This document shows positions 1 to 64,000 of a stretch of 64,000 nt of DNA, one piece after another. This DNA is from an uncultured Poribacteria bacterium. GTDB taxonomy: Bacteria; Poribacteria; WGA-4E; WGA-3G. The translations under genes were made by a program, and so were the position numbers. Positions within the stretch are counted from its first letter, which is position 1. Every line of letters begins with the position of its first letter. The notes below the pieces were generated by a model, which had not been told where the DNA came from, did no database searches, and saw only the letters and a list, made by a program, of their open reading frames with translations. The stretch covers positions 2,241,561 through 2,305,560 of the forward strand of contig OX639973.1 in the NCBI GenBank assembly GCA_951828385.1, read 5' to 3'.

Positions 1-3000
1 TCCTTGTCACGCTCCAATTTCTCTTCACTCGTCAGTAAGTGTGCGACGTAGACTTCGTCCTTAATCAGCATCACTTTATGAAGATATCTGATAGCGGCTT
101 TTGTGGCACGATAGTCGTGCGATTCTGAATCGTGGGCGTGAACCTGCTTTATCTTTTCGACATAACCGCGTGCGTAGTTAAGATTCTCAAACTGGACGAG
201 GTCGTAGACATAGAGTGCCAGGAGACGATGTGTGTTGTCCGAACCGGTGTTTAACGTCTCCACAGCACTTTCGACGAGTGTCGTATATTCTTGTGCCAGA
301 CGCTTTCCGCCACGTTTTCTCTCCAGAATCTGTCGTTTTGCAGAGAGCATTTCGGCATAACTTGACTGGCGCGGTACCGCATCCTCAAAGTGTTGGGTGT
401 CAAGCGCGAGCCGCCGTCCGACATTGAATGCTTTCATATTGGTCTCCAAATCGGCGTGCGGCACCATCTGCTTGAGTGCTAATTGAAGCGGTTCCAGTTC
501 AAGAGGTATCAATCGTCGTTGGAAGGCAGTCCCCAGGAGCATCATGTTTGCATACAACTTATTGCCGAACAACTCCTCAGAAACGGTGAACAGATCGATG
601 CCGAAATACGCGTCGGATTTGGTATGGGTCTGAAGGGTCTCTTCAAGCGTGTCCGGATCAAAATCGTCTTTGCCAATGAGGGTGGTTATTGTCTCAGTTT
701 TTGCGGTATTGACCACAGCAGCAGTACGCGCCGGGGATGCAACACGGAAAAGTGACCGCGGTGTGATGCCGCGAACCGCCTCTAAAATGTCGAGTCCTAA
801 CAGAAGATCCGCCTTGCCATACGGGATCATCGGCGATGTAGGAACACCGGGTTGCACATAAGCGATGTGTGTATAAACCCCACCGTTGCGAATTGCCAGC
901 CCTTTTCTATCACAGAACGTCACATCGTAGCCTTGGAGATACCCCGCAACGACAAGTACCTTGGAAATAGTCCCAATACCCATGCCACCGACCCCTGCAG
1001 CGTACGTATTCCAACTCCGCTCAAATGTTAGCGGTGGCGGCGGTGGTAAAGGCGTGTCACTCAAAAGGTTCTTGTAGACGGAAGCGACTGCCTGCTCTTG
1101 GGGGGGACGTTTGCGTGTGACGATAACCTCTTCAAAGGCTGGACACGCGTATTTAATCCGCGCACATGCCCCATCAGAGACGCAATTCGACTGGTCAATG
1201 GCAACCTTCTCGCCATAATCGGTATCAACGATTTTTAAACCGGGACACCCGGTAGCCGTGGTGCATTCCCGACAAAATTCGCAGACTTCAGGGGTGATGT
1301 TAATATGCTTCTCATGTTTCAGAAAACCATCTGTGGCTATAGTTTGGCGTTGTTCACGACGGAGGCGGCGCTGATAAGTAATCGCGCACTCTTTATCAGC
1401 AATGACAATTTTGACCCCCGGTTTAAGAATGGTTTTCTCAAGATATTTTTTATAGTTTACCCGATCTTCCGGATTCGTACGCACGATGTCTATTTCAGAG
1501 CTGCCAGCGAGCCCCTGGGCAACCAACTCAATATCCTGTGCAAACGTCGGATTACCGAGAATGTCAAGTTCACCCGCCGGTGTCGGTTGATGCCCTGTCA
1601 TTGCTGTTGTTTGGTTGTCTAAAATGATGTAGGCGATGTCTTGGTTGTTTTTGATTGAATCTGAAATCGCTGCCATCCCGCCATGGAAAAAGGTCGAATC
1701 GCCCATGAAGACGATCTGTTTGTTTTCGATAAACGGGTCAATGCCAGCCCCTGACCCGCCCCCTAATGCCATTGCGGAGAGGTTGTGCATCAAACGCGGA
1801 AACGGCTCATATTTGAGCATTGAGTAGCAACCGATATCACCGTGAAAGACGATATCTACCGGGCCTGAATCGTGATGCTTCTTCATATAGTCCGCATCCA
1901 TAAACTGTTTTGTGATTTCAAGGAAGACGCTTGAAGAATCGCGGTGTGGGCAGCCCGGGCAGAAGGTCGGTGTCCGTTGCGGGATAGCAATCTGTTGTTC
2001 GGCGACCGCCTTTTGGAGGGTCTCTTCGCCGGAAAAGTGTCTCAAATCAACGAGGGTGTCGGTCTCTTCCGAGGCAGCGGTGCGGGGTTCTGTGGCGAGG
2101 CGGTGTTTGAGAAGGGGGATGAGTTTCTGGATGAGGATAGACGCATCCAATCCTGAGGCTGCGGGAATGCCTGCTAAACCGTCGGGGAATTGTTTGCCCC
2201 AAACATTTACGTACCGTTTGATACCACCCGCTTGGTACATTTGCGTAAGAAATGCCTTAATTTCGTTTTCTAAGAGTGGGCGTTTCTCTTCAACGACGTA
2301 GATTTCGTCAACTTGTTCAGCAAACTCTCGGACGATATCCGCATCAATCGGATGGGTCATACCGAGTTTGAGAACCGGGATGTCGCCGTATAGATTCAAT
2401 TCTCCGAGTGCATGGAGCAGGCAGCTATGTGCCAAACCAGCACTAACAAACCCGAGAGGAAACCGCTTTTTACCGGAGGTATCCCGCGCAAACTGAATTT
2501 TATTGAGTCCGAGATGCCTTGCCGTTTCAAGAGCGGTAGGCAGCCGTTCCTGCAACGTTTCTGTCTCAATCTGGGCGGTATGCGGGGGTAAAACAACCCG
2601 TTTATCAGCATCAATGAGTTGGGTATCAAGATTCACGCGTTTCAGACCAGTGATGTCAGGATAAATGTTAGGCTGAAGTTCAACATTTCCGCCACCACTC
2701 GCCTGATTTTCAGTGGTTAAATAACAAACATAGAGGTCCGCTGCAGCCGAAATCTGGAAAGCACAGTTAACCCAATCTTTGAGTTCCTGAAATGTACTCG
2801 GTTCAATAAGGGGCGTATAGACATGTCGCGCCAAGAATCGTGAATCAGCCGGTACCTGCGTGCTGTGTGACCAAGTATCATCACCGACGACAACGACAGC
2901 CCCCTCAGTCGTCCCCGCAAGGTTACTAATCGCCAGCGCATCGGAGGCGACATGCAACCCGACGCTTTTCATGAACGCTATTGCGCGGACATCCGCCATC

Positions 3001-3237
3001 TGCGAGCCATTGAGACGCGCGATACTTAACGCTTCATTGTTGGCTATCTGCGCGACAATGCCGTTGGTTTTCAACAATTCTGCGTTACGTTGGATGACAT
3101 CAAATACTTCGGCAAGTGGGGAGCCGGGATACCCCGTAAGAAGGCTGACACCACTCTCTAAGGCACCTTTGACCAATAACTCGCACCCAGTATAGACATG
3201 CGTTCCGCTGGCTTGTATAAACCTGTCGTCCATATTT
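1..3237 (-). CDS. Fused indolepyruvate/2-oxoacid:ferredoxin oxidoreductase (IorA TPP domain + IorB-like C-terminal part). Partial: the 3' end runs off the window start.
   Basis: A stop-free minus frame runs from ATG 3235-3237 to position 1. It is absent from the ORF track because there is no in-window stop. My own translation gives MDDRFIQASGTHVYTGCELLVKGALESGVSLLTGYPGSP..., the TPP signature IVFMGDSTFFHGGMAAISDSIKNNQDIAYIILDNQTTAMTGHQPTP, and ferredoxin-like Cys motifs (CEFCRECTTATGCPG; C..DGAC). The SD AAGGAAAG lies 8 nt upstream. Plus-strand ORFs 1305-1622, 1636-1827, 1912-2301 and 2860-3195 are antisense artefacts. Confidence 0.8.
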
Positions 3238-3365
3238 TTAACTTTCCTTGTGGTTCAGTCAAGCGGGTTAGTTGCTTCAATCGCCTTTTCGTAACCCTGC
3301 TTCGCAGTGAGAACCATTTCATTACGGACTATCGTTTTGGTTTTCCATCAGAAACCCGATAAAGA

Positions 3366-5105
3366 CTATTTCTCAGACAGTAACTCTCGTGCATGTGCAA
3401 GCCCTATTTCCGTTTCTTTGCCACCGTGCATTCGGGCGATTTCGTTAACCTGTTCTTCCACCGCTAACGGTTTCGCGGTAATCAGAGCCCGTTCATCAAC
3501 AACCTTTTTTTCGACTCGGAAATGCTTGTCAGCAAAACGGGCGATCTGTGGAAGATGCGTAATACAAATCACCTGTGAGAACGCCGAGAGTTCCTTCAAT
3601 TTTTTGCCAACAACATCTGCGACCTTGCCGCCAATGCCGCTATCAATCTCATCGAAAAGCAGCGTCGGAATCTCATCGACTTGTACCAACACCGTCTTTA
3701 AAGCGAGCATGATCCGGGAGATCTCACCACCTGACGCGATTCTTACTATCGGTCGCGCTTCGGAGCCGACGTTCGGTGCAATCAAGAATTCCACAGCGTC
3801 CATCCCATCGGAACGAAATGCATAACGTTCACCCTCTACTTGAAACGGACCGCGTTCGTCTGGAATGTGTTCGACGGATGCCTGAAACTCTGCTTTGTCC
3901 ATGCCGAGCGTGCGGAGTTCCTTTTCAATCCGTTCTGAAAGATGCTTCGCGACGTGTCGCCGTTTCGTTGAGAGTGCTGTACACAGATGCTGCGCTTCTT
4001 GGATCGTTTCCTGAATCTCGCCTTGGAGCGACGCTTGTTTCTCTGAACCAAGTTGTAAGGTCTCCAATTTTTGTTCGGCTTCAGCATGGTATGTGAGTAT
4101 CTCGGAAATGGTGTTGCCATAACGCCGCTTCAGTTTCGCGATCAGCGCAAGGCGGTCGGCGATCTCGTCCAGCCGCCCTTGATTGAATTCCACGGTGTCT
4201 GCATACTGACGGATCTGTAAGGCGATATCTTCCAATTCGTAGAGCGATGATTCCAAACGCTCCCGCAATTCCGAGAGGCTGCCATCCATATCTGATAAGT
4301 CTATGAGCGCGTTCGCAACATCTTTCAGACGGTCAAGCGTAGACAAATCCCTTCCCATACCCCCGCCACCAAAACTTCCTGCTCGGTTGCTGCCATCCAG
4401 TTGTTCCCATACATAATTTGCTGACTGAGATAATTTCTCCGCATTTTTTAGTACCTGTGCTTCATCTGCCAACTTTTCGTCTTCACCTTCCTCCAAATCC
4501 GCCGTGGTCAGTTCGTTAATTTCAAATGCAAGGAGATCTTTTTCGCGTTCTGATGCAGCCAAAGTGTCCGCGAGGGCTGCCGCCTCTTGTTGCAAAACAC
4601 TGAGTTGCGTGTATAACTTGCTAACCTGTTGCCTCGCCTCACTGCTTCCACCGAAATCGTCCAAAAGTTTGAGATGTGTTTCGGTCCGAAATAGCGATTG
4701 ATGTTCGTGTTGCCCGTGGATGTCAACAAGCAGTGTTCCGAGTTCTTGCAACTGCTTTAAATTCACCAAACGCCCGTTGATATGGCAGCGGCTCCTACCG
4801 TTGGCACTAATTTGCCTTGAAAGAATCACCACATCGGAGGGGTCCAACACATCGTTAAATGCAAAATCGGTGTGCCACATCGGATGCGTATCGTCAGGCG
4901 CGACACTCGCTTCTACCTTTGCAAAATCGGTACCTTCGCGTACAACATCGGCGGAGGCTCTCTCACCTAACACCAATCCAATCGACTTGAGGATAACCGA
5001 TTTACCGGCACCGGTCTCACCTGTAAAAATATTCAATCCGGGTGCCAGTTCCAAGTCAAGTTCATCTATGAGGGCAATGTTGCGGATAGAGAGTGTTTCT
5101 ATCAT
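3366..5105 (-). CDS. recN: DNA repair protein RecN
   Basis: 579 aa. N-terminal Walker A (NIFTGETGAGKS), long coiled-coil middle, C-terminal SMC signature/Walker B region (LLFDEIDSGIGG). Lies downstream of nadK, as in many bacteria. Confidence 0.9.
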   Translation of the reverse strand: MIETLSIRNIALIDELDLELAPGLNIFTGETGAGKSVILKSIGLVLGERASADVVREGTDFAKVEASVAPDDTHPMWHTDFAFNDVLDPSDVVILSRQISANGRSRCHINGRLVNLKQLQELGTLLVDIHGQHEHQSLFRTETHLKLLDDFGGSSEARQQVSKLYTQLSVLQQEAAALADTLAASEREKDLLAFEINELTTADLEEGEDEKLADEAQVLKNAEKLSQSANYVWEQLDGSNRAGSFGGGGMGRDLSTLDRLKDVANALIDLSDMDGSLSELRERLESSLYELEDIALQIRQYADTVEFNQGRLDEIADRLALIAKLKRRYGNTISEILTYHAEAEQKLETLQLGSEKQASLQGEIQETIQEAQHLCTALSTKRRHVAKHLSERIEKELRTLGMDKAEFQASVEHIPDERGPFQVEGERYAFRSDGMDAVEFLIAPNVGSEARPIVRIASGGEISRIMLALKTVLVQVDEIPTLLFDEIDSGIGGKVADVVGKKLKELSAFSQVICITHLPQIARFADKHFRVEKKVVDERALITAKPLAVEEQVNEIARMHGGKETEIGLAHARELLSEK

Positions 5106-5148
5106 TATAGTTTTCGGTTGTCAGTTTTCAGTTAAAGAGGTCTATCTC

Positions 5149-6153
5149 TTAACTGACACCTATTCCCAACATTAGTTTTTCACGCAAGGCTCTATAGTAA
5201 CTATGATGTCGCGAACGGATCAGTTGAATTGTCCGTTCTGCTCTCTCCACTCTTATGACTGCACCTGCAGTGAGGCTGTGCGTCTCGCGCTGTCCATCGA
5301 CAAAAACATCGACGCTCTGATACGCCGCACGCATCTTGACGGTTACCTCAGCATTACCATCAGCGATAAAGGGGCGCACGGTCAAACTATGCGGGGCAAT
5401 AGGCGTTAGAAGGATCGCCTCTAACTGCGGGGCAACGATCGTACCAGCACAAGAGAGCGAATATCCAGTCGAACCACTCGGCGTTGCGATTATCAATCCA
5501 TCAGCATTATACGGTATAAAGAGTTCGTCGTCAATATACGCGTCTAATTCAATGAGGCGCGTATAGTGCCGAATAACGACATCGTTGAGCGCGAAAGCCC
5601 GGAACGGTTTTTTTAATTTTCCTTGCGGTTCGGTAAAGTGGGTTTCGCCCTTCACGGTCCTGTCCGTATATCCGCCCTCCATTTCATTATGGGCTATGGT
5701 TTTATTAGCATCTGCAATTTCTTCTTCCGATTCGGTCAGGTCTACTTGGGGCTGCCCATCCACAACAACTTCTAACATCATACGATGTTCTACCCGATAG
5801 TCCCCTGCTAAGGTCGCCTTCAAAGTCGGATAAAGTTGGTCAAGCGATGCATCCGTCAAAAACCCAAGCGTCCCAATATTAATCGCCAAGATAGGTACAT
5901 TCTCAATCTGTGGTGTATGTGCTGCGCTCAGGAGTGTCCCATCTCCACCCAGAACGAGAAGCATATCTGCTTGTTCAACGACCTCCGTTTTGGAGATACC
6001 GGTTTGCGGATACCCTAATTCAACGGCTTGTTCCTCTGGGAGCAGCGGGATAATACCGCGTTCTTTAAGCCACGTAGACACATCTTTGACGATGCCTGCC
6101 GCGTTCGCTTTGGTAGTATTAACAAAAAAACCGACTTTTTTTATTTCTTTCAT
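5149..6153 (-). CDS. nadK: NAD kinase (PpnK/NadK) with a C-terminal extension
   Basis: 334 aa with GGDGT motif (MLLVLGGDGTLLSAAH) and NE/DGLIIATPSGSTGYSLSAGG-like motif (DGLIIATPSGSTGYSLSCAG). Confidence 0.85.
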   Translation of the reverse strand: MKEIKKVGFFVNTTKANAAGIVKDVSTWLKERGIIPLLPEEQAVELGYPQTGISKTEVVEQADMLLVLGGDGTLLSAAHTPQIENVPILAINIGTLGFLTDASLDQLYPTLKATLAGDYRVEHRMMLEVVVDGQPQVDLTESEEEIADANKTIAHNEMEGGYTDRTVKGETHFTEPQGKLKKPFRAFALNDVVIRHYTRLIELDAYIDDELFIPYNADGLIIATPSGSTGYSLSCAGTIVAPQLEAILLTPIAPHSLTVRPFIADGNAEVTVKMRAAYQSVDVFVDGQRETHSLTAGAVIRVERAERTIQLIRSRHHSYYRALREKLMLGIGVS

Positions 6154-6183
6154 CTATATAGGCTACCCGTAAACAGATCGTCC

Positions 6184-7212
6184 TTAATGCTCCAAGCGTG
6201 TAAATAAAAGGATAACGCCACCGCCGACAAGAAAAGCTCCCACAGTGATGAGCAGGTTCATATCGAGCTGCGGTAATATGTGAGCGGTATCTACGCGTTC
6301 CCCATCAACCATTGCGAACTCGCGAAAGGGCCATAATCCGTAAAGTGAACCCACCATCAATCCGATAAGAAAGGCAACTGTGAGGTTGCGGTACCGTTCC
6401 AACAAATAATTAAGCAACCGTGTAAATGCCAGAAGTCCGAACAGACATCCGAGCGCAGCGAAAGCGAGTATCAGAACACTGCCTAACGTCGCCTCGGTTA
6501 AAGTCCCGTTGATCAACCCTGGAACACCCTCTATCAGGGTATTTATCGCCGTTAGGAGCGGAAAATAGACCCCGAGTGCAAGCATCAGAAAAGAACCGCT
6601 GATACCGGGCAGGATCATCGCTGAAATTGCGAGTACCCCGCTTCCAAAAAAGAGTCCAAGTTCCCAATACGTTGGAAACCCATCCGTGTGTCCTGCACTG
6701 TCATCCATCACTGCCGCGTTCCCGGTTTTATAGGCAATCCGTTCTAACTGCTTTTCGTCTGTACCAATAGAGAGGCTTAATATCAGCGCAACGGCGATCA
6801 ATAGGACTAACAATTCCTTCCAGCCGAACGCTTTTAGCATTCGCAACGGGACGAGGATAGATGTTAAGATCAATCCGCTAAAGAAACCGTAAGTCGCGTC
6901 ATGATGGTTGTTCAACAGATAGACAATCAGTTTCGATGTAAGCAATAGGGCAGCGATCGCGCCGATGCCTAACAGTGCAAGAAAACCGAAGTCAATACGG
7001 CGAAGTTCGGTGCCTGCTTCCGTGAAGGCAGATTTTTTGAATCTTAGGACCCCGAGTAATTTTTTAACCGTTGAAAACCCGATGCACCGTAATGCGCCGA
7101 TGAGTCGTTCATAGATTCCCAAAACGAGCGCAAGGGTCCCACCACTCATACCGGGAATAATATTGGCAATGCCTATCAGAAATCCGTTAGCAAGAAGTCG
7201 GAGTGAATTCAT
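6184..7212 (-). CDS. DUF368-family polytopic membrane protein
   Basis: 342 aa, many TM helices, duplicated IPGxSGG motifs (IIPGMSGGTLALVLG; ILPGISGSFLMLALG) typical of DUF368/COG2035. Confidence 0.7.
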   Translation of the reverse strand: MNSLRLLANGFLIGIANIIPGMSGGTLALVLGIYERLIGALRCIGFSTVKKLLGVLRFKKSAFTEAGTELRRIDFGFLALLGIGAIAALLLTSKLIVYLLNNHHDATYGFFSGLILTSILVPLRMLKAFGWKELLVLLIAVALILSLSIGTDEKQLERIAYKTGNAAVMDDSAGHTDGFPTYWELGLFFGSGVLAISAMILPGISGSFLMLALGVYFPLLTAINTLIEGVPGLINGTLTEATLGSVLILAFAALGCLFGLLAFTRLLNYLLERYRNLTVAFLIGLMVGSLYGLWPFREFAMVDGERVDTAHILPQLDMNLLITVGAFLVGGGVILLFTRLEH

Positions 7213-7574
7213 ATTTTAGGTGTCAATTACCCCATCTGACGGTATACGCGTTGACCCTTGAGTCCCCTATCCGCGTGATACTCATGTCAAGCTGCTATTT
7301 ATGATAAATAACCGTTTTAGAACTTTACACGACAGCAACGCTATCACGAGCTTAGCAACCAAAGCCTCTGTAGCAACCTTATACTCTGGTATTTAATTAT
7401 ACTACAAATTTAATTTAAAGGAAAGTCAAATTATTTTTCAAAATAGATATAGATTAATTGCGGCGTACTCGTCCAAACGCGATCAGCATTCCTAACCGCC
7501 TGGGAACCAAAAAAAAGCGCGAAACCTGATAAATCCTTAAAACTAAATGCGCCTAATTATTGATGAAATTTACC

Positions 7575-7603
7575 TTGCTTTCTTAACAAAGTTATAGTAT
7601 AAT
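7575..7603 (+). promoter_or_regulatory. Candidate sigma70-type promoter for uvrA (TTGCTT-17 bp-TATAAT). A GTTA-N12-TAAC palindrome overlaps the -10.
   Basis: Read directly: ttgctt(7575-7580) tcttaacaaagttatag tataat(7598-7603), about 50 nt upstream of the uvrA SD AGGAGG. Lies in an AT-rich 440-bp divergent intergenic region. Confidence 0.4.
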
Positions 7604-7652
7604 TAGTAACAGAAAATTCTCTATTTTTTAACAACAAAATTAGGAGGCATGT

Positions 7653-10523
7653 ATGAGACAGACTGTCGCCGTTAAAGGCGCGCGAGAAAACAATCTACAA
7701 AACATTGAACTTGAGATTCCACGAGACCAACTCGTTGTTGTTACTGGCATCAGCGGTTCGGGTAAATCTTCATTAGCATTTGATACTGTTTACGCTGAAG
7801 GACAGCGTCGATTCCTCGAATCGATGTCCACGTACGCCAAACGCTTTATTACACAACTCAAAAAACCAGATGTTGATTTCATTGACGGCTTGTCCCCTGT
7901 GGTCTCTATTGAACAGAAAACAATTACGATGAACCCGCGCTCCACTGTTGGAACGATGACCGATTTGCAGGACTATCTCCGCATGCTCTTCGCAACGATC
8001 GGTGTTGCGCATTGCCCCTATTGTGAAGTCGAAATTCCCATCCGCTCACACTATCAGATGTTGGAACGGATGCTCTCCCTGCCAGAAGACACTGAGGTAG
8101 AGATTCACGCACCAGTCTTCAAAATCTACGGTGAAGATTACGATTACCTTTTTGACGACATTCGCACGAAAGGATGCAGACACGTCAAAATTGACGGCAT
8201 TGAACACGACATCAGCGAGGAAATTGAACTCGATCCAGATCAGGAATACGACCTCCAAGTGATTGTTGACAAATTCTATGTTAAAAAGGATATTGATAAA
8301 CAGGTGCTCGCCTCCCTTGAACACGCGATGCTCGTCGGCGAAGGCTTCATGCGATTTGATGTCCAGCTTCCCGAAGATGCCGAACCGGACGCAATAGAGC
8401 GGTTGGAAGGTTTCGGATGTCCGAAACATGGGATAATCATGGCTGAACTCGGACCGCATCACTTTACCTTTAACGAACCGACCGGTGCCTGTGTAACCTG
8501 CTCAGGGCTTGGCACTTACTTACAGGTGCATCCGAATTTACTCGTTCCTGACAGGACCCGGAGTATCGTCAAGGGCGCATTCGTCCACCAAGCTTTTAAC
8601 TACGATCCGGATAGATGGGACGGCAGGACAATGTACAGCCTCGCCGCACACTACGGGTTTGATCTTGACACACCTTTTGACGATTTACCAGAGAATGTTA
8701 TTGATATCCTCTATCACGGCACACACGGCGAAGAATTCCCGATCCAGCAGCCAGAAGGTGCAAGACCTGTTGAGAAACGCCACCTCGGTAGAAAAATCCG
8801 TTTTGATGGCATCATTACCCGTATTGACAGACACTATCGTCGTTACCGGAAACAGGGTGAGGCACACTCCGGTATGGAAGAGTATCTCCGAAAAGTGATG
8901 GTAGAACGCACCTGTCCGGATTGTGACGGTGCCAAACTTAAGCGACAACGGCTCCTTGTGACTATTGACGGCCAAACCATCCACGAAGTCGGCGAACTGC
9001 ATTTCGAGGAATTGCGGGATTTTCTGTTAACTGTCACAGGTATTCCCGAAAAACAGCGAGAAGCAGGCAAGCGCGTCATTAATGAACTTGTGACGCGAAT
9101 TAACCTCCTCCTCGGCATCGGGCTTGACTATCTCAACCTCAATCGTCGTTCTGCAACGCTCTCCGGCGGTGAATCGCAGCGTATCCGTCTCTCTACACAG
9201 ATCGGATCCGGGCTGATGGGCATGCTCTATGTCCTTGATGAACCGAGTATCGGTTTGCATCCGAAGGACAATGCTAAGATGATAGAGACCTTACGGAAAC
9301 TGCGGGACATCGGCAACACTGTTATCGTCGTTGAACACGATGAAAGCACAATTCGCGCCGCAGATCACATCATTGAACTCGGACCGGGACCCGGTGTCCA
9401 CGGCGGGCAGGTCGTCGTTCAAGGTGAACTTAAAACGATACTTGACTGCACCGAATCTTTGACGGGGCTCTATTTGAGTGGCAAACGAGAGATCCCGATG
9501 CCAGACCAACGCCGCGGCTTAAACGGTAAGTTCCTGAGTATTACTGGTGCCAGAGAAAACAACCTCAGAAGCATTGATGTGGATATTCCGGTGGGTGTCT
9601 TTATCTGCGTTACCGGTGCTTCCGGTTCTGGCAAGAGTACCCTCGTCAACGAGATTCTCTATAAGAGATTACATTCTATCTATCATGACAGTCGGACGCT
9701 CTACGGTACACACGATGAACTTGAAGGGCACGAACACGTCAGCGATGTGATTAGCATCGATCAGTCACCCATCGGGCGTTCCGCGCGTTCTAATCCTGCC
9801 ACATACATCAAGTTTTACGATAATATCCGCAAACTTTTTGCCAGCACACCACTCTCGCTCTCAAGAGGTTATACCGCCTCACGGTTCAGTTTCAACGTCA
9901 AAGGTGGACGCTGTGAAGAATGCCAAGGTGAAGGCACGATTACCACGCAGCTTCACTTTATGCCGGATGTAGAGGTCGTGTGTCCAACCTGTAAAGGTGC
10001 ACGTTACAATGAAGATACGCTTGACGTTACTTATAACGGCAAGAATATCTCTGAGATCCTTAATATGTCAATTGAGGAAGGCGTTGATTTTTTCGCCGAT
10101 CAGCGGTTGATTAACCATAAATTGGGTGTCTTAAACCAGCTCGGTATGGGGTATCTTCAGATCGGACACCCTGCCACGATCCTCTCCGGTGGCGAAGCAC
10201 AGCGGATAAAGTTGGCAAGCGAACTCGGCAAACTCAAGCGCGGTAAGCACAATTTGTATATTTTAGATGAACCCACTACTGGACTTCACCTTGCAGATGT
10301 GCAGAAACTCTTGGACAGCCTCAACCGTCTCGTCGATAACGGACATACTGTGCTTGTGATTGAGCATCATCTGGATGTCATCAAAACCGCAGATTACGTC
10401 ATCGACCTCGGGCCCGAGGGTGGTCATAAAGGCGGGGATGTTTTAGCGTGCGGTACCCCTGAAGAGGTCGCAGCAGTCGAAGCCTCCTTCACTGGGCAAT
10501 TTTTGAGGGAATATCTCATTTAA
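7653..10523 (+). CDS. uvrA: Excinuclease ABC subunit A (UvrA)
   Basis: 956 aa. Two ABC ATPase modules ([14 protein letters not shown]; [13 protein letters not shown]), zinc-finger Cys clusters (CPYC; CPDCDG; [14 protein letters not shown]), signature LSGGE motifs. Confidence 0.95.
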
Positions 10524-10756
10524 GCGAACGCATCACCTGTGCCGGTAGCCTACATCTCTCGTCGTGCACCGACTGCAGGTGATGCCTTGTCACCTGTTCA
10601 TAAAACCGTGTTCTGCAATTTTCCCCTTGTAAAATTAATTCTAAATCGTATATACTTTAATAGCATGAAATTAAGGCACTGTACCGGATGCTTGTAAACC
10701 TGTTACGGCAGCCCGGTGGGTCCCTCTTTAAAATACTACGAGATAAGGGGTAGAAC

Positions 10757-12958
10757 TTGACCGATAAGCTTTTAAATTCCTTAAATGATGTCCAGCGCGA
10801 AGCCGTCCAGCATGCCAATGGGCCGCTTCTCATTTTATCAGGCGCAGGCAGCGGCAAAACGCGCGTCATCACACACCGCATCGCTCACCTCATCAAACAT
10901 CACGGTATCTCCCCTTTCCGTATCCTTGCTGTGACTTTTACGAATAAGGCTGCAAATGAGATGAAAGATCGGCTGGATGCGCTCGTGGAAGGTGGCGTTA
11001 GCCGTGATCTCTGGGTGTCAACCTTCCATGCGACCTGTGCGCGTATCCTGCGTCGCGATATTGAGAAATTAGGCGAGCGTGCAGCCTCTGAAGGCGTATC
11101 CCCATCCAAAAAGCGTGCTTACACGCGGGATTTTACTATATTTGACACCGGTGAACAAGCCACGCTTGTCAAAGATGTGCTTCGGCAGCTCAACTATAGT
11201 GATAAGCAGTATAACCCGCGTGCTATCCTCAGTCTCATTAGTCGTGCCAAAAATGAATCCATTTCGCCCCAAAAGTATCAAGGAATTGCTGACGGCTATT
11301 TTGAGAGAATCGTTGCTGAAGTCTATCCACTTTATCAAGATGCACTGCGGCTGAACAACTCCCTTGACTTCGACGATCTGCTACTTTTCACGGTGGATAT
11401 CCTGAATCAGAACGCCGAGGTGTGCGAATTTTATCAGAACAAATTTGAATATATCCTCGTTGATGAGTATCAGGATACGAATCGCTGTCAGTACGAACTG
11501 GTGCGTTTGCTAACTGGCGCGAAACAGAATATCTGTGTCGTTGGGGACGACGACCAATCTATCTACGCCTTTCGCGGCGCGGACATCAGAAATATCCTCG
11601 ATTTTGAGAAAGATTATCCAAACACCCGTGTCCTCCGGTTAGAGCAGAATTACCGTTCCACGCAAAACATATTGGACGCAGCGTGGAATGTTGTCCAAAA
11701 CAATAAAGCACGAAAACCGAAAAAACTCTGGACTGAACAAGACGATGGCGAACTGATTACCTGTTACGAGGCGATGGATGAAAGTGACGAAGCGGGTTAC
11801 GTCGGTACGCAAATCGAAGATTGGCGCGCAGAAGGCGTAGATTACAAAGACTTTGCTATCTTTTATCGAACCAACGCGCAATCCCGTATTTTTGAGGAGG
11901 CGTTCCGAGCGGCAAACATCCCCTATCAGATTGTCGGGGGTGTCGGTTTCTACGATCGGATGGAGATCAAGGACCTCCTCGCCTATCTTCGTGTGATGTG
12001 TAATCCCAATGATTCTATGAGTGTCCGCCGTATTATTAATGTGCCGAGTCGCGGCATCGGTGCGACAACCCTTGAGCGACTCATTGATTTTGCCGCCGCA
12101 GAAGATATTACGCTCTTTGAGGCTGTCCAACGTGTTGAGGAAATTACCAAAATTAACCGTGGCCTCCAGTCAAAGGTGAAACGTTTCGCTAAAATTTTTG
12201 ATGAATTCGACGCATCGGTGCTACCTACCGATGCACTATATTATGTCTTAAAGGTAACCGGTTATCTCAAAAATTTGGAGGCACAGAATACGATTGAGGC
12301 ACAGAACCGTGTCGAAAATATTGAGGAACTCATTAACGCCGTTATCGAATATGAGGATAACGAACCAGAGCCAAGTCTTTCGGATTATTTGGAGAACGTG
12401 GCACTTATCGCTGATATAGATACGATGGAGACCGACAGCACAGATATGGTGACGTTGATGACCCTACACAGTGCTAAGGGCTTGGAATTCCCATTCGTTT
12501 TCATCGTTGGGATGGAAGACGGTTATCTACCGCATAAACGCTCTATTGATGAGGCAACGGAGGCAGCGATAGAAGAAGAACGGCGACTCTGTTACGTCGG
12601 CATTACACGAGCGATGGAGCAGCTGTATCTCTTGCACGCCAGATCCCGGAGAACGTTCCGAGAGACAGAATATCGCGTGCAATCTCGGTTTATCGCTGAA
12701 ATTCCAGAACACCTCATCAGGCATGTTGATCGTTACCGTTCTCCATTTCACGAATCGGCAGGCTTGTATGAAGAGGCACTTGAGGATGCGGATGATTATT
12801 ATGTTAACCAAATTGTCCATCACCCGCAGTTCGGAAGGGGTAAGATAACGAAAGTCAGAGGTGCAGGGCAGGATGTTTATATTACCGTTCGGTTTAGTCG
12901 TGCTGGCATGACGAAGCAATTCGCCGCATCGCTTACCCCCCTGACAATATCTGATTAA
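10757..12958 (+). CDS. uvrD: ATP-dependent DNA helicase UvrD/PcrA family
   Basis: 733 aa. Apparent TTG start with SD AAGGGG. Motifs: GxGKT (ILSGAGSGKTRVITHRIAHL), DEYQDTN, QNYRST, LMTLHSAKGLEFPFVFIVGMEDG, YVGITRA. Confidence 0.9.
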   Translation: MTDKLLNSLNDVQREAVQHANGPLLILSGAGSGKTRVITHRIAHLIKHHGISPFRILAVTFTNKAANEMKDRLDALVEGGVSRDLWVSTFHATCARILRRDIEKLGERAASEGVSPSKKRAYTRDFTIFDTGEQATLVKDVLRQLNYSDKQYNPRAILSLISRAKNESISPQKYQGIADGYFERIVAEVYPLYQDALRLNNSLDFDDLLLFTVDILNQNAEVCEFYQNKFEYILVDEYQDTNRCQYELVRLLTGAKQNICVVGDDDQSIYAFRGADIRNILDFEKDYPNTRVLRLEQNYRSTQNILDAAWNVVQNNKARKPKKLWTEQDDGELITCYEAMDESDEAGYVGTQIEDWRAEGVDYKDFAIFYRTNAQSRIFEEAFRAANIPYQIVGGVGFYDRMEIKDLLAYLRVMCNPNDSMSVRRIINVPSRGIGATTLERLIDFAAAEDITLFEAVQRVEEITKINRGLQSKVKRFAKIFDEFDASVLPTDALYYVLKVTGYLKNLEAQNTIEAQNRVENIEELINAVIEYEDNEPEPSLSDYLENVALIADIDTMETDSTDMVTLMTLHSAKGLEFPFVFIVGMEDGYLPHKRSIDEATEAAIEEERRLCYVGITRAMEQLYLLHARSRRTFRETEYRVQSRFIAEIPEHLIRHVDRYRSPFHESAGLYEEALEDADDYYVNQIVHHPQFGRGKITKVRGAGQDVYITVRFSRAGMTKQFAASLTPLTISD

Positions 12959-12979
12959 TAAGGAGACGCACTACGAAAA

Positions 12980-13312
12980 ATGGAAACGATTACGACGGAT
13001 GGCGTACGCCATGTTGCAAATTTGGCGCGCCTTGAATTTAACGACGAAGAAACAGAACACTTTACCGAGCAACTCGCCCGCATTCTGGAGTATATCGGGA
13101 AATTGAATGAACTTGAGACAGATGACGTGCCACCGACATCGCACATCCATCCGCACCAAGTTTTCATCATGGGTGCGCAAGAGGGAGCAGCGCATGTCGC
13201 CAAACCAGATATTGTCAAGCCTTCCTATCCGCGCGAAGAAATCCTTGTTAATGCACCTGAAGCTGAAGAGGGATACTTCGGTGTCCCCAGAGTAGTCGAT
13301 AGGGATTCTTAA
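12980..13312 (+). CDS. gatC: Asp/Glu-tRNA(Asn/Gln) amidotransferase subunit C (GatC)
   Basis: 110 aa. Conserved N-terminus (VRHVANLARLEFNDEE...FTEQLARILEYIGKLNELETDDV). SD AAGGAGA. Immediately followed by gatA. Confidence 0.85.
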   Translation: METITTDGVRHVANLARLEFNDEETEHFTEQLARILEYIGKLNELETDDVPPTSHIHPHQVFIMGAQEGAAHVAKPDIVKPSYPREEILVNAPEAEEGYFGVPRVVDRDS

Positions 13313-13456
13313 GCAAAGCCCAGGCAACGCGCCGAACCGCAAAGAAAGTTAAAAAAAGTTACAAAGAACGATAGTCCGTAATGAAATGGAGGACGGGTTA
13401 CGTAAAGGCGGTTGAAGTAACCAACCCGCCTGACCGAACCGCAAGGAAAGTTAAAA

Positions 13457-14932
13457 ATGCTTTACGAATTGACGGCACATACCTTGCACGAGAAACTCAA
13501 AAATCGGGAAATCACCGCTGTAGCGTTGGTTGAATCTGTCTATGCGCGTATTGCTGAAGTGGAATCGCATGTTAAAGGCTACCTGACGTTGACGAAGGAC
13601 ATCGCCTTGGAGCAGGCGAGTCATGCCGACGCGGGATTTCAAAAGGGAGACGAGATGCCGCCGCTCGCGGGTATCCCGATCGCGATTAAAGATGTGATAT
13701 GTACCAAAGGTGTACAGACAACCTGCGGTTCTAAAATCCTTGAAAACTTTGTGCCGCCATACAATGCGACTGTTATGACGAAACTCTACGAGCAGGGAGT
13801 TGTCATGGTCGGTAAAACGAATATGGACGAGTTCGCGATGGGTTCCTCTACCGAGAACTCGGCATATCAGATTACGCATAACCCATGGAATCTGGACACG
13901 ATCCCTGGTGGTTCAAGTGGCGGTTCTGCCGCAGTTGTATCTGCGGATACGGCGGTCTGTTCGCTCGGTTCAGATACCGGTGGTTCGATTCGGCAACCCG
14001 CAGCACTCTGTGGGGTCGTTGGCATGAAACCGACGTATGGACGTGTCTCCCGCTATGGACTCGTCGCTTTTGCGTCTTCACTTGACCAGATCGGTCCGTT
14101 TACCAAAGATGTCACCGATTGCGCCTTGTTGCTCAACGCTATCTGTGGCAGCGACGCGATGGATGCAACTTCTGTCGATGTACCTGTGCCAGATTTTACA
14201 CAGAGTCTCATCAACGATGTCCAAGGCTTAAAAATCGGTGTGCCGAAAGAGTATTTCACACCGGCGTTGGACACAGAAATTGCGGATAGCGTTCAGAGTG
14301 CGACGGCTGTTCTTGAAAATCTCGGGGCGACCGTTGAAGAAATATCGTTGCCACATACGGAGTATGCAATCGCGACGTATTACATCATTGCCCCCGCTGA
14401 AGCGAGTGCGAATCTCGCAAGATACGATGGTGTCCGTTATGGATACCGCAACGAAAACCCTGAAGACCTTATCGGTATGTACAAAAAGACGCGAAGCGAA
14501 GGGTTTGGTGAAGAGGTGAAACGTCGGATTATGCTCGGCACTTTTGCGCTGAGTGCAGGTTATCAAGATGCTTATTATAAAAAAGCACAAAAAGCACGGA
14601 CGCTGATCAAATCTGACTTTGATGCCGCATTTGAGAAGGTTGACGTTATCGCAACACCGACCTCGCCTACACCGGCGTTCAAAATAGGCGAGCGGACTGC
14701 AGATCCATTGCAGATGTATCTTTCTGATGTGATGACAACGCCTGCAAGTCATGCCGGGCTACCCGGTATCTCTGTGCCGTGCGGCTTCGTCCAAAACGGG
14801 CTGCCGGTCGGATTGCAACTCCTCGGCGCGCCTTTCGCAGAAGATAAAGTCCTACGCGTTGCCTATACTTTTGAACAGAATACCGAACACCATCGGCAGA
14901 AACCGAAAATTCAGACGAATGGAGCTGTTTGA
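13457..14932 (+). CDS. gatA: Glutamyl-tRNA(Gln) amidotransferase subunit A (amidase signature family)
   Basis: 491 aa. Amidase signature [11 protein letters not shown]...[14 protein letters not shown] and GatA-like N-terminus. Preceded by CAAGGAAAGTTAAAAATG. Confidence 0.95.
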
Positions 14933-15414
14933 CAATGAATACCGTGATAGCCCCGCTCGGTGGACTCCTGGGTGCAATACTTGGGGGTGTACTTTGGGCA
15001 AAATATAGCCAATGGACGGGACACACTGCTGGCTTTATTGCCATCGGTATCGGTGTGTTTACCGGAGCAGGGATGCTCCTGACAAGCACTCGAAGTCTGC
15101 CACAAGACACGAAAACTGCGTGGCGTATTGTCGGCATCGGTGCTGCGGTTTTTGCGATACTCGGTATCTTTATCGGGAAATACCTGGATGTTCAGTGGAA
15201 TGCGGTCGCACAAATCGCGGAGCAACTCCGTCAAGAGAATAATATGTCGTTGGAGCAAGCGATGCCTATCGCAAAGACACTTTTCAAAGGACAGTCTGTT
15301 TGGGAATTGATACAGCAACGGATGAGTCGCATTGACCTGCTTTATGGTGCCGTCGCGGCCTTCATCGCTTTTCGCATTCCAAATATTCAACGCTTACGAA
15401 ACTTTTTTTATTAA
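14929..15414 (+). CDS. Small hydrophobic membrane protein, unknown function
   Basis: 161 aa. Overlaps the gatA stop by 4 nt (ATGA). Has 3-4 predicted TM segments. No recognisable family by eye. Confidence 0.45.
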
Positions 15415-15508
15415 TTCAGACTTACATAGATTCCATGTCTCTGCAGCTTGATTTCCAATCGCGCACTTCCAAAACGCGATAGGAACATGCCTGCAGGAGG
15501 GAGAAAAA

Positions 15509-16960
15509 ATGAAACTGTTAATGATACGATCTGGAAACCTGCATGCCTCAGCCAAAACCTCTTTTCACATTTTGTTATCTATATTTCTGGTTTGCATGGT
15601 CCTGCCACTCAGTTGGAGTTCGGAAGAGACAGGAACGGCGGTTGACGATGAATTGTTGGAGGGCATCGCGCTCTTGTCAGATGTCTTGGCTTATGTCCAA
15701 CAGGAGCATCTGGATACGCCGGATAGTAAAGAGATTATAGAGGGCGCAATCAGGGGGATGCTTCGCGAATTAGATCGATACAGTCAATTTATTCCGGATT
15801 ATCTTGAATTTCAGACCCAGAACCAAGGTAAGTACGCTGGACTCGGTATGGTCATCGGTATTCGTGAAGACATGTTGACTGTCATTACGCCTTTTAAAGG
15901 TTCACCTGCCGCGTTGGCTGGCATTCAGAATGGGGACATTATCACTCACATTGAAGATGAATCGACGATGCCACTTTCACTGAGCGATGCTGTAGATCAG
16001 CTGCGTGGTGAACCCGGTACCTATGTTTCTATCACAATCGTGCGCGAGAACGAAAGCCGTCCAATTGAACTTACCATTACCCGTGAGATCATCCGGATTC
16101 CGAGTGTCGAATACGATGTTATCGGCGATAACATTGGATACATCGAAATCAATCAATTCCTTCAGACGACAGCAAATGATGTTGATAATGCGCTTGCTGG
16201 GTTCAAGGCGAAAAATGTCCGTGGCGTTATCCTTGACCTCCGATCAAATCCGGGCGGTCTACTTTCCTCAGCTGTTGATATCGCAAGCGATTTCCTGACA
16301 CCCGGTCAACTCGTTGTTTATAGTAAGGGGCTTGAATCCCGTGAGGACTTCCGGGCAAAAGGCATAAAAAGAGAACATTTTCCACTGATTGTACTCGTCG
16401 ATGACGGGAGCGCAAGTGCCTCTGAGATCGTTGCAGGTGCCATAAAAGATCATGGGCGCGGGCTTGTCATGGGCGATAAGACCTTCGGCAAGGCATCCGT
16501 CCAACGGGTCTTTCAGTTGCGGAATTCAAAAGCTGCTGTGAAACTCACCGTTGCGCGTTACTATACACCCAACGGCGTTGATATTGATAAGGTGGGTATC
16601 ATTCCCGATGTTGAGACAGCAGGGTTTAGTCAGTCTGAATTGGGGATGCTGCGGTCGAAACTCCAAAATCACGAGAAGCTTAAAACCTTTGTAGAAAAAA
16701 ATGGTGACGATGTGTTAGAGAAACTCACTGCTGCTGAATATGCCGCCAGCGACAACTTACAAGCCGGAAAGCTGCTACGGAGTTACCAACGCTTAAGCGA
16801 TGCGCTTGCTGAAGAGCAGATTGTTCTCAGGGATCTCGGTATTAAATACGGACTCGCTCAGATTACGGAAACATCTCAGGACGAGTTGATGCATGACCCG
16901 CAGATCTTCGCCGCGATAAATCAGTTGAAGGTACTTGAACTCTTTGGAAATAAAAACTAA
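15509..16960 (+). CDS. ctpA: S41-family C-terminal processing peptidase (Ctp) with PDZ domain
   Basis: 483 aa. Signal/TM N-terminus, PDZ ([40 protein letters not shown]), catalytic region ([22 protein letters not shown]...[23 protein letters not shown]...[11 protein letters not shown]). Confidence 0.85.
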
Positions 16961-16985
16961 TGCCAAAATTAATGGAGATAAGCTG

Positions 16986-18446
16986 ATGCCTGAAGTCCAA
17001 ACACCACTATCAAACTATATTGATAGCACGTGGCAAAAATCAGCGACGGATGAACTGCTTGACGTTACGAATCCAGCAACCGGGGAAGTCCTTGCCCAAG
17101 TCCCGCTTTCACCCGCTAAAGAAGTGCATCAAGCTGCCACTGCTGCTGCCGAAGCACTCCACGAATGGCGACGCACCCCGCCCGTTCAACGCATTCAATA
17201 CCTCTTTGCCTTGAAAAATCTTTTGGAAGAAAACATTGACGACATCGCGAGAACGATTACGTTGGAGTGTGGTAAGACGCTTGACGAGGCAAAAGGCGAA
17301 ATGCGACGCGCTATCGAAAACGTCGAGGTAGCGTGCGGCATCCCGACGCTCATGCAAGGCACGAACTTAGAGGATATCGCCACCGGTATTGATGAATTTA
17401 TGATTCGTCAACCTGTCGGCGTATGTGCTGCAATCGCGCCTTTTAACTTTCCAGGGATGATTACCTTCTGGTTTTTACCTTATGCAATTGCTTGTGGCAA
17501 CACCTACATCGTCAAACCCTCCGAAAAAGTACCGCTCACGATGCAAAAGGTGTTCCAACTGCTTGAGCAGACAGGATTGCCTAAAGGTGTGGTCAACCTT
17601 GTTAATGGTGGACAGGAGACTGTAGATGCCATCTTAACGCATCCCGATATCCGCGGCATTAGTTTTGTCGGTGCGACTGCAACCGCAAAAGCCATCTATG
17701 CGAAAGCCGCCGCGAACGGGAAACGGGTACAGTGCCAAGGCGGTGCGAAAAATCCACTGATTGTGCTTCCAGATGCTGACCCACAGTTTACTGTGAACGC
17801 TACAGCGGAGAGCGCGTTCGGGTGTGCCGGTCAACGCTGTCTTGCGGCATCCCTTGCATTCACTGTTGGTGGTGCGCGACACTGGTTCACAGAAGCCATC
17901 GCGGATACCGCCACCGATCGGGTTGTCGGAAACGGATTGGCGGAAGGCATCGAAATGGGGCCCGTGATTACTGCCGAAAGCCAGAAGCGAATCGAGGGGT
18001 TAATTCAGGCCGGTGCTGATGAAGGCGCGCAGCTGCTTGTTGATGGTCGGTATCCAAGCATCTCCGGTGGTGAAAACGGTAATTTCATCCGTCCGACGAT
18101 CCTCAACGGTCTTAACCCGGAAGGCGAGATCGCCAAGACCGAAATCTTCGGACCCGTTTTAGGACTTATTCATGTTGAAACAATTGACGATGCAATTGAA
18201 CTCATCAATAGCGGCAGTTATGGCAATATGGCGTGTCTCTTTACAAGTAGCGGTGCGTCTGCCCGGAAGTTCCGCTATGAAGCAGAGATCGGAAACATCG
18301 GCATTAACATCGGTGTCGCTGCCCCGATGGCGTTCTTCCCCTTCAGTGGCTGGAAAGATAGTTTCTTCGGCGACCTCCACGGTCAGAGTTGGGATGCGGT
18401 AGATTTCTTCACACAGAAGAAAGTCGTTGTTGAACGCTGGACGTAA
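16986..18446 (+). CDS. Aldehyde dehydrogenase family protein, probably CoA-acylating methylmalonate-semialdehyde dehydrogenase-like
   Basis: ALDH catalytic Cys motif [15 protein letters not shown]-binding [12 protein letters not shown]. About 500 aa. Start moved to the ATG at 16986 (SD GGAGA) because the ORF-track start at 16935 overlaps ctpA. Confidence 0.8.
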
Positions 18447-18477
18447 TTTTCATAGCAGTATTTTTTCCAATTCGGTA

Positions 18478-18508
18478 GGCGCGCTTTGCAAGCGCGCCGA
18501 TATTTTTT
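18478..18508 (+). terminator. Rho-independent terminator after the aldehyde dehydrogenase gene
   Basis: GGCGCGC-tttgcaa-GCGCGCC perfect 7-bp GC stem followed by gaTATTTTTT. Sits between convergent genes. Confidence 0.5.
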
Positions 18509-18579
18509 GGAAATACTCTGTCTTTCCGACTTTGCTGGCGAGGCTTCATCTCGCCTTATAGTGCTTATCGCGTTCATGC

Positions 18580-20472
18580 TCACCACGGCTGCCTATATGA
18601 CGGCGAATTCGCGAAACGTTCCATCCTCAATTCCAAATCAATCTCTGTGTTCGGCGGCAGTTGGACGCAGATATACATGCCATTGACCGGAACCGTTTGC
18701 ACCTTTTCACTGGTGTTGACGCGTGCTGAAGTGAAGTTATGCTCACCCATCGCACCTGCCTGCACAACGACATCCCGCGATTCTGTGGTGTTAAGGTTGA
18801 CAAGTTGAAGCTCCGTTGTATCCGCTGTCAGCTTGGTAACCAACGCACCGACATCCGGTGGAAGTCCCGGTCGCTGCTGTTGCGCGTCAAAGTGCCGTAG
18901 CCGTGTCACGAACAAGCCGCCGTTGTAATGCGGTAGCGGAGCCCCACAGGTCAGTTGAACCAGCCCTTCACACGTAATTGGGTTGCGCCGCTGGAAATAG
19001 GCATCTCCATAATTCGCTGGAGCCTCGTCGTCGTTCGCCATAAAGTTGAGACGTGCTTCGACTTGCGATATGTTATGATTGAGGATTGATTCTGGATATT
19101 CAGGATAATCGCCGCGCATAAACGCCAGCCATGCCCCGTCGTGCCCACCGCTATCCTTTGTATGATGCCACGCGTTGATGTCAAATTTTGAACCCGTCTT
19201 TTTAGCGATGTTCTCTCCGCGTTTTTGATCCGCCTGATCCATTGACATTGCCCATAGATGGGCGACATCCGAAGCGTGCATCGGCATAAATTCAAACCAA
19301 CCGTCCACTTGCAGAGCCGTGCCGTCCACGTTTGTAATCGGATATTGCAACCAAGCACCGGGGACGTAGTTGACCTTGCCCGGATCACCATACTTCTGCG
19401 GGACGTAAAGTTGATCGTCCTTCCCAATCCCTTGTTGAATTAAAACGTCAATCTGTGAGCGCGGAAAATCGAGGAACGCCAAATCGCGCCAGAGCAATGC
19501 CGCATTCTGTCCAGCGATACTGACTGCTTGCCCGACGCTATGCCACCCATGCGGCCAACTCCAACCGTAGTAAGAACCATACCATTTGCCGTCTATATGT
19601 TCGCCAATTTTTCCAGTAAGTCCGACGTTGTCTGGAACGATACCACCATTTTCGGTTGTCCGTTCTATCCACGCATCGACGTATTCCCGGACCCATTCGC
19701 TGTATTTATCTTCACCCGTCAGGAGATAGGCATTGGTCGCAAGGGTTGTCGCAGCGAGGTTGACAACAGTATCCCCGACACCTTGCCGTTCACGGATACG
19801 CTGCCCCATACGGGTGCGCACCGCCTCATTTTCCCGCACCGCTTCATGACTCGTGCCGCCCGGTATATCGTAGAACGGCATATTGTAGCCGTCCCAGGGC
19901 CAATATGGGTGTCCAGTGAAAGCCCAAAACGCTGGTCCTTTGCTTCCGTTCATGGCGCACTTGATGATTTTGTGCTGACTGTCATAATTTGGGGCATCAG
20001 GGTCTTCGTTCATAAAGAACCCCGCAAACCGTTTTGCCCGTTCAATGTGCTTAGCATTTGACGGGTCCGCCATGCAGAGCATGTAAAAGAGGTAGTTCCC
20101 TTCGCCTTGATGAAACCAGTCATATCCGGGTTGATAATCTTTGACAACCATTGGGTAACCATGACCGCTACCGTATCGCGCCATATCGTTTGTGATGACA
20201 TCGAATTCGGTGTCTGCATCGACCAAGAATTGCGCGTCGCCACCGAGCATATAAAAAAGGGGCCAGTTATGAAAACTCTCGTAGGCATCGTCTAATCCGT
20301 CGATACTCTGAAAGTCTGGGGTTGTTGGCCAGAGCAGTGTACCATCAGCGCGCGTATATTTCTGTAGGACTTCTGGTCCTGCAGCGTTCATTTTATCAAT
20401 GAGTTCGCGCTCAAGGACTGCCCACGCCGGTGGTGTCTGGAGTTGTATTTGCGCTTCAATCGTTGGGAACAT
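18580..20472 (-). CDS. Large cytoplasmic W/Y/G-rich hypothetical protein. Possible (alpha/alpha)6 glycosidase-like fold, not supportable from sequence alone.
   Basis: The ORF-track frame is 18580-20592. The likely start is the ATG at 20470-20472 (MFPTIEAQIQ...) with SD GAGGGT. No signal peptide. Aromatic-rich segments (GKWYGSYYGWSWPHGWHS; HPYWPWDGYNMPFYDIPGG). Confidence 0.5.
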   Translation of the reverse strand: MFPTIEAQIQLQTPPAWAVLERELIDKMNAAGPEVLQKYTRADGTLLWPTTPDFQSIDGLDDAYESFHNWPLFYMLGGDAQFLVDADTEFDVITNDMARYGSGHGYPMVVKDYQPGYDWFHQGEGNYLFYMLCMADPSNAKHIERAKRFAGFFMNEDPDAPNYDSQHKIIKCAMNGSKGPAFWAFTGHPYWPWDGYNMPFYDIPGGTSHEAVRENEAVRTRMGQRIRERQGVGDTVVNLAATTLATNAYLLTGEDKYSEWVREYVDAWIERTTENGGIVPDNVGLTGKIGEHIDGKWYGSYYGWSWPHGWHSVGQAVSIAGQNAALLWRDLAFLDFPRSQIDVLIQQGIGKDDQLYVPQKYGDPGKVNYVPGAWLQYPITNVDGTALQVDGWFEFMPMHASDVAHLWAMSMDQADQKRGENIAKKTGSKFDINAWHHTKDSGGHDGAWLAFMRGDYPEYPESILNHNISQVEARLNFMANDDEAPANYGDAYFQRRNPITCEGLVQLTCGAPLPHYNGGLFVTRLRHFDAQQQRPGLPPDVGALVTKLTADTTELQLVNLNTTESRDVVVQAGAMGEHNFTSARVNTSEKVQTVPVNGMYICVQLPPNTEIDLELRMERFANSPSYRQPW

Positions 20473-20739
20473 GATTTTTACCCTCAATATTCGGATTCTG
20501 ATTGGTAGCAGTATATCACATTTGGGTTTTTGTATATTCGTAAAATCTATACTCTTACGTAAAGATAATCTAAAACCAAATCGTACTATCATAGTTCAGA
20601 ACCATTCAATTCTCCATTTTTCGCTCGAATCTTCACCACAAGGCCCGGTAGGTGCGGTTTTGGATGCACTTTACTGAGGCACATGGATAAAAACATATCC
20701 AAAAACCAGTATTCAGGAGATCCTTTTGTGGATTGTCGC

Positions 20740-20768
20740 TTGAATTCTCAGCGGGTTTCGTGTATAAT
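20740..20768 (+). promoter_or_regulatory. Candidate sigma70 promoter for the eutN-like gene (TTGAAT-17 bp-TATAAT)
   Basis: ttgaat(20740-20745) tctcagcgggtttcgtg tataat(20763-20768), about 60 nt upstream of ATG 20827. SD AAGAAAGG. Confidence 0.45.
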
Positions 20769-20826
20769 TTCAGAAACAGAAATAGTGTAAGTGAACTATT
20801 TTAACTCATAAGAAAGGTCAAACTAA

Positions 20827-21114
20827 ATGATCCTTGGAAAAGTTACTGGGACAATCGTCGCGACGCAGAAAGATGAGAAACTTATCGGAAGCAAGTTGAT
20901 GGTTGTCCAAGATGTGGATCTGAATGGAGAAGTCGACCGGAAATATACAGTCGCTGTGGATGCGGTTGGCGCAGGCATCGGCGAGATTGTCCTCGTCGCA
21001 ACGGGGAGTTCTGCGCGGCAAACCCAAGTCACATCGAACAAACCGGTTGATGCTGTGATCATGGCGATTGTTGATACCGTAGAAGTCGCCGGAAAAGTCC
21101 GGTATCATAAGTAG
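20827..21114 (+). CDS. eutN: Bacterial microcompartment vertex (pentamer) protein, EutN/CcmL/PduN family (BMC-P)
   Basis: 95 aa. Aligns by eye along its full length to E. coli EutN. Conserved blocks: AVDAVGAGIGEIVLVATGSSARQ vs AIDNIGAGTGEWVLLVSGSSARQ, and PVDAVIMAIVDTVEVAGKVRYHK vs PVDLCVIGIVDEVVSGGQVIFHK. Confidence 0.9.
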   Translation: MILGKVTGTIVATQKDEKLIGSKLMVVQDVDLNGEVDRKYTVAVDAVGAGIGEIVLVATGSSARQTQVTSNKPVDAVIMAIVDTVEVAGKVRYHK

Positions 21115-21148
21115 AAAATGGAACGCGCATTTATACGGGAACAAAGTA

Positions 21149-21718
21149 ATGGAACGTGAACGTGTCCGCGCTGAAGTGCTTCGCCAGCGTGACGGACTCG
21201 TACCGGAAGTCCGTGCCGTGTTCAGCCGACAGATTGTAGATTCGGTCATGCGTTGGATACAAAGCGGAAGTTTCGACGCTGTGATGCTCTATCTCAGCAT
21301 GCGGAGCGAGGTCGAAACGGATGCCCTCCTTGAAAGGCTGCTCCACGCAGGAAAACATATTTGTGCGCCTGTCGTAGATACGGATCAGCACCGACTCATA
21401 CCGCGGCGTATTCAGGAAGTAGAAACAGCATTGGTACGGCATCGCTACGGTATGTTGGAACCCAATACGGCATGCCCGATTTTTCCGATTTCGCAGCTGC
21501 AACTCATCGTCGTCCCTGGTATCGCCTTCGATTGTAAAGGGTATCGCCTCGGATACGGTAAAGGTTTCTACGATCGGTTCCTCGCGAGCTGCCCACATGC
21601 CATCCCGATCGGTCTAGCGTATCAGATACAAGTTGTAGAAAATACGTTCCCGCACGTATGGGATATACCGGTTAAACACATTTTTACAGAGACCGGTAGA
21701 ATAGATATTCATGAATAA
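21149..21718 (+). CDS. 5-formyltetrahydrofolate cyclo-ligase (MTHFS)
   Basis: 189 aa. Motifs VVPGIAFDCKGYRLGYGKGFYDRFL typical of 5-FTHF cyclo-ligase. Lies 34 nt downstream of the eutN-like gene. Confidence 0.85.
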   Translation: MERERVRAEVLRQRDGLVPEVRAVFSRQIVDSVMRWIQSGSFDAVMLYLSMRSEVETDALLERLLHAGKHICAPVVDTDQHRLIPRRIQEVETALVRHRYGMLEPNTACPIFPISQLQLIVVPGIAFDCKGYRLGYGKGFYDRFLASCPHAIPIGLAYQIQVVENTFPHVWDIPVKHIFTETGRIDIHE

Positions 21719-21761
21719 AAGTTGGGCGAGGCACAGGGACCACGTTCAACAAGAGAGTGGC

Positions 21762-22175
21762 TCACTTGGCATTAACAAAAGGTCGGAGTTTTTCCAACGT
21801 CTTCGCGCCGATACCTTTGACGTTCTGAAGCGCATCCACGCTGGTAAAGTTGCCGTGCTGTGTCCGATAATCCACAATCCGTTGTGCTGTCGTCTCGCCG
21901 ATATTAGGGAGGGTTTGGAGCTCCTCAACAGTAGCGGTATTGATATTAAGAAGTTCCGGTTTGTTCGGCATCCTATCCTCTGTTGTTCGATTTTGTGGAT
22001 GTGCGTCATTCGGTACAGCGATCAGATCCGGTTTTCCGAGAAACATCGCCGGTGCGAACCGCCGCACCCCCCAAAAGCCTGCCCCCGCTAAAATCAGTAT
22101 CACAAGGAAAGTGACTGCCTTCCAATAATGGCGTTCAACTGCGTTCTCCACGTTATTCATCTCTATTTTCCTCAA
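21762..22175 (-). CDS. comEA: ComEA-like helix-hairpin-helix DNA-binding protein (membrane anchored)
   Basis: 137 aa. N-terminal TM helix. C-terminal HhH tandem (LLNINTATVEELQTLPNIGETTAQRIVDYRTQHGNFTSVDALQNVKGIGAKTLEKL). Confidence 0.75.
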   Translation of the reverse strand: MRKIEMNNVENAVERHYWKAVTFLVILILAGAGFWGVRRFAPAMFLGKPDLIAVPNDAHPQNRTTEDRMPNKPELLNINTATVEELQTLPNIGETTAQRIVDYRTQHGNFTSVDALQNVKGIGAKTLEKLRPFVNAK

Positions 22176-22615
22176 GAAATAGCACCACTCTCATGTTCTT
22201 CCCAACTCGTCCGCAGTAAGTTTTCAATTCGACGTGGAAGTTGGTCCAATGAAATCGTTTTGCTCATAGGTCCATCCCCTTTTCAAGTAACACTTTTGGT
22301 CATTATTATACCATATTTTTTAGAATGTCGGCTACATCTTTTGCTGGGCTATTTAAACGCCCTAATCAAAATACTCGTCCTCATTAAACTTTGTCCACGA
22401 TTCAAATATAGGGAAGGGTCGCGGAAAATTGTCGTTGTTGATATTCAATCTGAACCTTATTTTTTCGCTATCAAAAAGGTTCTGGATCGAGATTGAGATG
22501 CCCGTGGTTTCGATGCAATTGTCGCACTCTGTGGGGAGTATTTGTTGGGAACGGGGTGCTTCAAAATAAATTCTGTATTCCGAACCCGCCTTCTCAATAC
22601 GATAATCGTCCGATA

Positions 22616-22936
22616 CTATCTCCCACTCGTTAAGCGCATACGGACCTTCAGCATACTGTGCCCATAGGCTGACCCCGTTAAAGAAATCAAGGATAACGCC
22701 TTTCTCTTGTCGGCATCTTTAGAAGGGTCGAATTGGCGGAATGAACGATCATCCAATTCCGCTTTTATCCGTTGTTCCTCTTCGCTACTGACGGGTTGCA
22801 ATGGATTGTCCGCACACGAAGAAAGGATCAAACAGGTGAACGTAAAAATAAAAAGCAGGAAGCGTGTTTTTGTGTTGGTTTTGAAGGCGTTGTGTTGACG
22901 CATGTGTATCCCCTCCATTATATTTTTATTGTCCAA
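22616..22936 (-). CDS. Small lipoprotein (lipobox LILSSC), probably 5' part of a frameshifted ~190-aa gene extending to about 22362
   Basis: Signal peptide plus Cys lipobox. The -1 frame downstream continues stop-free for 89 codons of protein-like sequence with no start codon (...NEWEIVSDDYRIEKAGSEYRIYFEAPRSQQILPTECDNCIE...). A G4 run (aacggggtc) is the candidate indel site. Confidence 0.5.
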   Translation of the reverse strand: MDNKNIMEGIHMRQHNAFKTNTKTRFLLFIFTFTCLILSSCADNPLQPVSSEEEQRIKAELDDRSFRQFDPSKDADKRKALSLISLTGSAYGHSMLKVRMRLTSGR

Positions 22937-23065
22937 ATTGTAGCGTTAAGTGAATAGGATTTTCCACAGAAAACGGACAGTGTGCGTTGGAACATTGGAT
23001 TATACTTGATACGGAAACCTGTCTCTGCTAAAATACGCAGTGAATTCACATTTGAAGAAAATGTT

Positions 23066-24100
23066 ATGCAGGAAATTGTGGTAGATTCAGCGAAGTTACA
23101 TGATTTCGCTCGGACACTCTGTGAAAAATCGGGACTGCGCTCGGAAGACGCGGAGCAGATGGCGGCACTTCAGGTGCAGACCGATTTGCGGGGTGTCCAT
23201 TCACACGGCACACGCGCCTTGCCGGGTTACCTCAACCTTGTCCTTGACGGTAAAATGAATCCAAAACCCGAACTCCACATTGCGACAGAGGGACCGAGTT
23301 TCGTTGTCGTTGACGGAGACAACGGCATGGGACATCTGGCAAGCACGCTCGCAATGGAGACAGCGATAGAGAAAGCGAAGACGACCGGTATCGCTGCGGC
23401 AGGGGTACGCAATGCTGGGCATTTTGGTGCGGCTGCATGCTACTCGATTATGGCGGCATCAAACCAGATGGTCGGATTTTCGACGACGAACACAGGTGGT
23501 GCCTCTATTGTAGCACCGGGTGGTGCTGAGGCTGTAGTTGCCAACAACGCGATGAGTTACGCGCTGCCTACAGGTAATGGGCATCCGATCGTATTGGATA
23601 TGGCGTGCGGCGTTTCCGCATGGGGCAAGATCGGCACCCTCCGAATGTATGGCAAACCGATCCCAGAAGGGTGGCTCATAGACGATACCGGACAACCGAC
23701 CAACGACCCGGATAAAGGACGGTTCTTAGCACCCGCAGCAGGACCACGCGGTTATGGTTTGGCACTCATCATGGGTGTCCTCGCTGGTCCCCTGAGCGGT
23801 GGCTTGATGGCGTGTAATAAATCGGGGGATCCGTCTGAACATTTCTTTTTCGCGCTGAACATTTCGAGTTTCACCGATTATGACGGCTACGTTGAAGAGA
23901 TGCAGCAAGGAATCGACAAGATTCACACCTCGAAAACGGCAGAAGGCGTGGAACAGGCATACCTTCCCGGTGAAATTGAGTGGAATAACTACGACAATTA
24001 CCTTGAAAACGGCATTCCGATCCATATAGACCATTTACGAGGTCTCGCTGGCATCGCTGAGAAATTAGATGTACCTATCTGTTGGGAATGGGAAGAGTAG
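23066..24100 (+). CDS. Ldh_2 family (malate/L-lactate/sulfolactate-type) NAD(P)H-dependent dehydrogenase
   Basis: N-terminus MQEIVVDSAKLHDFARTLCEKSGLRSEDAEQMAALQVQTDLRGVHSHGTRALPGYL and overall size/composition are typical of Ldh_2. Start moved to the ATG at 23066 (ORF-track 22982). Confidence 0.75.
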   Translation: MQEIVVDSAKLHDFARTLCEKSGLRSEDAEQMAALQVQTDLRGVHSHGTRALPGYLNLVLDGKMNPKPELHIATEGPSFVVVDGDNGMGHLASTLAMETAIEKAKTTGIAAAGVRNAGHFGAAACYSIMAASNQMVGFSTTNTGGASIVAPGGAEAVVANNAMSYALPTGNGHPIVLDMACGVSAWGKIGTLRMYGKPIPEGWLIDDTGQPTNDPDKGRFLAPAAGPRGYGLALIMGVLAGPLSGGLMACNKSGDPSEHFFFALNISSFTDYDGYVEEMQQGIDKIHTSKTAEGVEQAYLPGEIEWNNYDNYLENGIPIHIDHLRGLAGIAEKLDVPICWEWEE

Positions 24101-24120
24101 CAAAGAAATAAGGAGTCAAT

Positions 24121-25620
24121 ATGGCAGATACTAATAATGAACGTGTAGATGGTGGTGCGCTTCCCGATTGGGATGTTGCGGAACTGCCCGAACCACCGAA
24201 ATATCAATTTGGAAAAGCGTTCCGAAGCATCTTAGGTCCCGGCATCATTGCATTAGGGGGTTCAATCGGGAGCGGTGAGTGGTTGCTGGGCCCCGCAATT
24301 ACTGCGCAATACGGCGGGAGTCTCCTATGGATCGCGACAATCGCTATTTTGCTTCAGGTGATCTTGAATACAGAGGCGATCCGCTATACGCTTTACACAG
24401 GCGAACCGATGTTGAGCGGCTACATGCGCTGTAAACCGGGCGCGCCATTTTGGGCATCTTTCTATTCGGGCATCAACTTTTTTGGGATTTGGCCCGGTTG
24501 GGCGATGACCGCTGCGACGGCACTCGCTGCGGCGTGGATCGGTTATATGCCACAAGATGCTGATAGTGGAACGGTGCGTCTATTCGCATATCTTATTTTT
24601 TTCGCGTGTTTAGGGATCGTGCTGTTTGGCGGAAAGATTTACAACGTCCTTGAGAAGGTCCAACTTTTCATGGTCATCTGGATTATCAGTTACCTTGTTG
24701 TTATTGATCTATTTTGGGTACCGCCAAGTGTGTGGTGGACAACGATCAAAGGTTTTTTTAGCTTTGGATCACTCCCTACGCCAGGACCAGACGGAGAGGT
24801 TAATTGGCTATTGCTTGGTGCTTTTGCGGCTTACGCGGGAAGCGGCGGCTTAGGCAACGTTACCATCAGCAATTACGTGCGCGATAAAGGGTGGGGTATG
24901 AGCAGTCTCGTCGGTGCGATCCCATCGATGATCGGTGGACAGAATGTAACGCTTTCACACTTGGGCAAAGTCTTTCGTATTACCCCAGAAAACCTTGCCC
25001 GATTCAAGGAGTGGTGGAAATATGTTCGCTTTGAGCAGTACGGTATCTGGCTCATTGGGTGTTTTATCGGCATTGCGCTACCAGCAATGTTAACCTTGGC
25101 GTTCGTGCCTGCTGGACAGGAGATAGACCAGTGGTCAGCGGCAGGATTCCAAGCGGACGGACTCGCGAAGGAAGGCGGTAGAGTGTTGTGGTATCTCACA
25201 CTACTCTGTGGGTTCTGGGTGCTGTTCTCAACACAACTTGGTAGTGTGGACGGCGTTCCGCGAACTTATACCGATATTATATGGACCGGATTGAAGCGTG
25301 CGCGAAACCTCGGTGAACACAACGCAAAATGGATCTACTATCCCATCCTCGGTGTCTATATATTGTGGGGTGTTATCGCGATATATTTCACGCAGCCGTT
25401 CTTTATGATTCTGGTATCCGCAACGATTGGCGGGTATCTATTGGTGATTACCTCGCTACATACACTTTACGTCAACCGAAAATTCTTACCGAAAGAGATA
25501 CAACCTCCGATGTGGAAACAGGTTGGGTTGGTGTTGTGTGCAGGATACTATTCGATTTTTGGGACGATTACTGTCTGGCAACAAGTGATTGTGCCTTATG
25601 TTTTGCCGATTTTTGGATAG
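24121..25620 (+). CDS. Polytopic membrane transporter with weak Nramp/APC-superfamily-like features. Substrate unknown.
   Basis: 499 aa with about 11-12 hydrophobic segments. Gly-rich first TM region (GPGIIALGGSIGSGEWLLGP). Immediately downstream of the Ldh_2 gene. Confidence 0.5.
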   Translation: MADTNNERVDGGALPDWDVAELPEPPKYQFGKAFRSILGPGIIALGGSIGSGEWLLGPAITAQYGGSLLWIATIAILLQVILNTEAIRYTLYTGEPMLSGYMRCKPGAPFWASFYSGINFFGIWPGWAMTAATALAAAWIGYMPQDADSGTVRLFAYLIFFACLGIVLFGGKIYNVLEKVQLFMVIWIISYLVVIDLFWVPPSVWWTTIKGFFSFGSLPTPGPDGEVNWLLLGAFAAYAGSGGLGNVTISNYVRDKGWGMSSLVGAIPSMIGGQNVTLSHLGKVFRITPENLARFKEWWKYVRFEQYGIWLIGCFIGIALPAMLTLAFVPAGQEIDQWSAAGFQADGLAKEGGRVLWYLTLLCGFWVLFSTQLGSVDGVPRTYTDIIWTGLKRARNLGEHNAKWIYYPILGVYILWGVIAIYFTQPFFMILVSATIGGYLLVITSLHTLYVNRKFLPKEIQPPMWKQVGLVLCAGYYSIFGTITVWQQVIVPYVLPIFG

Positions 25621-25646
25621 CAAGAAATCGGGGTTACAAACCGCTT

Positions 25647-27179
25647 CTACAAAGAATGGTAAGCTGCAATAATTGCCTCCACAAGGCTCTCTATTGTGGC
25701 TTTCTTTGCAATCACATCAACCTGTATACCCTGTTTGATCGCTGTTTTCTGTGTCTCTGGACCGATGACTGCGATTTGCACATCCGCCAATAAAGTCTCA
25801 GGGGTATGCCTGGGGAACATCTCCAAGAAATTGTTGACTGTGGAAGAACTGGTGAATGTGAGGAGGTCAATCCTGCCGTTCAAGAGATCCGTTTCAATTT
25901 CATCTCGCCCTTTATCGCTATCGCTTGCCACTTTGAGGGTATCGTAGAGCGGGATATCATCAACGTGCGCGCCTCTTTCGCGCAAACCGTCGGGGAGATC
26001 GGACATCGCGATTTTCGCACGTGGTAGAAGGATTTTCCGCGCGCTTACTTCGTCTATTTCAGCAGCAATGGCACTCCCGCGGGAGCGCGCTGGGACAAAG
26101 TCAGGCTGAATACCGATAGCGTTAAGTGCCTCAACCGTTTTCGGACCCACTGCACAGATTTTGGTGCCACCGAACGCTCGTACATCGCTCCCATTTTCTC
26201 GCAAACGTTTATAGAAAATCTCAACGGCGTTAACACTCGTAAAGATAACCCAATCGTATTTGTCGGGAGAAGGCAGGTCTACACGTTCAATAGGTTGAAT
26301 CTTTATAGTCGGAAACTGGATGACCTCTGCGCCGTTTGCCTCTAAGAGGTCTGCGAATTCACTTGCTTGTGCGCGGGCGCGTGTGACAAGGATGCGTTTT
26401 CCGAAAAGTGGTTTGGTGTCAAACCATCGGAGTTGCTGGCGTAGCCGATTCACTTCTCCGACAACGATAACAGCGGGACTTTCGAGTTGGACTGCCGTTA
26501 CTTTTGACACAATATCCGCAAGGGTCCCTTGGACGACTTGCTGTTGCGGTGTCGTGCCAACACGTACTAAACTAACAGGCGTTGCGGGCTGCCTACCGTG
26601 TGTTATCAATCGTTCCACAATCTCGCGGAGATGCGCGACTCCCATATAAACGACAAGCGTATCTACTGCAGTGGCGAGGTGTTCCCAATTGATGTTTGAA
26701 TCTGATCGCAGTGCGGCGGAATGTCCTGTCACAAACGCTACCGATGATGCGTAATCTCGGTGCGTGACGGGGATGCCTGCATAAGCGGATGCGGCAATCG
26801 CAGAAGTGATACCGGGGACGACCTCAAACGGAATGCCTGCCTCGGTGAGTGCCATCGCCTCTTCGCCGCCACGCCCAAAGATATAGGGATCTCCACCCTT
26901 GAGGCGAACGACAACTTTGCCTGCCTTGGCATGCTTAACAAGTAACTGATTAAGTTCGGCTTGGCGTGTGGCGCGCACCCTTGGATCGGGTGCTTTGATT
27001 TTTTCGGTGTGCGAAGGACAGTGTTCCAATAACGCATCGTTCAGTAATAGGTCATAGATAACGACATCGGCGCGCTGAAGACACTCCACCCCTTTAAGTG
27101 TGATAAGTTTTCTATCACCGGGTCCAGCACCTACGATGTAGACGCTACCTGTGGGTAGTTTGTTTAGAGACGCGTTCAT
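25647..27179 (-). CDS. Uroporphyrinogen-III C-methyltransferase (CobA/SUMT) fused to uroporphyrinogen-III synthase (HemD)
   Basis: 510 aa. N-terminal SUMT motifs (VYIVGAGPGDRKLITLKGVECLQRADVVIYD; VVRLKGGDPYIFGRGGEE). C-terminal ~250 aa HemD-like. Confidence 0.85.
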   Translation of the reverse strand: MNASLNKLPTGSVYIVGAGPGDRKLITLKGVECLQRADVVIYDLLLNDALLEHCPSHTEKIKAPDPRVRATRQAELNQLLVKHAKAGKVVVRLKGGDPYIFGRGGEEAMALTEAGIPFEVVPGITSAIAASAYAGIPVTHRDYASSVAFVTGHSAALRSDSNINWEHLATAVDTLVVYMGVAHLREIVERLITHGRQPATPVSLVRVGTTPQQQVVQGTLADIVSKVTAVQLESPAVIVVGEVNRLRQQLRWFDTKPLFGKRILVTRARAQASEFADLLEANGAEVIQFPTIKIQPIERVDLPSPDKYDWVIFTSVNAVEIFYKRLRENGSDVRAFGGTKICAVGPKTVEALNAIGIQPDFVPARSRGSAIAAEIDEVSARKILLPRAKIAMSDLPDGLRERGAHVDDIPLYDTLKVASDSDKGRDEIETDLLNGRIDLLTFTSSSTVNNFLEMFPRHTPETLLADVQIAVIGPETQKTAIKQGIQVDVIAKKATIESLVEAIIAAYHSL

Positions 27180-28102
27180 TCCAAGACCCCTTGTGTCGCC
27201 AACAATCCAGTTGCCCCCCCCTCCCGGAGTTTTTCGGCAACAACTTCGCCTAAGTGTTGGGCAGCGTTTGGTTCCCCCTTTGCGCTCTTCACAATACGCA
27301 AGGCACCTTCTGGATGACAGACGACACCGATAAGGGAAAGTTCGCCATTAACATGTTTGGCGTACGCGCCAATCGGTACTTGACATCCACCGCCGAGGCT
27401 TTCCAACACGGTCCTTTCAGCGGTAACTTCTGCCACCGTTTCCTGATGGTTCAGAGGTTGAAGTAGGGTTTCAAGCGCAGTATCGCCTTCGCGTGCTTCA
27501 ATCGCGAGCGCGCCTTGTCCAACGGCTGGTACCATCCGTTCTACATCAAAGAATTGTGTAATAACTTCCGGCTTGCGGAGACGGTTGATGCCGGCTGCAG
27601 CAAGGATAATTCCATCAAGGCCGGTTTCATGAAGTTTGCGCAACCGCGTATCTATATTACCTCGGATATCAACGACTTGTAAATCTGGACGCATATAGAG
27701 GATTTGCGCTTTTCGACGCGGACTTGTGGTGCCGATTGTTGCGCCATTCAGCAAGTCCTCTAAGGGTAGTCCTGAGGCAGTGATGAGTACATCTCGCGGA
27801 TCCTCCCGTGTCGGAATCGCGGCGATGCAAAGCCCTTCGGGAAGTTCTATTGCGAGATCTTTCAAACTATGCACAGCGAGATCAATATCTCCTGCTAAGA
27901 GTGCGTTTTCTATCTCTTTGGTAAAGGCACCTTTGCCGAGTCCAACTAATGAGCGGTCCTGAATGGTATCCCCAGTAGTTTTGATGATCTTGAGGTTGAC
28001 TTCGAGATCAGAAAAGAGGCGTTCCAACTGATCTTTGACGAATTGTGCTTGCCAAAGTGCGAGTTGGCTACCACGGGTGCCGATTACAAGCGAGTTGCGC
28101 AT
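27176..28102 (-). CDS. hemC: Hydroxymethylbilane synthase / porphobilinogen deaminase (HemC)
   Basis: Conserved N-terminus LVIGTRGSQLALWQA and dipyrromethane cofactor Cys region (GGGCQVPIG). Start moved to the ATG at 28100-28102 (SD AAGGAA). 4-nt overlap with the downstream cobA/hemD gene. Confidence 0.9.
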   Translation of the reverse strand: MRNSLVIGTRGSQLALWQAQFVKDQLERLFSDLEVNLKIIKTTGDTIQDRSLVGLGKGAFTKEIENALLAGDIDLAVHSLKDLAIELPEGLCIAAIPTREDPRDVLITASGLPLEDLLNGATIGTTSPRRKAQILYMRPDLQVVDIRGNIDTRLRKLHETGLDGIILAAAGINRLRKPEVITQFFDVERMVPAVGQGALAIEAREGDTALETLLQPLNHQETVAEVTAERTVLESLGGGCQVPIGAYAKHVNGELSLIGVVCHPEGALRIVKSAKGEPNAAQHLGEVVAEKLREGGATGLLATQGVLE

Positions 28103-28224
28103 CAAAATTCCTTTTTTTAATATCGGGATTCTGCTCGTTTTTTGCCCTGCTTCCCCGTAACGGGTGGCGGATCTTATCAAAACGGAGCTTCCGTGAAGTT
28201 ATGTTGCTCTTGACGGGATTCACC

Positions 28225-29526
28225 TTATACATCCGAATGATCATCGTTAACATCCAAGGCGAACAATTCCTGCAAGGCTTGGATGTACTGCCCGTGGTCG
28301 GCATCTCCGTCGTTGACGGCACAGCGTAGATTTTGCATGGGATGGTGGAGCAGTTTTTTGACAATCGCTTGCGTCATGGAAGCAACAGCCGCTTCCTGCT
28401 GATCCGAAAGTGTTGCTTTATAGAAACACGCTTGCAATTCAGTGTCAGCGATCTCTCGAAACTGCTGATGGAGTGCCTTAATAGTAGGATTGACCTGAAA
28501 GATTTGCAATTGGGCGTAGAACCGCTTCGCTTCTTCGGTGACAATCTGCTCTGCTCGGTTCGCTTCTTGCTGTCGATCCTTGAGGTTGGAGGCGACAACG
28601 GCTTCAAGGTCGTCAATATTGTAAAGGAAGGCGTGGTCAATCTTACTCACATCGGGGTCTATATCGCGGGGTACAGCGATGTCAATGAGAAACATATACC
28701 GGTGCCTGCGTTTCCGCATGATATTAGCGAGGGGCTGTCGTTTGATAAGATAATCGGGTGCATCGGTAGAACTAATAACAATGTCGGCATCAATAAGGAA
28801 ATCAAGGTCGCTATCATAAGCGATGGGTGTACCGTTAAACTTCTCTGCGACTTTGACAGCACGTTCATAAGTGCGATTTGCAACAATCACGTTAGAGACA
28901 CCATTTGAAACGAGATGCTTTGCGGTCAGTTCACTCATTTCACCTGCTCCGAGAATTGCAACAGTCTTGCCTTCAAGTGTATTGAAAATCTTTTTGGCGA
29001 GTTCAACGGCGGCGTAACTAATAGAAACGGCACCCGTGGCGATAGTCGTCTCGGAGCGGATCCGTTTACCAACACTGAAAGCCTTGGTGAAAAGACGGTT
29101 GAGAATTGCCCCCCCCCCACCGGCTTCCCGCGAGGTATCGTAAGCAGTCTTGACCTGTCCTAATATTTGGGATTCACCGACCACCATAGAATCAAGGCTC
29201 GTTGTCACTCTGAAAAGGTGTTGGATTGTCTCCAAGTTATGATGGAGATACGTCCATTTTTTGAGGGACCCTACGCCGATTCGGTGGTAGTGTGAGAGGA
29301 ATTCAACCAACATTTTGGCGGCAGCGTCAGCAGTTCGCACCGAATTCACAACAGCGTAGACTTCTACCCGGTTACAGGTAGAGAGAATGACCGCCTCGTG
29401 AATCTGATAAGACTCACGAAGCTGCTGGAGCGATTCAGTAAGTTGTGCTTCGGAAAACGCCAATTTTTCCCTAAATTCAATCGGGGCAACATGATGGCTG
29501 GTTCCGATGGAGACGATCTGGTTCAT
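28225..29526 (-). CDS. hemA: Glutamyl-tRNA reductase (HemA)
   Basis: 433 aa. Catalytic Cys region (LSTCNRVEVY). NADPH-binding (AILGAGEMSELTAKHL). Confidence 0.9.
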   Translation of the reverse strand: MNQIVSIGTSHHVAPIEFREKLAFSEAQLTESLQQLRESYQIHEAVILSTCNRVEVYAVVNSVRTADAAAKMLVEFLSHYHRIGVGSLKKWTYLHHNLETIQHLFRVTTSLDSMVVGESQILGQVKTAYDTSREAGGGGAILNRLFTKAFSVGKRIRSETTIATGAVSISYAAVELAKKIFNTLEGKTVAILGAGEMSELTAKHLVSNGVSNVIVANRTYERAVKVAEKFNGTPIAYDSDLDFLIDADIVISSTDAPDYLIKRQPLANIMRKRRHRYMFLIDIAVPRDIDPDVSKIDHAFLYNIDDLEAVVASNLKDRQQEANRAEQIVTEEAKRFYAQLQIFQVNPTIKALHQQFREIADTELQACFYKATLSDQQEAAVASMTQAIVKKLLHHPMQNLRCAVNDGDADHGQYIQALQELFALDVNDDHSDV

Positions 29527-29655
29527 TCCTTATAACCAAAAGATCTAAAAGCTGAAATGTTGTTGATACGTTCCGTAAATTATATCACATATCAGCGATT
29601 GTGTCAAATTTGGAAGTCGCGAAGTCGCGATTCCAAACGGCTCTACCCAAGAAAA

Positions 29656-30498
29656 TTAGCGATACGTATGCATGCTATCTAAAAAGAGATCAACGCCAAC
29701 GTAAGTGCAAAGGACAGCGACGAACCCGAGGATTGCGGCGTAGGCTGCGCGTCGTCCGTGCCAGCCCCATAACTGACGGAGACCGATCTGGACGACATAG
29801 ATAAACCATGTCATGAGGGTGGAGATTACCTTCGCATCAAGCCACCTCCACGGGACATCTCGGATATACTGGGTCCAGAGACTTCCGACAATGACACCCA
29901 TTGTGAGCAGAATCACACCGAGAATCGTACAACGATACCCAAGTTCATCAGAAACACCGAGAGAAGGGAGGAGGTTGTCAAAAAGCGTGTCCGTTTTTTG
30001 GCGGATTTTCCGCTCGGCTATCAAATACATCAACCCAAATCCAAACGCAGCGATGAACGCCGCATAGCCGAGAAAGATGAGGGAGGTGTGTGCCAAAAGC
30101 CAATAGTTTTGCAACGGTTCCGGGAGTGCAGCAGTGTGTGTCGCGAAACTATATGAGATAAGTATAGCAATAAACGCAACCGGCATCACAAAACTACCGA
30201 GTGTGCGGAGTTGTGTCAGCCGCACGATGATGAGGTAGATCAGTGTGATTGCCCATGCAAAGAAAGCGGTGGAATCGGTCCAGTGCGTCATCGGAAAATG
30301 CCCTTGTGTGAGCCACCATAGCGTAATAAAGAGACTCAGAAAAGCAAAACCGATACTGGTTCCCCAAAAAGCGATTCGCTCAATCGTTGGACGGATGATA
30401 ACCGCTTCGCTCCGGTTACTGATAGCCAACGAGAGTGTCTGAAAAATGCTTGCCGCTAAGTATATTAAAAGAGTAACAAGAAACAGAAAATTTATCAT
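29656..30498 (-). CDS. Cytochrome c assembly protein CcsA/HemX-like (W-rich motif membrane protein)
   Basis: About 280 aa, 8 TM segments, WGW motif region (LRQLWGWHGRRAAY). Location immediately upstream of hemA is typical for hemX/ccsA-like genes. Start moved to the ATG at 30498. Confidence 0.6.
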   Translation of the reverse strand: MINFLFLVTLLIYLAASIFQTLSLAISNRSEAVIIRPTIERIAFWGTSIGFAFLSLFITLWWLTQGHFPMTHWTDSTAFFAWAITLIYLIIVRLTQLRTLGSFVMPVAFIAILISYSFATHTAALPEPLQNYWLLAHTSLIFLGYAAFIAAFGFGLMYLIAERKIRQKTDTLFDNLLPSLGVSDELGYRCTILGVILLTMGVIVGSLWTQYIRDVPWRWLDAKVISTLMTWFIYVVQIGLRQLWGWHGRRAAYAAILGFVAVLCTYVGVDLFLDSMHTYR

Positions 30499-30562
30499 AC
30501 GCTGTGCTTTTCGAGAGCCTAAGGACACATAGCAGTCAGATATGCCTCTCCGTTATGTGTGT

Positions 30563-31510
30563 TCATTCGCTTTCATTTTCGCTATTGGCGAGGTGCGCCC
30601 GGAGGCGTTCTAACTCGGCTTCTATTGCCAGTCGTCTTTCGGCTTCTTCTCTGGCGCGACTTTCCGCGGCTTGCCGCTGTTCCGCTTCTTCTCTGGCGCG
30701 ACTTTCCGCGGCTTGCCGCTGTTCCGCTTCCTCTCTGGCGCGACTTTCCGCGGCTTGCCGCTGTTCCGCTTCCTCTCTGACGCGTCTTTCTGCCGCTTGC
30801 CGCTGTTCCGCTTCTCCTGCCAGCAGTTCTTCTGCTGCCACTCGTAGGTGATGTTCCTCCAGGGAAGTTGTAATAGCGGTGCCATCGGGAAGATACGGAC
30901 GTAAAAGCCGCAGCTCCCACGCCTCATGAAGCTCCCACCGAAAATAAAGGTTTAACGACGCACTGAACAAACCATCATCAGCCTCTTCTTCAATCTCAAC
31001 GATGTCGCCCAATGCATCCCGCCGCCACCCCCGAAATTCTATAGGGCGATTCATGTTGGGTTGATGAATGAAATACTCCGCAACCCCCATATCCCGCAGA
31101 TACACTTCAATTTTTTCATGCCGGTCCTCAGACGCTGTTGTATCTGAAAGGAACTCAAAAACTGCTGTAGGGACGGCGCCTTCTGCCCAGGTATAAAAAC
31201 TCCTTCGTAACGGAAGTTTCGCGGCACCAAGGGCGACAAACACATCGGGAGCCACGACCTTTCTGATATCGCCTTCGCGGTAATAGATAAAGTTGTCCAT
31301 ACCGACATGGATATACGGGTGTGCCTGAAAATATCGTAAGAACTGGTCAAATAAACTATGCATCTGCATTCCGTGAAATTCGCCTGCTGGCATGGGTTCA
31401 TCGTCCTCATAAGGGTAGCCTTCAATGTAAGTGGTCGGTTTTCCACTCGCTTTTGGAAAGACAGGCATGTATTTTCTTTGCTTGAGTTCAAAATCGTTTA
31501 GCGTATTCAT
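30563..31510 (-). CDS. Uma2-family (DUF820) putative endonuclease with a C-terminal coiled-coil tandem-repeat tail
   Basis: N-terminal ~230 aa Uma2-like (PVFPKASGKPTTYIEGYPYEDDEPMPAGEFHGMQM...VAPDVFVALGA...VFEFLSDTTASEDRHEKIEVY). C-terminus has 4 copies of the 14-aa unit AEQRQAAESRAREE. Confidence 0.7.
   Translation of the reverse strand: MNTLNDFELKQRKYMPVFPKASGKPTTYIEGYPYEDDEPMPAGEFHGMQMHSLFDQFLRYFQAHPYIHVGMDNFIYYREGDIRKVVAPDVFVALGAAKLPLRRSFYTWAEGAVPTAVFEFLSDTTASEDRHEKIEVYLRDMGVAEYFIHQPNMNRPIEFRGWRRDALGDIVEIEEEADDGLFSASLNLYFRWELHEAWELRLLRPYLPDGTAITTSLEEHHLRVAAEELLAGEAEQRQAAERRVREEAEQRQAAESRAREEAEQRQAAESRAREEAEQRQAAESRAREEAERRLAIEAELERLRAHLANSENESE
30643..30810. repeat. Near-perfect 42-bp tandem repeat x4 (coding; encodes the EAEQRQAAESRARE repeats of the Uma2 protein)
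   Basis: Unit cttcttctctggcgcgactttccgcggcttgccgctgttccg at 30643, 30685, 30727, 30769, with 0-4 substitutions per copy. Spawns artefact ORFs on both strands. Confidence 0.9.
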
Positions 31511-31630
31511 GATTTTCTTCCTTTGCCTATCGAGACAGGAATGTCACTCATCTACGTGAGATGGTTAAGGCAGTACTCAACCGTTTTGAAAATCTTAAAA
31601 AAAGCAGACTATTTTCGCTTTCGGGCAATT

Positions 31631-32818
31631 TTAACACCCCTTGTCCGCTTTATCAAGCAGTTTGGTGGTAAAGGTATCGGCGCGTTCCAAATTGCCGTGC
31701 CGAACCCAGTTGAAAAGACATTCAGCAGAACACTCAGGGTTTGTGAGGCCGAGACAACATGTTGTAGGAGGGATTTGCAACCCCGATCCCGCATCTTCAA
31801 CGGTGTTGATAAGCGTTTCAAAGAAGTCGGCGCGTTTCTTAGGCGTTGGAAAAGCCTTGAGAATCTCGGAACGACGCGCCCCAAGGAACTCAATAAATGC
31901 ACCGTAGCCGTTGTTTTCAAACTGGTTGGCGAGTTGCTTATGGAGCCGTTTCGCTTTGTCACTGTCTTTGCCGTTTTGAGTCGATACACTAATTATTAGA
32001 TTGTCGTCTACCACAAGATCAGGGGTGAAGTGGGTGCCAGCACTCGGTTGATCAAGATATTCTCGAATGAATCCGGTTTCACTTTCACAAGATGCGTCTA
32101 CCGCTGAAGATTTGTCTGCGATTACAAGGAATGCATCTTCAAGATGATGCGGTTTCACTTCGTCCGGTGCCGGACGGACAACAGACGCACCACATCGGTT
32201 TAGCAAGGAGATGCGGCGTTCAATCTTCTGCGTTTTCTGCTTATATAAGACGATACACGTGCGATTTTCCAATAGTAGGTAGACAGGATAGGGTAACGCT
32301 TGCCCTCCTTTTTCACTGGCAATCGGCACCGGTACTCCATCTTCATACCCGAGCGTATATAGAGAAGTCGCGTTCAGTATTCTCTCAAAATGTTCACGGA
32401 TGCGGCGGCTCGTCGCGGGACTTTTACCACTCGTGGAGATGCTGAGCATCAAGTCGCCATCCGTTACAACAGAAGCGGCGGCGAAGGTGCATTGTGGGAT
32501 AACATCAACGACATTAACTAAACGAATTTTGTTTTTCTCGTGCGCTTCTGTGAAGACAGCAGTGTTAATATCCGTGAAATCGGTGGCAGCACAAACGAGG
32601 AAATAGCCGTGCGTGTCACCTATTTTCAGTTGCCGTTTGTGCCAGCGAATTGTGCCGATTTGTGCAAGGTAGGTCAGCAATTCGGTTGCATCAGGACTCA
32701 CCACGGTAACATCGCCACCACTGACGAGCATAGCGACGACTTTCCGCTCAGCAACGGTTCCGCCCCCTACGACAAGGCATTTCCGATCTTGAAGGTTTAC
32801 GTGCACAGGATAAAACAT
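31631..32818 (-). CDS. Precorrin-2 dehydrogenase / sirohydrochlorin ferrochelatase-like (SirC/Met8p-type). Has a tandemly duplicated Rossmann-type domain and a Cys-rich C-terminal tail.
   Basis: N-terminus VHVNLQDRKCLVVGGGTVAERKV...LMLSISTSGKSPATSRRIREHFE matches the CysG N-terminal/SirC pattern. A second degenerate copy follows (YLLLENRTCIVLYKQKT...LIISVSTQNGKDSDKAKRLHKQL). The C-terminus carries TTCCLGLTNPECSAEC. Confidence 0.6.
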   Translation of the reverse strand: MFYPVHVNLQDRKCLVVGGGTVAERKVVAMLVSGGDVTVVSPDATELLTYLAQIGTIRWHKRQLKIGDTHGYFLVCAATDFTDINTAVFTEAHEKNKIRLVNVVDVIPQCTFAAASVVTDGDLMLSISTSGKSPATSRRIREHFERILNATSLYTLGYEDGVPVPIASEKGGQALPYPVYLLLENRTCIVLYKQKTQKIERRISLLNRCGASVVRPAPDEVKPHHLEDAFLVIADKSSAVDASCESETGFIREYLDQPSAGTHFTPDLVVDDNLIISVSTQNGKDSDKAKRLHKQLANQFENNGYGAFIEFLGARRSEILKAFPTPKKRADFFETLINTVEDAGSGLQIPPTTCCLGLTNPECSAECLFNWVRHGNLERADTFTTKLLDKADKGC

Positions 32819-32913
32819 TTTATAATAGTTCTCAGTCGTCAGTCGTCAGTTATCAGTTAAGAGGTGGTCTGATTAATCAAAAATATCTTTAACCGACAGT
32901 TGATAGTCATTCC

Positions 32914-33897
32914 TCATGACTCGCGTGAAACGACGTAGTCTGCGAGTTGTTCGAGTGCGAGGCGGGCAGGTGTCTCTGGTAAGTCTGTCAATGCTGCTTT
33001 AGCACGGTCGGCATAGTCTTGGGCAACCTTCAAACAGTGAGTCTCGACACCATACCGTTGGAACAGTGCCTCAACAAAGGCGATCGCCTCTGCTTCATTC
33101 GTATTCGGATTCAGGACTTTCTCAAGTGTCTGCTTTTCATCATCATTGCAAACGGATCTGGCATAAATGATTGGAAAAGTGAGTTTTCCTTCACGGAGGT
33201 CCCCGAATGTATTTTTTCCTAATTTATCAGAATCTTCCGTGAAATCAAGCACATCATCGACAATTTGGAAGGCGGTTCCAATTTGCTGTCCGTAGGTTGT
33301 GAGTGCCTCAACCTGCTGTGTGTCTGTTGGGTTTCCGAGGTGTGCGCCGAGGGTGCAGGACGCAGCGATCAACTTACCGGTCTTGAAACTGATGATTTTG
33401 AGGTACTCGGCTTCGGAGATGTCAAAATCACCGCTTTTATATGCATGGATAACTTCACCTTCACACATCGCCTGCGTGGTGTCGGCGAGGATCGCCATCG
33501 CGGGATCGTCGGCACGACGGGAGACGAGCATAGAGAGGACACGCGCATGGAGATAATCTCCGACGAGGACAGCGACTTTATTGCCCCATTTCGTCTGTAA
33601 GGTCTCACGTCCACGCCGGATCGCGGCTTCATCAAGCACATCGTCATGAACAAGTGATGCAACATGGATGAGTTCAACGACAGCGGCAAGCGTGTGTGCA
33701 TCGTTTCCTTCATATCCGTAGACCTTGGCAGAAAGCACAACGAGGATAGGACGGAGCCGTTTGCCCCCGCCTTCTACAACATGTTGGACTGCCATATCGA
33801 CGAAACTATACTCGCTGGCGGTGTGTTCCGTGAGTTTCACCTCAATAGCACTGAGATCATCGGCAATTAATTCAACAATTTGATCAAAACTGGACAT
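32914..33897 (-). CDS. Polyprenyl diphosphate synthase (trans-IPPS; IspB/HepT-like)
   Basis: 327 aa with both Asp-rich motifs (LVHDDVLDEAAIRRG and FQIVDDVLDF). Confidence 0.85.
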   Translation of the reverse strand: MSSFDQIVELIADDLSAIEVKLTEHTASEYSFVDMAVQHVVEGGGKRLRPILVVLSAKVYGYEGNDAHTLAAVVELIHVASLVHDDVLDEAAIRRGRETLQTKWGNKVAVLVGDYLHARVLSMLVSRRADDPAMAILADTTQAMCEGEVIHAYKSGDFDISEAEYLKIISFKTGKLIAASCTLGAHLGNPTDTQQVEALTTYGQQIGTAFQIVDDVLDFTEDSDKLGKNTFGDLREGKLTFPIIYARSVCNDDEKQTLEKVLNPNTNEAEAIAFVEALFQRYGVETHCLKVAQDYADRAKAALTDLPETPARLALEQLADYVVSRES

Positions 33898-34058
33898 AAT
33901 GTAATGGTTGTCAGTTGTCAGTCATCAGTTGTCAGTTCGGTTTTTCTGCGAAAAACCTTTCAGTTATCAGTTAAAGAGGTGTACTGTGGCAGTAACATAA
34001 TTTGTAATTGCCACAAGAAGTTAACTGAAAACTGACAACTGATGACTGACAACTATTA
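33898..34058. repeat. Imperfect ~30-bp inverted repeat built from AACTGAC-type heptads, flanking an ~80-bp centre (hemL-ispB intergenic)
   Basis: Left arm ggttgtcagttgtcagtcatcagttgtcagtt (33906-33937). Right arm aactgaaaactgacaactgatgactgacaac (34023-34053). Related heptad runs at 5116-5160 and 32825-32860. Confidence 0.7.
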
Positions 34059-35342
34059 AAAGAGGTTCCCCAGTACCTCCGTTGCGGCTTGAACGGTTTT
34101 ATTGATATCGTCTTCAGAATGGACCAAAGAGACGAACCCCGCCTCGAACTGGGAGGGTGCGACATAGACCCCGCGTTGGACGAGTCCCCAGAAGTAGTGT
34201 TCAAAGCGTTCGGTATCCGCTGTGCGTGCGCCATCAGCATCCGTAACGGTCTCCGGTGTGAAGTAGAGCATCAGCATCGAACCGACGCGGCTATGCCAAG
34301 CATCAATATCGTGTTTTTGGGTTGCTTCAGCGAGTCCGTCCGCAAGGGCTGCCGCACGAGTCTCGAGTTGTTCATAAGTGCCCGGTTCAGCAAGCCTTTT
34401 GAGCGTTGTTATACCCGCGGTAACGGCTAACGGATTACCGGACAACGTACCCGCCTGATAGACATCGCCTTCTGGAGCGACACACTGCATGATGTCCCGT
34501 TTGCCGCCGTACGCCCCAACCGGTAAACCGCCACCGATAATCTTCCCTAAACAGGTCATATCAGGTGTGACGTTATAGTAAGTTTGGGCACCGCCATAAG
34601 CCACCCGAAAGCCGGTGATAACCTCGTCGAAGATGAGTACAATACCGTGTTCTTCGGTAATCTCACGGAGTTGATTGAGGTATCCGTCATGCGGTGGGAT
34701 GATCCCCATATTGCCCATAATCGGTTCGAGAATGAGACAGGCGATTTCATCTGGATTGGCTGCTACTGCTTCGCGGACAGCATCGGGATTGTTAAAGGGG
34801 ACGGTGAGCGTATTGCGTGCGAAATCCTCCGGCACGCCGCCGCTATCAGACAGTCCAAACGTTGCGACCCCAGAGCCGGCTTTTGCCAACAGATAGTCCA
34901 CATGACCGTGATAGCATCCGTCAATTTTGAGGATCTTATCGCGACCGGTATACCCGCGTGCGACGCGGATCGCGCTCATTGTGGCTTCGGTCCCGGAATT
35001 GACGAGACGTACCTTTTCGATTGAAGGCACAGCGTTGACAATAATCTCAGCGAGTTCCGTTTCTAATGTCGTTGGCGCGCCAAAACTGGTGCCGTTCAAC
35101 GCTGCTGCACCGATAGCCTCCGCAATGCTCGGATGCGCATGCCCTAAAACTAAGGGCCCCCATGAAGCAACATAGTCAACATACGCGTTTCCATCGATAT
35201 CGTATATTTTTGAACCTTCGCCACGTGCGATAAAACGGGGATGCCCGCCGACTTTGCTGAAATTTCGGACAGGACTGTTGACCCCACCGGGGATAAATTG
35301 TTGTGATTTTTGCCATGCGGCTAAGGATTTACTGCTCTCCAA
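34056..35342 (-). CDS. hemL: Glutamate-1-semialdehyde 2,1-aminomutase (HemL)
   Basis: 428 aa class-III aminotransferase with PLP-Lys region ([12 protein letters not shown]) and HemL-like N-terminus ([11 protein letters not shown]). Confidence 0.9.
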
Positions 35343-35444
35343 AGCGTTCCCTCCAAATTTTTAAATTTTTAGCTACTCGGTTTCTGATGAAGTTATGTCG
35401 TTATCAGTTGATAGAGACAAACAACGAAGGGTCAATTGCGATTC

Positions 35445-36422
35445 CTAATCGTTGAGCCATTCGACGACGGACTTTGCGAAGTACGTTAAAATCATATCCG
35501 CGCCGGCGCGCTTGATGCTTGTTAAAAGTTCCAATGCGACCCGCTCTTCGTCAATCCAACCGTTCTGTGCTGCTGCTTTAACCATAGCGTATTCTCCGCT
35601 GACGTTATAGGCAGCAACAGGTACCTGAAATTCTGTCTTGACGCGATGGATGACATCCAGATACGAGAGTGCGGGTTTCACCATAAGAATGTCCGCGCCT
35701 TCCTGAATATCCAATGCGACTTCCCGTAGTGCTTCCTCTGCATTCGCTGGGTCCATCTGATAGGAGCGGCGGTCCCCAAATTGTGGTGCGGATTCCGCGG
35801 CTTCGCGAAAGGGACCGTAAAATGCCGAAGCATATTTGGCGGCGTATGCCATAATGGGTATATTCTCATACCCGTTTTCGTCCAATGCTTCTCGAATTGC
35901 GCCGACGCGACCGTCCATCATATCTGAGGGGGCAATGACATCGGCACCAGCACGAGCGTGTGAGAGGCTCTCTTTAACGAGGAGTGCCAGTGTCGGGTCG
36001 TTTTGTACCTCGTTATCTTCAATGACACCACAATGCCCATGATCGGTGTATTCACAGAGACAGACATCTGTCATCACAAGCAGGTCCGGCACGGCATCTT
36101 TGATTGCTCGGACCGCGAGTTGAATGATACCGTCATCGGCATAAGCCTCAGTGCCGAGTGGGTCTTTCGCTGCGGGTATGCCGAACAAAATTGTGCCGGG
36201 GATTCCGAGGGCAGCGAGTTCTTTCGCGGCGGTGACGAGCCTATCAACCGAGAATTGGTAGCAACCGGGCATCGCAGAAATTTCGGTTGCGGTATTATGT
36301 CCATGAACGACGAACATCGGATAAATGAGGTCATTGACAGAGAGTGCCGTTTCGCGGACGAGTCGGCGTAGGTTTTCATTTGCACGCATCCGTCTCGGGC
36401 GATAGACAGGGAAGGTGCTCAT
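35445..36422 (-). CDS. hemB: Porphobilinogen synthase (HemB / ALAD)
   Basis: 325 aa. Active-site Lys regions and metal-binding Cys cluster ([14 protein letters not shown]). Its ATG overlaps the stop of the upstream secreted-protein gene (ATGA). Confidence 0.9.
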
Positions 36423-37339
36423 TCATCCTCCGAAGGTGAGCCTTTGATTTCATAGTTCGTTAGTTCGAGGGTACTCTCTCCATCAGGTTCCAATCCGAGC
36501 TGCTCCTTTGCTTCGTCAGACTCCGGATGCTCATGACTGAATTTGACAATACCGACGTTAGGTGCCAACCAGATTGTTGTTAGGGTCGTCCCGTTTCGTT
36601 CTTCCGGTTCTTGCTGCGGCGCACCAGGCACAGATATATTTACTTCAACCGTTTCGTTCGTCTGGTATTCAATGATCAAGCAGTCTTCAAACGTGCCAGC
36701 AGATGTTTCAACGGTTTCTGTGCCGGTAACTGTGCCTGTCTCAATGATGGTGCTATGGGTTTTGATAACCGGTGCACCGCCCGGTATTTCCATAGGTGCC
36801 CCTTGGATATCCATAGTCAGGGTGAGCGTAACATTTAACTCCAACGCTGTCCATTCTTCATTGTAGGCAATAGGTGTAGGTAGCAGATAGAAATAATCTG
36901 CGGATACCACCTCAATATCGTAATTCAAGTCAAGGGCGACCCCTTCAGGGGCATCCCCGAGCATTTGTTGACGTAGCATTGGCAGTATTTCTTCCATCTC
37001 TTGCGCTGTGCGTGCTTTAAGCCCGTTCTCAATTTCAGTGCCGACAAAGAACGCGACCCAGTCGTCCCCGACCTGATAAAAATACGGATGAATGTAATGC
37101 TCAAAGTCCGCCCAATCCTCCAAGGCGGGATCATAACTGAAGGCGCGATAGGTTTCGCCATCAATATCTTCAGGTGCTATGGCGTAGCGCGTTAATTCGT
37201 TCCCGTCTTGGTCTTCATAAGTCCAGTAGCTGCCAACTGCATCTGGAAAATAGTAGTTTGCCCATTCATTTCCGACGGACATCGCGCTGAAACCGAAAAT
37301 GAGTAAAAGGACAAAAACAGGCTGCATTTTTTTTAACAT
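36419..37339 (-). CDS. Secreted hypothetical protein, paralog 3 of a tandem triplet
   Basis: Signal peptide, then [42 protein letters not shown]... This is near-identical at its N-terminus to the 37407-38306 gene. SD AAAGGAA. Start at the ATG at 37339. Confidence 0.6.
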
Positions 37340-37406
37340 AAGAGATTCCTTTTGCGCCTCGCGGTAAACTTTCAAGTTCCCGAAAGCGGTGCTTCAGAAA
37401 GCGGAA

Positions 37407-38306
37407 TTAATCACTTTCACTGCTCTCTGATTCAGTGGATTTGATTTCATAGTTCGTTAGTTCAATGGTTTTAACGATGTCGGTACTTTCGGATTCCTGT
37501 AGCATTTTAACAATACCGACATTCGGAGCGAGCCAGAGCGTTGTCAACGCCCCCTTATATACATCCTCAAACATAGTTTTCGCTTCTGGTAGATCCGGTT
37601 CAGTCCTTATTGAGGCATCCATTTTATACTCAATTATTAGGCAATCTTCAAACGTACCGGCAGCGGTTTCGACCGTCTCTGTACCCGTTACATTCCCAGT
37701 TTCAACAAGCGTTAAGAACATTGTGATCATCTGACTTGTTGGTGGAAAACCCTCCACGTTGCTTGTGATGTCAATCTGCAGATCCATTTCCACATTAACG
37801 CGCGAAGCCTCCCACTCCTCATTGAACGTCGCAGGCGTTGGCAAAACATAGAAATAGTCTTGTGCCTCTATATCAAGTTCGTATGTTACATTAAGGTCAA
37901 CAGTCACCCCGGGTGGCAGTTGATTATTCAACTGTTGTTTCATCACTACCATAGCCTCGTTCCAGTGCTTCTCTGTGACCGCCCGTGTCGTATTCTCGAT
38001 ATCATCACCGACAAAGAACGCCACCCAGTCGTCACTGACTTGGTAAAAATAGGGATGAAAATAATACTGGTATTTTGTCCAGTCCTCCAAGACGGGTTCA
38101 TAACTGAAGGCACTATAGGTTTCGCCATCAATATCTTCGGGTGCTATGGCGTAGCGCGTTAATTCCTCACCGTCTTGGTCTTCATAAGTCCAGTAACTGT
38201 CGAGTGCATCTGGAAAATAGTAATTTGCCCACTCATTCCCCATCAATGTCGTGCTAAAACCGAAGATGAGTAAGAGAACGAAAACGGACCGCATTTTTTT
38301 TGACAT
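37407..38306 (-). CDS. Secreted hypothetical protein, paralog 2
   Basis: 299 aa, signal peptide, same family. SD AAAGGAA. Confidence 0.6.
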   Translation of the reverse strand: MSKKMRSVFVLLLIFGFSTTLMGNEWANYYFPDALDSYWTYEDQDGEELTRYAIAPEDIDGETYSAFSYEPVLEDWTKYQYYFHPYFYQVSDDWVAFFVGDDIENTTRAVTEKHWNEAMVVMKQQLNNQLPPGVTVDLNVTYELDIEAQDYFYVLPTPATFNEEWEASRVNVEMDLQIDITSNVEGFPPTSQMITMFLTLVETGNVTGTETVETAAGTFEDCLIIEYKMDASIRTEPDLPEAKTMFEDVYKGALTTLWLAPNVGIVKMLQESESTDIVKTIELTNYEIKSTESESSESD

Positions 38307-38384
38307 GAAGAGTTCCTTTCGCTATTTTTGCTAACTTTACAGAAAATGTCTACATATTTCGGGATTTCAGCATATAAAGCGGGA

Positions 38385-39323
38385 TTAATCGCTCTCACTG
38401 CTTCCGGACGCATCGGACGTGATTTGGTATTTCGTTAATTCAAAAGTCTTAACCGTGGCTGAGGATTGAAACTCAGGAGAAGGTATAGTTTTCAGAAATA
38501 TATCCTCTGTTTTCTGATGAAACTTCACAATCCCGACATTCGGAGCAAGCCACAACGTCGTAACAGATTCGCCGGGTGGATCATTTGCTGAGTGCTGTTC
38601 GACAGGTGACACTTCCATTGTCGTTGCTGTGCGGTATTCAATCTTTAAACAGTCCTCAAAGGTACCCGCCTGCGTTTCAACGGTTTCTGTGCTGAGGATG
38701 TTTCCGGTTTCGGCAATGTTAAAGTCAAGTATAATTTTTGGCATCTCATCTGTCGCGGGGAAATCAGCAGGTGCCCCTATGATTTCATACTGCATCGAGA
38801 CTTTCGCTTTTATCTGCGTTGTATCCCACTTTTCGTTTGGAGTTGTGGCAGTTGGAACCAGAACAAAATGGTCCTCTGCCTTAACCTCCACATCATAATT
38901 GATATCAAAGGAGATATTAGGTGCGTCGGGTGGCGGGTTGTCCTCTATAGATTTCTTCGCCATCTCGGTGAAAGCTTCCATCTCTTTGATAAGGCGTGCC
39001 TTCATCGCTTTTTCTATCTCGTCGCCGATGAGGCATGTAATACTCTCATCATCAACACTGTACAGGGACGGCAGAAAGTGATAAGCGTAATTTGCCCAAT
39101 CTTCTATGTCAGGTTCGTAAATGAAAATGTTATACGTTTCGCCAGCAATCTCTTCGCCTTCATCAACAGTGCGTGTCAATTCATTTCCATCTTGGTCTTC
39201 ATATACCCAATAGCTGCCAAACGTCCCCGGAAAATATGTTTTCGCCGTTTCATTTCCCATCAATGTCGTACTGCAACTGAAGACGAATAGGAAAACGAAA
39301 ACGGCTCGGATTTTTTTTAACAT
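38385..39323 (-). CDS. Secreted hypothetical protein, paralog 1 (more divergent)
   Basis: Signal peptide [58 protein letters not shown]. Start at the ATG at 39323. Confidence 0.6.
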   Translation of the reverse strand: MLKKIRAVFVFLFVFSCSTTLMGNETAKTYFPGTFGSYWVYEDQDGNELTRTVDEGEEIAGETYNIFIYEPDIEDWANYAYHFLPSLYSVDDESITCLIGDEIEKAMKARLIKEMEAFTEMAKKSIEDNPPPDAPNISFDINYDVEVKAEDHFVLVPTATTPNEKWDTTQIKAKVSMQYEIIGAPADFPATDEMPKIILDFNIAETGNILSTETVETQAGTFEDCLKIEYRTATTMEVSPVEQHSANDPPGESVTTLWLAPNVGIVKFHQKTEDIFLKTIPSPEFQSSATVKTFELTKYQITSDASGSSESD

Positions 39324-39479
39324 GCGACACCCCTGTTGCATTTTGTGCTTCCTCAATTAAGTATACAGAATCCGAGCGCAAACGGCAAGGAAAATTCAAT
39401 TGTCAGCCATCAGCAAAGAATGTCTTACAAAGGCGTAGAAGTGCTTCGCTGGTTTTTTCGCCTGCGATCTTTTGAGCGT

Positions 39480-40565
39480 TCAACGTTTGTCATACGCAAA
39501 CGGAAAGGTAACGGGTGCGCCGTTGTTTGACCATGAACGTGCCATCGCGACATCAATTTCTCGGTCTTTACGACCGTTGTATGCACCGTATTCAGGTGCT
39601 ATATCATCGCGAACGGCGTTGACGAGGCTCATCAGTTCAGAAGCGACCGTAATTTCACCATCGCTGAGCGGATAATTTTGCAACGGGTTTTCCCAAACCA
39701 CTTCAGGGTCCGTATCGGCGACAAGTGCGGCTAAGGTTTCATAGCCGTCAACGGTATTGGTTCTGCGTGCGATCGTAATCGCGCGCTGTTCATCGGCGGT
39801 GTCGTTCAAAATAACAGCATCGTTTCGGAAACACATCCCGCGTTCTGCGTAGAATTTAGAACCGTTAAAGCCGCGTAGCGGAGAACCGTAGGAGAGCCCA
39901 CTGAAATTGAAGATGCCGACAGCACCATCGGCGAATTCAATCACCGCATGTTGCCAATCTTCGGTATTGCGCGTGGGTTGCCCTTTCCGCCAGACGTGTT
40001 CCTGAACGTCATATCCCTTTCGGAATCCGTAAACTTGCACCGGTTCGTTATCAAAACCGAGGTAGCTGCGGATGAGACCGATGCCGTGATAGCCGTGTCC
40101 TCGAAAATCATTGTAGGCGACGTTGACTTTGCCGAAGACTCCTGCGAGAATCATCTCGCGTTTGATCCGCTCTGTCGGTACACGATAATAGTTTTCGTTG
40201 ACCTCCAGTTTTATGCCGTTCTCCTGTGCGGAAGCGATCATCTTGTCCGCCCATCCGAGATCGGTATCAATCGGCGTTTCTGTACAATAACTGACACCGC
40301 GTTCGGAGCAGAGTAATCCGGGAATGTGATTGTTGCTCGGTGTAATCACGATTGAACAGATATCAGGTTTTACTTCGTCTAACATCTGCTCGGTGTCTGT
40401 GTAAGCAGGAACGTTGTATTTTTCGCCTTGTTCCGTAACGCTCTCTTCACGTGGATCGCAAACAGCGACCAACGCAAGGTCATGCGTCAGTTTTGAGATA
40501 AGGGGAAGGTAGGTACCGGCACCACGTCTGCCCGTGCCGATATGTGCGATGCTGAGTCTATCCAT
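39480..40565 (-). CDS. Gfo/Idh/MocA-family NAD(P)-dependent oxidoreductase
   Basis: 361 aa. N-terminal Rossmann (IAHIGTGRRGAGTYLPLISKLTHDLALVAVCD). Family-typical size. Confidence 0.75.
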   Translation of the reverse strand: MDRLSIAHIGTGRRGAGTYLPLISKLTHDLALVAVCDPREESVTEQGEKYNVPAYTDTEQMLDEVKPDICSIVITPSNNHIPGLLCSERGVSYCTETPIDTDLGWADKMIASAQENGIKLEVNENYYRVPTERIKREMILAGVFGKVNVAYNDFRGHGYHGIGLIRSYLGFDNEPVQVYGFRKGYDVQEHVWRKGQPTRNTEDWQHAVIEFADGAVGIFNFSGLSYGSPLRGFNGSKFYAERGMCFRNDAVILNDTADEQRAITIARRTNTVDGYETLAALVADTDPEVVWENPLQNYPLSDGEITVASELMSLVNAVRDDIAPEYGAYNGRKDREIDVAMARSWSNNGAPVTFPFAYDKR

Positions 40566-40595
40566 GACTTCTCTCCATCTGGGTGCGGCAGGTGG

Positions 40596-41090
40596 TTACT
40601 CTACCCAGAAGTAATGGCTCCGCTCAAAGAGGTCGCCATCAAGGTGGATTTCAACGAACCACTCACCTGTAATGTCCGGGTCTGGTAGATCGACATAAAA
40701 CCATGTAATTTTATCACCGGTTGTTGATGTAAAGCTCTGTTTATCTGTCCAGAAGGGTGGATCCTCAGGGTCGTCTTCCGGCGAGTACCATGAGACCTCA
40801 ACGGTATGCTGTTCGGTGATATTTGTCCATAAGATCCATAAAAACACCTGATCGTCGAATTCGGCGAAGAACGTGTTTGTAATCCCGCTGGGTCTGTCCT
40901 CTAAAATATTATTCGCCAAGACAGAATCAATGATAGTCGGTTCACCGCGCGCGACATCCGTGAAGCCGCTGCCGCCAGAAGGATCCTCACCACAACCACT
41001 CAACGCAATCGCCACGGACAGCAGGACTATCCCTAATGTAGAATATAGATCTGTAAACAATGTTCTCATACGAGTGTGTGCCTGATGCAT
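40596..41090 (-). CDS. Hypothetical lipoprotein
   Basis: Lipobox LSGC after a hydrophobic signal segment. Strong SD AGGAGGAAA upstream of the ATG at 41088-41090. Confidence 0.5.
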   Translation of the reverse strand: MHQAHTRMRTLFTDLYSTLGIVLLSVAIALSGCGEDPSGGSGFTDVARGEPTIIDSVLANNILEDRPSGITNTFFAEFDDQVFLWILWTNITEQHTVEVSWYSPEDDPEDPPFWTDKQSFTSTTGDKITWFYVDLPDPDITGEWFVEIHLDGDLFERSHYFWVE

Positions 41091-41297
41091 GCGTTTCCTC
41101 CTGATGGCTGTTATGGACATATTGCCTTTACAAGGCTAAAGACCGATGGCGATTTTTTGTTATTCTATCAAGCATCAGGTTTTTTGTCAAAGAAAATCGG
41201 GATAAGCGTTGTGATTTGGAGATCAATTCCATCGAAATTTTCTGTTGACGGACACCCTTTTTGATGGTAAACTCAATCAACAATAGAGGAGAATTTT

Positions 41298-42851
41298 ATG
41301 AGATTTGATACAATCATTGCAGACGGAAGTATCGTTGATGGGACAGGTAAACGGGAACCGTTTGTTGCAGACCTCGGTATTCAAGACGATCAAATCGCCG
41401 CGATTGGTGACCTCTCGGACGCAGAAACGCCGCGTCGGATTTCAGTAGCAGGACAGGTTGTCTGCCCCGGGTTCGTTGATGTGCATGTGCATTCCGAAAT
41501 CGCTCTGCTCGGTGGACGCGACCAGTTCGCTGCTGTCAGTCAAGGTGTAACGACGCATTTAGCTGCGCCGGATGGCTTTGGATGGGCACCTTTGGCACCA
41601 GAGCAGGCGAAAGAATTGTGGCACTACACACAATTCGCTTATGGCGATGCTGAACTACCGCTCAACTGGCAGACCCCTGAAGCGTATCTTGATATGTTCC
41701 ACGGGCGAATCCCTGCGAACCTCTACCCGCAAGTACCCCACTGCGCTGTCCGCCTCGGTGTGATGGGTTGGGATCCACGTCCGGCAACTAATGATGAACT
41801 GAGAGCGATGACGCGCATAACCCATAGGTGGTTAGCGGAAGGTGCTTGTAGTCTCTGCTTAGGGTTGGATTATCAACCCTCCGCGAATGCCGACCTGAAC
41901 GAACTCGTGTATCTCTCAAGTATCGCTACAAGCTACGACGCAATCTATGCCGCGCATATCCGATACCGTATTCTCGGGAGAAAACAGGCGTGGGAAGAGA
42001 CGATTGAGATTGCTCAACGCGCTGGGATTCCTGTGCATATCTCACATGAACGGGTAGACGATGAAGTCGCTGATATCCTTGAACGTGTTGAGAAGGAACA
42101 GATTGATTTGACCTTTGAATCCTATCTCTATCCCGCTGGCATGACGCATCTCGCAATGATGCTCCCGATGGAATATCAGACGGGTGCTCCTGATGATATG
42201 TTAGCACATCTCGAAAACCCCGAAGTCCGAGAAAAATCGATTGCACACCTACGCGGTGAATTACGCGACGGTAGCCAGATTGTGGGTTACAACCGTTCGG
42301 GTCGGTTTATCGGTATGACGCTCGCTGAAGCCGCCGAAAGTGAAGGTAAATCTAACGAAGAATTCGCCTTTGACTTTATCTGCGAAGAAGCCGCGATTGA
42401 GACCTTTGTGATGCCGTGGGCGACACCGCCTGAAGCAAACGAACGTATCTTGAATCAGACGGCAAGCCACCCGCGTATGATGATCGCGAGCGATGGTGTT
42501 TATAACATTCCACATCCACACCCCCGGAGTTATGGATGTTTCGTGCAGTATCTCGGCAAGTTTGTGCGTGAACGTCAACTCGTCTCGCTGAAAGAAGCGA
42601 TTTACAAGATGAGTGGTTTCCCCGCGGAACGTTTCCGAATTTTCGACCGCGGCAGAATCAGTCGCGGACTCGCCGCGGATATAGTCGTTTTCGATCCAGA
42701 GACCGTTTCAGATAGGTCTACATGGTTTGATCCGGTGCAATCGCCCGTCGGTGTAAACTGGGTGTTCGTCAACGGCGTTTCAGTTGTTGAAGATGGGAAC
42801 GTGACGGGGCAGCTGCCGGGTAGAGTGCTGCGTCGGTCAACATGGGGATGA
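41298..42851 (+). CDS. Amidohydrolase-superfamily N-acyl-D-amino-acid deacylase (D-aminoacylase)-like
   Basis: 517 aa. N-terminus MRFDTIIADGSIVDGTGK...VCPGFVDVHVHSE (metal-binding HxH). D-aminoacylase-like length and layout. Confidence 0.75.
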   Translation: MRFDTIIADGSIVDGTGKREPFVADLGIQDDQIAAIGDLSDAETPRRISVAGQVVCPGFVDVHVHSEIALLGGRDQFAAVSQGVTTHLAAPDGFGWAPLAPEQAKELWHYTQFAYGDAELPLNWQTPEAYLDMFHGRIPANLYPQVPHCAVRLGVMGWDPRPATNDELRAMTRITHRWLAEGACSLCLGLDYQPSANADLNELVYLSSIATSYDAIYAAHIRYRILGRKQAWEETIEIAQRAGIPVHISHERVDDEVADILERVEKEQIDLTFESYLYPAGMTHLAMMLPMEYQTGAPDDMLAHLENPEVREKSIAHLRGELRDGSQIVGYNRSGRFIGMTLAEAAESEGKSNEEFAFDFICEEAAIETFVMPWATPPEANERILNQTASHPRMMIASDGVYNIPHPHPRSYGCFVQYLGKFVRERQLVSLKEAIYKMSGFPAERFRIFDRGRISRGLAADIVVFDPETVSDRSTWFDPVQSPVGVNWVFVNGVSVVEDGNVTGQLPGRVLRRSTWG

Positions 42852-42855
42852 CATT

Positions 42856-44283
42856 GTGGATACGTACGATTTGACGATTATCGGTGGCGGCAGTGCGGGA
42901 CTCGTGCTTGCTGTGGCAGGCGCAAAATTAGGAAAAAAAACCGCACTTGTGGAGAAGCATCGCATCGGTGGCGACTGCCTCTGGACGGGGTGCGTGCCTT
43001 CTAAAGCACTCCTGAAAGCGGCGAAGGTGGCGAATTACACCAGAAACGCGGCGAAATACGGCATTGATGTGCAAGACACTACGCCTGATTGGCAACGCGT
43101 GATGGATTATGTGCGGGGGACGCAACACGCTATAGAAGAAGAACACGACAACCCGGAGCGGTTCCGCGAAATGGGAGTCGATGTCATTTTTGGAGACGGG
43201 CATTTTGAATCCTCCGATACCTTCGTCGTGGCAGATACCGAAACCGGAGAGACACGCACGCTCAAAAGCAAAAAATTTGTGATCAGTACGGGTTCTCGTC
43301 CGGTAGCCCCCCCGATACCCGGGTTGGAATCTTGTGATTACCTCGACAGTGAAACCGTTTGGGAGTTGGCAGAATTCCCGGAACGGCTGCTCGTTGTCGG
43401 TGCGGGTCCGATTGGTATTGAACTCGGACAGGCATTTCACCGTCTCGGTGCCGACGTGACGATTGCCCAACGGAGCGAACGTATCCTCACAAAAGAGGAT
43501 ACCGATGTCTCTGAACAGATGCTGGGTTACCTCCGTGAGGAGGGGATCACGATTCGACTCAATACGAATATCACGCAGGTTGCGCAAAGCCAAGAAGGCG
43601 TAAACGTCCAGTTTAATAGTAGTGAGAACGGAACAGTAGAACAGGCGTTTGATAAAATCCTGATTGCGGCGGGACGCGCGCCGAATGTGGAAGGGTTAGG
43701 CCTCGACAAAATCGGGGTGCAGGTCGGTAGCCGCGGGATTGAAGTTAACAACAAACTTCAGACGAGCGTCAGGAATATCTATGGCGCAGGTGATGTGATT
43801 GGGCACTACCTGTTCACACACGTCGCTGCTTTTCAAGCGCAGCTGCTCCTCCGAAATATCTTCTTTCCGCTTTCTAACACTATCAACTATGCTGTCGTGC
43901 CGTGGACAACTTTCTGTGATCCAGAGGTGGCACGCTGTGGTCTGACCGAGGCAGAGGCGCGTGAGAAATACGGCGATGTTGACATCTTTACACTCGATCA
44001 AAACGATGTTGACAGAGCTGTTGCGGAAGGCGAGACGCACGGGTTCAGTAAAGTTATTGCGAGCCGATGGACAGGAAAGATATTGGGGGTCCACCTCGTC
44101 GGTACGAATGCGGGTGAGGTTGTGCATGAATATGTTCTGGCGATGCAACAGGGGATTCCGTTGCGGAAGTTGAGCGGGATGATCCATGTCTATCCGACGT
44201 TTTCGAGCAGTGTGTGGCGTGTGGCGGGCAAATGGTTCTCGGAGAGCACACTGATTCAGACGTTGCGAAAATTGTTTCCATAA
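42856..44283 (+). CDS. Class-I pyridine nucleotide-disulfide oxidoreductase (dihydrolipoyl dehydrogenase / mercuric reductase-like family)
   Basis: GTG start. FAD site DLTIIGGGSAGL. Redox-active disulfide GGDCLWTGCVPSK. Second dinucleotide fold LLVVGAGPIGIELG. C-terminal dimerisation HVYPTFSS. Confidence 0.8.
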   Translation: MDTYDLTIIGGGSAGLVLAVAGAKLGKKTALVEKHRIGGDCLWTGCVPSKALLKAAKVANYTRNAAKYGIDVQDTTPDWQRVMDYVRGTQHAIEEEHDNPERFREMGVDVIFGDGHFESSDTFVVADTETGETRTLKSKKFVISTGSRPVAPPIPGLESCDYLDSETVWELAEFPERLLVVGAGPIGIELGQAFHRLGADVTIAQRSERILTKEDTDVSEQMLGYLREEGITIRLNTNITQVAQSQEGVNVQFNSSENGTVEQAFDKILIAAGRAPNVEGLGLDKIGVQVGSRGIEVNNKLQTSVRNIYGAGDVIGHYLFTHVAAFQAQLLLRNIFFPLSNTINYAVVPWTTFCDPEVARCGLTEAEAREKYGDVDIFTLDQNDVDRAVAEGETHGFSKVIASRWTGKILGVHLVGTNAGEVVHEYVLAMQQGIPLRKLSGMIHVYPTFSSSVWRVAGKWFSESTLIQTLRKLFP

Positions 44284-44412
44284 CACGACAACGCGGACAA
44301 AACACCGTGGCGAAGCACACGCGCGCAAAAGATGCTTTACCCTCGAAATCCCTTAATTGAGTGAGTGGCGATTTCCTGAAAAACCACCACTCTACTGGAA
44401 ACATGACATTGC

Positions 44413-46041
44413 TTACTTCCGAATTAACATCTTACGCGTCGCAGTAAACTGCCCAGCTTTGAGCGTATAGAAATAGACTCCACTTGCGACTGGCTCTCCG
44501 TGAGCATTCTTACCATCCCAATAGGCAGCACGGTCTCTACTCTGATAGACACCTGCAGGCATTTCGCCTAACGGCAAACTCCGAACTAAAGCACCGTTCG
44601 CAGTATGAATGAAGACAGCGACTTCCGCTGGTTGCGCCAACTGATAAGGTATCCAAGTCTCTGGATTGAAGGGGTTGGGGTAGTTTGCCAAGAGCACTGT
44701 TTTTGGGGGTGTCGGTCGTGCCATCCGTGTCCCAACTGCCAAAAAGCGTTCTAAGATCGCGATCGTCTGTGGATCCGCACCGACATCCTGTGCCTCTTGG
44801 ATCCACTGCTGGACATCTTCTGCAGTGAAGGAGAAATCGTGTAGATGCTGTGCAAGAATAGGAGCCGCTTGGGAATCTACTGGTGCTTGGGCATCCACTG
44901 CCTTAGCAACAACAATGAGGTCTTCAATATTAACGACCCCATCTTTGTTGACATCCGCGCGTGGGTTTGCGCCATCTACGACAGTTTTTCCGTAGTTCTC
45001 TCCCACCTCAATAATGTCAAGATATGTGACACTACCGTCCCCTGTTATATCAACCGCTGCGAGTGGCTCCCACAAGCGGATTGTGTCGTCATCACTGCCA
45101 CTCACAAGAAGTGACCCATCAGAGTTCCAAGCAATTGTATTAACACTAGCGGTATGCCCTTTCAGAGTGGCTTTGTGTGCGCCAGTGGTGGAGTCCCATA
45201 AGCGGATGGTATCATCGCTACTGCCACTGGCAAGGATTGCCTCGGTTGGATGGAATGCCAACGTATGGACGTTACCGGTATGCCCTTCCAAGACGTGCAG
45301 CGGGGAATCCGTGTCCGTTGGGTCCCAAATACGGATGGTGTCATCGTTGCTTGCACTCGCGAGCAGCGTTCCATCAGGACTCCACGCAACCGATCTAACA
45401 GTATGCGTATGTCCGCGAAGTGTAGCAATGTTGGCACCGTTGTCTGGGTTCCACAAACGGACGGTACGGTCTCTACTTGCACTGGCGAGCAGCGTTCCAT
45501 CAGGACTCCACGCAACCGACTCGACATCATTCCGATGCCCCCGCAGTGTCCGAACGGGTCGACTTTTCCATGCGTCCCATGTTAAATCCCAGATACGGAT
45601 TGTGTCGTCATTGCTCCCGCTGGCAAGGATGGAGCTCCCCGGTTTAAAGGACAGCGTATTGACAGTGTTTGTATGTCCTGTGAGGTAACCTCTTATGTCT
45701 CCGTCATCTGTGTAAGACATCCCAATATAAGGGCGGAAAAAGAGTCCGCCGGCATAAACGACAAAACGCGAGTCATGCGATGAGATCGCAATATCAGAGA
45801 TTAAGAAGAGATCCACTTCGGTATGCCAAGGTTGTGCACCCGTGTCAAGATCCCAAAAGCGAAGGTCGCTATCGCCTCCCACACTGATAAGTGTGCTATC
45901 GTCTTTGAATGCCACTGCAGAGACATGAATTTTATGCCCGCTGAGCGTCCGAGTATGGAAGTACTCTTCGGCAGCGGCAAAAGGTAAAGTAACTGTGAAA
46001 ATGGACAGTAGCGTTAAAATCAAAAGGCTTATTTTTTTCAT
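44413..46041 (-). CDS. Secreted WD40 beta-propeller protein with a dockerin-like repeat and a T9SS-type (Por_Secre_tail/FlgD-Ig-like) C-terminal domain
   Basis: Signal peptide, about 7 WD40 repeats (LRGHTHTVRSVAWSPDGTLLASASNDDTIRIWD etc.), dockerin-like DVNKDGVVNIEDLIVVAKAV, C-terminal NYPNPFNPETWIPYQL...GVYFYTLKAG. Confidence 0.8.
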   Translation of the reverse strand: MKKISLLILTLLSIFTVTLPFAAAEEYFHTRTLSGHKIHVSAVAFKDDSTLISVGGDSDLRFWDLDTGAQPWHTEVDLFLISDIAISSHDSRFVVYAGGLFFRPYIGMSYTDDGDIRGYLTGHTNTVNTLSFKPGSSILASGSNDDTIRIWDLTWDAWKSRPVRTLRGHRNDVESVAWSPDGTLLASASRDRTVRLWNPDNGANIATLRGHTHTVRSVAWSPDGTLLASASNDDTIRIWDPTDTDSPLHVLEGHTGNVHTLAFHPTEAILASGSSDDTIRLWDSTTGAHKATLKGHTASVNTIAWNSDGSLLVSGSDDDTIRLWEPLAAVDITGDGSVTYLDIIEVGENYGKTVVDGANPRADVNKDGVVNIEDLIVVAKAVDAQAPVDSQAAPILAQHLHDFSFTAEDVQQWIQEAQDVGADPQTIAILERFLAVGTRMARPTPPKTVLLANYPNPFNPETWIPYQLAQPAEVAVFIHTANGALVRSLPLGEMPAGVYQSRDRAAYWDGKNAHGEPVASGVYFYTLKAGQFTATRKMLIRK

Positions 46042-46120
46042 CTGAATGCATCCTTTCCCGAAAACACTTTCGGGTGTAGATAATTTATGTTGCCCTAAAT
46101 TGCTCAAACTTTCAGTCGTT

Positions 46121-46179
46121 GTTTAATGATACAATTTGAAGGTCAAAAAGGTGCATAATGGGAAAAAAAATTGAATGAG
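46121..46179 (-). promoter_or_regulatory. Conserved ~55-bp upstream element, copy A (between the ECF-fusion 1 stop and the WD40 gene start)
   Basis: gtttaatgatacaatttgaaggtcaaaaaggtgcataatgggaaaaaaaattgaatgag. Matches copy B 49280-49338 at about 50 of 59 positions. On the coding (minus) strand it carries TGCACC-18-TATCAT. Confidence 0.55.
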
Positions 46180-46220
46180 ATGAAAATAAGCGGTTTTTGA
46201 TGGGAGAATTGCTGGGAATA

Positions 46221-49200
46221 TCAATCGTTTTTCTTCTCAAGCGCGGCATAAAACATCCCGCTCCGTTCGGTAACAATATAAAGCCTGTTACGCTTGACAG
46301 CAACAGAAATGACGCGGCTTGGTACGTTTGGCGAGATCTGTTCCCATCTGCCCCGAGTATCCAATTGATAGGCACCCGTATCGCCAGCACCATAAACGGT
46401 TATATCATCTACGGCAACTCGGGCTATGACGGTGTGTGTACCACCTTTATCGGTGATTGCGCGCCAATTTTCACCGTCTGCCGATGTTAAGACCCCCGCG
46501 TCTGTGGCGACATAAACCGTTGAACCCGCAAAAACAATATCGTTGAAATGTTCAAATCGAAGTGGCAGTGTTGCGGTCAGGTCTTTCCATGTGTTCCCGC
46601 TATCAAACGATCGGAACAGATGTCCATCCCGTTTGCCAACGTAGACGGTTTCACCTGAAACAGCCAGAACGAAATGATCGGGCCCCTCATGGTTAGTAGG
46701 TGCGTCAATGTCTACCAGCCCAGTGTCGAACCATTCAGGTTCGCCGCGTCTCCACCGCAGGAGCCGCCCCTGATATTCCACATAGAACGTATCACCGCTG
46801 ACTGCAAACGCGCTGTGAGATGCTATGGACTCGCGGGTTGTGTCTATCGATTTATCGGCTTTCTCAGGATCGTTAGGGGCAGCGTCGGGTATATTTCTTT
46901 CCGACATCTCTTGTGATGCAGTTTTTGGAGGCTCAATAGAAAGATTTTCACCCAAAACAGGGGCTTCTGGCATAAGCACCAGCACACCGCCATTCTTAGA
47001 AAGATGGAAGATGCGCTGCTCGGTACCTTCTATGTCTACGGAAAGTGCGGTGCCGATGCAGTAGAGTTTATCGTCAGAAATTGCCAGCTGCGAAGAACGG
47101 AGTAGAAGACCGACAGCCAATACCGATCCTAATTCTGGTGTTAATTGATCAGGGCTGAATCGCAGGTCTCTCCATGACATCCCACCGTCGGTGGATTTCG
47201 CGATATTTGTACCGGTATAGGCGTAGAGTGCGTTTTTGAATGCGACTAAGTTAGATATCTGGGTTCCGACCATGCCTGTCATAAACGGATGCCACGATTC
47301 GCCAGCATCGGTTGAACGGATAAGTCCAAAAGGACTGGCTTTGAACAGGATATTTTCGTTCATGCCAATAGCGGGGAATACACTCAGCATAAACGAATTC
47401 ATCATTGAAAGCGGATCCAATTTTTTGTATCCGTGGTTTGTCCATGTTTCGCCGCCGTCAGTCGATCGGCATTGGAAGCCGGTGTATCCCAATGCCCAAA
47501 GCGTTTTTCCAGCAGTAAGGACCTTAATGCCCGGGGATAGCATCGTCAAGACTGGCTCGCTTGTAGGTGTGATTTCAGTCCACGAATCGCCGAAATCGGT
47601 TGACCGGAAAATTTCCCACATAGACTGCCCGGCAGACACCTCTTCGCGTATTTCATCCTCTTTAAAGGCTCCCAAGTCGGGACCTGTCCCGACATAGAGG
47701 TTGCTTTCAGAAACCGCTAAGGAGTGGATAGCCTTAGTGGTCGTTAGCGGCAATTTTTCCCACATATCCATTGCCGAATTATGCCCTGGATTGATACGGT
47801 AGAGTCCCTGATTCGTTCCGATAAACATTGTGTTTTCAAGAGTAGCCAAAGCAAAGATTTTTCTATCCGTCACTTCACCACCGAGGGGTGTCCACTGCTG
47901 TCCCCTATCTTCGGATCGGAAAACACCTTTATCTCTCAGCAGGAGGTATAAGGCTTCATCCGTTACGGCCAATGCGACAGCAATACCTTCGGGGCGGGTG
48001 CCAATCGGCTCCCACATCTCGCCGCTATCGGTTGAGATAAGTACTTTATCATCAGAAATAAGATAAAGGGTTCCGTTTTGCTCCGCCATCGGTATCATGG
48101 GGGGTGCCTCCGTAGGTGTCTCCAAAGTTGTTGTAGGGCTGAGGAACGTCCATGCTCGTGTGTCTGGCGTTAATCTATAGACACCGAGACGCGAAGCGGC
48201 GTAGATATCGCCATTTGAACTTACCAGTAAGCCGCCTACGGGGCCGCTCGCTGGTACGCTCGCGGGTCTCCACTGCTGTGGTGTTGTCAGTGGTTCCTTT
48301 TCTATCTGCGCGACAGCAGGGACAACAGGCTCTGAAACTTGCGGCCCGGCACCGCTGCCCCGACCCGTGGTATCAGAACGTCCGGCTTGGTTCCGTAGGT
48401 CCGGTTCCGCCTGCGTATCAATAACAATGGGTGTGTCAATAATTTCAACAGTGGTTTCCGATTGGGCATTCAAGTTGTAAGGTCTCTGAAAGCGACTCAG
48501 GTATTGGGACCCGACACCGATCATCAGCATTATAAGAATGGTAGCGGTGCCAAAAGCGATCCAGGGTAGCAACGGTTTTCCAACCGAAGGTGGTGCTGGT
48601 TTGATGTCGGCAACTTGCTGCATAATACGCTCAATGAAATTGGCAGGCATCTGGACGTTTCCAAGCGTTTCGCTAATCAGGTGCTCTTCGGCTTGTAAAC
48701 GCTCCCGTGCCCGGCGAAGCCGACTTTTAATGGTGTTCACCGATACCCCTAAGAAATTGCCAATCTCCTTCGCCGTCATTTCACCGAGGTAGTAGAGCGT
48801 TACCACCGTCCGTTCACTCTCTGGCAATGTTTCCAGAAGCTCTTTGACGATTTCGTGGCGATGTTCCATCGCTTCCGCCTCCCGTTGCTCCGATACATAA
48901 CGTCTATAAGAAAATGCCTCTACGTCCGCTACAGATGTGTCATCCAGGGATTGCATCGCGGGTTTGTTGCTTTGATGCCACCTCTTGCAAAGATTACTCG
49001 CAATCACATAAAGCCATCCAGCAAACTGGCTGGGATTCCTCAGCCTTGCAAGGTTTTTGTATGCTTGGAGGAAGGCATCTTGGGCAATCTCTTCAGCGAT
49101 GTGAAAATCGCCAATCTTCCGCCACGCCAGCGCGTGAACGCTTTTTTGGTACTTTTGGACCAAAGCACTAAATGCCGCTTCATCACCCGACAAAATTCTG

Positions 49201-49229
49201 TGAATCAGTTGAACATCGTTTTCCACCAT
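46221..49229 (-). CDS. Membrane-tethered ECF sigma factor fused, via one TM helix, to a large extracytoplasmic BNR-repeat beta-propeller domain (paralog 1)
   Basis: N-terminal ~190 aa has sigma70 regions 2 and 4 (HIAEEIAQDAFLQAYKNL...; LGEMTAKEIGNFLGVSVNTIKSRLRRARERL). TM helix PLLPWIAFGTATILIMLMIGV. At least 8 Sx(D/S)xGxxW BNR motifs in the remaining ~800 aa. Start taken at MVENDVQ (49229) by homology with paralog 2. Confidence 0.8.
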   Translation of the reverse strand: MVENDVQLIHRILSGDEAAFSALVQKYQKSVHALAWRKIGDFHIAEEIAQDAFLQAYKNLARLRNPSQFAGWLYVIASNLCKRWHQSNKPAMQSLDDTSVADVEAFSYRRYVSEQREAEAMEHRHEIVKELLETLPESERTVVTLYYLGEMTAKEIGNFLGVSVNTIKSRLRRARERLQAEEHLISETLGNVQMPANFIERIMQQVADIKPAPPSVGKPLLPWIAFGTATILIMLMIGVGSQYLSRFQRPYNLNAQSETTVEIIDTPIVIDTQAEPDLRNQAGRSDTTGRGSGAGPQVSEPVVPAVAQIEKEPLTTPQQWRPASVPASGPVGGLLVSSNGDIYAASRLGVYRLTPDTRAWTFLSPTTTLETPTEAPPMIPMAEQNGTLYLISDDKVLISTDSGEMWEPIGTRPEGIAVALAVTDEALYLLLRDKGVFRSEDRGQQWTPLGGEVTDRKIFALATLENTMFIGTNQGLYRINPGHNSAMDMWEKLPLTTTKAIHSLAVSESNLYVGTGPDLGAFKEDEIREEVSAGQSMWEIFRSTDFGDSWTEITPTSEPVLTMLSPGIKVLTAGKTLWALGYTGFQCRSTDGGETWTNHGYKKLDPLSMMNSFMLSVFPAIGMNENILFKASPFGLIRSTDAGESWHPFMTGMVGTQISNLVAFKNALYAYTGTNIAKSTDGGMSWRDLRFSPDQLTPELGSVLAVGLLLRSSQLAISDDKLYCIGTALSVDIEGTEQRIFHLSKNGGVLVLMPEAPVLGENLSIEPPKTASQEMSERNIPDAAPNDPEKADKSIDTTRESIASHSAFAVSGDTFYVEYQGRLLRWRRGEPEWFDTGLVDIDAPTNHEGPDHFVLAVSGETVYVGKRDGHLFRSFDSGNTWKDLTATLPLRFEHFNDIVFAGSTVYVATDAGVLTSADGENWRAITDKGGTHTVIARVAVDDITVYGAGDTGAYQLDTRGRWEQISPNVPSRVISVAVKRNRLYIVTERSGMFYAALEKKND

Positions 49230-49279
49230 CAGCATTCTCCATGTCTCACGCATAAACGTGATTGTGTTTACATTCAAAT

Positions 49280-49338
49280 TGTTAATGATACAATTTTAAG
49301 GCGGAAAGGGTGCATGATTTGAAAAAAAATTGATACCC
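49280..49338 (-). promoter_or_regulatory. Conserved ~55-bp upstream element, copy B (about 55-110 nt upstream of the ECF-fusion 1 start)
   Basis: tgttaatgatacaattttaaggcggaaagggtgcatgatttgaaaaaaaattgataccc. See copies A and C. Confidence 0.55.
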
Positions 49339-49380
49339 ATAGGGTTTGGATTATAGTAAATTCCAAAAATAACACACTTT

Positions 49381-49575
49381 CAACACCGCAAAACCGCACC
49401 TACCGGACCTGGGAACTGAGACGGGATTCAAGAGGGTTTTGAAGTCCTCAAGGTTTCCGCGTAGTATCCGGTTCGGTTAGGAATGCAGGTCGCATTTGGG
49501 CGTGTACGCCGCGATGCACGTCGCATCTGGGCGTGTACGCCGCAAAAACCGAACCTACCGGGCCTGGGTCTGAAA
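49381..49575. repeat. Complex intergenic repeat region. Direct copies of CAAAACCGCACCTACCGGRCCTGGG flank a 2x direct repeat GTCGCATYTGGGCGTGTACGCCGC.
   Basis: 49389-49413 and 49545-49570 carry the flanking motif. The inner repeats are at about 49485 and about 49517. A further inverted copy of the flanking motif lies at 20643-20665. Confidence 0.6.
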
Positions 49576-49684
49576 CGGTTAAGGTAGGTCGTACGGGAAT
49601 GGATATGTTAAAAGTGCGCGCTAAATGTAGGAACAAAAAAGTCCTACTTTTTCAAGTTCAACTTTAAGATTTTGTGTGTCAAGT

Positions 49685-50596
49685 TCAAAACGCTTCTGAC
49701 TTGACTTGGCCCCATGTCGTTGTTAAAGAGGTATCGGGACGAATTTCAAGTCCACCTTCAGGATTGCGATTAAGATCAACACCGGTTCCACCAATCACAG
49801 CAGCACCATTCATGCCGATGAGGGTCTTCCCATTCCCAGACGTATCTTCAAAGCGATCCGCGCCTTCCTTGTCATTGAAATCCCAGAGTGCTAACGTGTG
49901 TGCATCAGCAAAAAAACGAGGCGGTGGATTAAACGGATTGTCGCCCTGTTCGGCGCAGTCATACCGAGCGATATTTGAAAACCTTATCGCATCAATTTCG
50001 CCTTGAAAACTACTTACTTGGAATAACAACGCACCGTTAGGTGCCACAAACTTATCCTCACCATATCCGCCTACGACGAAATCTTGAACGCCTTCAGGTC
50101 TATTGATATGCAAAGACACCCTGTCCACAAGAGGAAGTCTCCGGCCTTGACTAATTCGATTGTTGGACGCATGACAAAGCATGCCATTCTTGAAAATGAT
50201 TGCTATATAGTTCCATTGATCTTTCTCGACTGCACTATCAGTTCCTGCAAGTCCGTCAGCTCTGTCTCCTGAAAGATATGCCTGACGATAACTGCAAAGT
50301 TGATTTTTTTCGAGTAGACACTGATCTCTTGCCTTTAATCCGATGGAAACTTGCTGAGTGAGAATAAGGTCTTTATCTTTTTGCTTCGGTTCATCTTTCG
50401 GATAGAACCATACTTCAACAGTAAACGCGTGGGTGCCTTCCGGGAAAATATGCCCATGTTCCGCAAAAGGGAGTATTGCATAGTCATCTTCACCATCCAA
50501 CGACAAAACACCACCGGACGGCTCGAAAGAAAGAACAGGTACAACTAAGCTGAACAATAACACCGTACTGAGTAAGCACTTAAAATTAATAAACAT
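49685..50596 (-). CDS. Secreted LamG/concanavalin-A-like lectin-fold protein with a C-terminal ...TTTWGQVK tail
   Basis: Signal peptide. LamG_3-like hallmarks (SLDGEDDYAILP...FTVEVWFYP...WNYIAIIFKNG). SD GAAGGAGAG. Confidence 0.65.
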   Translation of the reverse strand: MFINFKCLLSTVLLFSLVVPVLSFEPSGGVLSLDGEDDYAILPFAEHGHIFPEGTHAFTVEVWFYPKDEPKQKDKDLILTQQVSIGLKARDQCLLEKNQLCSYRQAYLSGDRADGLAGTDSAVEKDQWNYIAIIFKNGMLCHASNNRISQGRRLPLVDRVSLHINRPEGVQDFVVGGYGEDKFVAPNGALLFQVSSFQGEIDAIRFSNIARYDCAEQGDNPFNPPPRFFADAHTLALWDFNDKEGADRFEDTSGNGKTLIGMNGAAVIGGTGVDLNRNPEGGLEIRPDTSLTTTWGQVKSEAF

Positions 50597-50657
50597 CAGA
50601 AACTCTCCTTCAACGGTTATTTATAGTAAAGTTTAGAATTAATTGGGCACTCTCAAA

Positions 50658-50690
50658 CAGTCTGAATACCTATAACAGGCATTCAGACTG
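50658..50690 (-). terminator. Hairpin terminator candidate downstream of the PD40a gene
   Basis: cagtctgaata-cctataacagg-cattcagactg has a 10-11 bp stem. On the minus strand it is followed by a T-rich tract (TTTG). Confidence 0.35.
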
Positions 50691-50697
50691 GCACAAA

Positions 50698-51121
50698 CTA
50701 AAAGTTTGTGGTACGAATGTGTCTATTTATTTTAGGATTCACTATAACATATTTTTTCAGTTGTCCCCACGTCACTGCCAGTTTACCTTGGGGTTGAACC
50801 GATAAATTGCCGTGGTTCGGCACCTCTTCGCCCACAAAAAGAGAGTGTTCTGAACTAAAGGCAATCCATTGGCTGTCCGGAGACCAAGCCGGTCTTTTGC
50901 AGCCCCCTCGGTTCGTCAGCCGCTTCACATTTCCGCCATCTGCGTCTATTCTGTAGATGTCCATCTCCCCGTTGCGTTCGGCGATGAATGCGATCCACTT
51001 CCCATTCGGAGACCAAGCGGGCCATATATCTCTACTCTCGTGGAACGTCAACTGACGTTCTACATTTGTTCTCACGTCCCTCACATAAAAATAGAATTGT
51101 TACAATGATTAGAAATTTCAT
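50698..51121 (-). CDS. Exported PD40/TolB-like repeat protein (paralog a), frameshifted at a T5 run between the lipoprotein-type signal peptide and the PD40 domain. C-terminal ...VTWGQLKK tail.
   Basis: The ORF-track part 50698-51084 starts at GTG. Upstream in another frame, SD GGAGG + ATG 51119-51121 encodes MKFLIIVTILFLCEG... (lipobox-like). Deleting one T of tatttttat restores a continuous ORF. PD40 motifs WPAWSPNGKWIAF and PAWSPDSQWIAF. Confidence 0.6.
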
Positions 51122-51300
51122 TAGTTTCGTCACCTCCGCTCTACACAAACATTCGTATGATATAGTAGATTCTGTAATTACTTATACACTCGTATGGTAG
51201 CGCGAACCGTGAAGTTGCGTCCTATACTGCCACAGGGGACCAACGGTTTCCTATGCTACAAAAGTGTAAATTTATTTTCGGATTTTACTATAAATCACAT

Positions 51301-53184
51301 CTAAAACGCATTTGCGACCATCACAAGGTCCAAAATGTTCACAACACCATCAAAGTTCAAATCAAATTTCAAATCGGAATCTGTTGAACTACCAAAAGCG
51401 TTCGCAACGATCACAAGGTCCAAAATGTTCACAACACCATCAAAGTTCAAATCTTCACGAGGCGTATTCACCATTTGTTCTAATTCTTCCCAAAACTCAA
51501 CATTTGAAGAGGTGCGATGCAGTATGGAAATCGCTTGTTGTATTTCCAGATGATGCTCAAAATAATACCGGATTGTCGGAAGCACCGGTACCTGTTTATA
51601 CGTCTTAATATGTGCATTCAATATTTCCAGTTCTTGTGCTTTATATCTGTCCCCCAAATAGGCAAAAGTACCGCTATAAGCAAGGGACCACTGCGAAAAT
51701 AAGAAATCCGTAATCGGGTGCGGATCTCCGTAATCCAAATTGTCCGCGGTCCCATAAAAAGCGACATACGGAGCTGTCACCGCGTGAATATATTCGCCAG
51801 AAAAAACAATATCTGGCATCGCTTCAATAAGTTCTTCATGTAAAAGCATGTTCCCTTGAATAGGTGTCAATCCATCAATTGTAGCGTGATTTCTGATAAG
51901 CCCGTTAGCGTCAAGATGGATGGCATCAATGTTATATGTCTCTTGCACGTTTTTCAATAATTGCACGAAATATTCTCTATAACTTGAAGCTGCAGGATTT
52001 ATATAGGCGGGGCCTCCCAGTTCTAATTCCCATCCCTGTATGTTTCCATCGCTATCTCGATAGAAATAGGGTTCCCACTCAGCGTAACGCGGGTGGTCTT
52101 GAGCAACAAACGGAAAACCTGCATAGACCATTACCCTAAACCCGCGAGCCTTTGCCTCAGATACAAACGCCCCGAAGTGTTCCTGTCTCCAACCGCCGCG
52201 ACAGTAAATTAACACATTTTGCGGGTTGATCTGTTGTGGTAAAAAATCTAACATTCTAATGTAGTTACGAGTCAGTGAACAGTACATAACAACGAGTTGA
52301 ATATCTTTAACCCACGCCGGCTTATGAGCGAGACGCGATGCATTTCGCTCCATCATCCCTTGACGATACCTTTCCGCAGGCACCTGCCAATCACCCCTAT
52401 ATGTATTAAATCTCCAAATTGCGGAGGTAATATGTTGACGATTTTCAAAAGGAAGAAAATTGTGCGTGTTAAAAGCAATAGCGAAGAGATTTGGCTTTTT
52501 TCTCTCTGGCCACTGACCGAGTGCTTTAAATTGATCTGTTTCATCCTCACTCATCACAAAACATCCGCCCAATGTTCCTTGCACGACGGCAAGAGGGGCT
52601 TCCCATAGACCCGGATACGTCCAATACAAATCCATCGTGTGTTGTCCATTCATTATGTTTCCGCTGCGCCCTGGCACAATCGGAGATACCTGATCATAAT
52701 CTAAATTTCCGATTCCCCATCCGATAGTGGAAATTCCTGTTTGATCAGAAAAACCTTCCTGTCTAATTATTAAATCTCCAGTGAGCACCTCAATAATCAC
52801 CCACATAATAAGTGTGCTCTGATGCCACCGAGCCGTCAGTTTCGCCGCTAAGGGTGAAATCTTTTCAACTTCCAAGGCATCAGCACCACCTATTTCCCAC
52901 TCAGGTTCCAAGTAATCTTCGCCGTCTATTTCTGACTCATGGAACCGGGGCCCACGCATCCCTGAAAGTCTTGCATCTGGTCTTCCTGAAAGTGTATACG
53001 TTTCTTGAGTGAGTTTGTTATGCACATGTATGACGTTACCATTTTTAAACCGCACCTGATAGCGATCCGTCTCAGCGAAAACTTCACCATCTTCACTGAT
53101 CGTCAAAGTGTTTGACAACGCAGCGGGTACTAAAACAAACTGCAATATCAGCATATAAACACATTTTGTCCAAACATTTTTCAT
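51301..53184 (-). CDS. Secreted putative glycoside-hydrolase-like (TIM-barrel-type, family unassigned) protein with two C-terminal dockerin repeats
   Basis: Signal peptide MKNVWTKCVYMLILQFVLVPAALS. Catalytic-looking central region. C-terminal DLNFDGVVNILDLVIVANAF x2 (dockerin type-I-like). Confidence 0.65.
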   Translation of the reverse strand: MKNVWTKCVYMLILQFVLVPAALSNTLTISEDGEVFAETDRYQVRFKNGNVIHVHNKLTQETYTLSGRPDARLSGMRGPRFHESEIDGEDYLEPEWEIGGADALEVEKISPLAAKLTARWHQSTLIMWVIIEVLTGDLIIRQEGFSDQTGISTIGWGIGNLDYDQVSPIVPGRSGNIMNGQHTMDLYWTYPGLWEAPLAVVQGTLGGCFVMSEDETDQFKALGQWPERKKPNLFAIAFNTHNFLPFENRQHITSAIWRFNTYRGDWQVPAERYRQGMMERNASRLAHKPAWVKDIQLVVMYCSLTRNYIRMLDFLPQQINPQNVLIYCRGGWRQEHFGAFVSEAKARGFRVMVYAGFPFVAQDHPRYAEWEPYFYRDSDGNIQGWELELGGPAYINPAASSYREYFVQLLKNVQETYNIDAIHLDANGLIRNHATIDGLTPIQGNMLLHEELIEAMPDIVFSGEYIHAVTAPYVAFYGTADNLDYGDPHPITDFLFSQWSLAYSGTFAYLGDRYKAQELEILNAHIKTYKQVPVLPTIRYYFEHHLEIQQAISILHRTSSNVEFWEELEQMVNTPREDLNFDGVVNILDLVIVANAFGSSTDSDLKFDLNFDGVVNILDLVMVANAF

Positions 53185-53218
53185 AAATGCATCTCTTTCT
53201 TGTGTTATTTCTCTTTCT

Positions 53219-55248
53219 CTATTCAAACGCATTCGCTACAATCACCAAGTCCTGTATATTGACAACGCCATCACCATTTATATCCGGTGCCGTTTCCCCA
53301 AACGCATTTGCGACGATGACCAAATCCTGGATATTCACGACACCATCACCATTAACATCCGCAGTGGGAGGCGTTTCCGACTTCAAATAGATTTCGCCAT
53401 CCAAATCTGCCAACGTATGCTGGCGTTGATTCTCTACACCGCTTGCCCAGCCGGAGACCTCCTGCGGAAGTTCTATCTCCTGTTCCTTACCAGAGCGATT
53501 ATACACCGCCCAACCATTGGTGAATTCCCGGATAAACAACCCCTCTCGGTTCTCATAAAGCTGCGCTTTCGTTTCATTGCCACCCACCGGACGACCGAGG
53601 TCGGCGTTCCAGAAATCGTACCAGTAAAACTCATCATAATGGAACGTATAAACCGATGCATTGGAATGCGTGAGTGCCATTGTCGTGAAAAACCTGTTGC
53701 GTTGCTTTGCTTCGGGACCGTCGATCGGTTTGAAAGGTGACAACTCACCTTCTAAAAGATTTAATGTTGGTTTCCTCAGCTTCGTTCATTCCACAAAAGC
53801 GCATCTTCTATGTCACGGATCCCAGACAAGGTATAGCCCTCAGGTTCACCCGGGTGAAAGTCATAAAGATCACGTCCTGTTTCCATGTAGATACCGTTGA
53901 CATAGGGTGCCCAACGGCGCTGCAGTTTACGGCGGTTGTTGTTAACGAGTATAAAAAAGTCATCGGGGACAACTTCGCGAATGCGTCGGAGGATTGTGTC
54001 CATCGCAATAGATTCTTCTTCTGCGGTATAGATTCCCTGTAGCCTCTTTTTTCCTTCGCCCCAATGGTCAAAAAAGATACCATCATAGAGTCCACACTCG
54101 CTAATCGCTTTTGCCTGTTGCACAATTTGTTCTATGACAGCAGGTTTCGTGAAGTCAATAAGATGATCTATTAGTTCTTCCATGGCATGCCTGCGCCAAA
54201 CTGATGTTAGACGGTTTCCTTCTTTATCGCGTAGCCAACCGTCCCAATCTTCGCCATAAAAATCGGGGTGCCCGCTCTCAAAATACAGCCCTACAAGCAA
54301 AATCATATTAGGATTTCGGCGAAGGACTTCGGTGTGTGTTTCTATCATTTTATCCATCTGTCCTGTCCGTAAGGTTGCGTTTATACCCTCAGGAGACAGC
54401 CATATTGTTCTCACATCATTTCCGAGTGGGCCAAAAGGGTGCACTCCAAAAATAAAGTCAAACACCGTGAAAATTTCTATAGTGTGTTGATCGTGCTCCG
54501 CAAGCGTGTGGGATTTTACCCAATTAGAAGGAAAGTTTCTGTTTTGAATGCGTTCTGCCAAAGGGAGTTTGTACGAAAAATCGTCAAATAAAGATAAACA
54601 CCATCTCTCAAATGAGTTTTTTATTGCTCCTGCGAAATGCTTGATCTGGGAAAAATCCTCAATAGGGTTGTCTATTATTTCCAAAACTTTGAGTTTGGTT
54701 AGACCGGTTATTGCGGATAGGTCTGAAACCTGATTCTCGCGCAATAGCAATACTTCTAAATTTATCAGTCCCGCCAGGGGTGTTAGGTCTGAAATCTGAT
54801 TCTCGCTCAATTGCAATTCTTTTAAATTTATCAGTCCAGTGAGGGGTGTTAGGTCTGAAATCTGGGTGTCATAAAATTCGAGCGTGTGTAGTTTGACCAG
54901 TCCAGCGAGGGGCGTTAGGTCTGAAATGTTACATCGATTGATACTTAGAAACTTCAAATTAACGGCGTGTTGGAGACCTTCAAGGTTCTCAATTTCATCA
55001 CGTTCGCTTATAAGCGTGTGTAATCGTTGCATGTCCGCGATTGTTAGGCTTTCCACGTCCAACGCTTCTGATACAATTCTCCGTAGGTGTGGATCCGGCA
55101 TCCAGTCTTGGACATCTTCTGCATGGACGGAAGCATTATAGACAAGTATGCCCACAATCGACGCGAGGAACAACTGAAACCAAAATGATTTACGATATAT
55201 TTCTTTCATTGTCATAAGATAATCTATAATCTCCTTTTCAAAACGCAT
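53219..55248 (-). pseudogene. Disrupted paralog of the LRR-hydrolase-dockerin gene (two ORF fragments, 53776-55248 and 53219-53743, separated by a frameshift)
   Basis: Fragment 1 ends ...ALLWNERS*. The -1 frame then continues as KLRKPTLNLLEGELSPFKPIDG..., colinear with ...TLLWSEKNFREPQINALEGWGLESEPLDSP... of the intact paralog 55238-57268. A single nucleotide near 53787-53790 restores the frame. Confidence 0.65.
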
Positions 55249-57229
55249 TCGCTACAATCACTAAATCCTGTATATTCACAACGCCATCACCATTCAGATC
55301 AGGTGCCGCTTCCCCAAACGCATTCGCCACAATAACTAAATCCAGTACATTCACCGTGCCATCACCATTGACATCCGCAGTAGGAGGCGTTTCCGACTTC
55401 AAATAGATTTCGCCATCCAAATCTGCCAACGTATGCCGGCGTTGATGCTCCACACCGCTCGACCAGCCAGAGACCGTTTCCGCAAATTCAATCTGTTGTT
55501 CGGAGCCGGACCGATTATACACTGCCCAGCCGTTAGTAAACTCCCGGATAAACAACCCCTCGCGATCCTCATAAAACTGCCCTTTAGTTTCATCACCACC
55601 CACCGGCCGACCGAGGGGTGCCTCGTAGAAGCGGTACCAGTAATGTTGATGTTGGTGGTCATGGGATGTTCCGATGGCGTGTTCTTCTGAATGTCCTGCA
55701 TAGAGTTCATAAGCGTGCGTGTGTACGGGACCGTTAATCCCTGTTACATACTGGACGTAACCGTCGGAATGCGTCAAATTCAGCGTTGTGAAAACACGCA
55801 TCCACTGCCGGTTTTTAGGACTGTCAAGCGGTTCGCTCTCAAGTCCCCATCCCTCAAGGGCATTTATTTGTGGTTCTCGGAAGTTCTTCTCTGACCAGAG
55901 TAACGTGTTTTCAATTTCGCGCAGTCCTGCGTATGTGTAACCACTTTTGTAATCCCGTACGGTTTCCATAAATGTTCCATTCACATAGGAAGCCCATCTT
56001 GGAATTTTACCTCGATTCGTATTTACCATTATCAGAAAGTTATCACCCACTGCCTTGCGAATTCCCTTGAGAATTCTGTCTCGTGCAGTGTGTTCTTCCT
56101 CTAAAGTCTTGGAAGCTTCGAGTCTTGGCTGTTCATTCCAGTGATCGAGAAATATACCGTCATATAACCCGCATTTTGAAACTTCAATTGCCTGTTGGAC
56201 GAACATATCTTGGATTTCAGGATGTGTATAATCAATGAGATATACACCGTTATTCCCGTCCTCCACCCTCTTACCTGATGTGTCTCGCAACCAGTACTCC
56301 CAATCTTCAGGATACTCATTTGGATGTCCATAGTAGTAACGGATGACAGCAAGAAATATCATATTGGGGTTTTGAGAAAGCAGCGCGTTTCTTGTTGACT
56401 TTGCGCGTTCTATATCTCCAATTAGTTTCCAACCGTTGGACGTAGATTCCCATTGAGTACCAAAGTAATCCGGGTAAGAAAAATATAGATGGTGGTATGT
56501 GAGTAGTTCGCTCCATGTTCCTGGCAAGTTGATAATGTTATGCCATGCTGCAAATACCCGCGGTGTGTTTATGTTCTTCAACCTAACTTCGACAGAATCT
56601 CGAGGTAAAGCACATATATTGTGGGATGTGAGATTCAATGCAATCAATTCTGTAACATCTGCGCTGTTTCCATAAGTCTGCACATTTTGAAGTCTTGGGA
56701 GTTTCAAAATCGGTGTAAAATCTTCTATCTGATTTTCTTGCAACTTCAATTCTTCCAGGTTTATTAACCCTGCGAGCGGGGCAATATCCGAGATGTGATT
56801 CTTAGACAACTTTAAGACCCGTAAGTTCTCAAGCCCCACAAGCGGTGTCAAATCCGACACTTCACTTTTAACAATAGCCAAGAATTCTAAGTTCTCAAGC
56901 CCCGCAAGTGGTGCTAAATCTGAGACTTCACTTCTGTCGATAACCAAGACTCTAAGATTCACGGCATACTCAAGTCCTCTTAAACTCCTAATCTCGTGTT
57001 CTATTTCTATTAAGATAAGATTATGTAATCCTGTCATGTCTCCAGGATGTATAGGTATCTCATCAGGGATGCCGAGTTCTTCACGGACAGCCTGCCGAAG
57101 GTTTGGATCGGGCATCCAATCCTCGGCATCTTCTGCATAGGTAAAAGCATTATAGACAAGTATGCTCACAACAGACGCGAGGAGCAACTGAAACCACAAG
57201 GATTTACGATATATTTTTTTCATTGGCAT
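55238..57229 (-). CDS. Secreted protein with N-terminal leucine-rich repeats (internalin-like), a central hydrolase-like domain and two C-terminal dockerin repeats
   Basis: Signal/TM segment KSLWFQLLLASVVSILVYNAFTYA. LRRs (VSDLAPLAGLENLEFLAIVKSEVSDLTPLVGLENLRVLKLSKNHISDIAPLAGLINLEEL). Motif GLYDGIFLDHWNE. Dockerins DVNGDGTVNVLDLVIVANAF and DLNGDGVVNIQDLVIVANAF. Start codon uncertain (M14 or M16). Confidence 0.7.
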   Translation of the reverse strand: MPMKKIYRKSLWFQLLLASVVSILVYNAFTYAEDAEDWMPDPNLRQAVREELGIPDEIPIHPGDMTGLHNLILIEIEHEIRSLRGLEYAVNLRVLVIDRSEVSDLAPLAGLENLEFLAIVKSEVSDLTPLVGLENLRVLKLSKNHISDIAPLAGLINLEELKLQENQIEDFTPILKLPRLQNVQTYGNSADVTELIALNLTSHNICALPRDSVEVRLKNINTPRVFAAWHNIINLPGTWSELLTYHHLYFSYPDYFGTQWESTSNGWKLIGDIERAKSTRNALLSQNPNMIFLAVIRYYYGHPNEYPEDWEYWLRDTSGKRVEDGNNGVYLIDYTHPEIQDMFVQQAIEVSKCGLYDGIFLDHWNEQPRLEASKTLEEEHTARDRILKGIRKAVGDNFLIMVNTNRGKIPRWASYVNGTFMETVRDYKSGYTYAGLREIENTLLWSEKNFREPQINALEGWGLESEPLDSPKNRQWMRVFTTLNLTHSDGYVQYVTGINGPVHTHAYELYAGHSEEHAIGTSHDHQHQHYWYRFYEAPLGRPVGGDETKGQFYEDREGLFIREFTNGWAVYNRSGSEQQIEFAETVSGWSSGVEHQRRHTLADLDGEIYLKSETPPTADVNGDGTVNVLDLVIVANAFGEAAPDLNGDGVVNIQDLVIVANAF

Positions 57230-57379
57230 AGGTATAACTAAAGTTTGGACAATCGATTTGTGTATCAAGTAGCGTTTTCAAGGGGCTTGGTATTTTTCTG
57301 TGAGTTCTGTACCCAGGCAAACGCGGAAAAAACTATAACAGGTTAGTTACACAAGAGACACAGCCTAACAGGAGACCAT

Positions 57380-57574
57380 GCTACACAAGAGACACAAACT
57401 GGAAGTTTATGCTACACAAGAGACACAAACTGGAAGTTTATGCTACACAAGAGACACAAACTGAAAGTTTATGCTACACAAGAGACACAAACTGGAAGTT
57501 TATGCTACACAAGACACAACTGGAAGTTTATGCTACACAAGAGACACAAACTGAAAGTTTATGCTACACAAGAG
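57380..57574. repeat. Intergenic 31-bp tandem direct repeat, about 6.3 copies (gctacacaagagacacaaactggaagtttat)
   Basis: Units at 57380, 57411, 57442 (G>A variant), 57473, 57504 (28-bp short copy), 57532, and a partial seventh. Degenerate partial copies lie at 57341-57379. No unique spacers. Confidence 0.9.
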
Positions 57575-57663
57575 GGTATTCAAGTGGAAACCTGTGTCTA
57601 TTTTAAAATTGTCCAAACTTTAGTAGGTATAAGATATAATCTCCATTTCAAATTTTGTTCCCT

Positions 57664-60603
57664 CTATTTACGAGATAAGTTGTCTCCCGCTTCCGCAAGC
57701 GGAATCTGAAACATCCCGTTGTGTCTGGTAACAATATAAAGTGTGTCGTTTTTAACAGCGAGTGAGAGGACTTTATCTGGCACGCTTGGAAAAATCTGTT
57801 CCGATTGTCTACGGTCCTCTAAACGATAGACACCGGCATCACCAGCCCCATAAATTGTGGTACCATCAACAGCAAATCTGTCTATAACGATACGCTCGCC
57901 CGCGGTATCGGTCAGGACACGCCAATATGCGCCGGTTTGTGAAGCTAAAATACCTCTGTCCGTTGCGACGTAAGCCGTTGAATCGACAAAAACGATCTCC
58001 TTGAAATGGGTAAAACGTAGGGGCAGGCTGGGGGTAATGTCGCGCCAACTGTCGCCGCCATCAAGCGACTGAAAGAGCCTACCGTCTCGCTTACCGACGT
58101 AGACGGTTTCCGCTGAGACCGCCAATTTGAACCCATTTTTCGAGCCGTCATCAGCCCGTTTCCCGGTATCTATTAATCCGGTATTTTTCCATTCAGGATC
58201 ACTCGGTTTCCAATTAAAGAGTTTCCGCTTGTATTCCACGTAGAAAGTATCACCACTGATTGCAAACGCACCGGCTCTCTCATAGTTTTCACGAAAGGAC
58301 AAATCCCTCATCAATTTACGGTCCTTTTCAGGATCACCAGAAAAGGACATTCCCTGTGCTACCGCAATCTCCTTTAGCACCGCAGGAGACAGATTTCTCT
58401 TACCAAAATCGGGTACGCCTTGAACAGGGATAAACGTATTATCACCAGATAAATGGAAGATACGGAGGTTGTCTCGCCCAGACTCAATAGCATAAAGAAC
58501 GTCGTCAACAATCACAAATTTTGAATCAGTATCGAAGTCGGTGTTAGGAGATTCTCTTTTTGAGGGTTCAGATGCTTGTTCGGCGTAATCAACTGGAACA
58601 GGTGTCCAAGATTCGCCGTCATCAGCAGATTGAACCATATTGCCGTTAGCATGTACATAGAGGCTATTATTGAATACCACCAGATCTCGTGCTCCGGTGC
58701 CGACCATGCCGTCCATAAAATGATGCCACGATTCACCCGCGTCGGTTGTGCGATAGAGACCGGAGTTTCCGGTCTTGTAGAAGGTATTTTTATCGAATGC
58801 TAAATAGGCATAGGTATTTGAGACAGTGCCAAGATTTGTCCAAGTTATCCCGTCATCTTTTGAACAAAATAGCCTGAGACCGCGTGCTAAAATTGTTTCG
58901 CCTCTAACAGCCATTGCCATAGCAGATGCTGCTATAAGGGGATATTTTTTGTCTGTAGGCGTTATCTCGGTCCACGACGTTCCGAGATCGTTTGATTTGA
59001 AAATTCTGCCTGCCCGTGACAGATCAAGTCGCATGTGATCCTCAACTTTGCGACCTGTTCCGACATAGAGAGTATCTTCAAAGGCCACCAAGTCGTGTAC
59101 GGCTCTGGTTGTATCTACCGGTAACTGTTCCCAAACATCGGCGTTGAGGCGGTAGAGGCCTCTGTCTGTGCCAGTGAATACCGTCTCTTTAATCGCAGCG
59201 AGTTTGTAAATTTCTCTACCCGTTAATCCCGTGTTCACGGGTGTCCAGTGTTTTCCAGCATCGGTGGATCGGAAAACGCCTCTCTTCCAAAGGGCGAGAT
59301 ACATCGTAACATTCGCGGGTGCGTTGCGTCCATCTGCTGCATCTACCACGATGAGTTCAGCAGGGTGTCCTTCTGGCCGGTGCCCTAATGTATTCCACGT
59401 CTCGCCATCATCGGTTGAAGCTAATAGTTCATTGCCAGCGATGATATAGAGGGTGCTTGCATGCTCTGCTATAGGCACTCGCGGCATTTCGTTTGGAATA
59501 TTGACGTTTACGGGTGTCCAGAGAGTTGCATCTGCTGTTAACCTGTAGATGCCTATTGACGAATTAACGTAGAGTGTTTTGTTAGATGTCTCAAAGATGT
59601 CAAACACGAATCCGCCTGGCGGTCCGCCCATCTGTGTCCACGGCGCAGTCGAAAATGTAGCGGAGAAATCCGCCGTTGTTGTGGTTACGACAGCCGCCTC
59701 AGCAGTCTGTAAGCCGGTCCCGATGTTTTTGGTGGCGGTCGTCGTGCGTCCGACCTGATTTCGGACAGCTGGTTTGGAAAGCAGATGGAGCATGATAGGT
59801 GCGTCAACGATTTCAACCGTCGGTTCAGATTGTGCTTCAAAACTGTATGGCTGCTGGAAGCGCGCGAGATACTGATGATGCGTACCGAGCATCAAAACTA
59901 TCAAAAGCACAGCCGCGCCAAAAGCCGCCCACGGTAGCAACGGTTTCGCGACCTGCGGCGGTGTCAGTTTCAGATCGGCGACGTGCCGCATGATGTGCTC
60001 TGTTAGGTGAGTGGGTAATTGGAAATTCCCAAGCATCTCACGAATTAAGGATTCTTCGTTCCGCGCCTGTAAACGCTTCCGCGCCCGTTGAAGCCGACTC
60101 TTGATTGTGTTCGCGGATACGCCTAAGAAGTTGCCAATTTCTTTGGCAGTCATCTCGCCGAGATAGTGGAGCGTTACGACGGTACGTTCACTTTCGGGTA
60201 GTTTTTTCAGGAGTTCCTTAACGATTTCGTAGCGGCGTTCCGCGGCTTCCGTTTCTCGTTGCTCTAATACATAATGTTTATAAGAAGATTTTTCTACTTC
60301 TGTGCGAGATATTTTTTCCAGTGATAGCATTGGCGGTTTTTTATTTTTGAACCACCGAATGCACATCCGATTCGTAATTACATATAACCACCCTGCAAAT
60401 TGGTTGGGGTTTTGGAGTGTCGTGAGTTTTTTGTGGACTTGGAGGAAGGTATCTTGTGTAATCTCTTCAGCGATATGAAAATCGCCAACTTTCCGCCACG
60501 CGAGTGCGTGGACACCCTTTTGGTATTTTCGGACTAAAGCAGTGAACGCCGCCTCATCACCTGCTAAGGTTCTCTGGATTAATTGAACATCATTTTCTAC
60601 CAT
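57664..60603 (-). CDS. Membrane-tethered ECF sigma factor fused to a BNR-repeat beta-propeller extracytoplasmic domain (paralog 2)
   Basis: N-terminus MVENDVQLIQRTLAGDEAAFTALVRKYQKGVHALAWRKVGDFHIAEEITQDTFLQ... is highly similar to paralog 1. TM PLLPWAAFGAAVLLIVLMLG. BNR motifs STDDGETW, STDAGKHW, SNDLGTSW, SKDDGITW, TTDAGESW, SADDGESW, SLDGGDSW. Its SD AAAAAGGAG lies inside the upstream PD40b tail. Confidence 0.8.
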   Translation of the reverse strand: MVENDVQLIQRTLAGDEAAFTALVRKYQKGVHALAWRKVGDFHIAEEITQDTFLQVHKKLTTLQNPNQFAGWLYVITNRMCIRWFKNKKPPMLSLEKISRTEVEKSSYKHYVLEQRETEAAERRYEIVKELLKKLPESERTVVTLHYLGEMTAKEIGNFLGVSANTIKSRLQRARKRLQARNEESLIREMLGNFQLPTHLTEHIMRHVADLKLTPPQVAKPLLPWAAFGAAVLLIVLMLGTHHQYLARFQQPYSFEAQSEPTVEIVDAPIMLHLLSKPAVRNQVGRTTTATKNIGTGLQTAEAAVVTTTTADFSATFSTAPWTQMGGPPGGFVFDIFETSNKTLYVNSSIGIYRLTADATLWTPVNVNIPNEMPRVPIAEHASTLYIIAGNELLASTDDGETWNTLGHRPEGHPAELIVVDAADGRNAPANVTMYLALWKRGVFRSTDAGKHWTPVNTGLTGREIYKLAAIKETVFTGTDRGLYRLNADVWEQLPVDTTRAVHDLVAFEDTLYVGTGRKVEDHMRLDLSRAGRIFKSNDLGTSWTEITPTDKKYPLIAASAMAMAVRGETILARGLRLFCSKDDGITWTNLGTVSNTYAYLAFDKNTFYKTGNSGLYRTTDAGESWHHFMDGMVGTGARDLVVFNNSLYVHANGNMVQSADDGESWTPVPVDYAEQASEPSKRESPNTDFDTDSKFVIVDDVLYAIESGRDNLRIFHLSGDNTFIPVQGVPDFGKRNLSPAVLKEIAVAQGMSFSGDPEKDRKLMRDLSFRENYERAGAFAISGDTFYVEYKRKLFNWKPSDPEWKNTGLIDTGKRADDGSKNGFKLAVSAETVYVGKRDGRLFQSLDGGDSWRDITPSLPLRFTHFKEIVFVDSTAYVATDRGILASQTGAYWRVLTDTAGERIVIDRFAVDGTTIYGAGDAGVYRLEDRRQSEQIFPSVPDKVLSLAVKNDTLYIVTRHNGMFQIPLAEAGDNLSRK

Positions 60604-61211
60604 CCGGATTCTCCTTTTTCAGTTGTCCCCAGGTCGTCGATAGCAACGCCGGCTGCGGCGAGACCGGCAACGCATACGCTGGATTAAACCAATCCGCGTT
60701 GGCGTTATCACCCCGGCGCGTGAGTTGTTCTGGAACACCGTCGTCCGAAGCGATTTTGAAGAGTTGTCTGAAACCACGAACCCGTTTATCGTAAATGAGT
60801 TCATTCCCGTGCGGTGCCCAGGCAGGATTAGACGCGAAGTTGCCGCCTCCATCTGCAATCTTCCGGAGTCCGCTACCATCTTGGTTCACAACATAGACCC
60901 CCATAGTGTGTCCTATCTCTTGCCTACCTGTCCAAAAAAAGGCTATCTGCGCGCTATTGGGTGCCCAAGCTGGGTCAAACATCCCAATCTTCCCCGGAAG
61001 AATTTTCTCTTCTACATGCGTTTGTAGATTAATAATCTCGACCCTGACGTTCGGTGCTTGGAGATTTCCGTTTTCAGCCCAAACGAACTTGGCTGCCATA
61101 AAGGCTATCTCAGAACCGTTAGGAGACCACGCATGCTTTGGCAAAAAGTGGACGCATCATTCCACACATCAGCATCCAGAAGATGATAGAAAAAACCAAC
61201 TTCAATCTCAT
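60590..61211 (-). CDS. Exported PD40/TolB-like repeat protein (paralog b), frameshifted at a T5 run after the signal peptide. C-terminal ...STTWGQLKK tail. Its 3' end overlaps the ECF-fusion 2 start by 14 nt.
   Basis: The ORF-track part 60590-61144 starts at TTG. Upstream, GGAGGAATCGGT-ATG (61209-61211) encodes MRLKLVFSIIFWMLMCGMMRPLFAKAC... in the +1 frame. Removing one T of ctttttgcc fuses the two. PD40 motifs AWSPNGSEIAF, PAWAPNSAQIAF, PAWAPHGNELIY. Confidence 0.6.
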
Positions 61212-61292
61212 ACCGATTCCTCCGATTCGTAATTTTAGGACCAATGATTCAAAGCCGTCATTCTGTCGCGCGTGTCGGCATGGCACTATTAT

Positions 61293-61352
61293 CCAATTAT
61301 TAAAGAGACTATTTTTAAGGGCAAAGGGTGCATAATTTGAAAAAGTGGATAG
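61293..61352 (-). promoter_or_regulatory. Conserved ~55-bp upstream element, copy C (about 80-140 nt upstream of the PD40b signal-peptide ATG)
   Basis: ccaattattaaagagactatttttaagggcaaagggtgcataatttgaaaaagtggatag. Shares the core TTTTAAGG-N4-AAAGGGTGCATNATTTGAAAAA with copies A and B. Confidence 0.5.
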
Positions 61353-61397
61353 TCCTTATGAACACTCCCAGTTAATTTTAGAAAAAATCACAACGTA

Positions 61398-62771
61398 TCA
61401 CTTCGATTGGACAGTATAGGAAACATTATCAAAATAGACATCGACAAAATGTCCACCGCGCTGAAATGAAAGGATGCCGAACCGATCAAAAACGGCACCA
61501 CCCGCGCGAGCATCGGGTTTGAGATTCAGCGAGACTGTTTCGTCATTGAACGTGACAGTCACCTGTCCGTCTCCATTGTTGGCATCTGGTGCGTAGGCGA
61601 GTCGCCACTGATGCGCTGTGCGAGAAGGTTTAATCACGGGTCCGGTCTTCATAATTTCGTGCTGACTTTTAGCGTTGGCATAGACAGGACGGAAGTAATG
61701 TCCGATACGACTGGGTCCCTCAACCATGATGCCGACAAAGTTGCTCGGTGGGGCGCCGATATAGGTTTCCGAATTGAACCAACCGATAAGCACGGCACTG
61801 TCAGCACTTGCCCGAAGCATTGCGATTTTTCCGGATGCCTCAAGTGTATCCTCCATCGTTAGATGACCGATTCGATCCGCATAATACCCCGCCTGTTCAG
61901 GTTTCCTCTCGTCTGCGCGCCAAATCAGCCCACCAATTTCGCCGAGTGTTCCACCGGCGTGGTTCGTTTGGCTCCATCCAAAATTATGGTAGGGTCGGAT
62001 TTCGCTGTCATCGAATGTGATGCGGTTGCGGTTCTCTTCCCAAGCCGGATCGTCGGTGAAATCGTAGGATTCTCCATCAATGCTCAGGTCATCGAGATAG
62101 ACGTTCATCCCCTTCCCGGCAACCTGCATGTTCACCATACCGAAGCGATTAAAGGTGGCACCGTCGGCTTTGTGTCCGGGTGCCAGTGGTGCCGTATAGG
62201 TTACACCGTCTATGACAAAGGTTATCTTGCCGTTGCTATCGGCACTGTCCGGGTCGTAGGTTAGTGACCACGTATGTACTGTGCTGTCCGCCTGCTCTGG
62301 TGGCGTTTTCGTGGTTTGATAGCGTTCACCTTCAAAGGTCGCGCTGCCTCCTGTCAGATAATTCTGCGTCCCGTATTCAAAGAACACCCAATATTTTCCG
62401 CCGTTGCCGTCCAATCGGAACACCAGCGAATTGGGGGTTCTCCAACCTCTTGAATCGGTATTGAACCAACCGATCAGCATCCCACTACTGCTATCGGCTT
62501 CGGTGACAGCGAATTTGCCAGACGCTGTGAAGGGGTCGTTGAGTGTTTTCGTGGGGATAACTGTGGCGTAAGTCGCTGGTGTCAGTGAACGTGAGATATG
62601 TCCGCCGATCTCACCGGGTGTCTCGCCGCCTGCATGATTCGTGCGACTGTAGCCGAAGTCTTGCACAACGGTTCGAGCGTGCTTTTCGGCGGTTCGATTG
62701 CCTCTACCTTCCCAGTTTGGATCGGCAGTGAAGTCTTGGAAGCGGTTGGCGGTTGCTTGTGTAGTGAGCAT
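61398..62771 (-). CDS. Hypothetical protein made of two tandem ~225-aa homologous domains (unknown family)
   Basis: Internal duplication is visible by eye: FTADPNWEGRGNRT...NHAGGETPGEIGGHI...ASGKFAV...IGWFN...FNRFGMVNMQVAGKGMNVYLDDLS versus FTDDPAWEENRNRIT...NHAGGTLGEIGGLI...ASGKIAML...IGWFNS...FDRFGILSFQRGGHFVDVYFDNVS. No signal peptide detected. Confidence 0.55.
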   Translation of the reverse strand: MLTTQATANRFQDFTADPNWEGRGNRTAEKHARTVVQDFGYSRTNHAGGETPGEIGGHISRSLTPATYATVIPTKTLNDPFTASGKFAVTEADSSSGMLIGWFNTDSRGWRTPNSLVFRLDGNGGKYWVFFEYGTQNYLTGGSATFEGERYQTTKTPPEQADSTVHTWSLTYDPDSADSNGKITFVIDGVTYTAPLAPGHKADGATFNRFGMVNMQVAGKGMNVYLDDLSIDGESYDFTDDPAWEENRNRITFDDSEIRPYHNFGWSQTNHAGGTLGEIGGLIWRADERKPEQAGYYADRIGHLTMEDTLEASGKIAMLRASADSAVLIGWFNSETYIGAPPSNFVGIMVEGPSRIGHYFRPVYANAKSQHEIMKTGPVIKPSRTAHQWRLAYAPDANNGDGQVTVTFNDETVSLNLKPDARAGGAVFDRFGILSFQRGGHFVDVYFDNVSYTVQSK

Positions 62772-62880
62772 AATGGATAGTAGTATGGTTATTCTCGTAT
62801 GTTCTCCAATCGGTTTGATGGCATCCGTTCAACCCAACCTACAATGCCATCTTTCCTTAAATTGACACCTATGGGCAGTT

Positions 62881-64000
62881 TCAAACGGTGTCTACCGGGT
62901 CTGGGGATTCTAATGCCGGTAGGTTGTCGATAATATCCACCGTCTTCACGCTGACAGTGATGACTTTGCCGATTAACTTGACGATATACTGCGGGTCATC
63001 GGTGCGGTTTGGGTCGTTGACGATGCCGCTCCGTTTGTCCGTTTTGACACGATATTGGTCGATTACCCACTCCAGCGCGGAACGGGTGCCGAGCCGGTAG
63101 TCGAAGACTTTTGGCGGTATCCCATCAAGCGTCAAGAATTTATTGTAGACAATCTGTGTTTTGTCTTTCGAGAGTTTCATCTTCTCAACGCGCCAATCGA
63201 GCGGCACCTCCGGGGTCTGGATGAACTTGAGTTTATCGTATTCGGGTTGCGATTCGTAGGTGACGTGGAGATCCGCTAACCTCGCGCCTGCCTTTGCAAA
63301 CCCCCAGAAGTTTTTAGCGAGAGGGATATGCGGTAGATCGCGTTTGAGGTTCGCTTCGTATTTTTCGCGATACTCCGGGTGATGCAAGAGTCCGTAGTTA
63401 TAGTGGAAGATGTCCCACTTGCTGATGGTGTCGTCCGCGTAATGCGTGCGGAATTGCGTCAATGCCCAATCGGTGATGTTCTCGCGGCGATTTGTGCCGT
63501 CTTCGTCGTAGGTGTAGAAGGGAAAGCATTGGGCACTGCAACCTGGACCCACAACATGGAGGTCGGTGAGTTGGTCGCTCATAAGAACCATGAAAGGTTT
63601 TTCAGACCCCTTATCCGTCAGGCAAATCACTCGATTTTCCGTCTCTGTCTCTGAAATCGGAAAAATAAAAGGAAATACAAGCACTCTATCATTCATCATT
63701 CGATCAAAATAGAGGTTAGATTTCGTAAAGGGACGATAAAGAGATTGCCGGATTTTTGCCTCTGTAAATGCCTCCACCTGACCATTTCGCAGTTTTTGCT
63801 TTAAAGTTGAACTCCACTTAATTTTTGTCCCATCAGAAATTACGTAATCATCAAGGTTATCACTCCGATCCGTCCGTTGTCCCCATCGTGCAACTTCCGC
63901 ATTGTAATTTTCAATCATTCTCCTTATGTTTTCAGTTAGCGTGCTTCGGTTGAAGTTGCAAACCCATGCATCGCGATTGGTTTTCACACCGTTGCTGTAG
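62881..64000 (-). CDS. C-terminal (target-recognition/coupler-like) region of a large restriction-modification-type enzyme (type IIG/ISP or BREX PglX-like). Partial: the N-terminal part lies beyond the window end.
   Basis: The frame stays open to the window edge. Motifs recalled from MmeI/type-ISP/PglX-like methyltransferase C-termini: LYRPFTKSNLYFD, CFPFYTY, LPHIPL, FWGFAKAGARLADLHVTYE, LDGIPPKVFDYRLGTRSALEWVIDQY. Assignment is from memory, not from a search. Confidence 0.35.
   Translation of the reverse strand, partial: YSNGVKTNRDAWVCNFNRSTLTENIRRMIENYNAEVARWGQRTDRSDNLDDYVISDGTKIKWSSTLKQKLRNGQVEAFTEAKIRQSLYRPFTKSNLYFDRMMNDRVLVFPFIFPISETETENRVICLTDKGSEKPFMVLMSDQLTDLHVVGPGCSAQCFPFYTYDEDGTNRRENITDWALTQFRTHYADDTISKWDIFHYNYGLLHHPEYREKYEANLKRDLPHIPLAKNFWGFAKAGARLADLHVTYESQPEYDKLKFIQTPEVPLDWRVEKMKLSKDKTQIVYNKFLTLDGIPPKVFDYRLGTRSALEWVIDQYRVKTDKRSGIVNDPNRTDDPQYIVKLIGKVITVSVKTVDIIDNLPALESPDPVDTV

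Follow-up and report, generated by a model that had tools for sequence, protein, structure and literature searches.

The gene for a secreted WD40-dockerin-CTD protein (CTD, C-terminal domain) lies on the reverse strand of the 64,000-nt stretch of DNA that was analysed (the window), and encodes a product of 542 residues, with its stop codon at 44413-44415 (Table 1). The open reading frame around it spans 44413..46107 on the same strand. The ATG at 46041 and its AAGGA ribosome-binding site are kept in ten orthologous loci, whereas the TTG-extended part 5′ of this codon is not conserved, indicating that ATG 46041 is the true start. More than 60 full-length orthologues were found (70-94% identity), and syntenic orthologues (82-93% identity), with conserved neighbours, are present in nine species-level Poribacteria genomes. 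In marine sponges, Poribacteria rank with the dominant symbionts, and a part in host contact is commonly ascribed to the eukaryote-like repeat proteins that they encode; we know of no established export route by which these proteins reach the cell surface. An initial reading of this DNA, made from the sequence alone, assigned a signal peptide, WD40 repeats, a dockerin and a FlgD-Ig/T9SS-type CTD to the protein, and these calls were borne out by profile scores, the sequence itself and an AF2 model. Its suggestion that the T9SS-like CTD hinted at an FCB-group or related host needs correcting, as the lineage is the sponge-associated Candidatus Poribacteria, which NCBI taxonomy places among the candidate phyla, outside the FCB group.

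Table 1. Features of the WD40-dockerin-CTD locus, in window coordinates
Feature	Residues	Coordinates	Strand	Basis
Whole gene, secreted WD40-dockerin-CTD protein		44413..46041	-	ORF; RBS/ATG conservation; >60 full-length orthologues
Sec-type signal peptide (predicted)	1-24	45970..46041	-	sequence; low-pLDDT N-terminal helix in AF2; orthologue conservation
Seven-bladed WD40 beta-propeller	27-326	45064..45963	-	PF00400; AF2; 2ymu_A match
Type I dockerin, two Ca-binding loops and two helices	331-386	44884..45051	-	
Ala/Pro-rich spacer and conserved helical segment	387-449	44695..44883	-	cassette model helices; conservation; no Pfam match
C-terminal beta-sandwich, putative sorting domain (T9SS type A / FlgD-Ig type)	450-542	44416..44694	-	
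Two-block, promoter-like motif (TGCACC-N16-TGTATCA), 86 nt 5′ of the WD40 start codon		46127..46155	-	rarity; conservation
ECF sigma factor (regions 2 and 4)-one TM helix-large BNR/sortilin-like propeller fusion; likely start ATG 49229		46221..49277	-	Pfam
Second copy of the two-block motif, preceding the ECF sigma fusion gene		49286..49314	-	same motif search
Exported glycoside-hydrolase-like protein, terminal dockerin, no CTD		51301..53232	-	Dockerin_1 36.4 bits; weak GHL10/DUF6259 matches
Paralogue of the 55238..57268 gene (LRR, GHL15-like, terminal dockerin), frameshifted near 53779		53219..55248	-	tblastn; Dockerin_1 44.5 bits
Exported LRR and GHL15-like protein, terminal dockerin, no CTD		55238..57268	-	Pfam LRR_4, GHL15, Dockerin_1 39.7 bits
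Second ECF sigma-TM-BNR propeller fusion, heading a run of three terminal-dockerin genes		57664..60603	-	Pfam

The predicted signal peptide, MKKISLLILTLLSIFTVTLPFAAA followed by EE, was recognised by inspection of the sequence (MKK, then a hydrophobic core of 16 residues, and AAA before EE); the segment is conserved in orthologues and forms an N-terminal helix of low pLDDT in the full-length AF2 model (overall pLDDT 76). The 28 strands modelled downstream of it make up seven four-stranded blades, mostly with pLDDT above 90 (above 90 for blades 3-7), and blade 2 is degenerate; the WD40 profile (PF00400) matched six repeats with an E-value of 3e-70. The best solved relatives are the Nostoc WD40 protein 2ymu_A (E 3.5e-138) and PkwA (5yzv, E 1.8e-70), both bacterial, so that "eukaryote-like", as the propeller had been called, is a loose label. 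Recent transfer of the propeller from a eukaryote was rejected on these bacterial relatives, together with the GC content, which matches that of the surroundings.

Dockerin_1 (PF00404) matched the protein at 28.1 bits (cut-off 22.9), over positions 3-56 of the 57 in the profile. The match takes in both calcium loops, DITGDGSVTYLD and DVNKDGVVNIED, showing that the dockerin is complete; what had been described as a dockerin-like repeat is indeed a dockerin, and not a single repeat. Both loops are 12 residues long, carry oxygen ligands at positions 1, 3, 5, 9, and 12, and are each followed by a helix, and in 39 homologues the ligand positions and the two helices are conserved. Solved dockerins were matched by the profile of the wider family with an E-value of 4.6e-11, and weak EF-hand Pfam matches overlap the loops. 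The orthologue group has a dockerin subtype with a DxTGxG first loop and Y/L at the recognition positions, in place of the commoner DVNGDGVVNI type. The helical segment that follows contains an invariant Trp413 and ends in a PxxT(V/A)LL lead-in to the CTD. Its helices were predicted with high confidence in a model of the dockerin-helices-CTD tail (pLDDT 88.4), and a Pfam search returned zero matches for the segment, which fits no known family.

The CTD scored above threshold with FlgD_ig (PF13860; 37.4 bits versus 27) and narrowly, by 1.4 bits, with the TIGR04183 Por_Secre_tail model (24.4 versus 23), and below it with PF18962 (16.8 versus 27). The first two were the models proposed for checking the assignment, and the CTD matches them, the T9SS model by a small margin; the Ig-like beta-sandwich is also superposable on solved T9SS CTD folds. 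Across orthologues, no other segment of the protein is as well conserved as the CTD (77-87% identity, versus 50-81% for the propeller), a pattern expected for a signal that is read by one shared machinery. A hook-cap function of the FlgD type was rejected, because the alignment is confined to the Ig-like part and the FlgD models scored far below their cut-offs (NF005176, 25.9 versus 230; NF009276, 25.7 versus 383). No T9SS Pfam families were detected in the sampled neighbourhoods of poribacterial genes that encode this tail. A FadL/Toluene_X-like outer-membrane protein, encoded beside CTD genes on another Poribacteria contig, was considered as a PorV candidate but is not detectably PorV (PorV_fam, 17.8 versus 90 bits; no PDB PorV chain matched).

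The dockerin, helical segment, and CTD together form a lineage-wide cassette, found behind varied N-terminal passenger domains in thousands of Poribacteria-type proteins. Word indexing yielded 7,410 homologues, and 5,933 representatives of 50%-identity clusters matched at E<=1e-30; the cassette is always C-terminal, with the match ending at the last residue. Among 68 representatives that were scanned for domains, FlgD_ig was present in 67 and Dockerin_1 in 65, while 31 carried WD40 and 28 carried Cohesin. The cohesin usually resides on the same polypeptide, directly upstream of the dockerin (median gap 11.5 residues), and cohesin-bearing cassette proteins hold one to three copies. In a labelled Poribacteria MAG, the Pfam cohesin model scored 40.7 bits (versus 24.1) within a WD40-cohesin-dockerin-CTD protein, and a single 6.42-Mb chromosome-scale Poribacteria-type contig encodes the syntenic orthologue as well as two cohesin-cassette proteins, so that the lineage has candidate cohesin partners, though not in the form of classical scaffoldins. 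The sequence-only reading had seen no cohesin scaffold; an absence of cohesins holds only within the 64-kb window, where a lineage-specific cohesin HMM with filters off found none at E<=0.01, and in the lineage cohesins are abundant. A multi-cohesin scaffoldin was likewise absent from the window, and the cohesin proteins of the family carry their one to three cohesins together with a dockerin and a CTD of their own. Thus, although the window contains dockerin-bearing, glycoside-hydrolase-like proteins, it does not present a scaffoldin-based cellulosome. Of the two explanations offered earlier for the dockerins, a non-cellulosomal use is the better one, as the cassette proteins form no conventional multi-cohesin cellulosome; their use merely as calcium-binding modules is less likely, given the abundance of cohesins in the lineage, including the genome syntenic with the window.

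Profile scores confirmed all four of the dockerin genes originally counted in the window, namely the WD40 gene and three others whose products end in a dockerin (Table 1). A frameshift interrupts the gene at 53219..55248, which counts as one, since tblastn revealed two collinear segments in different frames. Two further genes encode ECF sigma factor fusions that are 48% identical to each other. The one next to the WD40 gene was matched in Pfam by Sigma70_r2/r4, Sigma70_ECF, BNR, Sortilin-Vps10, and DUF6242, and lies 5′ of the WD40 gene in every orthologous locus, with other genes inserted between the two in three cases (L002, L005, and L007); the paralogue loci (L010-L014) have no such fusion. 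The motif TGCACC-N16-TGTATCA occurs twice in the window (0.09 occurrences expected), once before each of the two adjacent genes, is conserved in position in orthologous loci, and recurs as a pair in seven other orthologous loci. The canonical ECF promoter, GGAAC...CGT, was not found upstream of the genes, and a scan for the sigma-70 consensus gave background levels only. The shared motif at both genes, together with their synteny, suggests that the WD40 gene is probably transcribed from a promoter of the same kind as that of the adjacent membrane-tethered ECF sigma gene, and that its expression is probably driven by this neighbour.

Taken together, these features lead us to favour, with moderate confidence, the view that the product is displayed at the cell surface and combines Sec export, CTD sorting, calcium-dependent cohesin docking, and ECF-linked expression. 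The protein would pass the inner membrane through Sec, and its CTD would then be read by a shared machinery, perhaps a T9SS of divergent type, perhaps some unknown analogue of it, for outer-membrane crossing and tethering. At the surface, the dockerin may bind, in a calcium-dependent manner, to cohesin modules on neighbouring proteins. Since about 40% of the sister cassette proteins have a cohesin upstream of their own dockerin, surface proteins would be joined to each other instead of being suspended from one central scaffoldin, and the three CTD-less, dockerin-terminated glycosidase-like proteins of the window could plug into the same cohesins. The propeller would be the exposed passenger, serving as a protein-binding platform; sponge host or matrix proteins are the ligands usually proposed for such repeat proteins. 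Expression would come from the neighbouring membrane-tethered ECF sigma factor. A more far-reaching version is tentative and, in our estimate, rather doubtful: thousands of repeat-protein passengers would be sorted by a CTD pathway lacking a recognisable T9SS, their cis cohesin-dockerin pairs would form a self-assembling, scaffoldin-free coat that captures dockerin-terminated enzymes, and the WD40 protein would be a terminal unit of this lattice, under the control of an ECF sensor.

Instead of a secretion signal, the CTD might be a structural Ig-like domain, a spacer or adhesin module, in a protein that stays in the periplasm or is released in some other way because Poribacteria lack a T9SS. 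Kamke et al. (2014) did not find Por structural genes in poribacterial single-cell genomes (PMC3909097), and the scores given above are compatible with such a role, PF18962 being under threshold, TIGR04183 passing narrowly, and the best Pfam match, FlgD_ig, being a generic Ig-like family. Against this, the domain sits strictly at the C-terminus of thousands of proteins with unrelated passengers and is conserved above the propeller, and the absence reported in 2014 was judged on single-cell assemblies, before the present T9SS models existed; we regard a purely structural CTD as unlikely.

Two further readings concern the dockerin and the sigma factor neighbour. A dockerin that has no cohesin partner, and acts solely as a calcium-stabilised, EF-hand-like linker between propeller and anchor, would agree with the lack of cohesins in the window, the departure of the DxTGxG subtype from the commoner cassette type, and the weak EF-hand matches over the loops. 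This is quite unlikely in view of the cohesins encoded in the same protein family and in the genome syntenic with the window, and of the conservation of ligand positions and helices among homologues. Moreover, three other exported proteins of the window have a terminal dockerin as their sole anchor, which is meaningful only where there is a receptor for it. The strict conservation of the gene pair and its common promoter-like motif in orthologous loci could also mean that the WD40 protein is not displayed at all, and is a periplasmic signalling partner of the ECF sigma/BNR fusion, either presenting a ligand or acting as an anti-sigma accessory; there are known cases of sigma/anti-sigma fusions whose activation depends on a partner protein or on proteolysis (PMC8999054). 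Yet the dockerin-CTD tail is found on thousands of proteins without such a neighbour, the paralogue loci lack the fusion, the pair is interrupted in three loci, and simple membership of a regulon explains the common motif equally well, which makes a signalling role very improbable. The surface-display reading recasts the WD40 domain as no more than the variable passenger on a fixed cassette for export and docking, with candidate cohesin partners in the same genomes, and turns the annotation "eukaryote-like protein" into a set of questions, on the machinery that reads the CTD, the polymerisation of cis pairs, the ligand of the propeller, and control by the ECF factor.

Eukaryote-like WD40 proteins with a Por C-terminal domain (TIGR04183) were described in Poribacteria by Kamke et al. 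(2014, PLoS One; PMC3909097), so that the combination of WD40 and Por CTD in a phylum in which Por genes were not found has been in print since 2014, and the present protein adds one member to that class. The proteins of that study, from the same phylum, share the WD40 and FlgD_ig/TIGR04183 domains, and often a signal peptide. Table S8 of the paper lists Dockerin_1 and Cohesin among the domains on such WD40 genes, which the main text leaves undiscussed; the paper describes neither the dockerin, helices, and CTD as a fixed cassette, nor the cis cohesin, nor the neighbourhood with the ECF sigma gene. Within the literature library searched, no text connects Poribacteria with dockerin or cohesin, and a search for Poribacteria with T9SS found nothing else of relevance.

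Outside the phylum, several parts of the protein, and the neighbouring sigma gene, have counterparts. The highly repetitive bacterial propellers of Nostoc punctiforme (2ymu) and Thermomonospora PkwA (5yzv) share the GH...WD repeat consensus of the poribacterial propeller; unlike the latter, they are not known to be exported and have neither dockerin nor CTD. T9SS type A cargo proteins of Bacteroidota, exemplified by the CTDs of PorU, PorZ, mirolase, and NucA/RemA bound to SprA-PorV, likewise combine a signal peptide with a C-terminal Ig-like sandwich of about 90 residues, and the poribacterial CTD resembles them in scoring, if narrowly, above the TIGR04183 cut-off. It differs in being a longer, FlgD-Ig-like variant with an AAYWDGxN insertion that falls under the PF18962 cut-off, and in belonging to a phylum other than Bacteroidota, for which T9SS machinery is unreported. 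The neighbouring sigma gene resembles those of ECF sigma factors that carry a transmembrane anti-sigma/sensor part on the same chain, such as IutY (ECF243) and SCO4117 (ECF52) (PMC8999054), in having sigma regions 2 and 4, one TM helix, and a large extracytoplasmic domain; its sensor, in contrast, is a BNR/sortilin-like propeller of about 700 residues. With cellulosomal and non-cellulosomal cohesin-dockerin systems, among them a cellulosome-like complex with CTD anchoring that has been proposed for Ca. Stygibacter (Cloacimonadota; PMC8542988), the poribacterial family shares the type I dockerin with duplicated calcium loops and exported enzymes with a terminal dockerin, and, with systems of the Ca. 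Stygibacter type, cohesin proteins anchored through a T9SS-type CTD. No large multi-cohesin scaffoldin was seen in the poribacterial family, which places one to three cohesins, a dockerin, and the anchor on one polypeptide, and its passengers are mostly repeat proteins (WD40, LRR) and not cellulases; the WD40 protein of the window differs in turn from the cohesin-bearing members of its own family, in that it carries the dockerin without a cohesin.

The minus-strand open reading frame (ORF) of the WD40 gene spans 46107 to 44413. In an upstream alignment, ten orthologous loci share the ribosome-binding site and the ATG at 46041; the TTG-extended part upstream of this ATG is not conserved and carries an insertion in one locus. 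The product is therefore a 542-aa protein, as the gene limits first proposed had implied. Its N-terminus, MKKISLLILTLLSIFTVTLPFAAA/EEYF, reads as a standard Sec signal, which upholds the proposed signal peptide. Six PF00400 matches were returned by Pfam (E 3e-70), and the AlphaFold2 model (39 homologues as input; pLDDT 76) contains 28 strands arranged in seven blades (residues 27-326), in line with the roughly seven repeats expected. Pfam counts six rather than seven because the GH/WD signature is lost in blade 2. The closest solved relatives of the propeller are bacterial (Nostoc 2ymu, E 3.5e-138, and PkwA), and the description "eukaryote-like" is acceptable as a label but not as an origin.

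In the same model, the propeller is followed by two dockerin helices, two linker helices and a C-terminal sandwich. Within these last 218 residues, Dockerin_1 scored 28.1 bits (Pfam cut-off 22.9) across both duplicated Ca loops; the sequence-only reading had recognized the dockerin but took it for a single repeat, whereas it is complete, with both DITGDGSVTYLD and DVNKDGVVNIED present. Its assignment of the C-terminal domain (CTD) to the T9SS/FlgD-Ig type agrees with FlgD_ig (37.4 bits, Pfam cut-off 27) and, narrowly, with TIGR04183 (24.4, NCBIfam cut-off 23), though not with Por_Secre_tail PF18962, which fell below its Pfam cut-off (16.8 bits vs 27). The FlgD equivalogs of NCBIfam scored far under their thresholds and were rejected.

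A search with this tail as query gave at least 7,410 matches, many of them 50-89% identical across the entire query and joined to differing N-terminal domains (WD40, cohesin, LDL-receptor class B or LRR); the few that are named are called [quoted passage not shown]. A profile of 56 tails, run against 1.84 billion cluster representatives, matched 5,933 proteins of 214-2,295 aa at E<=1e-30, with the match reaching the last residue of the protein. Among 68 representatives scanned with Pfam, FlgD_ig was found in 67, Dockerin_1 in 65, WD40 in 31 and Cohesin in 28. An HMM survey of these dockerin-helices-CTD cassette proteins placed one to three cohesins on each cohesin-bearing member, with a median of 11.5 residues between the cohesin end and the first dockerin loop. 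In cassette alignments, the Ca ligands are invariant, as is a Trp in the helical segment, a segment without a Pfam match; the sorting domain has an almost fixed start (LLxNYPNPFNPETWIPYQL) and a fixed end (ATRKMLIRK). Modeled separately (pLDDT 88.4), the cassette consists of the dockerin, three helices, compared with two linker helices in the full-length model, and a seven- to eight-stranded sandwich. Its sequence profile retrieved solved dockerins first (2y3n_B, E 4.6e-11) and FlgD Ig domains next.

When a single genome per species was scanned for the WD40 protein, 15 loci came up. Nine are full-length orthologues (82-93% identity) from MAGs that bear the label Candidatus Poribacteria, a further five are poribacterial paralogues, and the last is a CTD-only match in a Prolixibacteraceae genome. 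Around all nine orthologues, at least 10 neighbouring genes keep the same order at ~90% identity. More than 60 full-length orthologues (70-94% identity) are present in the protein database, named "hypothetical protein [Candidatus Poribacteria bacterium]" at NCBI and "WD40 repeat protein" at JGI, together with a second tier of relatives near 57% identity and 14-bladed versions. The suggestion of an FCB-group or related lineage was not borne out, Poribacteria being listed among unplaced candidate phyla in NCBI taxonomy, outside the FCB group. In the chromosome-level MAG OZ244821.1 (locus L004, 10001-11626), the orthologue is interrupted, the longest open frame covering the last 451 codons only; the break is probably a long-read frameshift.

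The count of four dockerin proteins in the window was correct. The three besides the WD40 protein all have signal-peptide-like N-termini and lack the sorting domain; one is a single gene that a frameshift near 53779 divides into two ORFs, which reflects either pseudogenization or a fault of the assembly. No cohesin was found in the 64-kb window with an HMM built from relatives and run with filters off. Elsewhere in the lineage, the MAG JAJEEK01 (labelled Poribacteria) encodes a 14-WD40 protein with a cohesin between propeller and dockerin (40.7 vs 24.1 bits, Pfam). The 6.42-Mb ENA contig ERZ26693581:ctg358797 carries an orthologue, P0176, in a window-like gene neighbourhood and, ~1.8 Mb away, a beta-helix protein with two cohesins and the cassette, adjoined by a second cohesin-cassette protein. 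These cohesins, together with the 28 of 68 in the census, indicate that candidate cohesin partners exist in the lineage. Judged from their sequences, they are borne by proteins with their own dockerin and anchor rather than by a classical scaffoldin. The earlier statement that no cohesin scaffold is visible thus stands for the window and for classical scaffoldins, but not for cohesins in the lineage at large.

The upstream neighbour of the WD40 gene codes for an ECF sigma factor to which a BNR/sortilin-like propeller of ~700 aa is joined by a single transmembrane helix. In all orthologous loci this gene lies ahead of the WD40 gene, and in six of nine species loci the two are adjacent; in L002, L005 and L007, 2-4 kb of inserted genes lie between them. 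Two copies of the motif TGCACC-N16-TGTATCA, and no more, occur in the window (0.09 expected by chance). An exact copy precedes the sigma gene in nine orthologous loci (L002-L009, L021), and eight of these have a second copy downstream of the sigma gene, usually directly before the WD40 gene, L007 having the first copy only; the motif was not found in the twelve unrelated loci. Such a pair is what an autoregulated ECF sigma factor with a target promoter would be expected to show, as far as sequence can suggest. Sigma/anti-sigma fusions freed by proteolysis are on record (PMC8999054). A second, paralogous sigma fusion (48% identity) is present in the window, and genes for exported dockerin proteins follow each of the two. 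Additional sigma-fusion copies were seen on the related contig L021.

Coordinates of features in the window
Feature	Position	Strand	Remark
WD40 gene	44413-46041	-	
Sigma fusion gene	46221-49277	-	
TGCACC-N16-TGTATCA copy	46127-46155	-	86 nt upstream of WD40 start
TGCACC-N16-TGTATCA copy	49286-49314	-	just upstream of sigma gene
Repeated GC-rich segments	around 49330-49600		upstream of first sigma gene
31-bp direct repeat	49483-49543		2 copies, 93% matches; in 400 nt upstream of first sigma gene
GH-like protein	51301-53232	-	dockerin at extreme C-terminus; motif scan and Pfam
LRR + GHL15-like protein	53219-55248	-	dockerin at extreme C-terminus; paralogue of 55238-57268; split gene; motif scan and Pfam
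LRR + GHL15-like protein	55238-57268	-	dockerin at extreme C-terminus; motif scan and Pfam
31-bp tandem repeat	57378-57574		6.5 copies, 94% matches; intergenic, between second sigma fusion and LRR-GHL15-dockerin gene
Second sigma fusion	57664-60603	-	at head of the three-gene run with terminal dockerins
Three tandem paralogous genes	36419-39356	-	weak DUF3108-like matches
ORF without Pfam match	18580-20592	-	
ORF without Pfam match	24121-25620	+	
ORF without Pfam match	30563-31510	-	
ORF without Pfam match	61398-62771	-	apparent internal duplication
ORF, Type ISP restriction-modification C-terminal specificity domain	62881-63987	-	E 8e-104; continues past window end

The remainder of the window is ordinary chromosome of even GC content, with recN, NAD kinase, uvrA, a UvrD-type helicase, an amidase, an S41 protease, an aldehyde dehydrogenase and a haem biosynthesis cluster. 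Pfam, at E<=0.1, left four long ORFs, of 315-670 aa, without a match. The direct repeat and the GC-rich segments upstream of the first sigma gene may be REP-like elements. Identity of the DUF3108-like paralogues between Poribacteria genomes is widely spread (41-96%); a poribacterial Dockerin_1 + DUF3108 protein is present in Table S8 of Kamke et al. 2014 (PMC3909097).

Set beside the observed domain architecture, folds, cassette distribution, taxon, synteny and motif pair, surface display offers one reading of the whole, which we favor slightly. The WD40 protein would be exported by Sec, passed through and tethered at the outer membrane in a CTD-dependent manner, and docked through its dockerin, in a Ca-dependent way, to cohesins on sister surface proteins. 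The same cohesins might capture the CTD-less dockerin enzymes, the propeller would serve as an exposed binding platform, and the adjacent ECF sigma factor would control the gene.

In the main rival, which we regard as improbable, the phylum has no T9SS and the CTD does not act as an export signal. Kamke et al. 2014 did not find Por-system structural genes, and the pathway "remains to be revealed" (PMC3909097); a FadL-like outer-membrane protein encoded next to CTD genes does not resemble PorV. The sorting domain is, on the other hand, the most conserved segment, with 87% and 77% identity in two orthologue tiers compared with 81% and 50-60% for the propeller, a pattern to be expected of a signal read by shared machinery. 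Foldseek matched the cassette model to FlgD, PorU, PorZ and substrate CTDs bound to the SprA-PorV translocon; since numerous generic Ig-like domains score almost as high, the predicted fold speaks for, but does not prove, a place in the T9SS CTD class. The FadL-like protein mentioned above is a FadL/Toluene_X-like barrel with a weak BamG-family match (47 vs 250 bits), whose gene directly follows that of a FlgD_ig/TIGR04183 CTD protein on the 6.54-Mb ENA contig of locus L018 (6892-9242); it might be a candidate CTD-pathway component.

According to Kamke et al. 2014, the Por secretion C-terminal sorting domain (TIGR04183) is encoded in numerous eukaryote-like proteins of Poribacteria, "especially WD40 repeats", and their Table S8 lists WD40 + FlgD_ig + TIGR04183 genes, some with Cohesin, as well as Dockerin_1 genes (PMC3909097). 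The WD40 protein is of an already described kind and adds a further member to a very large family of Poribacteria. In the literature searched, neither discussion of poribacterial dockerins or cohesins in paper text nor of a poribacterial T9SS was found. The additions to that literature are modest: the constant dockerin-helices-CTD cassette, the cohesin often found in cis, and the conserved pair of putative promoters at the sigma-factor and WD40 genes. For a Cloacimonadota genus, a "cellulosome-like" cohesin-dockerin complex with CTD anchoring has been put forward (PMC8542988).

Follow-up and report, generated by a model that had tools for sequence, protein, structure and literature searches.

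In Bacillus subtilis, the published features of ECF promoters are a -35 of AAC type, a -10 of CGTC type and, just past the -35, an nTTTt tract that has been described as an element for selectivity and bending (PMC5758882). For instance, sigma-W uses TGAAAC-N16-CGTA, and sigma-X, sigma-M and sigma-V go with CGAC or CGTC, together with a -35-proximal T-tract; these paralogous sigmas have a common -35 and are told apart by details of the -10 (PMC5758882). In E. coli sigma-E (RpoE), residue F175 co-varies with the -32 base, and N80, I77 and A60 contact -11T, according to Todor et al. 2020 (PMC7776599). In addition, two hybrids of an ECF sigma with an anti-sigma have been described, IutY of Pseudomonas putida (ECF243) and SCO4117 of Streptomyces (ECF52), and the sigma domain of IutY is freed by regulated proteolysis through Prc and RseP (PMC8999054). 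Furthermore, a study on Clostridium thermocellum describes the sigma-I/RsgI system, in which paralogous sigmas, each coupled to a membrane sensor that has an extracellular domain, are autoregulated from related promoters and control genes of secreted dockerin proteins (PMC10575876).

In this study, we analysed a 64-kb stretch of DNA from an uncultured Poribacteria bacterium (the whole stretch is called the window below). An element of about 55 bp is present in it three times, and each copy is very probably an ECF (group 4 sigma-70 family) promoter read by sigma factors that are fused to their sensors. With the same high confidence, the comparative sequence data point to a family of ECF sigma-sensor fusions that is specific to the sponge-associated phylum Poribacteria, the element being the promoter both of the fusion genes themselves and of their targets. 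This kind of element is already well known: it is the canonical autoregulated ECF promoter, which specialists expect before ECF genes. What this study adds is the phylum-wide link of the regulon to secreted repeat and dockerin proteins, together with an apparent specificity code between residue 85 of the sigma and promoter base -12.

The sequence-only reading had reported the three copies upstream of genes of an accessory locus, and their positions were confirmed, with TGCACC on the minus strand at 46155, 49314 and 61332. A repeat search joined them into one family with members at 46123-46174 (A), 49282-49333 (B) and 61300-61351 (C), and in the alignment of this family B was 85% and C 65% identical to A. 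Copy C keeps the register of A and B; it differs from them by substitutions, and there is no indel. The core given by that reading (AAAGGGTGCATNATTTGAAAAA) had 3 matches in the window at up to 3 mismatches, against 0.00 expected from 100 dinucleotide shuffles. Meanwhile, a PWM of 56 columns, built from 59 Poribacteria copies, found exactly A, B and C at 62-75 bits; no further site of 15 bits or more was found on either strand of the 64-kb window, and none was found in 20 shuffles.

All three copies are on the minus strand, like their downstream genes, and the start codons, which lie 79-121 nt past the T of TGCACC, are accompanied by good Shine-Dalgarno sequences. Copy A (46115..46170, minus strand, 62.0 bits) is 114 nt upstream of ATG 46041 of the WD40-dockerin gene. 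It consists of a T-tract (46163-46169), the -35 TGCACC (46150-46155), the -35-proximal T-tract (46145-46149) and the -10 region TATCATTAA (46123-46131), with the core ATC at -12 to -10. Copy B (49274..49329, minus strand, 75.1 bits) is the proposed autoregulatory promoter upstream of ECF-fusion 1, with the -35 TGCACC at 49309-49314 and the -10 region TATCATTAA at 49282-49290; the Shine-Dalgarno sequence GGAGAA and ATG 49235 follow, the latter at 79 nt. Copy C (61292..61347, minus strand, 62.4 bits) lies upstream of the operon of PD40b and ECF-fusion 2, with the -35 TGCACC at 61327-61332, the -10 region TCTCTTTAA at 61300-61308, the Shine-Dalgarno sequence GGAGGAA and then ATG 61211 at 121 nt. 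The gene start after copy C is this ATG, and not TTG 61144 as had been read before, the PD40b gene being frameshifted. At an ECF promoter, the transcript is expected to begin 6-8 nt downstream of the -10, and its synthesis to need the cognate sigma. The predicted transcription starts are about 37 nt past the T of TGCACC, at about 46118, 49277 and 61295 on the minus strand.

Read on the gene strand, the element has the general form T-tract, aaTTATGCA(C/A)C, nTTTT, N, AAAATTG, (C/T)(G/A)TC(A/T)(C/T)TAA. The window copies have a T-tract, (A/C)(A/C)AT(T/C)ATGCACC, (C/T)TTT, N and AAA(A/T)T(T/A)G, followed by TATCATTAA in A and B and by TCTCTTTAA in C, so that positions -12 to -10 are ATC in A and B and CTC in C. 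The -10 core of A and B is (G/A)TC within GTATCA, and elsewhere it is found as GTGTC, GCGTC or ACGTC. The anatomy of this putative promoter is that of an ECF sigma promoter: the -35 is of AAC type and has a T-tract next to it, the -10 is of GTC type, and the gap has a constant length of 19 nt. The bipartite pattern TTATGCA(C/A)C, N19, GTC(A/T)(C/T)TA was found as expected for such promoters. Each conserved block corresponds to a promoter role: the upstream T-tract has the position of a proximal UP-element, and it is followed by an extended -35, nTTTt after the -35, an A-tract, TG at positions -15/-14 and a -10 of GTC type, whose discriminator is rich in A and T.

The B. subtilis ECF promoters are similar in several ways. 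They also combine a TGxAAC-type -35 with a CGTx-type -10, they are autoregulatory, and they carry the T-tract right after the -35 (tGAAACnTTTt there, TGCACCyTTTt in Poribacteria). However, the Poribacteria -35 is mostly TGCACC, with ACC in place of AAC, the gap exceeds theirs by about 1-2 nt, and the discriminating bases are at -14 to -12, whereas they are at -9/-10 in B. subtilis. The GTC at -12 to -10 is shared with the promoters of E. coli sigma-E, and compared with these the gap between -35 and -10 is 1 nt longer in Poribacteria.

Two ECF fusion proteins are encoded in the window. ECF-fusion 1 (46221..49235, minus strand, 1004 aa) was characterised by Pfam, NCBIfam, a PDB sequence search and alignment, and its predicted DNA-contact residues are R85, Q88 and R174. 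ECF-fusion 2 (57664..60603, minus strand, 979 aa) has the same architecture with R85, K88 and Q174, and the sigma domains of the two fusions share about 72% identity. The proteins consist of sigma2 and sigma4 (residues about 1-185), a linker of about 35 aa, one TM helix and about 730 extracytoplasmic residues, so that an ECF sigma, a TM helix and an extracytoplasmic domain are found on one polypeptide. Pfam places Sigma70_r2/r4_2/ECF at residues 9-184, and a hydrophobic segment at about 222-245 was read from the sequence. No anti-sigma Pfam family (ASD/ZAS) was found in the about 35 residues between sigma4 and the TM helix. The sigma domain is that of a typical ECF sigma: it scores above the TIGR02937 superfamily cut-off, SigW and RpoE are its best matches among equivalogs and in the PDB, and of the PDB sequences SigW matches best (5wuq, E=5e-25). 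By Pfam, the extracytoplasmic region matches BNR, Sortilin and DUF6242; a further match, to a glycosylhydrolase family, stays below threshold.

The start of fusion 2 overlaps the stop of PD40b by 14 nt, which is operon-like. PD40b (60590..61211, minus strand) is the first gene after promoter C and is frameshifted in the window: an ORF with the signal peptide runs from ATG 61211 to a stop at 61119, and the PD40 body is in another frame (60590-61144). An intact orthologue of 343 aa is present in locus L039, where the copy C variant stands before the intact PD40 gene, followed by the orthologue of ECF-fusion 2; the variant is also present in L004. The predicted target of promoter A (44413..46041, minus strand) encodes, by Pfam, a WD40 beta-propeller and dockerin protein with a signal peptide.

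The results of the protein search showed that the fusion family is large, since at least 7,503 of 8,000 scored candidates matched at E <= 1e-10. The best 120 of these 8,000 are mostly full-length and of this architecture; they come from Poribacteria wherever a name is given, and their annotation does not go beyond "sigma-70 family RNA polymerase sigma factor" or "hypothetical". Compared with fusion 1, paralogues show 40-50% identity at full length and about 60-77% in the sigma domain, and the sigma domain and linker are far better conserved across paralogues than the sensor. A literature search for ECF sigma and Poribacteria gave no match, and the main text of Casas-Pastor 2021 does not mention Poribacteria, BNR or a propeller.

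The described hybrids IutY and SCO4117 likewise join an N-terminal ECF sigma, one or more transmembrane segments and an extracytoplasmic sensing domain in one polypeptide. However, the Poribacteria fusions differ from them in having no recognisable anti-sigma domain or zinc finger but only the linker of about 35 aa, in using a BNR/Sortilin-type propeller region of about 730 aa as the sensor, and in having many paralogues per genome. They also differ from the B. subtilis ECF sigmas, in that they are fused to their own membrane sensor and have no separate anti-sigma partner.

The species distribution of the element was investigated by an exact scan with AARGGTGCATRATKKGAAAAA in one genome per species for 185,579 species. 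We found 73 loci, and 56 of them were assigned to Candidatus Poribacteria. These 56 comprise 53 from Poribacteria MAGs of many species and 3 from MAGs named "uncultured bacterium" (L018, L025 and L045), which were grouped with Poribacteria by their full extended motif. The remaining matches were single chance matches in AT-rich Bacteroidota and other lineages, and the extended motif was absent around them. The loci are the 8-kb surroundings of the matches and not complete chromosomes, and the window DNA is 85-94% identical to several of the Poribacteria loci. When the PWM was applied to the fetched loci, 14 more degenerate copies were found in 428 kb of Poribacteria DNA and 0 in 120 kb of other DNA, including the -35 variants TGCAAC, TGCAAG and TGCACG.

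Past TGCACC, the consensus of the 58 Poribacteria copies is yTTTT..CC..AAAATTG(T/C)(G/A)TC(T/A)(T/C)TAAnAAT. Positions that are unforced by the pattern (+9 to +36) are strongly conserved, for example T+26 in 52/58 and C+27 in 53/58 copies. In the -35-proximal T-tract, which several ECF groups have, T is present at +7 to +9 in 57-58 of the 58 copies, where it is partly pattern-forced, and at +10 in 38/58. This alignment is biased at its 21 pattern-forced positions, and therefore the conclusions were drawn from a second set of loci selected by protein, as described below.

A copy is directly upstream of an ECF-fusion homologue in 18/58 cases (sigma-domain E-values 1e-86 to 1e-125), and one gene stands between copy and homologue in another 12/58, which makes at least 30/58 in total. 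Several more copies sit downstream of an ECF-fusion gene, like copy A. The same autoregulation-type placement is found in the window, directly for B and via the operon for C. Orthologues of B have the promoter at the same 79-nt distance in five loci (L037, L046, L055, L061 and L072), and an identical arrangement of an A-type promoter and the WD40-dockerin gene is present in five loci (L017, L020, L025, L037 and L061). The other first genes after the copies encode WD40-dockerin, PD40, Kelch, Laminin_G_3, trypsin+TPR and TPR proteins, STAS proteins (anti-sigma antagonist family), GT4 glycosyltransferases, a small ECF and proteins without a Pfam match. Several copies, before STAS, GT4 and TPR genes, have no fusion gene in the available sequence, and thus other sigmas could also use the motif.

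The second set was chosen on protein homology only: metagenome contigs were scanned with a query alignment built from nine fusion paralogues. This gave 52 loci of close relatives (L074-L125) and 28 distant-ECF loci (L126-L153). A relaxed core, TG[CT]A[AC][CG]-N17-19-[GA]TC[ATC][CT], was sought within 260 nt upstream. On the sense strand, it was found in 30 of the 50 close loci having enough upstream sequence, and on the antisense strand of the same regions in 0/50; the antisense background density gives about 0.016 expected matches per region. At 12 bits or more, the PWM matched many close loci, on the gene strand only, and none of the 28 distant-ECF control loci. The relaxed core also matched 5/27 distant-ECF control loci, which is not surprising because TGxAAC...CGTC is a generic ECF pattern. 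The unbiased consensus of the protein-selected sites is aaTTATGCA(C/A)C, N19, GTCA(C/T)TA; the gap from TGCAMC to GTC is 19 nt in 26/30 sites, and the -35-proximal T-tract recurs in them. About 40% of the homologue loci have no recognisable motif directly upstream. Some of these have one before the operon and some have none, and sites on the same strand lie farther upstream in some such loci (-424, -955, -1480 and -2024).

The relation between the sigmas and their promoters was investigated with 83 distinct sigma domains, which were clustered, each being paired with the site upstream of its gene. Three alignment columns, namely residues 85, 88 and 174, accounted for the greater part of the mutual information between sigma residues and promoter bases. 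Residues 85 and 88 track bases -14 to -12, and residue 174 tracks the middle -35 base. R or K at residue 85 was present in 5/5 clusters with A at -12 (GTATC) and in 0/23 with G (Fisher p=5e-5), and R at residue 88 was present in 12/12 clusters with C at -13 (Fisher p=1e-5). Residue 174 is R in 13/14 TGCACC clusters and H, Q, Y or S in 10/15 TGCAAC clusters (Fisher p=0.002). When operon-level promoters were added and sequence clusters were counted, D85 went with ACGTC at -14 to -10 in 5/6 clusters, N85 with GTGTC in 10/11, K/R85 with GTATC in 7/8 and A85 with GCGTC in 7/8, and S/T85 was mixed. Fusion 2, whose R85 goes with GTCTC in place of GTATC, is the one exception to the pairing of R/K with GTATC and shows that the residue-85 rule does not hold absolutely. 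A stand-alone ECF of L009 has an alignment gap in region 2.4, which makes the residue mapping ambiguous, and it was left out of the code.

By an alignment made by eye to the RpoE sequence, we take residue 174 to be RpoE F175, and residues 81, 85 and 88 to be N80, N84 and V87. With residue 81 as N80, residues 85 and 88 would lie one and two helical turns further on in the region-2.4 helix. In the PDB search, the matched RpoE chains cover these residues, and the printed residue pairings are those of SigW and 8z6g_B only. Within the A(A/C)C triplet, the base in the middle is -32 in the RpoE register. The method, autoregulatory promoters combined with mutual information, is shared with Todor et al. 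2020, and compared with the RpoE contacts given in that paper, the Poribacteria co-variation falls on or beside N80/I77/A60 (-11) and F175 (-32) (PMC7776599). From these published F175/-32 and N80/-11 contacts, the co-varying positions would therefore fall where the sigma touches DNA. Unlike in RpoE, the equivalents of N84 and V87, one and two turns past N80, pair with -12 to -14 in Poribacteria, and this pair was not found named in the consulted sections of Todor et al. (PMC7776599).

The co-variation is partly confounded by shared ancestry, because promoters are inherited together with orthologous genes, and the control for phylogenetic non-independence is partial. In a neighbour-joining tree built without the three columns, which is weakly resolved, R/K85-GTATC lineages appear in at least three places among N85-GTGTC lineages.

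The sequence-only reading had proposed that the element is the common promoter of a regulon, possibly under the control of the ECF sigmas themselves, and this proposal is supported by the comparative evidence: the ECF anatomy, the phylum-wide place before fusion orthologues and paralogues, the 30/50 protein-selected loci and the residue co-variation. That reading had also added an operator to the promoter. A separate operator is unnecessary because every conserved segment of the about 55 bp maps to a known promoter sub-element.

It is improbable that the element is a housekeeping (sigma-70/sigma-A) promoter overlapped by the operator of a dedicated factor, with TGCACC and AATTG...AATT as the binding site. 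Such a promoter was suggested by TGCACC-18-TATCAT in the sequence-only reading, where TATCAT was taken as a TATAAT-like -10; the actual core is the ECF-type (G)TATC(A), which TATCAT overlaps. TAATAAT or TATAAT strings do follow the GTC core in many copies, and copy C has a weak minus-strand sigma-70-like match (9/12), but no minus-strand match of the sigma-70 type is found in A or B. For the full consensus (TTGACA, 16-18 nt, TATAAT), the counts in the A and B regions are not above shuffles, and the C region is weak. In addition, the pattern-selected set shows AATTG both at +19 and at +34, but AATTG at +34 to +38 is not conserved in the unbiased set. A housekeeping promoter would also leave the ECF residue/base co-variation and the fixed 19-nt gap from TGCAMC to GTC unexplained.

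Alternatively, the element could be an ECF promoter that is read by a separate stand-alone ECF sigma, for example the 223-aa ECF of L009 and L067, the fusions being only its targets. We consider this quite improbable. In both of these loci, a small ECF gene has a copy 370-700 nt before it, the motif precedes a STAS anti-sigma-antagonist gene in eight genomes, and membrane-tethered sigmas might be inactive. However, from cluster to cluster the promoter variants follow residues of the neighbouring fusion sigma, and a single sigma acting in trans would not give this pattern. Furthermore, identity with the small ECF is only about 30%, and the alignment of its region 2.4 is ambiguous.

It is very improbable that the element has nothing to do with transcription initiation and is a dispersed repeat, a MITE, a structured RNA or a terminator, even though it is a repeat of about 55 bp with several copies per genome. 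Neither terminal inverted repeats nor flanking duplications are present, and the flanks vary between copies. The sequence-only reading would have given up its promoter for a repeat found at random positions irrespective of gene starts, but only 1/60 copies lies within a long ORF, though such ORFs span 80% of the loci, and all are sense to the downstream gene. By this orientation and intergenic placement, the MITE or dispersed repeat was rejected. Rfam gave 0 matches in the whole window at the gathering threshold. Folding of the three copies on both strands was no better than shuffles (z -0.76 to +1.12), and the RNA element or terminator was rejected on this ground; no terminator-like hairpin overlaps the copies, and none is present between fusion 1 and copy A. 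Finally, a sigma-54 promoter on the plus strand, with GG-N10-GC formed from CC at +13/+14 and the palindromic TGCA, has almost no probability and was rejected: A and B do read AAGG-N9-GGTGCAT on that strand in the correct 12-nt GG-to-GC register, and of the 58 pattern-selected copies, 34 to 41 carry CC at +13/+14, but copy C does not have the register, the CC is kept in only 10/30 unbiased sites so that the GG/GC spacing is not maintained, transcription would go antisense to all neighbouring genes and into the 3' end of the upstream gene, and the GTC...TAA block and the sense-only orientation to ECF genes would be unexplained.

Under the ECF promoter reading that we prefer, the reading sigma would be the N-terminal domain of the ECF-sigma/TM/beta-propeller fusions, two of which are encoded in the window. 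Copy B would autoregulate fusion 1, and copy A would drive the WD40-dockerin gene, its GTATC variant of the -10 being that of the promoter of fusion 1. We infer that A belongs to fusion 1, and both A and B are assigned to it because both have GTATC and because the synteny of fusion 1, promoter and WD40-dockerin gene recurs in at least five other genomes. The sigma domain would have to be freed from the membrane before it can act, and by analogy with IutY, regulated proteolysis would most likely be the release mechanism.

This would provide a concrete promoter model and a sigma-to-promoter assignment for an uncultivated phylum. It would also draw attention to a large, unstudied family of sigma-sensor fusions that is tied to the secreted WD40, PD40, Kelch, TPR, LRR and dockerin proteins typical of Poribacteria, and the regulons could become countable by scanning complete MAG chromosomes. 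In addition, the pairing of residue 85 with -12 offers a compact set of natural cases on which the specificity rules of the ECF -10 can be tested, and such pairs could supply orthogonal sigma/promoter pairs for synthetic biology.

A wider reading is tentative, and we hold it at somewhat less than even confidence. Poribacteria may have a multi-channel array of tethered sigma-sensors with a shared -35, insulated by the code at residues 85 and 88 (D, N, K/R or A at 85; R or Q at 88), and switching distinct sets of secreted proteins. In this array, D, N, K/R and A at residue 85 would correspond to ACGTC, GTGTC, GTATC and GCGTC at -14 to -10. If this is true, distinct sets of secreted WD40, PD40, Kelch, TPR and LRR proteins and dockerin or GH-like proteins would be switched on. 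"Eukaryote-like proteins" have long been suspected as mediators of the interaction between sponges and their symbionts, and the array would be the first regulatory handle on them. It would also be a symbiont counterpart of the clostridial sigma-I/RsgI regulators of the cellulosome. The likeness to the C. thermocellum system is at the system level: paralogous sensors, related autoregulated promoters and dockerin-bearing targets, and dockerin, GH-like and LRR genes are present at the window locus. However, sigma-I is not an ECF sigma, and RsgI is a separate anti-sigma protein. The parallel is thus an analogy and not a homology.

From copy C to position 49685, the genes are all on the same strand and separated by short gaps, in the order PD40b, fusion 2, LRR-GHL15-dockerin, LRR, GH-like-dockerin, PD40 and Laminin_G_3. 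Copy C would drive PD40b and fusion 2, and possibly also the downstream LRR, dockerin and GH-like genes of the same strand. Given this strand and spacing, the three promoters may account for the transcription of the whole accessory locus of about 17 kb. The window also contains a 31-nt tandem repeat at 57378-57574, which is unlike the -35/-10 register and receives no PWM score.

In other Poribacteria, copies of the promoter were also found at loci with no fusion sigma gene (the ECF-sigma/TM/BNR-propeller fusion) in the available sequence. For instance, a GCGTCTTTAATAATTGAAA variant of the promoter was present in eight Poribacteria loci (L026, L030, L033, L052, L053, L068, L001, and L027), and in all six with enough downstream sequence it lay ahead of a gene for a 113-aa STAS anti-sigma-antagonist. 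No fusion sigma gene was found near the STAS gene in these six loci. Thus, the position of the GCGTCTTTAATAATTGAAA variant hints at a link with partner-switching regulation. In addition, locus L015 carried two full promoter copies, 89 bp apart (7163-7272), upstream of a GT4 glycosyltransferase gene. Meanwhile, the chance matches to the promoter core pattern in Bacteroidota (L006, L014, L032, L043, L054, L058, and L069) had a longer string, ATTTTTCAAATTATGCACCCTTGC, in common, and their flanks were similar. In Bacteroidota, the string may be part of a conserved protein-coding gene, and it seems unrelated to the Poribacteria promoter.

Within the window, promoter B, the predicted ECF sigma promoter ahead of ECF-fusion 1, is preceded by a long intergenic region (49340-49684). 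This region contains a GC-rich tandem of two 31-nt units (49483-49543; ATGCACGTCGCATCTGGGCGTGTACGCCGCG), which is flanked by near-identical CCGGTAGGT(G/T)CGGTTTT(T)GCGG repeats. The tandem and its flanking repeats look like a small inserted element. Another 31-nt tandem repeat (unit ATGCTACACAAGAGACACAAACTGGAAGTTT; about 6.5 copies, 94% match) was found at 57347-57591 (57378-57574 by TRF), and it fills the 395-nt gap from the stop of ECF-fusion 2 to the start of the LRR-GHL15-dockerin gene. This repeat gave no score on the promoter matrix.

Dockerin-module DNA repeats of the 60-nt family D4 occurred in seven copies at 44896-55375, and they were common to four genes of the locus, namely the WD40-dockerin gene and the 643-aa, 174-aa, and 676-aa ORFs. 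Furthermore, 300-nt repeats with 84% identity were found between 53225 and 55241. These repeats suggest that dockerin-bearing genes were recently duplicated or shuffled. Families D1, D3, D9, D13, and D20 covered two other repeat regions. The first, at 36443-39309, has three units of about 1 kb in tandem (62-83% identity), which are probably tandem paralogous genes or domains; the second, at 30596-30847, is an in-frame-looking tandem array of five 42-nt copies.

PD40b, the gene preceding ECF-fusion 2, is frameshifted in the window (60590-61286). Its signal-peptide ORF runs from the ATG at 61211 to a stop at 61119, and its PD40 body (60590-61144) is in a different frame. The orthologue at L039 is an intact ORF of 343 aa. 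In the window, either PD40b is a pseudogene or the frameshift comes from an error in the assembly. Finally, the edge of the accessory locus holds an ORF (62881-63987, minus strand) that matched the C-terminal specificity domain of Type ISP restriction-modification enzymes (PF18135, E = 8e-104).

Follow-up and report, generated by a model that had tools for sequence, protein, structure and literature searches.

A poribacterial ECF sigma factor fused through one membrane helix to a GH74-like double propeller, without a recognisable anti-sigma domain

Introduction

How might a sigma factor be controlled when it shares one polypeptide with a membrane helix and a very large ectodomain? The question is raised by a gene in a 64,000-nucleotide stretch of poribacterial DNA (the whole of which is called the window here). 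The gene occupies 46221..49229 on the minus strand and encodes a protein of 1002 residues. The original prediction, made from the sequence alone, described an ECF sigma factor followed by a single transmembrane helix and a large ectodomain of BNR repeats. We examined each part of the protein, the spread of its family and the DNA around family genes, and below we discuss how the protein may signal and how it compares with known systems.

Results

Gene and sigma domain

The open reading frame that holds the gene runs over 46221..49277 on the minus strand (ORF list), and its stop codon is at 46221–46223. We placed the start at the Met of MVENDVQ, position 49229, because a GGAGA ribosome-binding site lies 6 nt 5' of this codon and is kept in orthologs, because MVENDVQ also opens the protein of a nearby paralog, and because a promoter motif (see below) overlies the alternative TTG start at 49277. 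The parts of the product are, in order, an ECF sigma factor with regions sigma2 and sigma4 only, a linker of 35 residues, one transmembrane helix and an ectodomain of ~760 residues. Pfam, hydropathy and the motif count thus bore out the predicted architecture. The extracytoplasmic part had been predicted at ~800 residues; 762 residues follow the helix, and residues ~321–1002 are propeller.

Sigma region 2 (residues 23–88; 48966..49163, minus strand) matched Pfam Sigma70_r2 with 47 bits and had AF2 pLDDT values of 77–88. Region 4, the helix-turn-helix predicted to read the −35 element (residues 126–178; 48696..48854, minus strand), matched Sigma70_r4_2 (56 bits) and Sigma70_r4, with pLDDT values of 76–91. 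The Pfam Sigma70_ECF match covered residues 7–182, and the NCBIfam sigma70-ECF model TIGR02937 scored 96 bits (cutoff 42.9). The Pfam scan showed no match to region 3 or region 1 at E ≤ 1, and all NCBIfam equivalog models (SigW, RpoE, SigM and others) stayed under their own cutoffs. The nearest solved structures were SigW (E 5e-25), AlgU and sigmaE; in the SigW alignment, R83 stands where SigW has its conserved region 2.4 Asp. Conservation among paralogs (39–86% identity) was higher in sigma4 (0.83) and sigma2 (0.77) than anywhere else in the protein, and the family has a single conserved Cys, C81. From the sequence and these profile matches we take residues 1–182 to be a working sigma factor of the ECF family (group 4), similar in type to SigW, RpoE and AlgU. 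The original prediction had been staked on the N-terminal ~190 residues scoring as sigma70 regions 2 and 4, and the Pfam and TIGR02937 matches show that they do.

Linker, membrane helix and juxtamembrane segment

Residues 183–217 (48579..48683, minus strand) form a putative cytoplasmic linker with one short predicted helix (198–208), no Cys and one His. No anti-sigma family of Pfam or NCBIfam, FecR and zf-HC2 included, matched the protein at E ≤ 1, and a four-helix class I anti-sigma domain (~80–90 residues) is absent from a linker of 35 residues with one short helix. AF2 did not dock helix 198–208 on the sigma domains, with low confidence there. Conserved linker residues are E187, L189, F198, E200, I202, Q205, A207 and K210. 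The most distinctive point of the protein is that no anti-sigma domain is recognisable from sigma4 to the membrane, unlike in IutY or ECF52.

The helix itself (residues 218–240; 48510..48578, minus strand) was assigned by hydropathy. Residues ~218–240, the helix quoted in the original prediction, made the only strongly hydrophobic segment (Kyte-Doolittle 2.06; next best elsewhere, 1.44), and exactly one such segment was found at the same place in 85 of 96 family copies. At its cytoplasmic edge, P219 and P222 were invariant across an alignment of the 65 nearer homologs (50–95% identity).

Beyond the helix lies a putatively extracytoplasmic juxtamembrane segment (residues 241–300; 48330..48509, minus strand), which is a candidate for site-1 cleavage or for a regulatory role. 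Its conservation was 0.72–0.78, versus 0.5–0.66 for the propeller, and its first ~45 residues were about level with the sigma domains. AF2 gave the region pLDDT values below 50 and no folded domain, and a low-complexity spacer separates the conserved ~45-residue stretch from the propeller. A search for protease cleavage motifs near the helix, proposed with the original prediction, found no recognisable site-1 motif there and no Asn-Pro in residues 241–320.

By the positive-inside rule the orientation stays ambiguous, with K+R at 1.6 N-terminal and 1.75 C-terminal to the helix. Unfused propeller homologs (P0133, P0158, P0177) have signal-peptide or lipoprotein-like N-termini. We infer that the protein is oriented N-in/C-out, because it has no signal peptide, because a sigma factor must be cytoplasmic and because the unfused homologs carry these export-type N-termini.

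Propeller ectodomain

Residues 321–1002 (46224..48269, minus strand) make up a GH74-like tandem beta-propeller with Pfam matches to BNR, Sortilin-Vps10, DUF6242 and PSII_BNR, and with a variable, low-confidence insert at residues 761–805 (46815–46949, minus strand). Strict S-x-D-x-G-x-x-W motifs (Asp boxes) lie at residues 399, 439, 543, 589, 639, 679 and 874. That is, seven of the at least eight predicted motifs were found in strict form, and an eighth, SADGENW at residue 916, is degenerate. Across 20,000 shuffled versions of the protein, Asp boxes averaged 0.006 and never numbered more than 2.

The AF2 model had pLDDT values of 80–92 over most blocks of the ectodomain, and ~14 four-stranded blades were counted on its DSSP string, as opposed to its coordinates. 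The best Foldseek matches were GH74 xyloglucanases (E 1e-23; target-normalised TM-score 0.42–0.55), and the family profile matched GH74 in the PDB at E 2e-19; identity to GH74 was 14–16%. The model and the Foldseek matches support the earlier suggestion of two propellers. The accompanying comparison with sortilin/Vps10 was a poor one: the family profile matched at E ~1e-6 over one stretch of ~125 residues only, and the Pfam Sortilin-Vps10 match covered profile positions 2–60 of 446, well short of a full Vps10 domain plus 10CC. Sortilin is also a single propeller of 10 blades.

The likeness to GH74 xyloglucanases, likewise anticipated, held for the fold (Foldseek, profile) and failed for the enzyme. 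GH74 enzymes are tandem seven-bladed propellers with a pair of catalytic Asp residues in the cleft between the two. The first catalytic Asp of GH74 (in ARADIGG of 2cn2; ARAAIGG in the mutant 2cn3) aligned to R347, a column that read P34/S15/R9/Q9/H4/K4 among 84 aligned sequences, Asp falling outside the six commonest residues. We rejected a GH74 enzyme identity because this Asp is replaced in all but few of the 84 sequences, a result that concerns the first Asp only, the second lying outside the alignment. The NCBIfam model 'F510_1955 family glycosylhydrolase' scored 122 bits, under its cutoff of 175. Because the GH74 catalytic Asp is absent, we read the ectodomain as a non-catalytic, ligand-binding sensor. 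Foldseek also matched the double-propeller periplasmic sensors BT4663 and BT4673 (E 1e-17 to 1e-20). A glycan, perhaps one from the sponge matrix, is the probable ligand.

Paralog, family and neighbourhood

A paralog of 979 residues lies 8 kb away (57664..60603, minus strand); it is 48% identical to the target over its full length (BLASTP) and has the same architecture (Pfam). Its start is overlapped by 14 nt by an ORF with a weak Pfam PD40 match (PD40/TolB-like; 60590..61144, minus strand), and the two likely form one operon. PD40-like neighbours were present at 18 of 77 family loci.

A scan of species-representative genomes yielded at least 585 family copies, and all the named ones belonged to Candidatus Poribacteria. 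The best 77 loci, among the at least 585 copies, came without exception from Poribacteria MAGs, and some of these MAGs are complete chromosomes. There are several copies per genome, and 19 of the 77 loci held 2–3. Full-length homologs with the same architecture filled more than 120 database clusters (54–94% identity). Membrane-anchored ECF sigma factors had been called rare, and a BNR double-propeller sensor on one unusual. This needs qualifying: within Poribacteria the protein belongs to a large, multi-copy family. The general membrane design of fused ECF sigma factors was already known; what is new is the version lacking a built-in inhibitor domain, expanded in one phylum of sponge symbionts.

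We found no conserved partner gene in the family neighbourhoods. Glycoside-hydrolase-like and dockerin genes occur near the target, and the window holds an S41+PDZ protease gene at 15509–16960.

Promoter motif and putative regulon

A conserved ECF-like motif precedes family genes and reads T-tract, ATGCA(C/A)C, 18 nt, (C/T)(G/A)TC, ATTAAT. Upstream of the target (49276..49329, minus strand; PWM 67.5 bits) it takes the form T-tract, ATGCACC (−35-like), 18 nt, TGTATC (−10-like), ATTAAC, and this block is kept in orthologs and divergent paralogs. A second copy with the same TGTATC variant (46117..46170, minus strand; 51.5 bits) lies within the 113 nt that separate the target's stop codon from a WD40 gene, and a third (61294..61347, minus strand; 53.4 bits) lies 5' of the PD40-like ORF and the paralog. 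These were the only three PWM matches in the window, each of them on the coding strand and adjacent to a family gene; five shuffled windows gave none. Of 68 non-redundant upstream regions, 23 contained the dyad ATGCA...AAAT, versus at most 9 in shuffles, and its instances fall into one block of fixed register.

In the 1.39 Mb sampled, 109 PWM matches were found, 58 before family genes and 51 before other genes, with 50 of the 51 co-oriented with the sigma gene. The other genes include those for ABC-2 permease, WD40, Kelch, LamG, DUF1080, Trypsin+TPR, glycosyltransferase and DUF3108-like proteins, and several of those examined encode membrane or signal-peptide-bearing proteins. The secreted WD40-repeat protein next to the target (44413..46043, minus strand; Pfam WD40, 230 bits), a putative regulon member, has a signal-peptide-like N-terminus (MKKISLLILTLLSIFTVTLPFAAA), carries dockerin-like repeats and has a sorting-type tail at its C-terminus. 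The arrangement of motif and WD40 gene recurs in loci L002 and L015, and at longer spacing in L001.

The spacer of typical ECF promoters, which are usually autoregulatory, is 1–2 nt shorter than the 18 nt of the motif. The motif resembles the hallmark of these promoters, AAC at −35 and CGT at −10 (PMC8103513). Some subfamilies have GCAAC...CGTC, and the target's GCACC...TATC departs from AAC/CGT. Without exception, each −10 variant went with its own set of residues at the region 2.4 Asp position: TATC with K or R (22/22), CGTC with D, A or T (21/21) and TGTC with N (9/9), where the position was set by the SigW alignment and the covariation is confounded by common ancestry within subfamilies. 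We suggest that the motif is a promoter read by the target's own sigma domain; it could also be read by another sigma factor or bound by a regulator.

Discussion

How the fused sigma factor may be controlled

We lean, by no great measure, toward the view that the protein is a one-polypeptide transmembrane signalling device that is autoregulated and frees its sigma factor by proteolysis. The helix would tether the sigma domain at the inner face of the cytoplasmic membrane. A changed state of the ectodomain, whose extracytoplasmic position fits because its unfused homologs carry signal-peptide or lipoprotein-like N-termini, would allow site-1 cleavage within the conserved juxtamembrane segment or close to it, and a site-2 intramembrane protease would next cut inside the helix. 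The freed sigma domain would then join core RNA polymerase and drive transcription from the family-specific promoter; the motif before its own gene would provide positive autoregulation, and nearby genes with the motif would respond as well. A precedent for such release is IutY, a fused sigma/anti-sigma protein that Prc and RseP activate by cleavage (PMC5411451; PMC8999054). No site-2 protease gene was present in the 1.39 Mb sampled, which is uninformative as it consists of the flanks of family genes only. Because there is no anti-sigma domain, and hence nothing evident to keep a tethered sigma inactive, proteolysis may not be needed.

This last point opens the way to a sigma factor that works while tethered, its availability altered when the ectodomain binds a ligand or dimerises, which we consider plausible and rather unlikely. 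Release and action at the membrane had both been put forward in the original prediction, and they are still the two live candidates. RNA polymerase would be recruited at the membrane, as by ToxR/CadC-type regulators, and transcription could be coupled to export; several motif-preceded genes do encode membrane or signal-peptide-bearing proteins. Nothing obvious masks the sigma domain between sigma4 and the helix, the protein has no recognisable cleavage motif or autoproteolytic domain, and its structural analogs BT4663 and BT4673, like other hybrid two-component systems, signal without proteolysis. However, a linker of ~35 residues would press a very large holoenzyme-DNA complex to the membrane, the literature searched offers no example of a sigma factor active while tethered, and IutY, the sole characterised fused ECF, requires cleavage. 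Protease recognition also better accounts for how strongly the juxtamembrane segment and the Pro-x-x-Pro at the edge of the helix are conserved. A more specific and more doubtful proposal is that the anchored sigma acts, gated by ligand, at promoters of genes whose products are secreted repeat proteins of eukaryote-like kinds (WD40, Kelch, TPR), with the paralogs as insulated channels; it may hold because there is no anti-sigma domain. If true, paralogs with their own −10/region 2.4 pairings would let a sponge symbiont read cues from the host matrix, and transcription would be coupled directly to export at the membrane.

We hold out still less hope for control by conformation or by a partner, in which the linker helix 198–208 or an unlinked cytoplasmic anti-sigma factor would hold sigma2 and sigma4 until the ectodomain relieved the block allosterically. 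The linker does contain conserved residues (E187 to K210), and the C-terminal extensions of ECF41 and ECF238 act via conformational change (PMC8999054), but AF2 leaves the helix undocked at low confidence, 35 residues are far fewer than a class I anti-sigma domain has, and the neighbourhoods lack a conserved partner gene. It is very unlikely that the sigma part is a relic on a protein that mainly binds or cleaves glycans at the surface. The GH74-like fold, the 122 bits of the F510_1955 model (cutoff 175) and the glycoside-hydrolase-like and dockerin genes nearby would suit such a protein. In contrast, sigma2 and sigma4 are the best conserved parts across paralogs (39–86% identity), a putative cognate promoter is present with a −10 variant that covaries with the region 2.4 residue, and the GH74 catalytic Asp is gone. 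An assembly or gene-calling artefact joining separate sigma and anti-sigma genes has practically no chance of being correct. A few long-read copies are split by apparent frameshifts (L078; several ORFs of ~825 residues), but they break within region 4, away from any domain boundary, and the ORF is continuous in the window, in the paralog, across over 120 database clusters and at 77 loci of independent MAGs and complete chromosomes. Because the fusion recurs in independent assemblies, we regard the artefact as refuted.

Comparison with known systems

Among fused ECFs, a mechanism has been demonstrated only for IutY of Pseudomonas putida (ECF243), a sigma/anti-sigma fusion in cell-surface signalling: trimming by Prc and then cleavage by RseP free the active sigma factor (PMC5411451; PMC8999054). 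Like IutY, the target combines a cytoplasmic ECF sigma factor, one transmembrane helix and a periplasmic domain in a single polypeptide. IutY retains an anti-sigma domain of FecR type and relies on a TonB-dependent receptor in the outer membrane, whereas the target has no FecR match, and no TonB-dependent receptor gene was found among the neighbouring window ORFs examined. The sigma factor of IutY is FecI-like, that of the target is SigW/RpoE-like, and the target's ectodomain is a double propeller of 680 residues.

A membrane-crossing C-terminal extension is also found in ECF52, ECF48 and ECF53 of Actinobacteria, for which activation by proteolysis was proposed; that of ECF52 (SCO4117, Streptomyces coelicolor) ends in a carbohydrate-binding domain (PMC5826349; PMC8999054). 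In these groups a zinc-finger (ZAS-like) anti-sigma module precedes the membrane, the extension has at most ~400 residues and the spacer is proline-rich. In the target, residues 183–217 hold no Cys, and thus no HxxxCxxC of a ZAS module, and gave no zf-HC2 match; the extension has ~820 residues, and the sensor fold and phylum differ. ECF57 of Planctomycetes resembles the target in fusing an ECF to beta-propeller-type repeats and in its several copies per genome, its C-terminal repeats being WD40-like and its copies numbering 5.3 per planctomycetal genome (PMC7826278; PMC8999054). By their description, ECF57 proteins have protein-interaction WD40-like repeats and two conserved Cys that link sigma2 and sigma4, whereas the target has Asp-box/BNR repeats, a transmembrane helix before them and one conserved Cys (C81).

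The SigI/RsgI systems of Clostridium thermocellum and Bacillus work by RIP via RseP/RasP and control secreted proteins that bear dockerins (PMC10328401; PMC12203970; PMC10556640). They resemble our family in having several paralogous sigma/membrane-sensor units per genome, where every SigI/RsgI unit has its own extracellular carbohydrate-sensing module, and in conserving the juxtamembrane segment. Their sigma factor and sensor are separate proteins, and the sigma factor is SigI-type as opposed to ECF. The juxtamembrane SEAL domain of RsgI autocleaves at Asn-Pro (PMC10556640). The target differs in having no Asn-Pro (residues 241–320) and no folded juxtamembrane domain.

Two further likenesses concern the ectodomain. 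GH74 xyloglucanases such as Xgh74A of Clostridium thermocellum (2cn2/2cn3) have two tandem propellers with Asp boxes, as does the target, but are secreted enzymes with a catalytic Asp as opposed to membrane-tethered regulators. BT4663 and BT4673 of Bacteroides thetaiotaomicron, the former a sensor of heparin and heparan sulphate, link an external tandem propeller through the membrane to a transcriptional output, as the target is proposed to do. Their output consists of kinase, receiver and AraC domains in place of a sigma factor, and the low TM-scores (0.2–0.3) indicate that their propellers are oriented differently. We conclude that BT4663 and BT4673 are analogs of the target and not its relatives.

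Sigma core, membrane segment and start codon

The target gene lies in a minus-strand ORF at 46221..49277 of the ORF list, and its start is most likely the Met codon at 49229, the coordinate used in the original prediction. A GGAGA ribosome-binding site sits 6 nt 5' of this codon and is kept in orthologs, the N-terminus MVENDVQ is common to the target and its paralog, and the alternative TTG start at 49277 falls within the family promoter motif.

The encoded protein, of 1002 aa, has a functional-looking ECF core. Pfam matched Sigma70_r2 at residues 23-88, Sigma70_r4_2 at residues 126-178 and Sigma70_ECF at residues 7-182; the NCBIfam ECF superfamily model gave 96 bits against a cutoff of 42.9, and the target fell below the cutoff for every named NCBIfam equivalog. 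The solved structures nearest to the sigma domain were SigW (E 5e-25), AlgU and sigmaE. In an AF2 model of residues 1-280, sigma2 and sigma4 were confident, and the linker, helix and juxtamembrane segment were uninformative. One hydrophobic membrane segment was found (residues 218-240, the helix already noticed from the sequence), for which we infer an N-in/C-out topology, the positive-inside rule being neutral. Together with the Asp boxes of the ectodomain, the Pfam matches and this single segment bear out the original prediction of an ECF sigma factor joined through a TM helix to a BNR domain.

The ectodomain as a probable binding sensor

The ectodomain carries seven strict S-x-D-x-G-x-x-W Asp boxes and one degenerate copy, versus 0.006 expected from shuffles; thus, of the "at least 8" BNR motifs originally counted, seven stood and the eighth is only a degenerate copy. 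In the full-length AF2 model, pLDDT was 80-92 across most of residues 320-760 and 808-996, and we counted about 14 four-stranded blades in its DSSP string. In a Foldseek search of the PDB, the top matches were GH74 xyloglucanases (E 1e-23, target-normalised TM-score up to 0.55, 14-16% identity), followed by the periplasmic sensors, likewise double propellers, of two Bacteroides hybrid two-component systems (BT4673 and BT4663). A profile built from 51 family ectodomains matched Xgh74A (E 2e-19). The blade count and both searches agree with the earlier suggestion of two GH74-like propellers. The accompanying comparison with sortilin/Vps10 did not hold, and a sortilin-like receptor was rejected because the sortilin matches were weak and local.

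An active GH74 enzyme was likewise rejected. Residue R347 of the target aligns to the position at which wild-type 2cn2 (ARADIGG) and mutant 2cn3 (ARAAIGG) differ, which we take to be the GH74 catalytic Asp. In all but a few of 84 aligned sequences, this column holds P, S, R, Q, H or K, and Asp is outside its six commonest residues; the catalytic Asp is absent. We therefore read the ectodomain as a binding sensor rather than an enzyme, and its ligand is probably a glycan, because GH74 proteins and the Bacteroides sensors are its analogs. A few unfused propeller homologs bear signal-peptide or lipoprotein-like N-termini, which supports an extracytoplasmic propeller.

Family size, spread and conservation

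The paralog in the window, at 57664..60603 (-), encodes 979 aa and is 48% identical to the target over its full length. More than 120 full-length protein-database clusters share 54-94% identity with the target; wherever an organism is named it is Candidatus Poribacteria, and the annotation goes no further than "sigma-70 family RNA polymerase sigma factor". With each species represented by a single genome, a scan gave at least 585 sites that encode the family. Among these, the 77 best loci were all poribacterial (MAGs or chromosomes), with several loci from the same genome in some cases, and 19 of the 77 held two or three family copies. The ectodomain matched 183 clusters at E<=1e-30 (50% clustering), and roughly 40-50 of the 150 ectodomain-matching clusters listed were full-length fusions; the most divergent named cluster was still poribacterial. 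The architecture has thus undergone a large expansion that is specific to Poribacteria, a group of uncultivated symbionts of sponges.

Across 84 members (39-86% identity), conservation was highest in sigma4 (0.83) and sigma2 (0.77). The first ~45 extracytoplasmic residues past the helix came next after the sigma domains (0.72-0.78), the propeller scored 0.5-0.66, and an insert at residues 761-805 varied freely. The sigma domain is covalently tethered to a non-catalytic propeller and is under strong selection as a fusion. A gene-fusion artefact was considered and rejected.

At one sampled locus (L078, 5916-9102), a tandem family copy was called as two overlapping genes, a 252-aa sigma and an 823-aa remainder, with the break inside region 4. 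Either this copy is a pseudogene or a long-read frameshift has split it; at other loci, several ORFs of ~825 aa resemble it.

A candidate family promoter motif and a putative regulon

Dyad enumeration detected ATGCA...AAAT in 23 of 68 non-redundant upstream regions, versus at most 9 in shuffles. The instances align gap-free over a ~54-nt block consisting of a T-tract, ATGCA(C/A)C, 18 nt including AAAT, (C/T)(G/A)TC and ATTAAT. The corresponding PWM matched only three places in the 64-kb window, all on the coding strand, and had no match in five shuffled windows. One site precedes the target (49276-49329), a second (61294-61347) precedes a PD40 ORF overlapping the paralog, and the third (46117-46170) lies in the 113-nt gap between the target and a secreted WD40 gene. 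In 1.39 Mb of family loci there were 109 sites, 58 upstream of family genes and 51 upstream of others, and 50 of these 51 shared the orientation of the sigma gene. An ABC-2 permease was among the other motif-preceded genes at least 14 times; further examples include WD40, Kelch, LamG, DUF1080, Trypsin+TPR, glycosyltransferase and DUF3108-like genes. A scan of the coding strand at motif sites found no consensus sigma-70 promoter.

The motif is similar to the ECF promoter hallmark (AAC in the -35, CGT in the -10; PMC8103513), with an exact match in some subfamilies. The -10 variant split completely by which residue occupies the place of SigW's conserved region 2.4 Asp: TATC pairs with K/R, CGTC with D/A/T, and TGTC with N. 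In the target, R83 goes with TATC, the variant that the adjacent WD40 promoter also carries. Such covariation is what direct reading by each paralog's own sigma would give, though it is confounded by shared ancestry, and the promoter arrangement looks autoregulatory. Both the candidate promoter and the covariation of R83-type residues with the -10 variant lend themselves to assay using core polymerase and a purified sigma domain. Position N59 also split by -10 variant in the 84-sequence alignment (N with TATC, K/R with CGTC and TGTC).

A perfect inverted repeat, AAATTGT-N7-ACAATTT at 49276-49296 (-), overlaps the -10-like element of the target promoter. It is kept only in close orthologs and may serve a separate regulator as its operator.

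"Eukaryote-like" WD40, Kelch and TPR proteins are thought to mediate host interaction. Because the predicted regulon includes secreted proteins of these kinds, the family may give a handle on the control of eukaryote-like genes.

Gene neighbourhood

Directly downstream of the target, and behind its own motif copy, is the secreted WD40-repeat protein (44413-46043, -), which carries Ca-binding repeats of dockerin-like type and has a sorting-type tail at its C-terminus (PNPFNPETWIPYQL...). In two other sampled loci (L002 and L015) the motif is likewise followed by WD40 genes, as it is, at longer spacing, in a third (L001). The PD40/TolB-like ORF (60590-61144, -) and the paralog start overlap by 14 nt, and both genes lie downstream of the promoter copy at 61294-61347. 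Just upstream of the target are a LamG-like (Laminin_G_3) secreted protein (49685-50596, -) and a PD40-repeat fragment (50698-51084, -). The run between the paralogs (51301-57268, -) encodes LRR, GHL15- or GHL10-like putative glycoside hydrolase and dockerin-domain proteins, and no family motif precedes its genes.

When 15 window neighbours were compared by tblastn with the 77 loci, synteny was confined to close orthologs. WD40, LamG and PD40 proteins recurred loosely, in 15-18 of the 77 loci (LamG and PD40 in 16-18), and no conserved protease or anti-sigma partner gene was found. A Peptidase_S41+PDZ protease lies at 15509-16960 (+), 30 kb from the target, with no family motif and no evidence of linkage to it; this CtpA/Prc-type class trims IutY (PMC5411451).

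Elsewhere in the window, an ORF running to the edge (62881-63987, -) matched a Type ISP restriction-enzyme C-terminal specificity domain (348 bits). There was no Pfam match at 1e-5 for the ORFs at 18580-20592 (-, 670 aa), 24121-25620 (+, 499 aa) and 30563-31510 (-, 315 aa), and none at 1e-3 for 61398-62771 (-, 457 aa).

Activation of the tethered sigma factor

The anatomy of the target is solid, and the proposed mechanism is plausible. We favour activation by regulated proteolysis, because IutY, the one characterised fused ECF, is activated through Prc and RseP (PMC5411451), and because the SigI/RsgI systems, with their many paralogs and carbohydrate sensing, also signal by RIP (PMC10328401, PMC12203970, PMC10556640). 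In addition, the conserved juxtamembrane segment resembles a recognition element, as does a Pro-x-x-Pro at the helix edge. Against release, no known cleavage motif was seen in the target, and autoproteolysis by a SEAL domain was rejected because the AF2 model contains no SEAL-type fold. The S2P signature (HExxH plus NxxPxxxLDG) had no match in 1.39 Mb of family-gene flanks, a result that says little about whole genomes.

A sigma factor that is active while still tethered is a serious rival to proteolysis, because the family has no anti-sigma domain. Linker residues 183-217 include one predicted helix and no Cys, match no anti-sigma family in Pfam or NCBIfam, and do not dock on sigma in the AF2 model. 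The family is thus a natural minimal design of sigma, short linker, helix and sensor, and a direct case for asking whether a tether by itself can silence a sigma factor.

Comparison with known fused ECF sigma factors

Within the third major bacterial signalling system, ECFs fused to their own TM sensor form the branch that is least understood, and to our knowledge IutY alone among them has a demonstrated mechanism. We found no description of the family in literature, incompletely covered, on Poribacteria sigma factors or on membrane-anchored or transmembrane sigma factors. Fused transmembrane ECFs are already known in IutY and ECF48/52/53 (PMC8999054), and propeller-type extensions in ECF57 (PMC7826278, PMC8999054). 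The main difference is that IutY and ECF48/52/53 carry an anti-sigma module (PMC8999054), whereas the present family has none. The family further differs from the known fused ECFs in its BNR double-propeller sensor, in its confinement to, and expansion within, one candidate phylum, and in the pairing of promoter variant with region 2.4 residue.

Follow-up and report, generated by a model that had tools for sequence, protein, structure and literature searches.

Why should three predicted proteins of different folds, encoded in an uncultured Poribacteria bacterium, end in nearly the same residues? The question arose from a 64-kb stretch of DNA (contig OX639973.1; hereafter the window), where an initial annotation had noted a shared C-terminal pattern, TWGQ[LV]K, on three genes designated LamG, PD40a and PD40b. 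Our analysis confirmed that this shared ending is real, and indicated that it is a short, strictly C-terminal tag (…KLTTTWGQLK plus a few residues) carried by hundreds of small, predicted secreted proteins of unrelated folds in Poribacteria, with a sister form (…TWGxIKxLYR) in Eisenbacteria-like soil bacteria. The tail looks like a protein-sorting or docking signal, and we found it described in no database or paper that was searched.

The tail in the window

The features of the window that bear on this question, all on the minus strand, are as follows.

49685..50596 (-): LamG (Laminin_G_3), an intact predicted secreted protein of 303 aa with an N-terminal signal peptide and the C-terminal tail
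49688..49750 (-): LamG tail, LEIRPDTSLTTTWGQVKSEAF-COOH, with the core TWGQVK at 49700-49717
50698..51084 (-): PD40a, a 128-aa chimeric remnant without a signal peptide, two PD40 blades fused to the tail of a DUF1080-type gene
50752..50832 (-): PD40a tail of DUF1080 type, GEEVPNHGNLSVQPQGKLAVTWGQLKK, with the core at 50755-50772
60590..61144 (-): PD40b, the C-terminal 184 aa of a ~320-aa PD40 propeller family, lacking the N-terminal ~150 aa and with them the signal peptide; its stop codon overlaps the start of ECF-BNR2
60614..60673 (-): PD40b tail, ALPVSPQPALLSTTWGQLKK, with the core at 60617-60634
46221..49277 (-): ECF-BNR1, an ECF sigma factor fused through a TM helix to a BNR/Asp-box beta-propeller ectodomain, directly downstream of LamG; the probable true start is the MVENDVQLI motif at about 49229
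57664..60603 (-): ECF-BNR2, a second such fusion, directly downstream of PD40b
44413..46107 (-): a WD40 protein with a T9SS type-A-like C-terminal domain (TIGR04183, 24.3 bits against a cut-off of 23), a different C-terminal tag in the same gene cluster
51301..57268 (-): GHL-like and LRR proteins ending in tandem dockerin repeats (PF00404, Dockerin_1), a third kind of C-terminal tag in the cluster

In the six-frame translation of the window, TWGQ[LVI]K occurs exactly three times, 4 (LamG), 18 (PD40a) and 8 (PD40b) residues before a stop codon, whereas 100 block-wise shuffles gave no match. The three C-termini given in the initial annotation were correct, although the interval it reported, 49685-49760, covers only the LamG tail. 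It was also right that no transmembrane helix follows the motif, as only 4-18 hydrophilic residues remain and none can follow.

The description of all three as exported proteins was wrong for the two PD40 fragments, as only LamG is intact. The LamG body matches Pfam PF13385 (E=1.9e-5) and has 369 homologues, the named ones all Candidatus Poribacteria; about 113 of 120 listed homologues, down to 57% identity, keep the core motif, most of them ending ...SLTTTWGQ[VI]KSE[SA]F. PD40b aligns to residues 154-321 of a 321-aa homologue, has stop codons upstream, and belongs to a family whose full-length relatives of 312-342 aa have signal peptides and whose consensus ending is DWFDPAYALPVSPQPxLLTTTWGxhKKx. 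In PD40a, residues 4-82 are two PD40 blades, while residues 85-113 are 90% identical to the last 29 aa of a 3-keto-disaccharide-hydrolase (DUF1080) protein, P0127 in our set. A related contig, L014, shows the intact gene order: PD40 x3, DUF1080, LamG, PD40, ECF-BNR. The three genes had been placed immediately upstream of ECF-BNR fusions, which is correct for LamG and PD40b, but PD40a lies one gene further. The codons of PD40a and PD40b, described as nearly identical, share a 17-nt identity, TGGGGACAACTGAAAAA, with dissimilar flanks; from tail codon usage such an identity has about a 3% chance per pair.

Distribution and conservation

The initial annotation proposed that absence from orthologues, or restriction to a single recent local duplication, would count against the observation, and neither condition was found. 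A scan of genomes from 185,579 species with the pattern L-x-T-T-W-G-Q-h-K gave 118 loci, of which 104 are titled Poribacteria and 107 hold tail ORFs. The hits in Undibacterium, Crinalium, Verrucomicrobiales, Treponema, Desulfobacterales and Marinobacter lack any tail ORF and are chance DNA matches. The loci held 188 full-length tail proteins of 205-400 aa, 176 of them (94%) with a signal-peptide-like N-terminus, although this call is a crude heuristic and not SignalP. Their bodies fall into at least 15 unrelated clusters, including Laminin_G_3, 3keto-disac_hyd (DUF1080), PD40, Kelch and CBM9, and the genes come in tandem arrays of up to seven.

The core motif lies within 10 aa of the C-terminus in 178 of 179 occurrences and is never internal. 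In Poribacteria the consensus is [LF][LF]x-V-x-P-x-x-K-L-[TA]-T-T-W-[GAS]-x-[LIV]-K followed by 0-8 residues (mode 2-4), often basic; of 197 tails, 195 have 0-10 residues after the invariant K, mostly polar or basic. The genome scan pattern fixed L, T, T, W, G, Q and K, and the regular expression W, G and K, such that conservation at those positions is partly ascertainment. All synonymous codons are used at every conserved tail position, with frequencies close to those of the gene bodies, indicating that selection acts on the protein. AlphaFold gave confident bodies but pLDDT below 50 for the tails in the two unrelated families modelled. In LamG the core (about residues 50-240) mostly has pLDDT 76-95, with a dip near residues 160-190, while residues 242-303 are below 50; about 50 low-confidence residues separate the tail from the fold.

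A metagenome scan for T-W-G-x-h-K-x-h-Y-R-stop gave 129 matches on Eisenbacteria-like contigs, every one of which closes an ORF, the complete ones running about 170-440 aa. From these, 113 proteins fall in 64 unrelated clusters, and 98 of 106 N-complete proteins have predicted signal peptides. Profile comparison indicated that the two tails are related (probability 90.5%, E=1.4e-6), across phyla of about 48% and 55-74% G+C. The residues after the invariant K differ, however, being hydrophilic and variable in Poribacteria and the amphipathic xhYR in Eisenbacteria-type proteins, and the two forms may therefore not work identically. Bodies of the sister set match choice-of-anchor V and J, GloVer, ScyF (a PEP-CTERM protein), and rhombosortase- and myxosortase-dependent M36 families, which elsewhere carry known sorting signals.

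No Pfam or NCBIfam model covered the tail when bare tails and 72 and 40 full proteins were searched. A profile search with a padded tail recovered only five short LamG fragments, because candidate collection failed for so short a motif. Literature searches for the literal motifs, for Poribacteria or Eisenbacteria with C-terminal or secretion terms, and for type IX secretion returned nothing relevant, and Kamke et al. 2014 (PMC3909097) mention only TIGR04183 domains. When non-tail neighbours were compared between the two lineages, the only gene family to recur next to tail genes in both was that of T9SS-CTD-bearing proteins, the most frequent non-tail neighbours in each, and no receptor, protease or transporter was identified.

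A putative sorting or docking tag

Three readings of the shared ending had been offered, a ligand or degron for the ECF-BNR sensor, a secretion or anchoring tag, and a recombination scar, and this interpretation is partly supported, in that the evidence favors the second. We suggest, at a probability of about 0.5, that the tail is a short, linear, transmembrane-less C-terminal tag on Sec-exported proteins. In this view, after export and removal of the signal peptide the flexible tail would hang off a small beta-rich binding module (LamG, DUF1080, PD40, Kelch or CBM9) and would be recognised in trans by a common partner in the periplasm or at the outer membrane, which would localise, dock or process the protein, in role resembling a T9SS C-terminal domain, a dockerin or a CTERM sorting signal. 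The three copies in the window would belong to a phylum-wide family, itself a variant of a wider TWGxhK tail whose Eisenbacteria-type form ends ...TWGxhKxhYR-COOH, and the neighbouring ECF-BNR genes most likely co-regulate some of these gene arrays rather than encoding the receptor. The conservation of the tail, its strict C-terminal position, the export signals, the diversity of bodies, protein-level selection, low structural confidence and taxonomic spread are shown by the sequence and model data, and together they fit a C-terminal localisation or docking tag as a functional class rather than a homology family; the sorting or docking function, any dependence of localisation on the tail, and the existence of a dedicated receptor are inferred, by analogy and position only.

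A bolder possibility, which we consider tentative, is that the tail represents a previously unrecognised class of bacterial sorting signal, "TWGxhK-CTERM", of ~15-20 residues, with its own undiscovered recognition or processing machinery at the outer envelope. It would be shared by Poribacteria, Candidatus Eisenbacteria and Latescibacterota, and probably other uncultured phyla, and would direct a large part of their small secreted lectin- and propeller-type proteins to the cell surface; the invariant Lys may be a processing or attachment site. C-terminal sorting signals have repeatedly led to new envelope machineries, such as sortases, exosortases, rhombosortases and the T9SS. This tail is abundant, conserved across phyla and exclusive to protein ends, yet fits none of them, and therefore, if the sorting reading is right, probably points to an unknown localisation pathway in lineages that cannot be cultured. 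In Poribacteria it tags the LamG, PD40, Kelch and DUF1080 "eukaryote-like" binding proteins that are thought to mediate interaction with the sponge matrix, and it may bear on the old puzzle that Poribacteria have T9SS-type C-terminal domains but no known Por genes. A simple C-terminal pattern now identifies this secretome, and makes a phylogenetic-profiling search for the partner directly feasible.

Alternative explanations

The alternative that survives best, though it is unlikely as the general function, is that free tails of secreted proteins bind the BNR or Kelch ectodomain of the neighbouring ECF-sigma fusions and trigger release or activation of the sigma factor. The ECF-BNR family is the second most frequent non-tail neighbour family, present in 16 of 118 loci. 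In all 12 loci with BLAST-confirmed fusions, plus the window, the fusion gene is on the same strand as a tail gene and adjacent to it or within a few genes, and such loci carry more tail genes (2.42 against 1.53 per 8 kb). However, only 12 of 118 tail loci hold such a sensor gene, about 90% having no ECF fusion within the 8-kb piece, and the sister tail has no such neighbour in 491 kb of Eisenbacteria-type contigs. The ectodomain gives partial PF15902 Sortilin-Vps10 hits, but these cover only generic Asp-box repeats (profile positions 2-60 of 446). Its best NCBIfam match is a glycosylhydrolase-like BNR family, which points to a carbohydrate signal, and a PDB sequence search gave only marginal hits, to Ycf48/HCF136 and a designed propeller. 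A tag carried by at least 15 unrelated families would be an odd specific inducer, and adjacency is equally explained by regulon membership; a local link, probably co-regulation, nevertheless stands.

It is also unlikely that the tail is an in-plane anchor, a short amphipathic, aromatic-plus-basic segment that sticks to a membrane surface, LPS or peptidoglycan without a protein receptor, like the C-terminal amphipathic helices of PBP5 and PBP6. AlphaFold weakly predicts a helix for the tail in both families modelled, our helical-wheel reading of the Eisenbacteria form T-W-G-x-V-K-A-L-Y-R places W, V, L and Y on one face and K and R on the other, and post-K residues in Poribacteria are rich in R and K. 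Membrane-binding helices tolerate much sequence variation, though, whereas T, W, a small residue and K are nearly fixed here across phyla, suggesting a specific protein partner. The Poribacteria form has too few hydrophobic residues after the K (often TRRD, SESF or a single K) to make an amphipathic helix, and the T-T-T run favors a strand.

More doubtful is a degradation or quality-control tag read by a periplasmic S41/Prc-type protease, which would set the lifetime of these proteins. The motif is defined relative to the free C-terminus, and the window encodes an S41 C-terminal processing peptidase at 15509-16960, but these peptidases are near-universal housekeeping enzymes and this one is 33 kb away and unlinked. 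Known Prc/Tsp signals are non-polar C-termini, whereas these tails end in K, R, D or F after hydrophilic residues, and a conserved degron on large paralogous arrays of binding proteins has no obvious rationale.

An intrinsic structural element, such as a capping strand or hairpin, or a donor strand that lets tandemly encoded paralogues oligomerise, is similarly improbable. The upstream residues (h-x-V-x-P-x-x-K-L-T-T-T-W) look like a beta-hairpin and the genes lie in tandem arrays, but the same motif follows jelly-roll, 6-7-bladed propeller, Kelch and CBM9 bodies and many unannotated folds, and AlphaFold docked it onto the body in neither family modelled.

A recombination scar or module-shuffling hotspot is effectively refuted by the free variation of synonymous codons, the unrelated flanks of the 17-nt identity and the amino-acid-level conservation between phyla, even though the arrays do show rearrangement, including the foreign tail kept by PD40a, tail-only remnants and "signal peptide + tail" mini-ORFs.

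Comparison with known C-terminal signals

The type IX secretion C-terminal domain, type A (TIGR04183 / Por_Secre_tail), is likewise a transmembrane-less C-terminal tag on exported proteins of diderm bacteria, and it is found in the same genomes and neighbourhoods, at 44413-46107 in the window, in 23 of 118 Poribacteria loci and in 17 of 120 metagenome loci; a PorU-like C25 peptidase also lies next to an Eisenbacteria tail array. The T9SS CTD, however, is a folded beta-sandwich domain of 70-100 aa, whereas this tail is about 15-20 aa and predicted unstructured. NCBIfam gave no tail hit, and hhalign of the tail against Poribacteria and Eisenbacteria CTDs gave a probability of 0.1-0.2%, where CTD against CTD was recognised at 99.8%, so that a truncated CTD was rejected. 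The CTD proteins here are long (about 280-1500 aa, most over 450), in contrast to 170-440 aa for tail proteins, and Kamke et al. 2014 (PMC3909097) found no Por structural genes in Poribacteria.

C-terminal peptides are read by PDZ or propeller domains in other systems, as with the OMP YxF tails that activate DegS in the sigma-E pathway and the neurotensin C-terminus in the sortilin Vps10 propeller. The resemblance would lie in a free C-terminal peptide acting as a ligand, with a genomic link to an ECF sigma factor that has an extracytoplasmic beta-propeller, but the tail is far more widespread than the ECF fusions and its motif is unrelated to YxF. Nor does it fit the outer-membrane-protein beta-signal, a terminal aromatic residue in a G-x-x-aromatic-x-aromatic context on a beta-barrel, as the bodies are soluble lectin-like or propeller domains and the last residue is K, R or D in 118 of 197 tails and F in only 28.

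Dockerin modules are C-terminal add-ons that dock diverse secreted modules to a common partner, and dockerin-tagged proteins are encoded in the same cluster of the window. Genes with T9SS-like CTDs or dockerins lie near tail genes in both lineages. A dockerin is a duplicated Ca-binding segment of about 60 aa in total (PF00404); the tail has no such repeat, and Pfam found dockerin in the neighbouring ORFs but not in any tail protein.

With the CTERM-type sorting signals (PEP-CTERM/exosortase, LPXTG/sortase, GlyGly-CTERM/rhombosortase, MYXO-CTERM, PGF-CTERM) the tail shares a short signature at the extreme C-terminus of predicted Sec-exported proteins, occurrence on many unrelated body domains, and expansion in particular lineages, and the bodies of the sister set match the very families that carry these signals elsewhere. 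No sortase, exosortase or rhombosortase gene recurs in the 118 Poribacteria and 120 metagenome loci, and no NCBIfam model matches the tail. In the CTERM systems a hydrophobic transmembrane helix and a basic cluster follow the signature, because the sorting enzyme sits in the cytoplasmic membrane, whereas here the signature is followed by only 0-8 hydrophilic residues.

The shared C-terminal motif within the window

Six-frame translation of the window (48% G+C) gave exactly three matches to TWGQ[LVI]K, all on the minus strand and lying 4, 18 and 8 residues before a stop codon, whereas none appeared in 100 composition-preserving shuffles. The shared ending reported in the initial annotation is therefore real, and the three C-termini it gave are correct, but it described all three proteins as exported, and only the first of the following is intact and has a signal peptide:

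49685-50596, minus strand: intact LamG protein with a signal peptide
50698-51084, minus strand: "PD40a", a 128-aa chimeric remnant
60590-61144, minus strand: "PD40b", a 184-aa 3' remnant

PD40b aligns to residues 154-321 of a 321-aa homologue and is preceded by stop codons in all frames, indicating that it is a 3' remnant without an export signal. PD40a is a chimera, in which residues 4-82 are two PD40 blades, 49% identical to an internal part of a PD40 protein, and residues 85-113 are 90% identical to the last 29 residues of a 275-aa 3-keto-disaccharide-hydrolase (DUF1080) protein. A related contig, L014, shows the intact gene order PD40 x3, DUF1080, LamG, PD40, ECF-BNR (the last being an ECF sigma factor fused to a BNR propeller), and the window copy therefore looks like a deletion derivative of such an array. 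Another strain (contig L001) carries different remnants at the same place. Arrays of tail genes decay and rearrange a great deal, as seen in the two window remnants, at 7691-7990 of L001, in the sequences designated P0124 and P0146, and in a 41-aa ORF of locus L067; the examples include a chimera of two genes, a 3' remnant, tail-only stubs in two frames, and mini-ORFs in which a LamG signal peptide is joined almost directly to the tail. The tail end is what tends to survive.

Conservation and distribution of the tail

The source organism is a Candidatus Poribacteria bacterium, and about 113 of 120 listed LamG homologues, down to 57% identity, keep the core motif, most of them ending ...SLTTTWGQ[VI]KSE[SA]F. 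A profile built from the three window tails and searched against 1.84 billion representative proteins found 37 significant hits belonging to LamG, DUF1080 and PD40 families. A pattern scan of one genome per species (185,579 species) for L-x-T-T-W-G-Q-h-K gave at least 118 loci. Of these 118 loci, 104 are titled Poribacteria and 5 more are "uncultured bacterium" contigs, each of which holds a tail ORF. One each comes from Latescibacterota (...TFPTTWGQIKSLYR, then stop) and Eisenbacteria (...NLHTTWGQLKQRFR, then stop), and both are real C-terminal tails, although taxon names of MAG proteins may include binning errors. The remaining hits lack any tail ORF and are chance matches.

The loci hold 188 full-length tail proteins of 205-400 aa (median 276), of which 176 have a signal-peptide-like N-terminus by a crude heuristic; ORF starts were also called heuristically. 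With the tail removed, the bodies fall into 15 single-linkage clusters, and Pfam searches of 72 representatives found Laminin_G_3 (23), PD40 (10), 3keto-disac_hyd (8), Kelch (5), CBM9 (4) and DUF6242 (2), with many having no hit. The logo from 197 distinct tails is [LF][LF][VAP]-V-[EPTS]-P-x-[GD]-K-L-[TA]-T-T-W-G-Q-[LIV]-K, followed by 0-8 residues (mode 2-4) rich in R and K, and variants with W-A or W-S also exist. The DNA patterns and regular expressions used here fixed several motif positions, so conservation at those positions is partly ascertainment. The core T[TL]W[GAS]x[LIVM]K occurs 179 times in 248,000 residues; 178 of these occurrences lie within 10 residues of the C-terminus and none is internal.

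Every synonymous codon is used at the conserved positions, at roughly body-like frequencies, indicating that conservation is at the peptide level. The codons of PD40a and PD40b, which the initial annotation had called nearly identical, share a 17-nt identity with unrelated flanks, and this is unremarkable. An AlphaFold model made with a 62-sequence alignment gives a confident LamG core, but residues 242-303, including the tail, have pLDDT of about 30.

A sister tail in other phyla

Endings of the form ...WGxIKxLYR occur in candidate phyla, and the two non-Poribacteria genome hits matched them, so we scanned metagenome contigs for T-W-G-x-h-K-x-h-Y-R-stop. The scan gave at least 120 contigs and at least 129 matches. 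Every match closes an ORF, and the complete ORFs run about 170-440 aa, on contigs of mostly 53-74% G+C, with the consensus ...C..TP[VTA]xxx[ST]TWGx[IVL]Kx[LIM]YR-COOH. Among these, 113 proteins fall into 64 unrelated clusters, and 98 of 106 N-complete proteins have signal peptides by heuristic calling. Named relatives are Candidatus Eisenbacteria and one Methylomirabilota MAG.

The bodies match choice-of-anchor V and J, GloVer, ScyF and ScyE, and rhombosortase- or myxosortase-dependent M36 families, to which Pfam adds NHL, LTD, CHRD, beta-helix, CBM4_9 and cupredoxin. These are families that in other lineages carry recognised C-terminal sorting signals, but no model matches the tail itself. 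AlphaFold of one Eisenbacteria family gives a confident body (mostly pLDDT 83-97) and a tail below 50. Profile-profile comparison links the two tail types (probability 90.5%, E=1.4e-6) and shows no relation of either tail to the T9SS-like C-terminal domains of the same genomes (probability 0.1-0.2%), whereas those domains are homologous between the two lineages (99.8%).

Genomic neighbourhood and the ECF-BNR genes

The neighbourhood of the tail genes in the window, together with one unlinked peptidase gene, includes the following:

46221-49277, minus strand: ECF-BNR fusion (ECF-BNR1)
57664-60603, minus strand: ECF-BNR fusion (ECF-BNR2)
44413-46107, minus strand: WD40 protein with a T9SS type-A-like C-terminal domain (TIGR04183, just above cut-off)
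53219-53743, minus strand: 174-aa ORF with a dockerin end
53776-55248, minus strand: 490-aa LRR ORF
55238-57268, minus strand: intact 676-aa LRR-dockerin protein
61398-62771, minus strand: 457-aa protein with no Pfam or NCBIfam hit
15509-16960, plus strand: S41 C-terminal processing peptidase (Prc/Ctp family, TIGR00225, E=4e-93)

The two fusion proteins, of 979 and 1018 aa, are single polypeptides in which an ECF sigma factor is joined through a TM helix to a large extracytoplasmic BNR/Asp-box propeller. In the 118 scanned 8-kb pieces this family is the second most frequent non-tail neighbour family, present in 16 loci, of which twelve are BLAST-confirmed fusions. In all twelve loci and in the window, the fusion gene is on the same strand as a tail gene and adjacent to it or within a few genes, and it is sometimes followed by four or preceded by six tail genes. 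Most of the fusions carry BNR/Asp-box propellers, but two variants (locus L011, 2402-4300; locus L053, 1270-3369) carry a Kelch ectodomain, which in L011 is 59% identical over 304 aa to a secreted tail-bearing Kelch protein (locus L026, 6262-7344), so sensor domains and secreted proteins are paralogues. About 90% of tail loci nevertheless lack such a gene, and no ECF fusion lies near the sister tails in 491 kb. These loci were selected for having tails, so the counts do not give an unbiased view of whether all ECF fusions have tail neighbours. We read the link as operon or regulon organisation of some arrays, and not as the function of the tail.

The 407-bp spacer between LamG and ECF-BNR1 holds a tandem direct repeat (49489-49541, minus strand), GGCGTACACGCCCA[A/G]ATGCGAC x2, spaced 31 nt apart, and two copies of CCGGTAGGT[G/T]CGGTTTT (49390 and 49545), a third copy of which lies at 20645. 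None is expected by chance, and they may be a small intergenic repeat element or a regulatory site. The 457-aa protein appears to be internally duplicated and is a conserved neighbour upstream of the ECF-BNR2-type gene in another Poribacteria genome too (locus L081, 213-1616). The 490-aa LRR ORF and the following 174-aa ORF look like the two halves of a paralogue of the intact LRR-dockerin protein next door, probably a frameshifted or split gene. Next to a second LamG tail-gene pair in the same species (contigs L002-L005, around 12939-14075 and 19237-20361) lie two membrane proteins with weak Peptidase_A24/Arc_PepC (prepilin-peptidase-like) hits, together with glycosyltransferases.

Proteins with T9SS-like C-terminal domains are the commonest neighbours of tail genes in both Poribacteria and Eisenbacteria-type contigs, and are the only family that recurs next to tail genes in both lineages. 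In one Eisenbacteria contig (L244, JABFRW010000089.1, 5218-16789), a tandem array of three to five YR-tail paralogues is followed by two PPIase (rotamase) genes and a PorU-like C25 peptidase of at least 1349 aa (NF033707, E=1e-52, below the family cut-off). These are leads, not evidence. S41 peptidases are a class of enzyme that reads free C-termini, but the one in the window is unlinked to the tail genes and is only a candidate.

Proposed role of the tail

The tail follows a Sec signal and a small beta-rich binding module, is strictly terminal and flexible, is under peptide-level selection, is shared by unrelated folds in at least three phyla, and sits where other lineages place sorting signals. 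These properties emerge from the sequence comparisons and structure predictions themselves, whereas a function in localisation or docking, and the existence of a partner, are inferred without experimental support. The best explanation, to which we assign a probability of about 0.5, is a localisation or docking tag recognised in trans. The near-invariance of T, W, a small residue and K argues for a protein partner, as yet unidentified, rather than generic membrane affinity. The interpretation in the initial annotation was thus partly supported: of the readings it offered, the secretion or anchoring tag is favoured over a ligand or degron for the neighbouring ECF-BNR sensor, and a recombination scar is rejected on the codon usage.

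Comparison with known C-terminal signals

The tail is absent from Pfam and from NCBIfam release 20, and no description of it was found in the literature that could be searched. The main Poribacteria genomics paper, a 2014 single-cell study, notes only TIGR04183 domains and reported no Por structural genes (PMC3909097). The tail is not a T9SS C-terminal domain, as judged by its anatomy, its low-confidence AlphaFold prediction and the profile comparison. It is not a CTERM or sortase-type signal, because no TM helix follows. It is not a dockerin, nor is it an OMP beta-signal. We therefore place it among C-terminal sorting tags, as a form distinct from each of these signals, with a fair chance of marking a new pathway.
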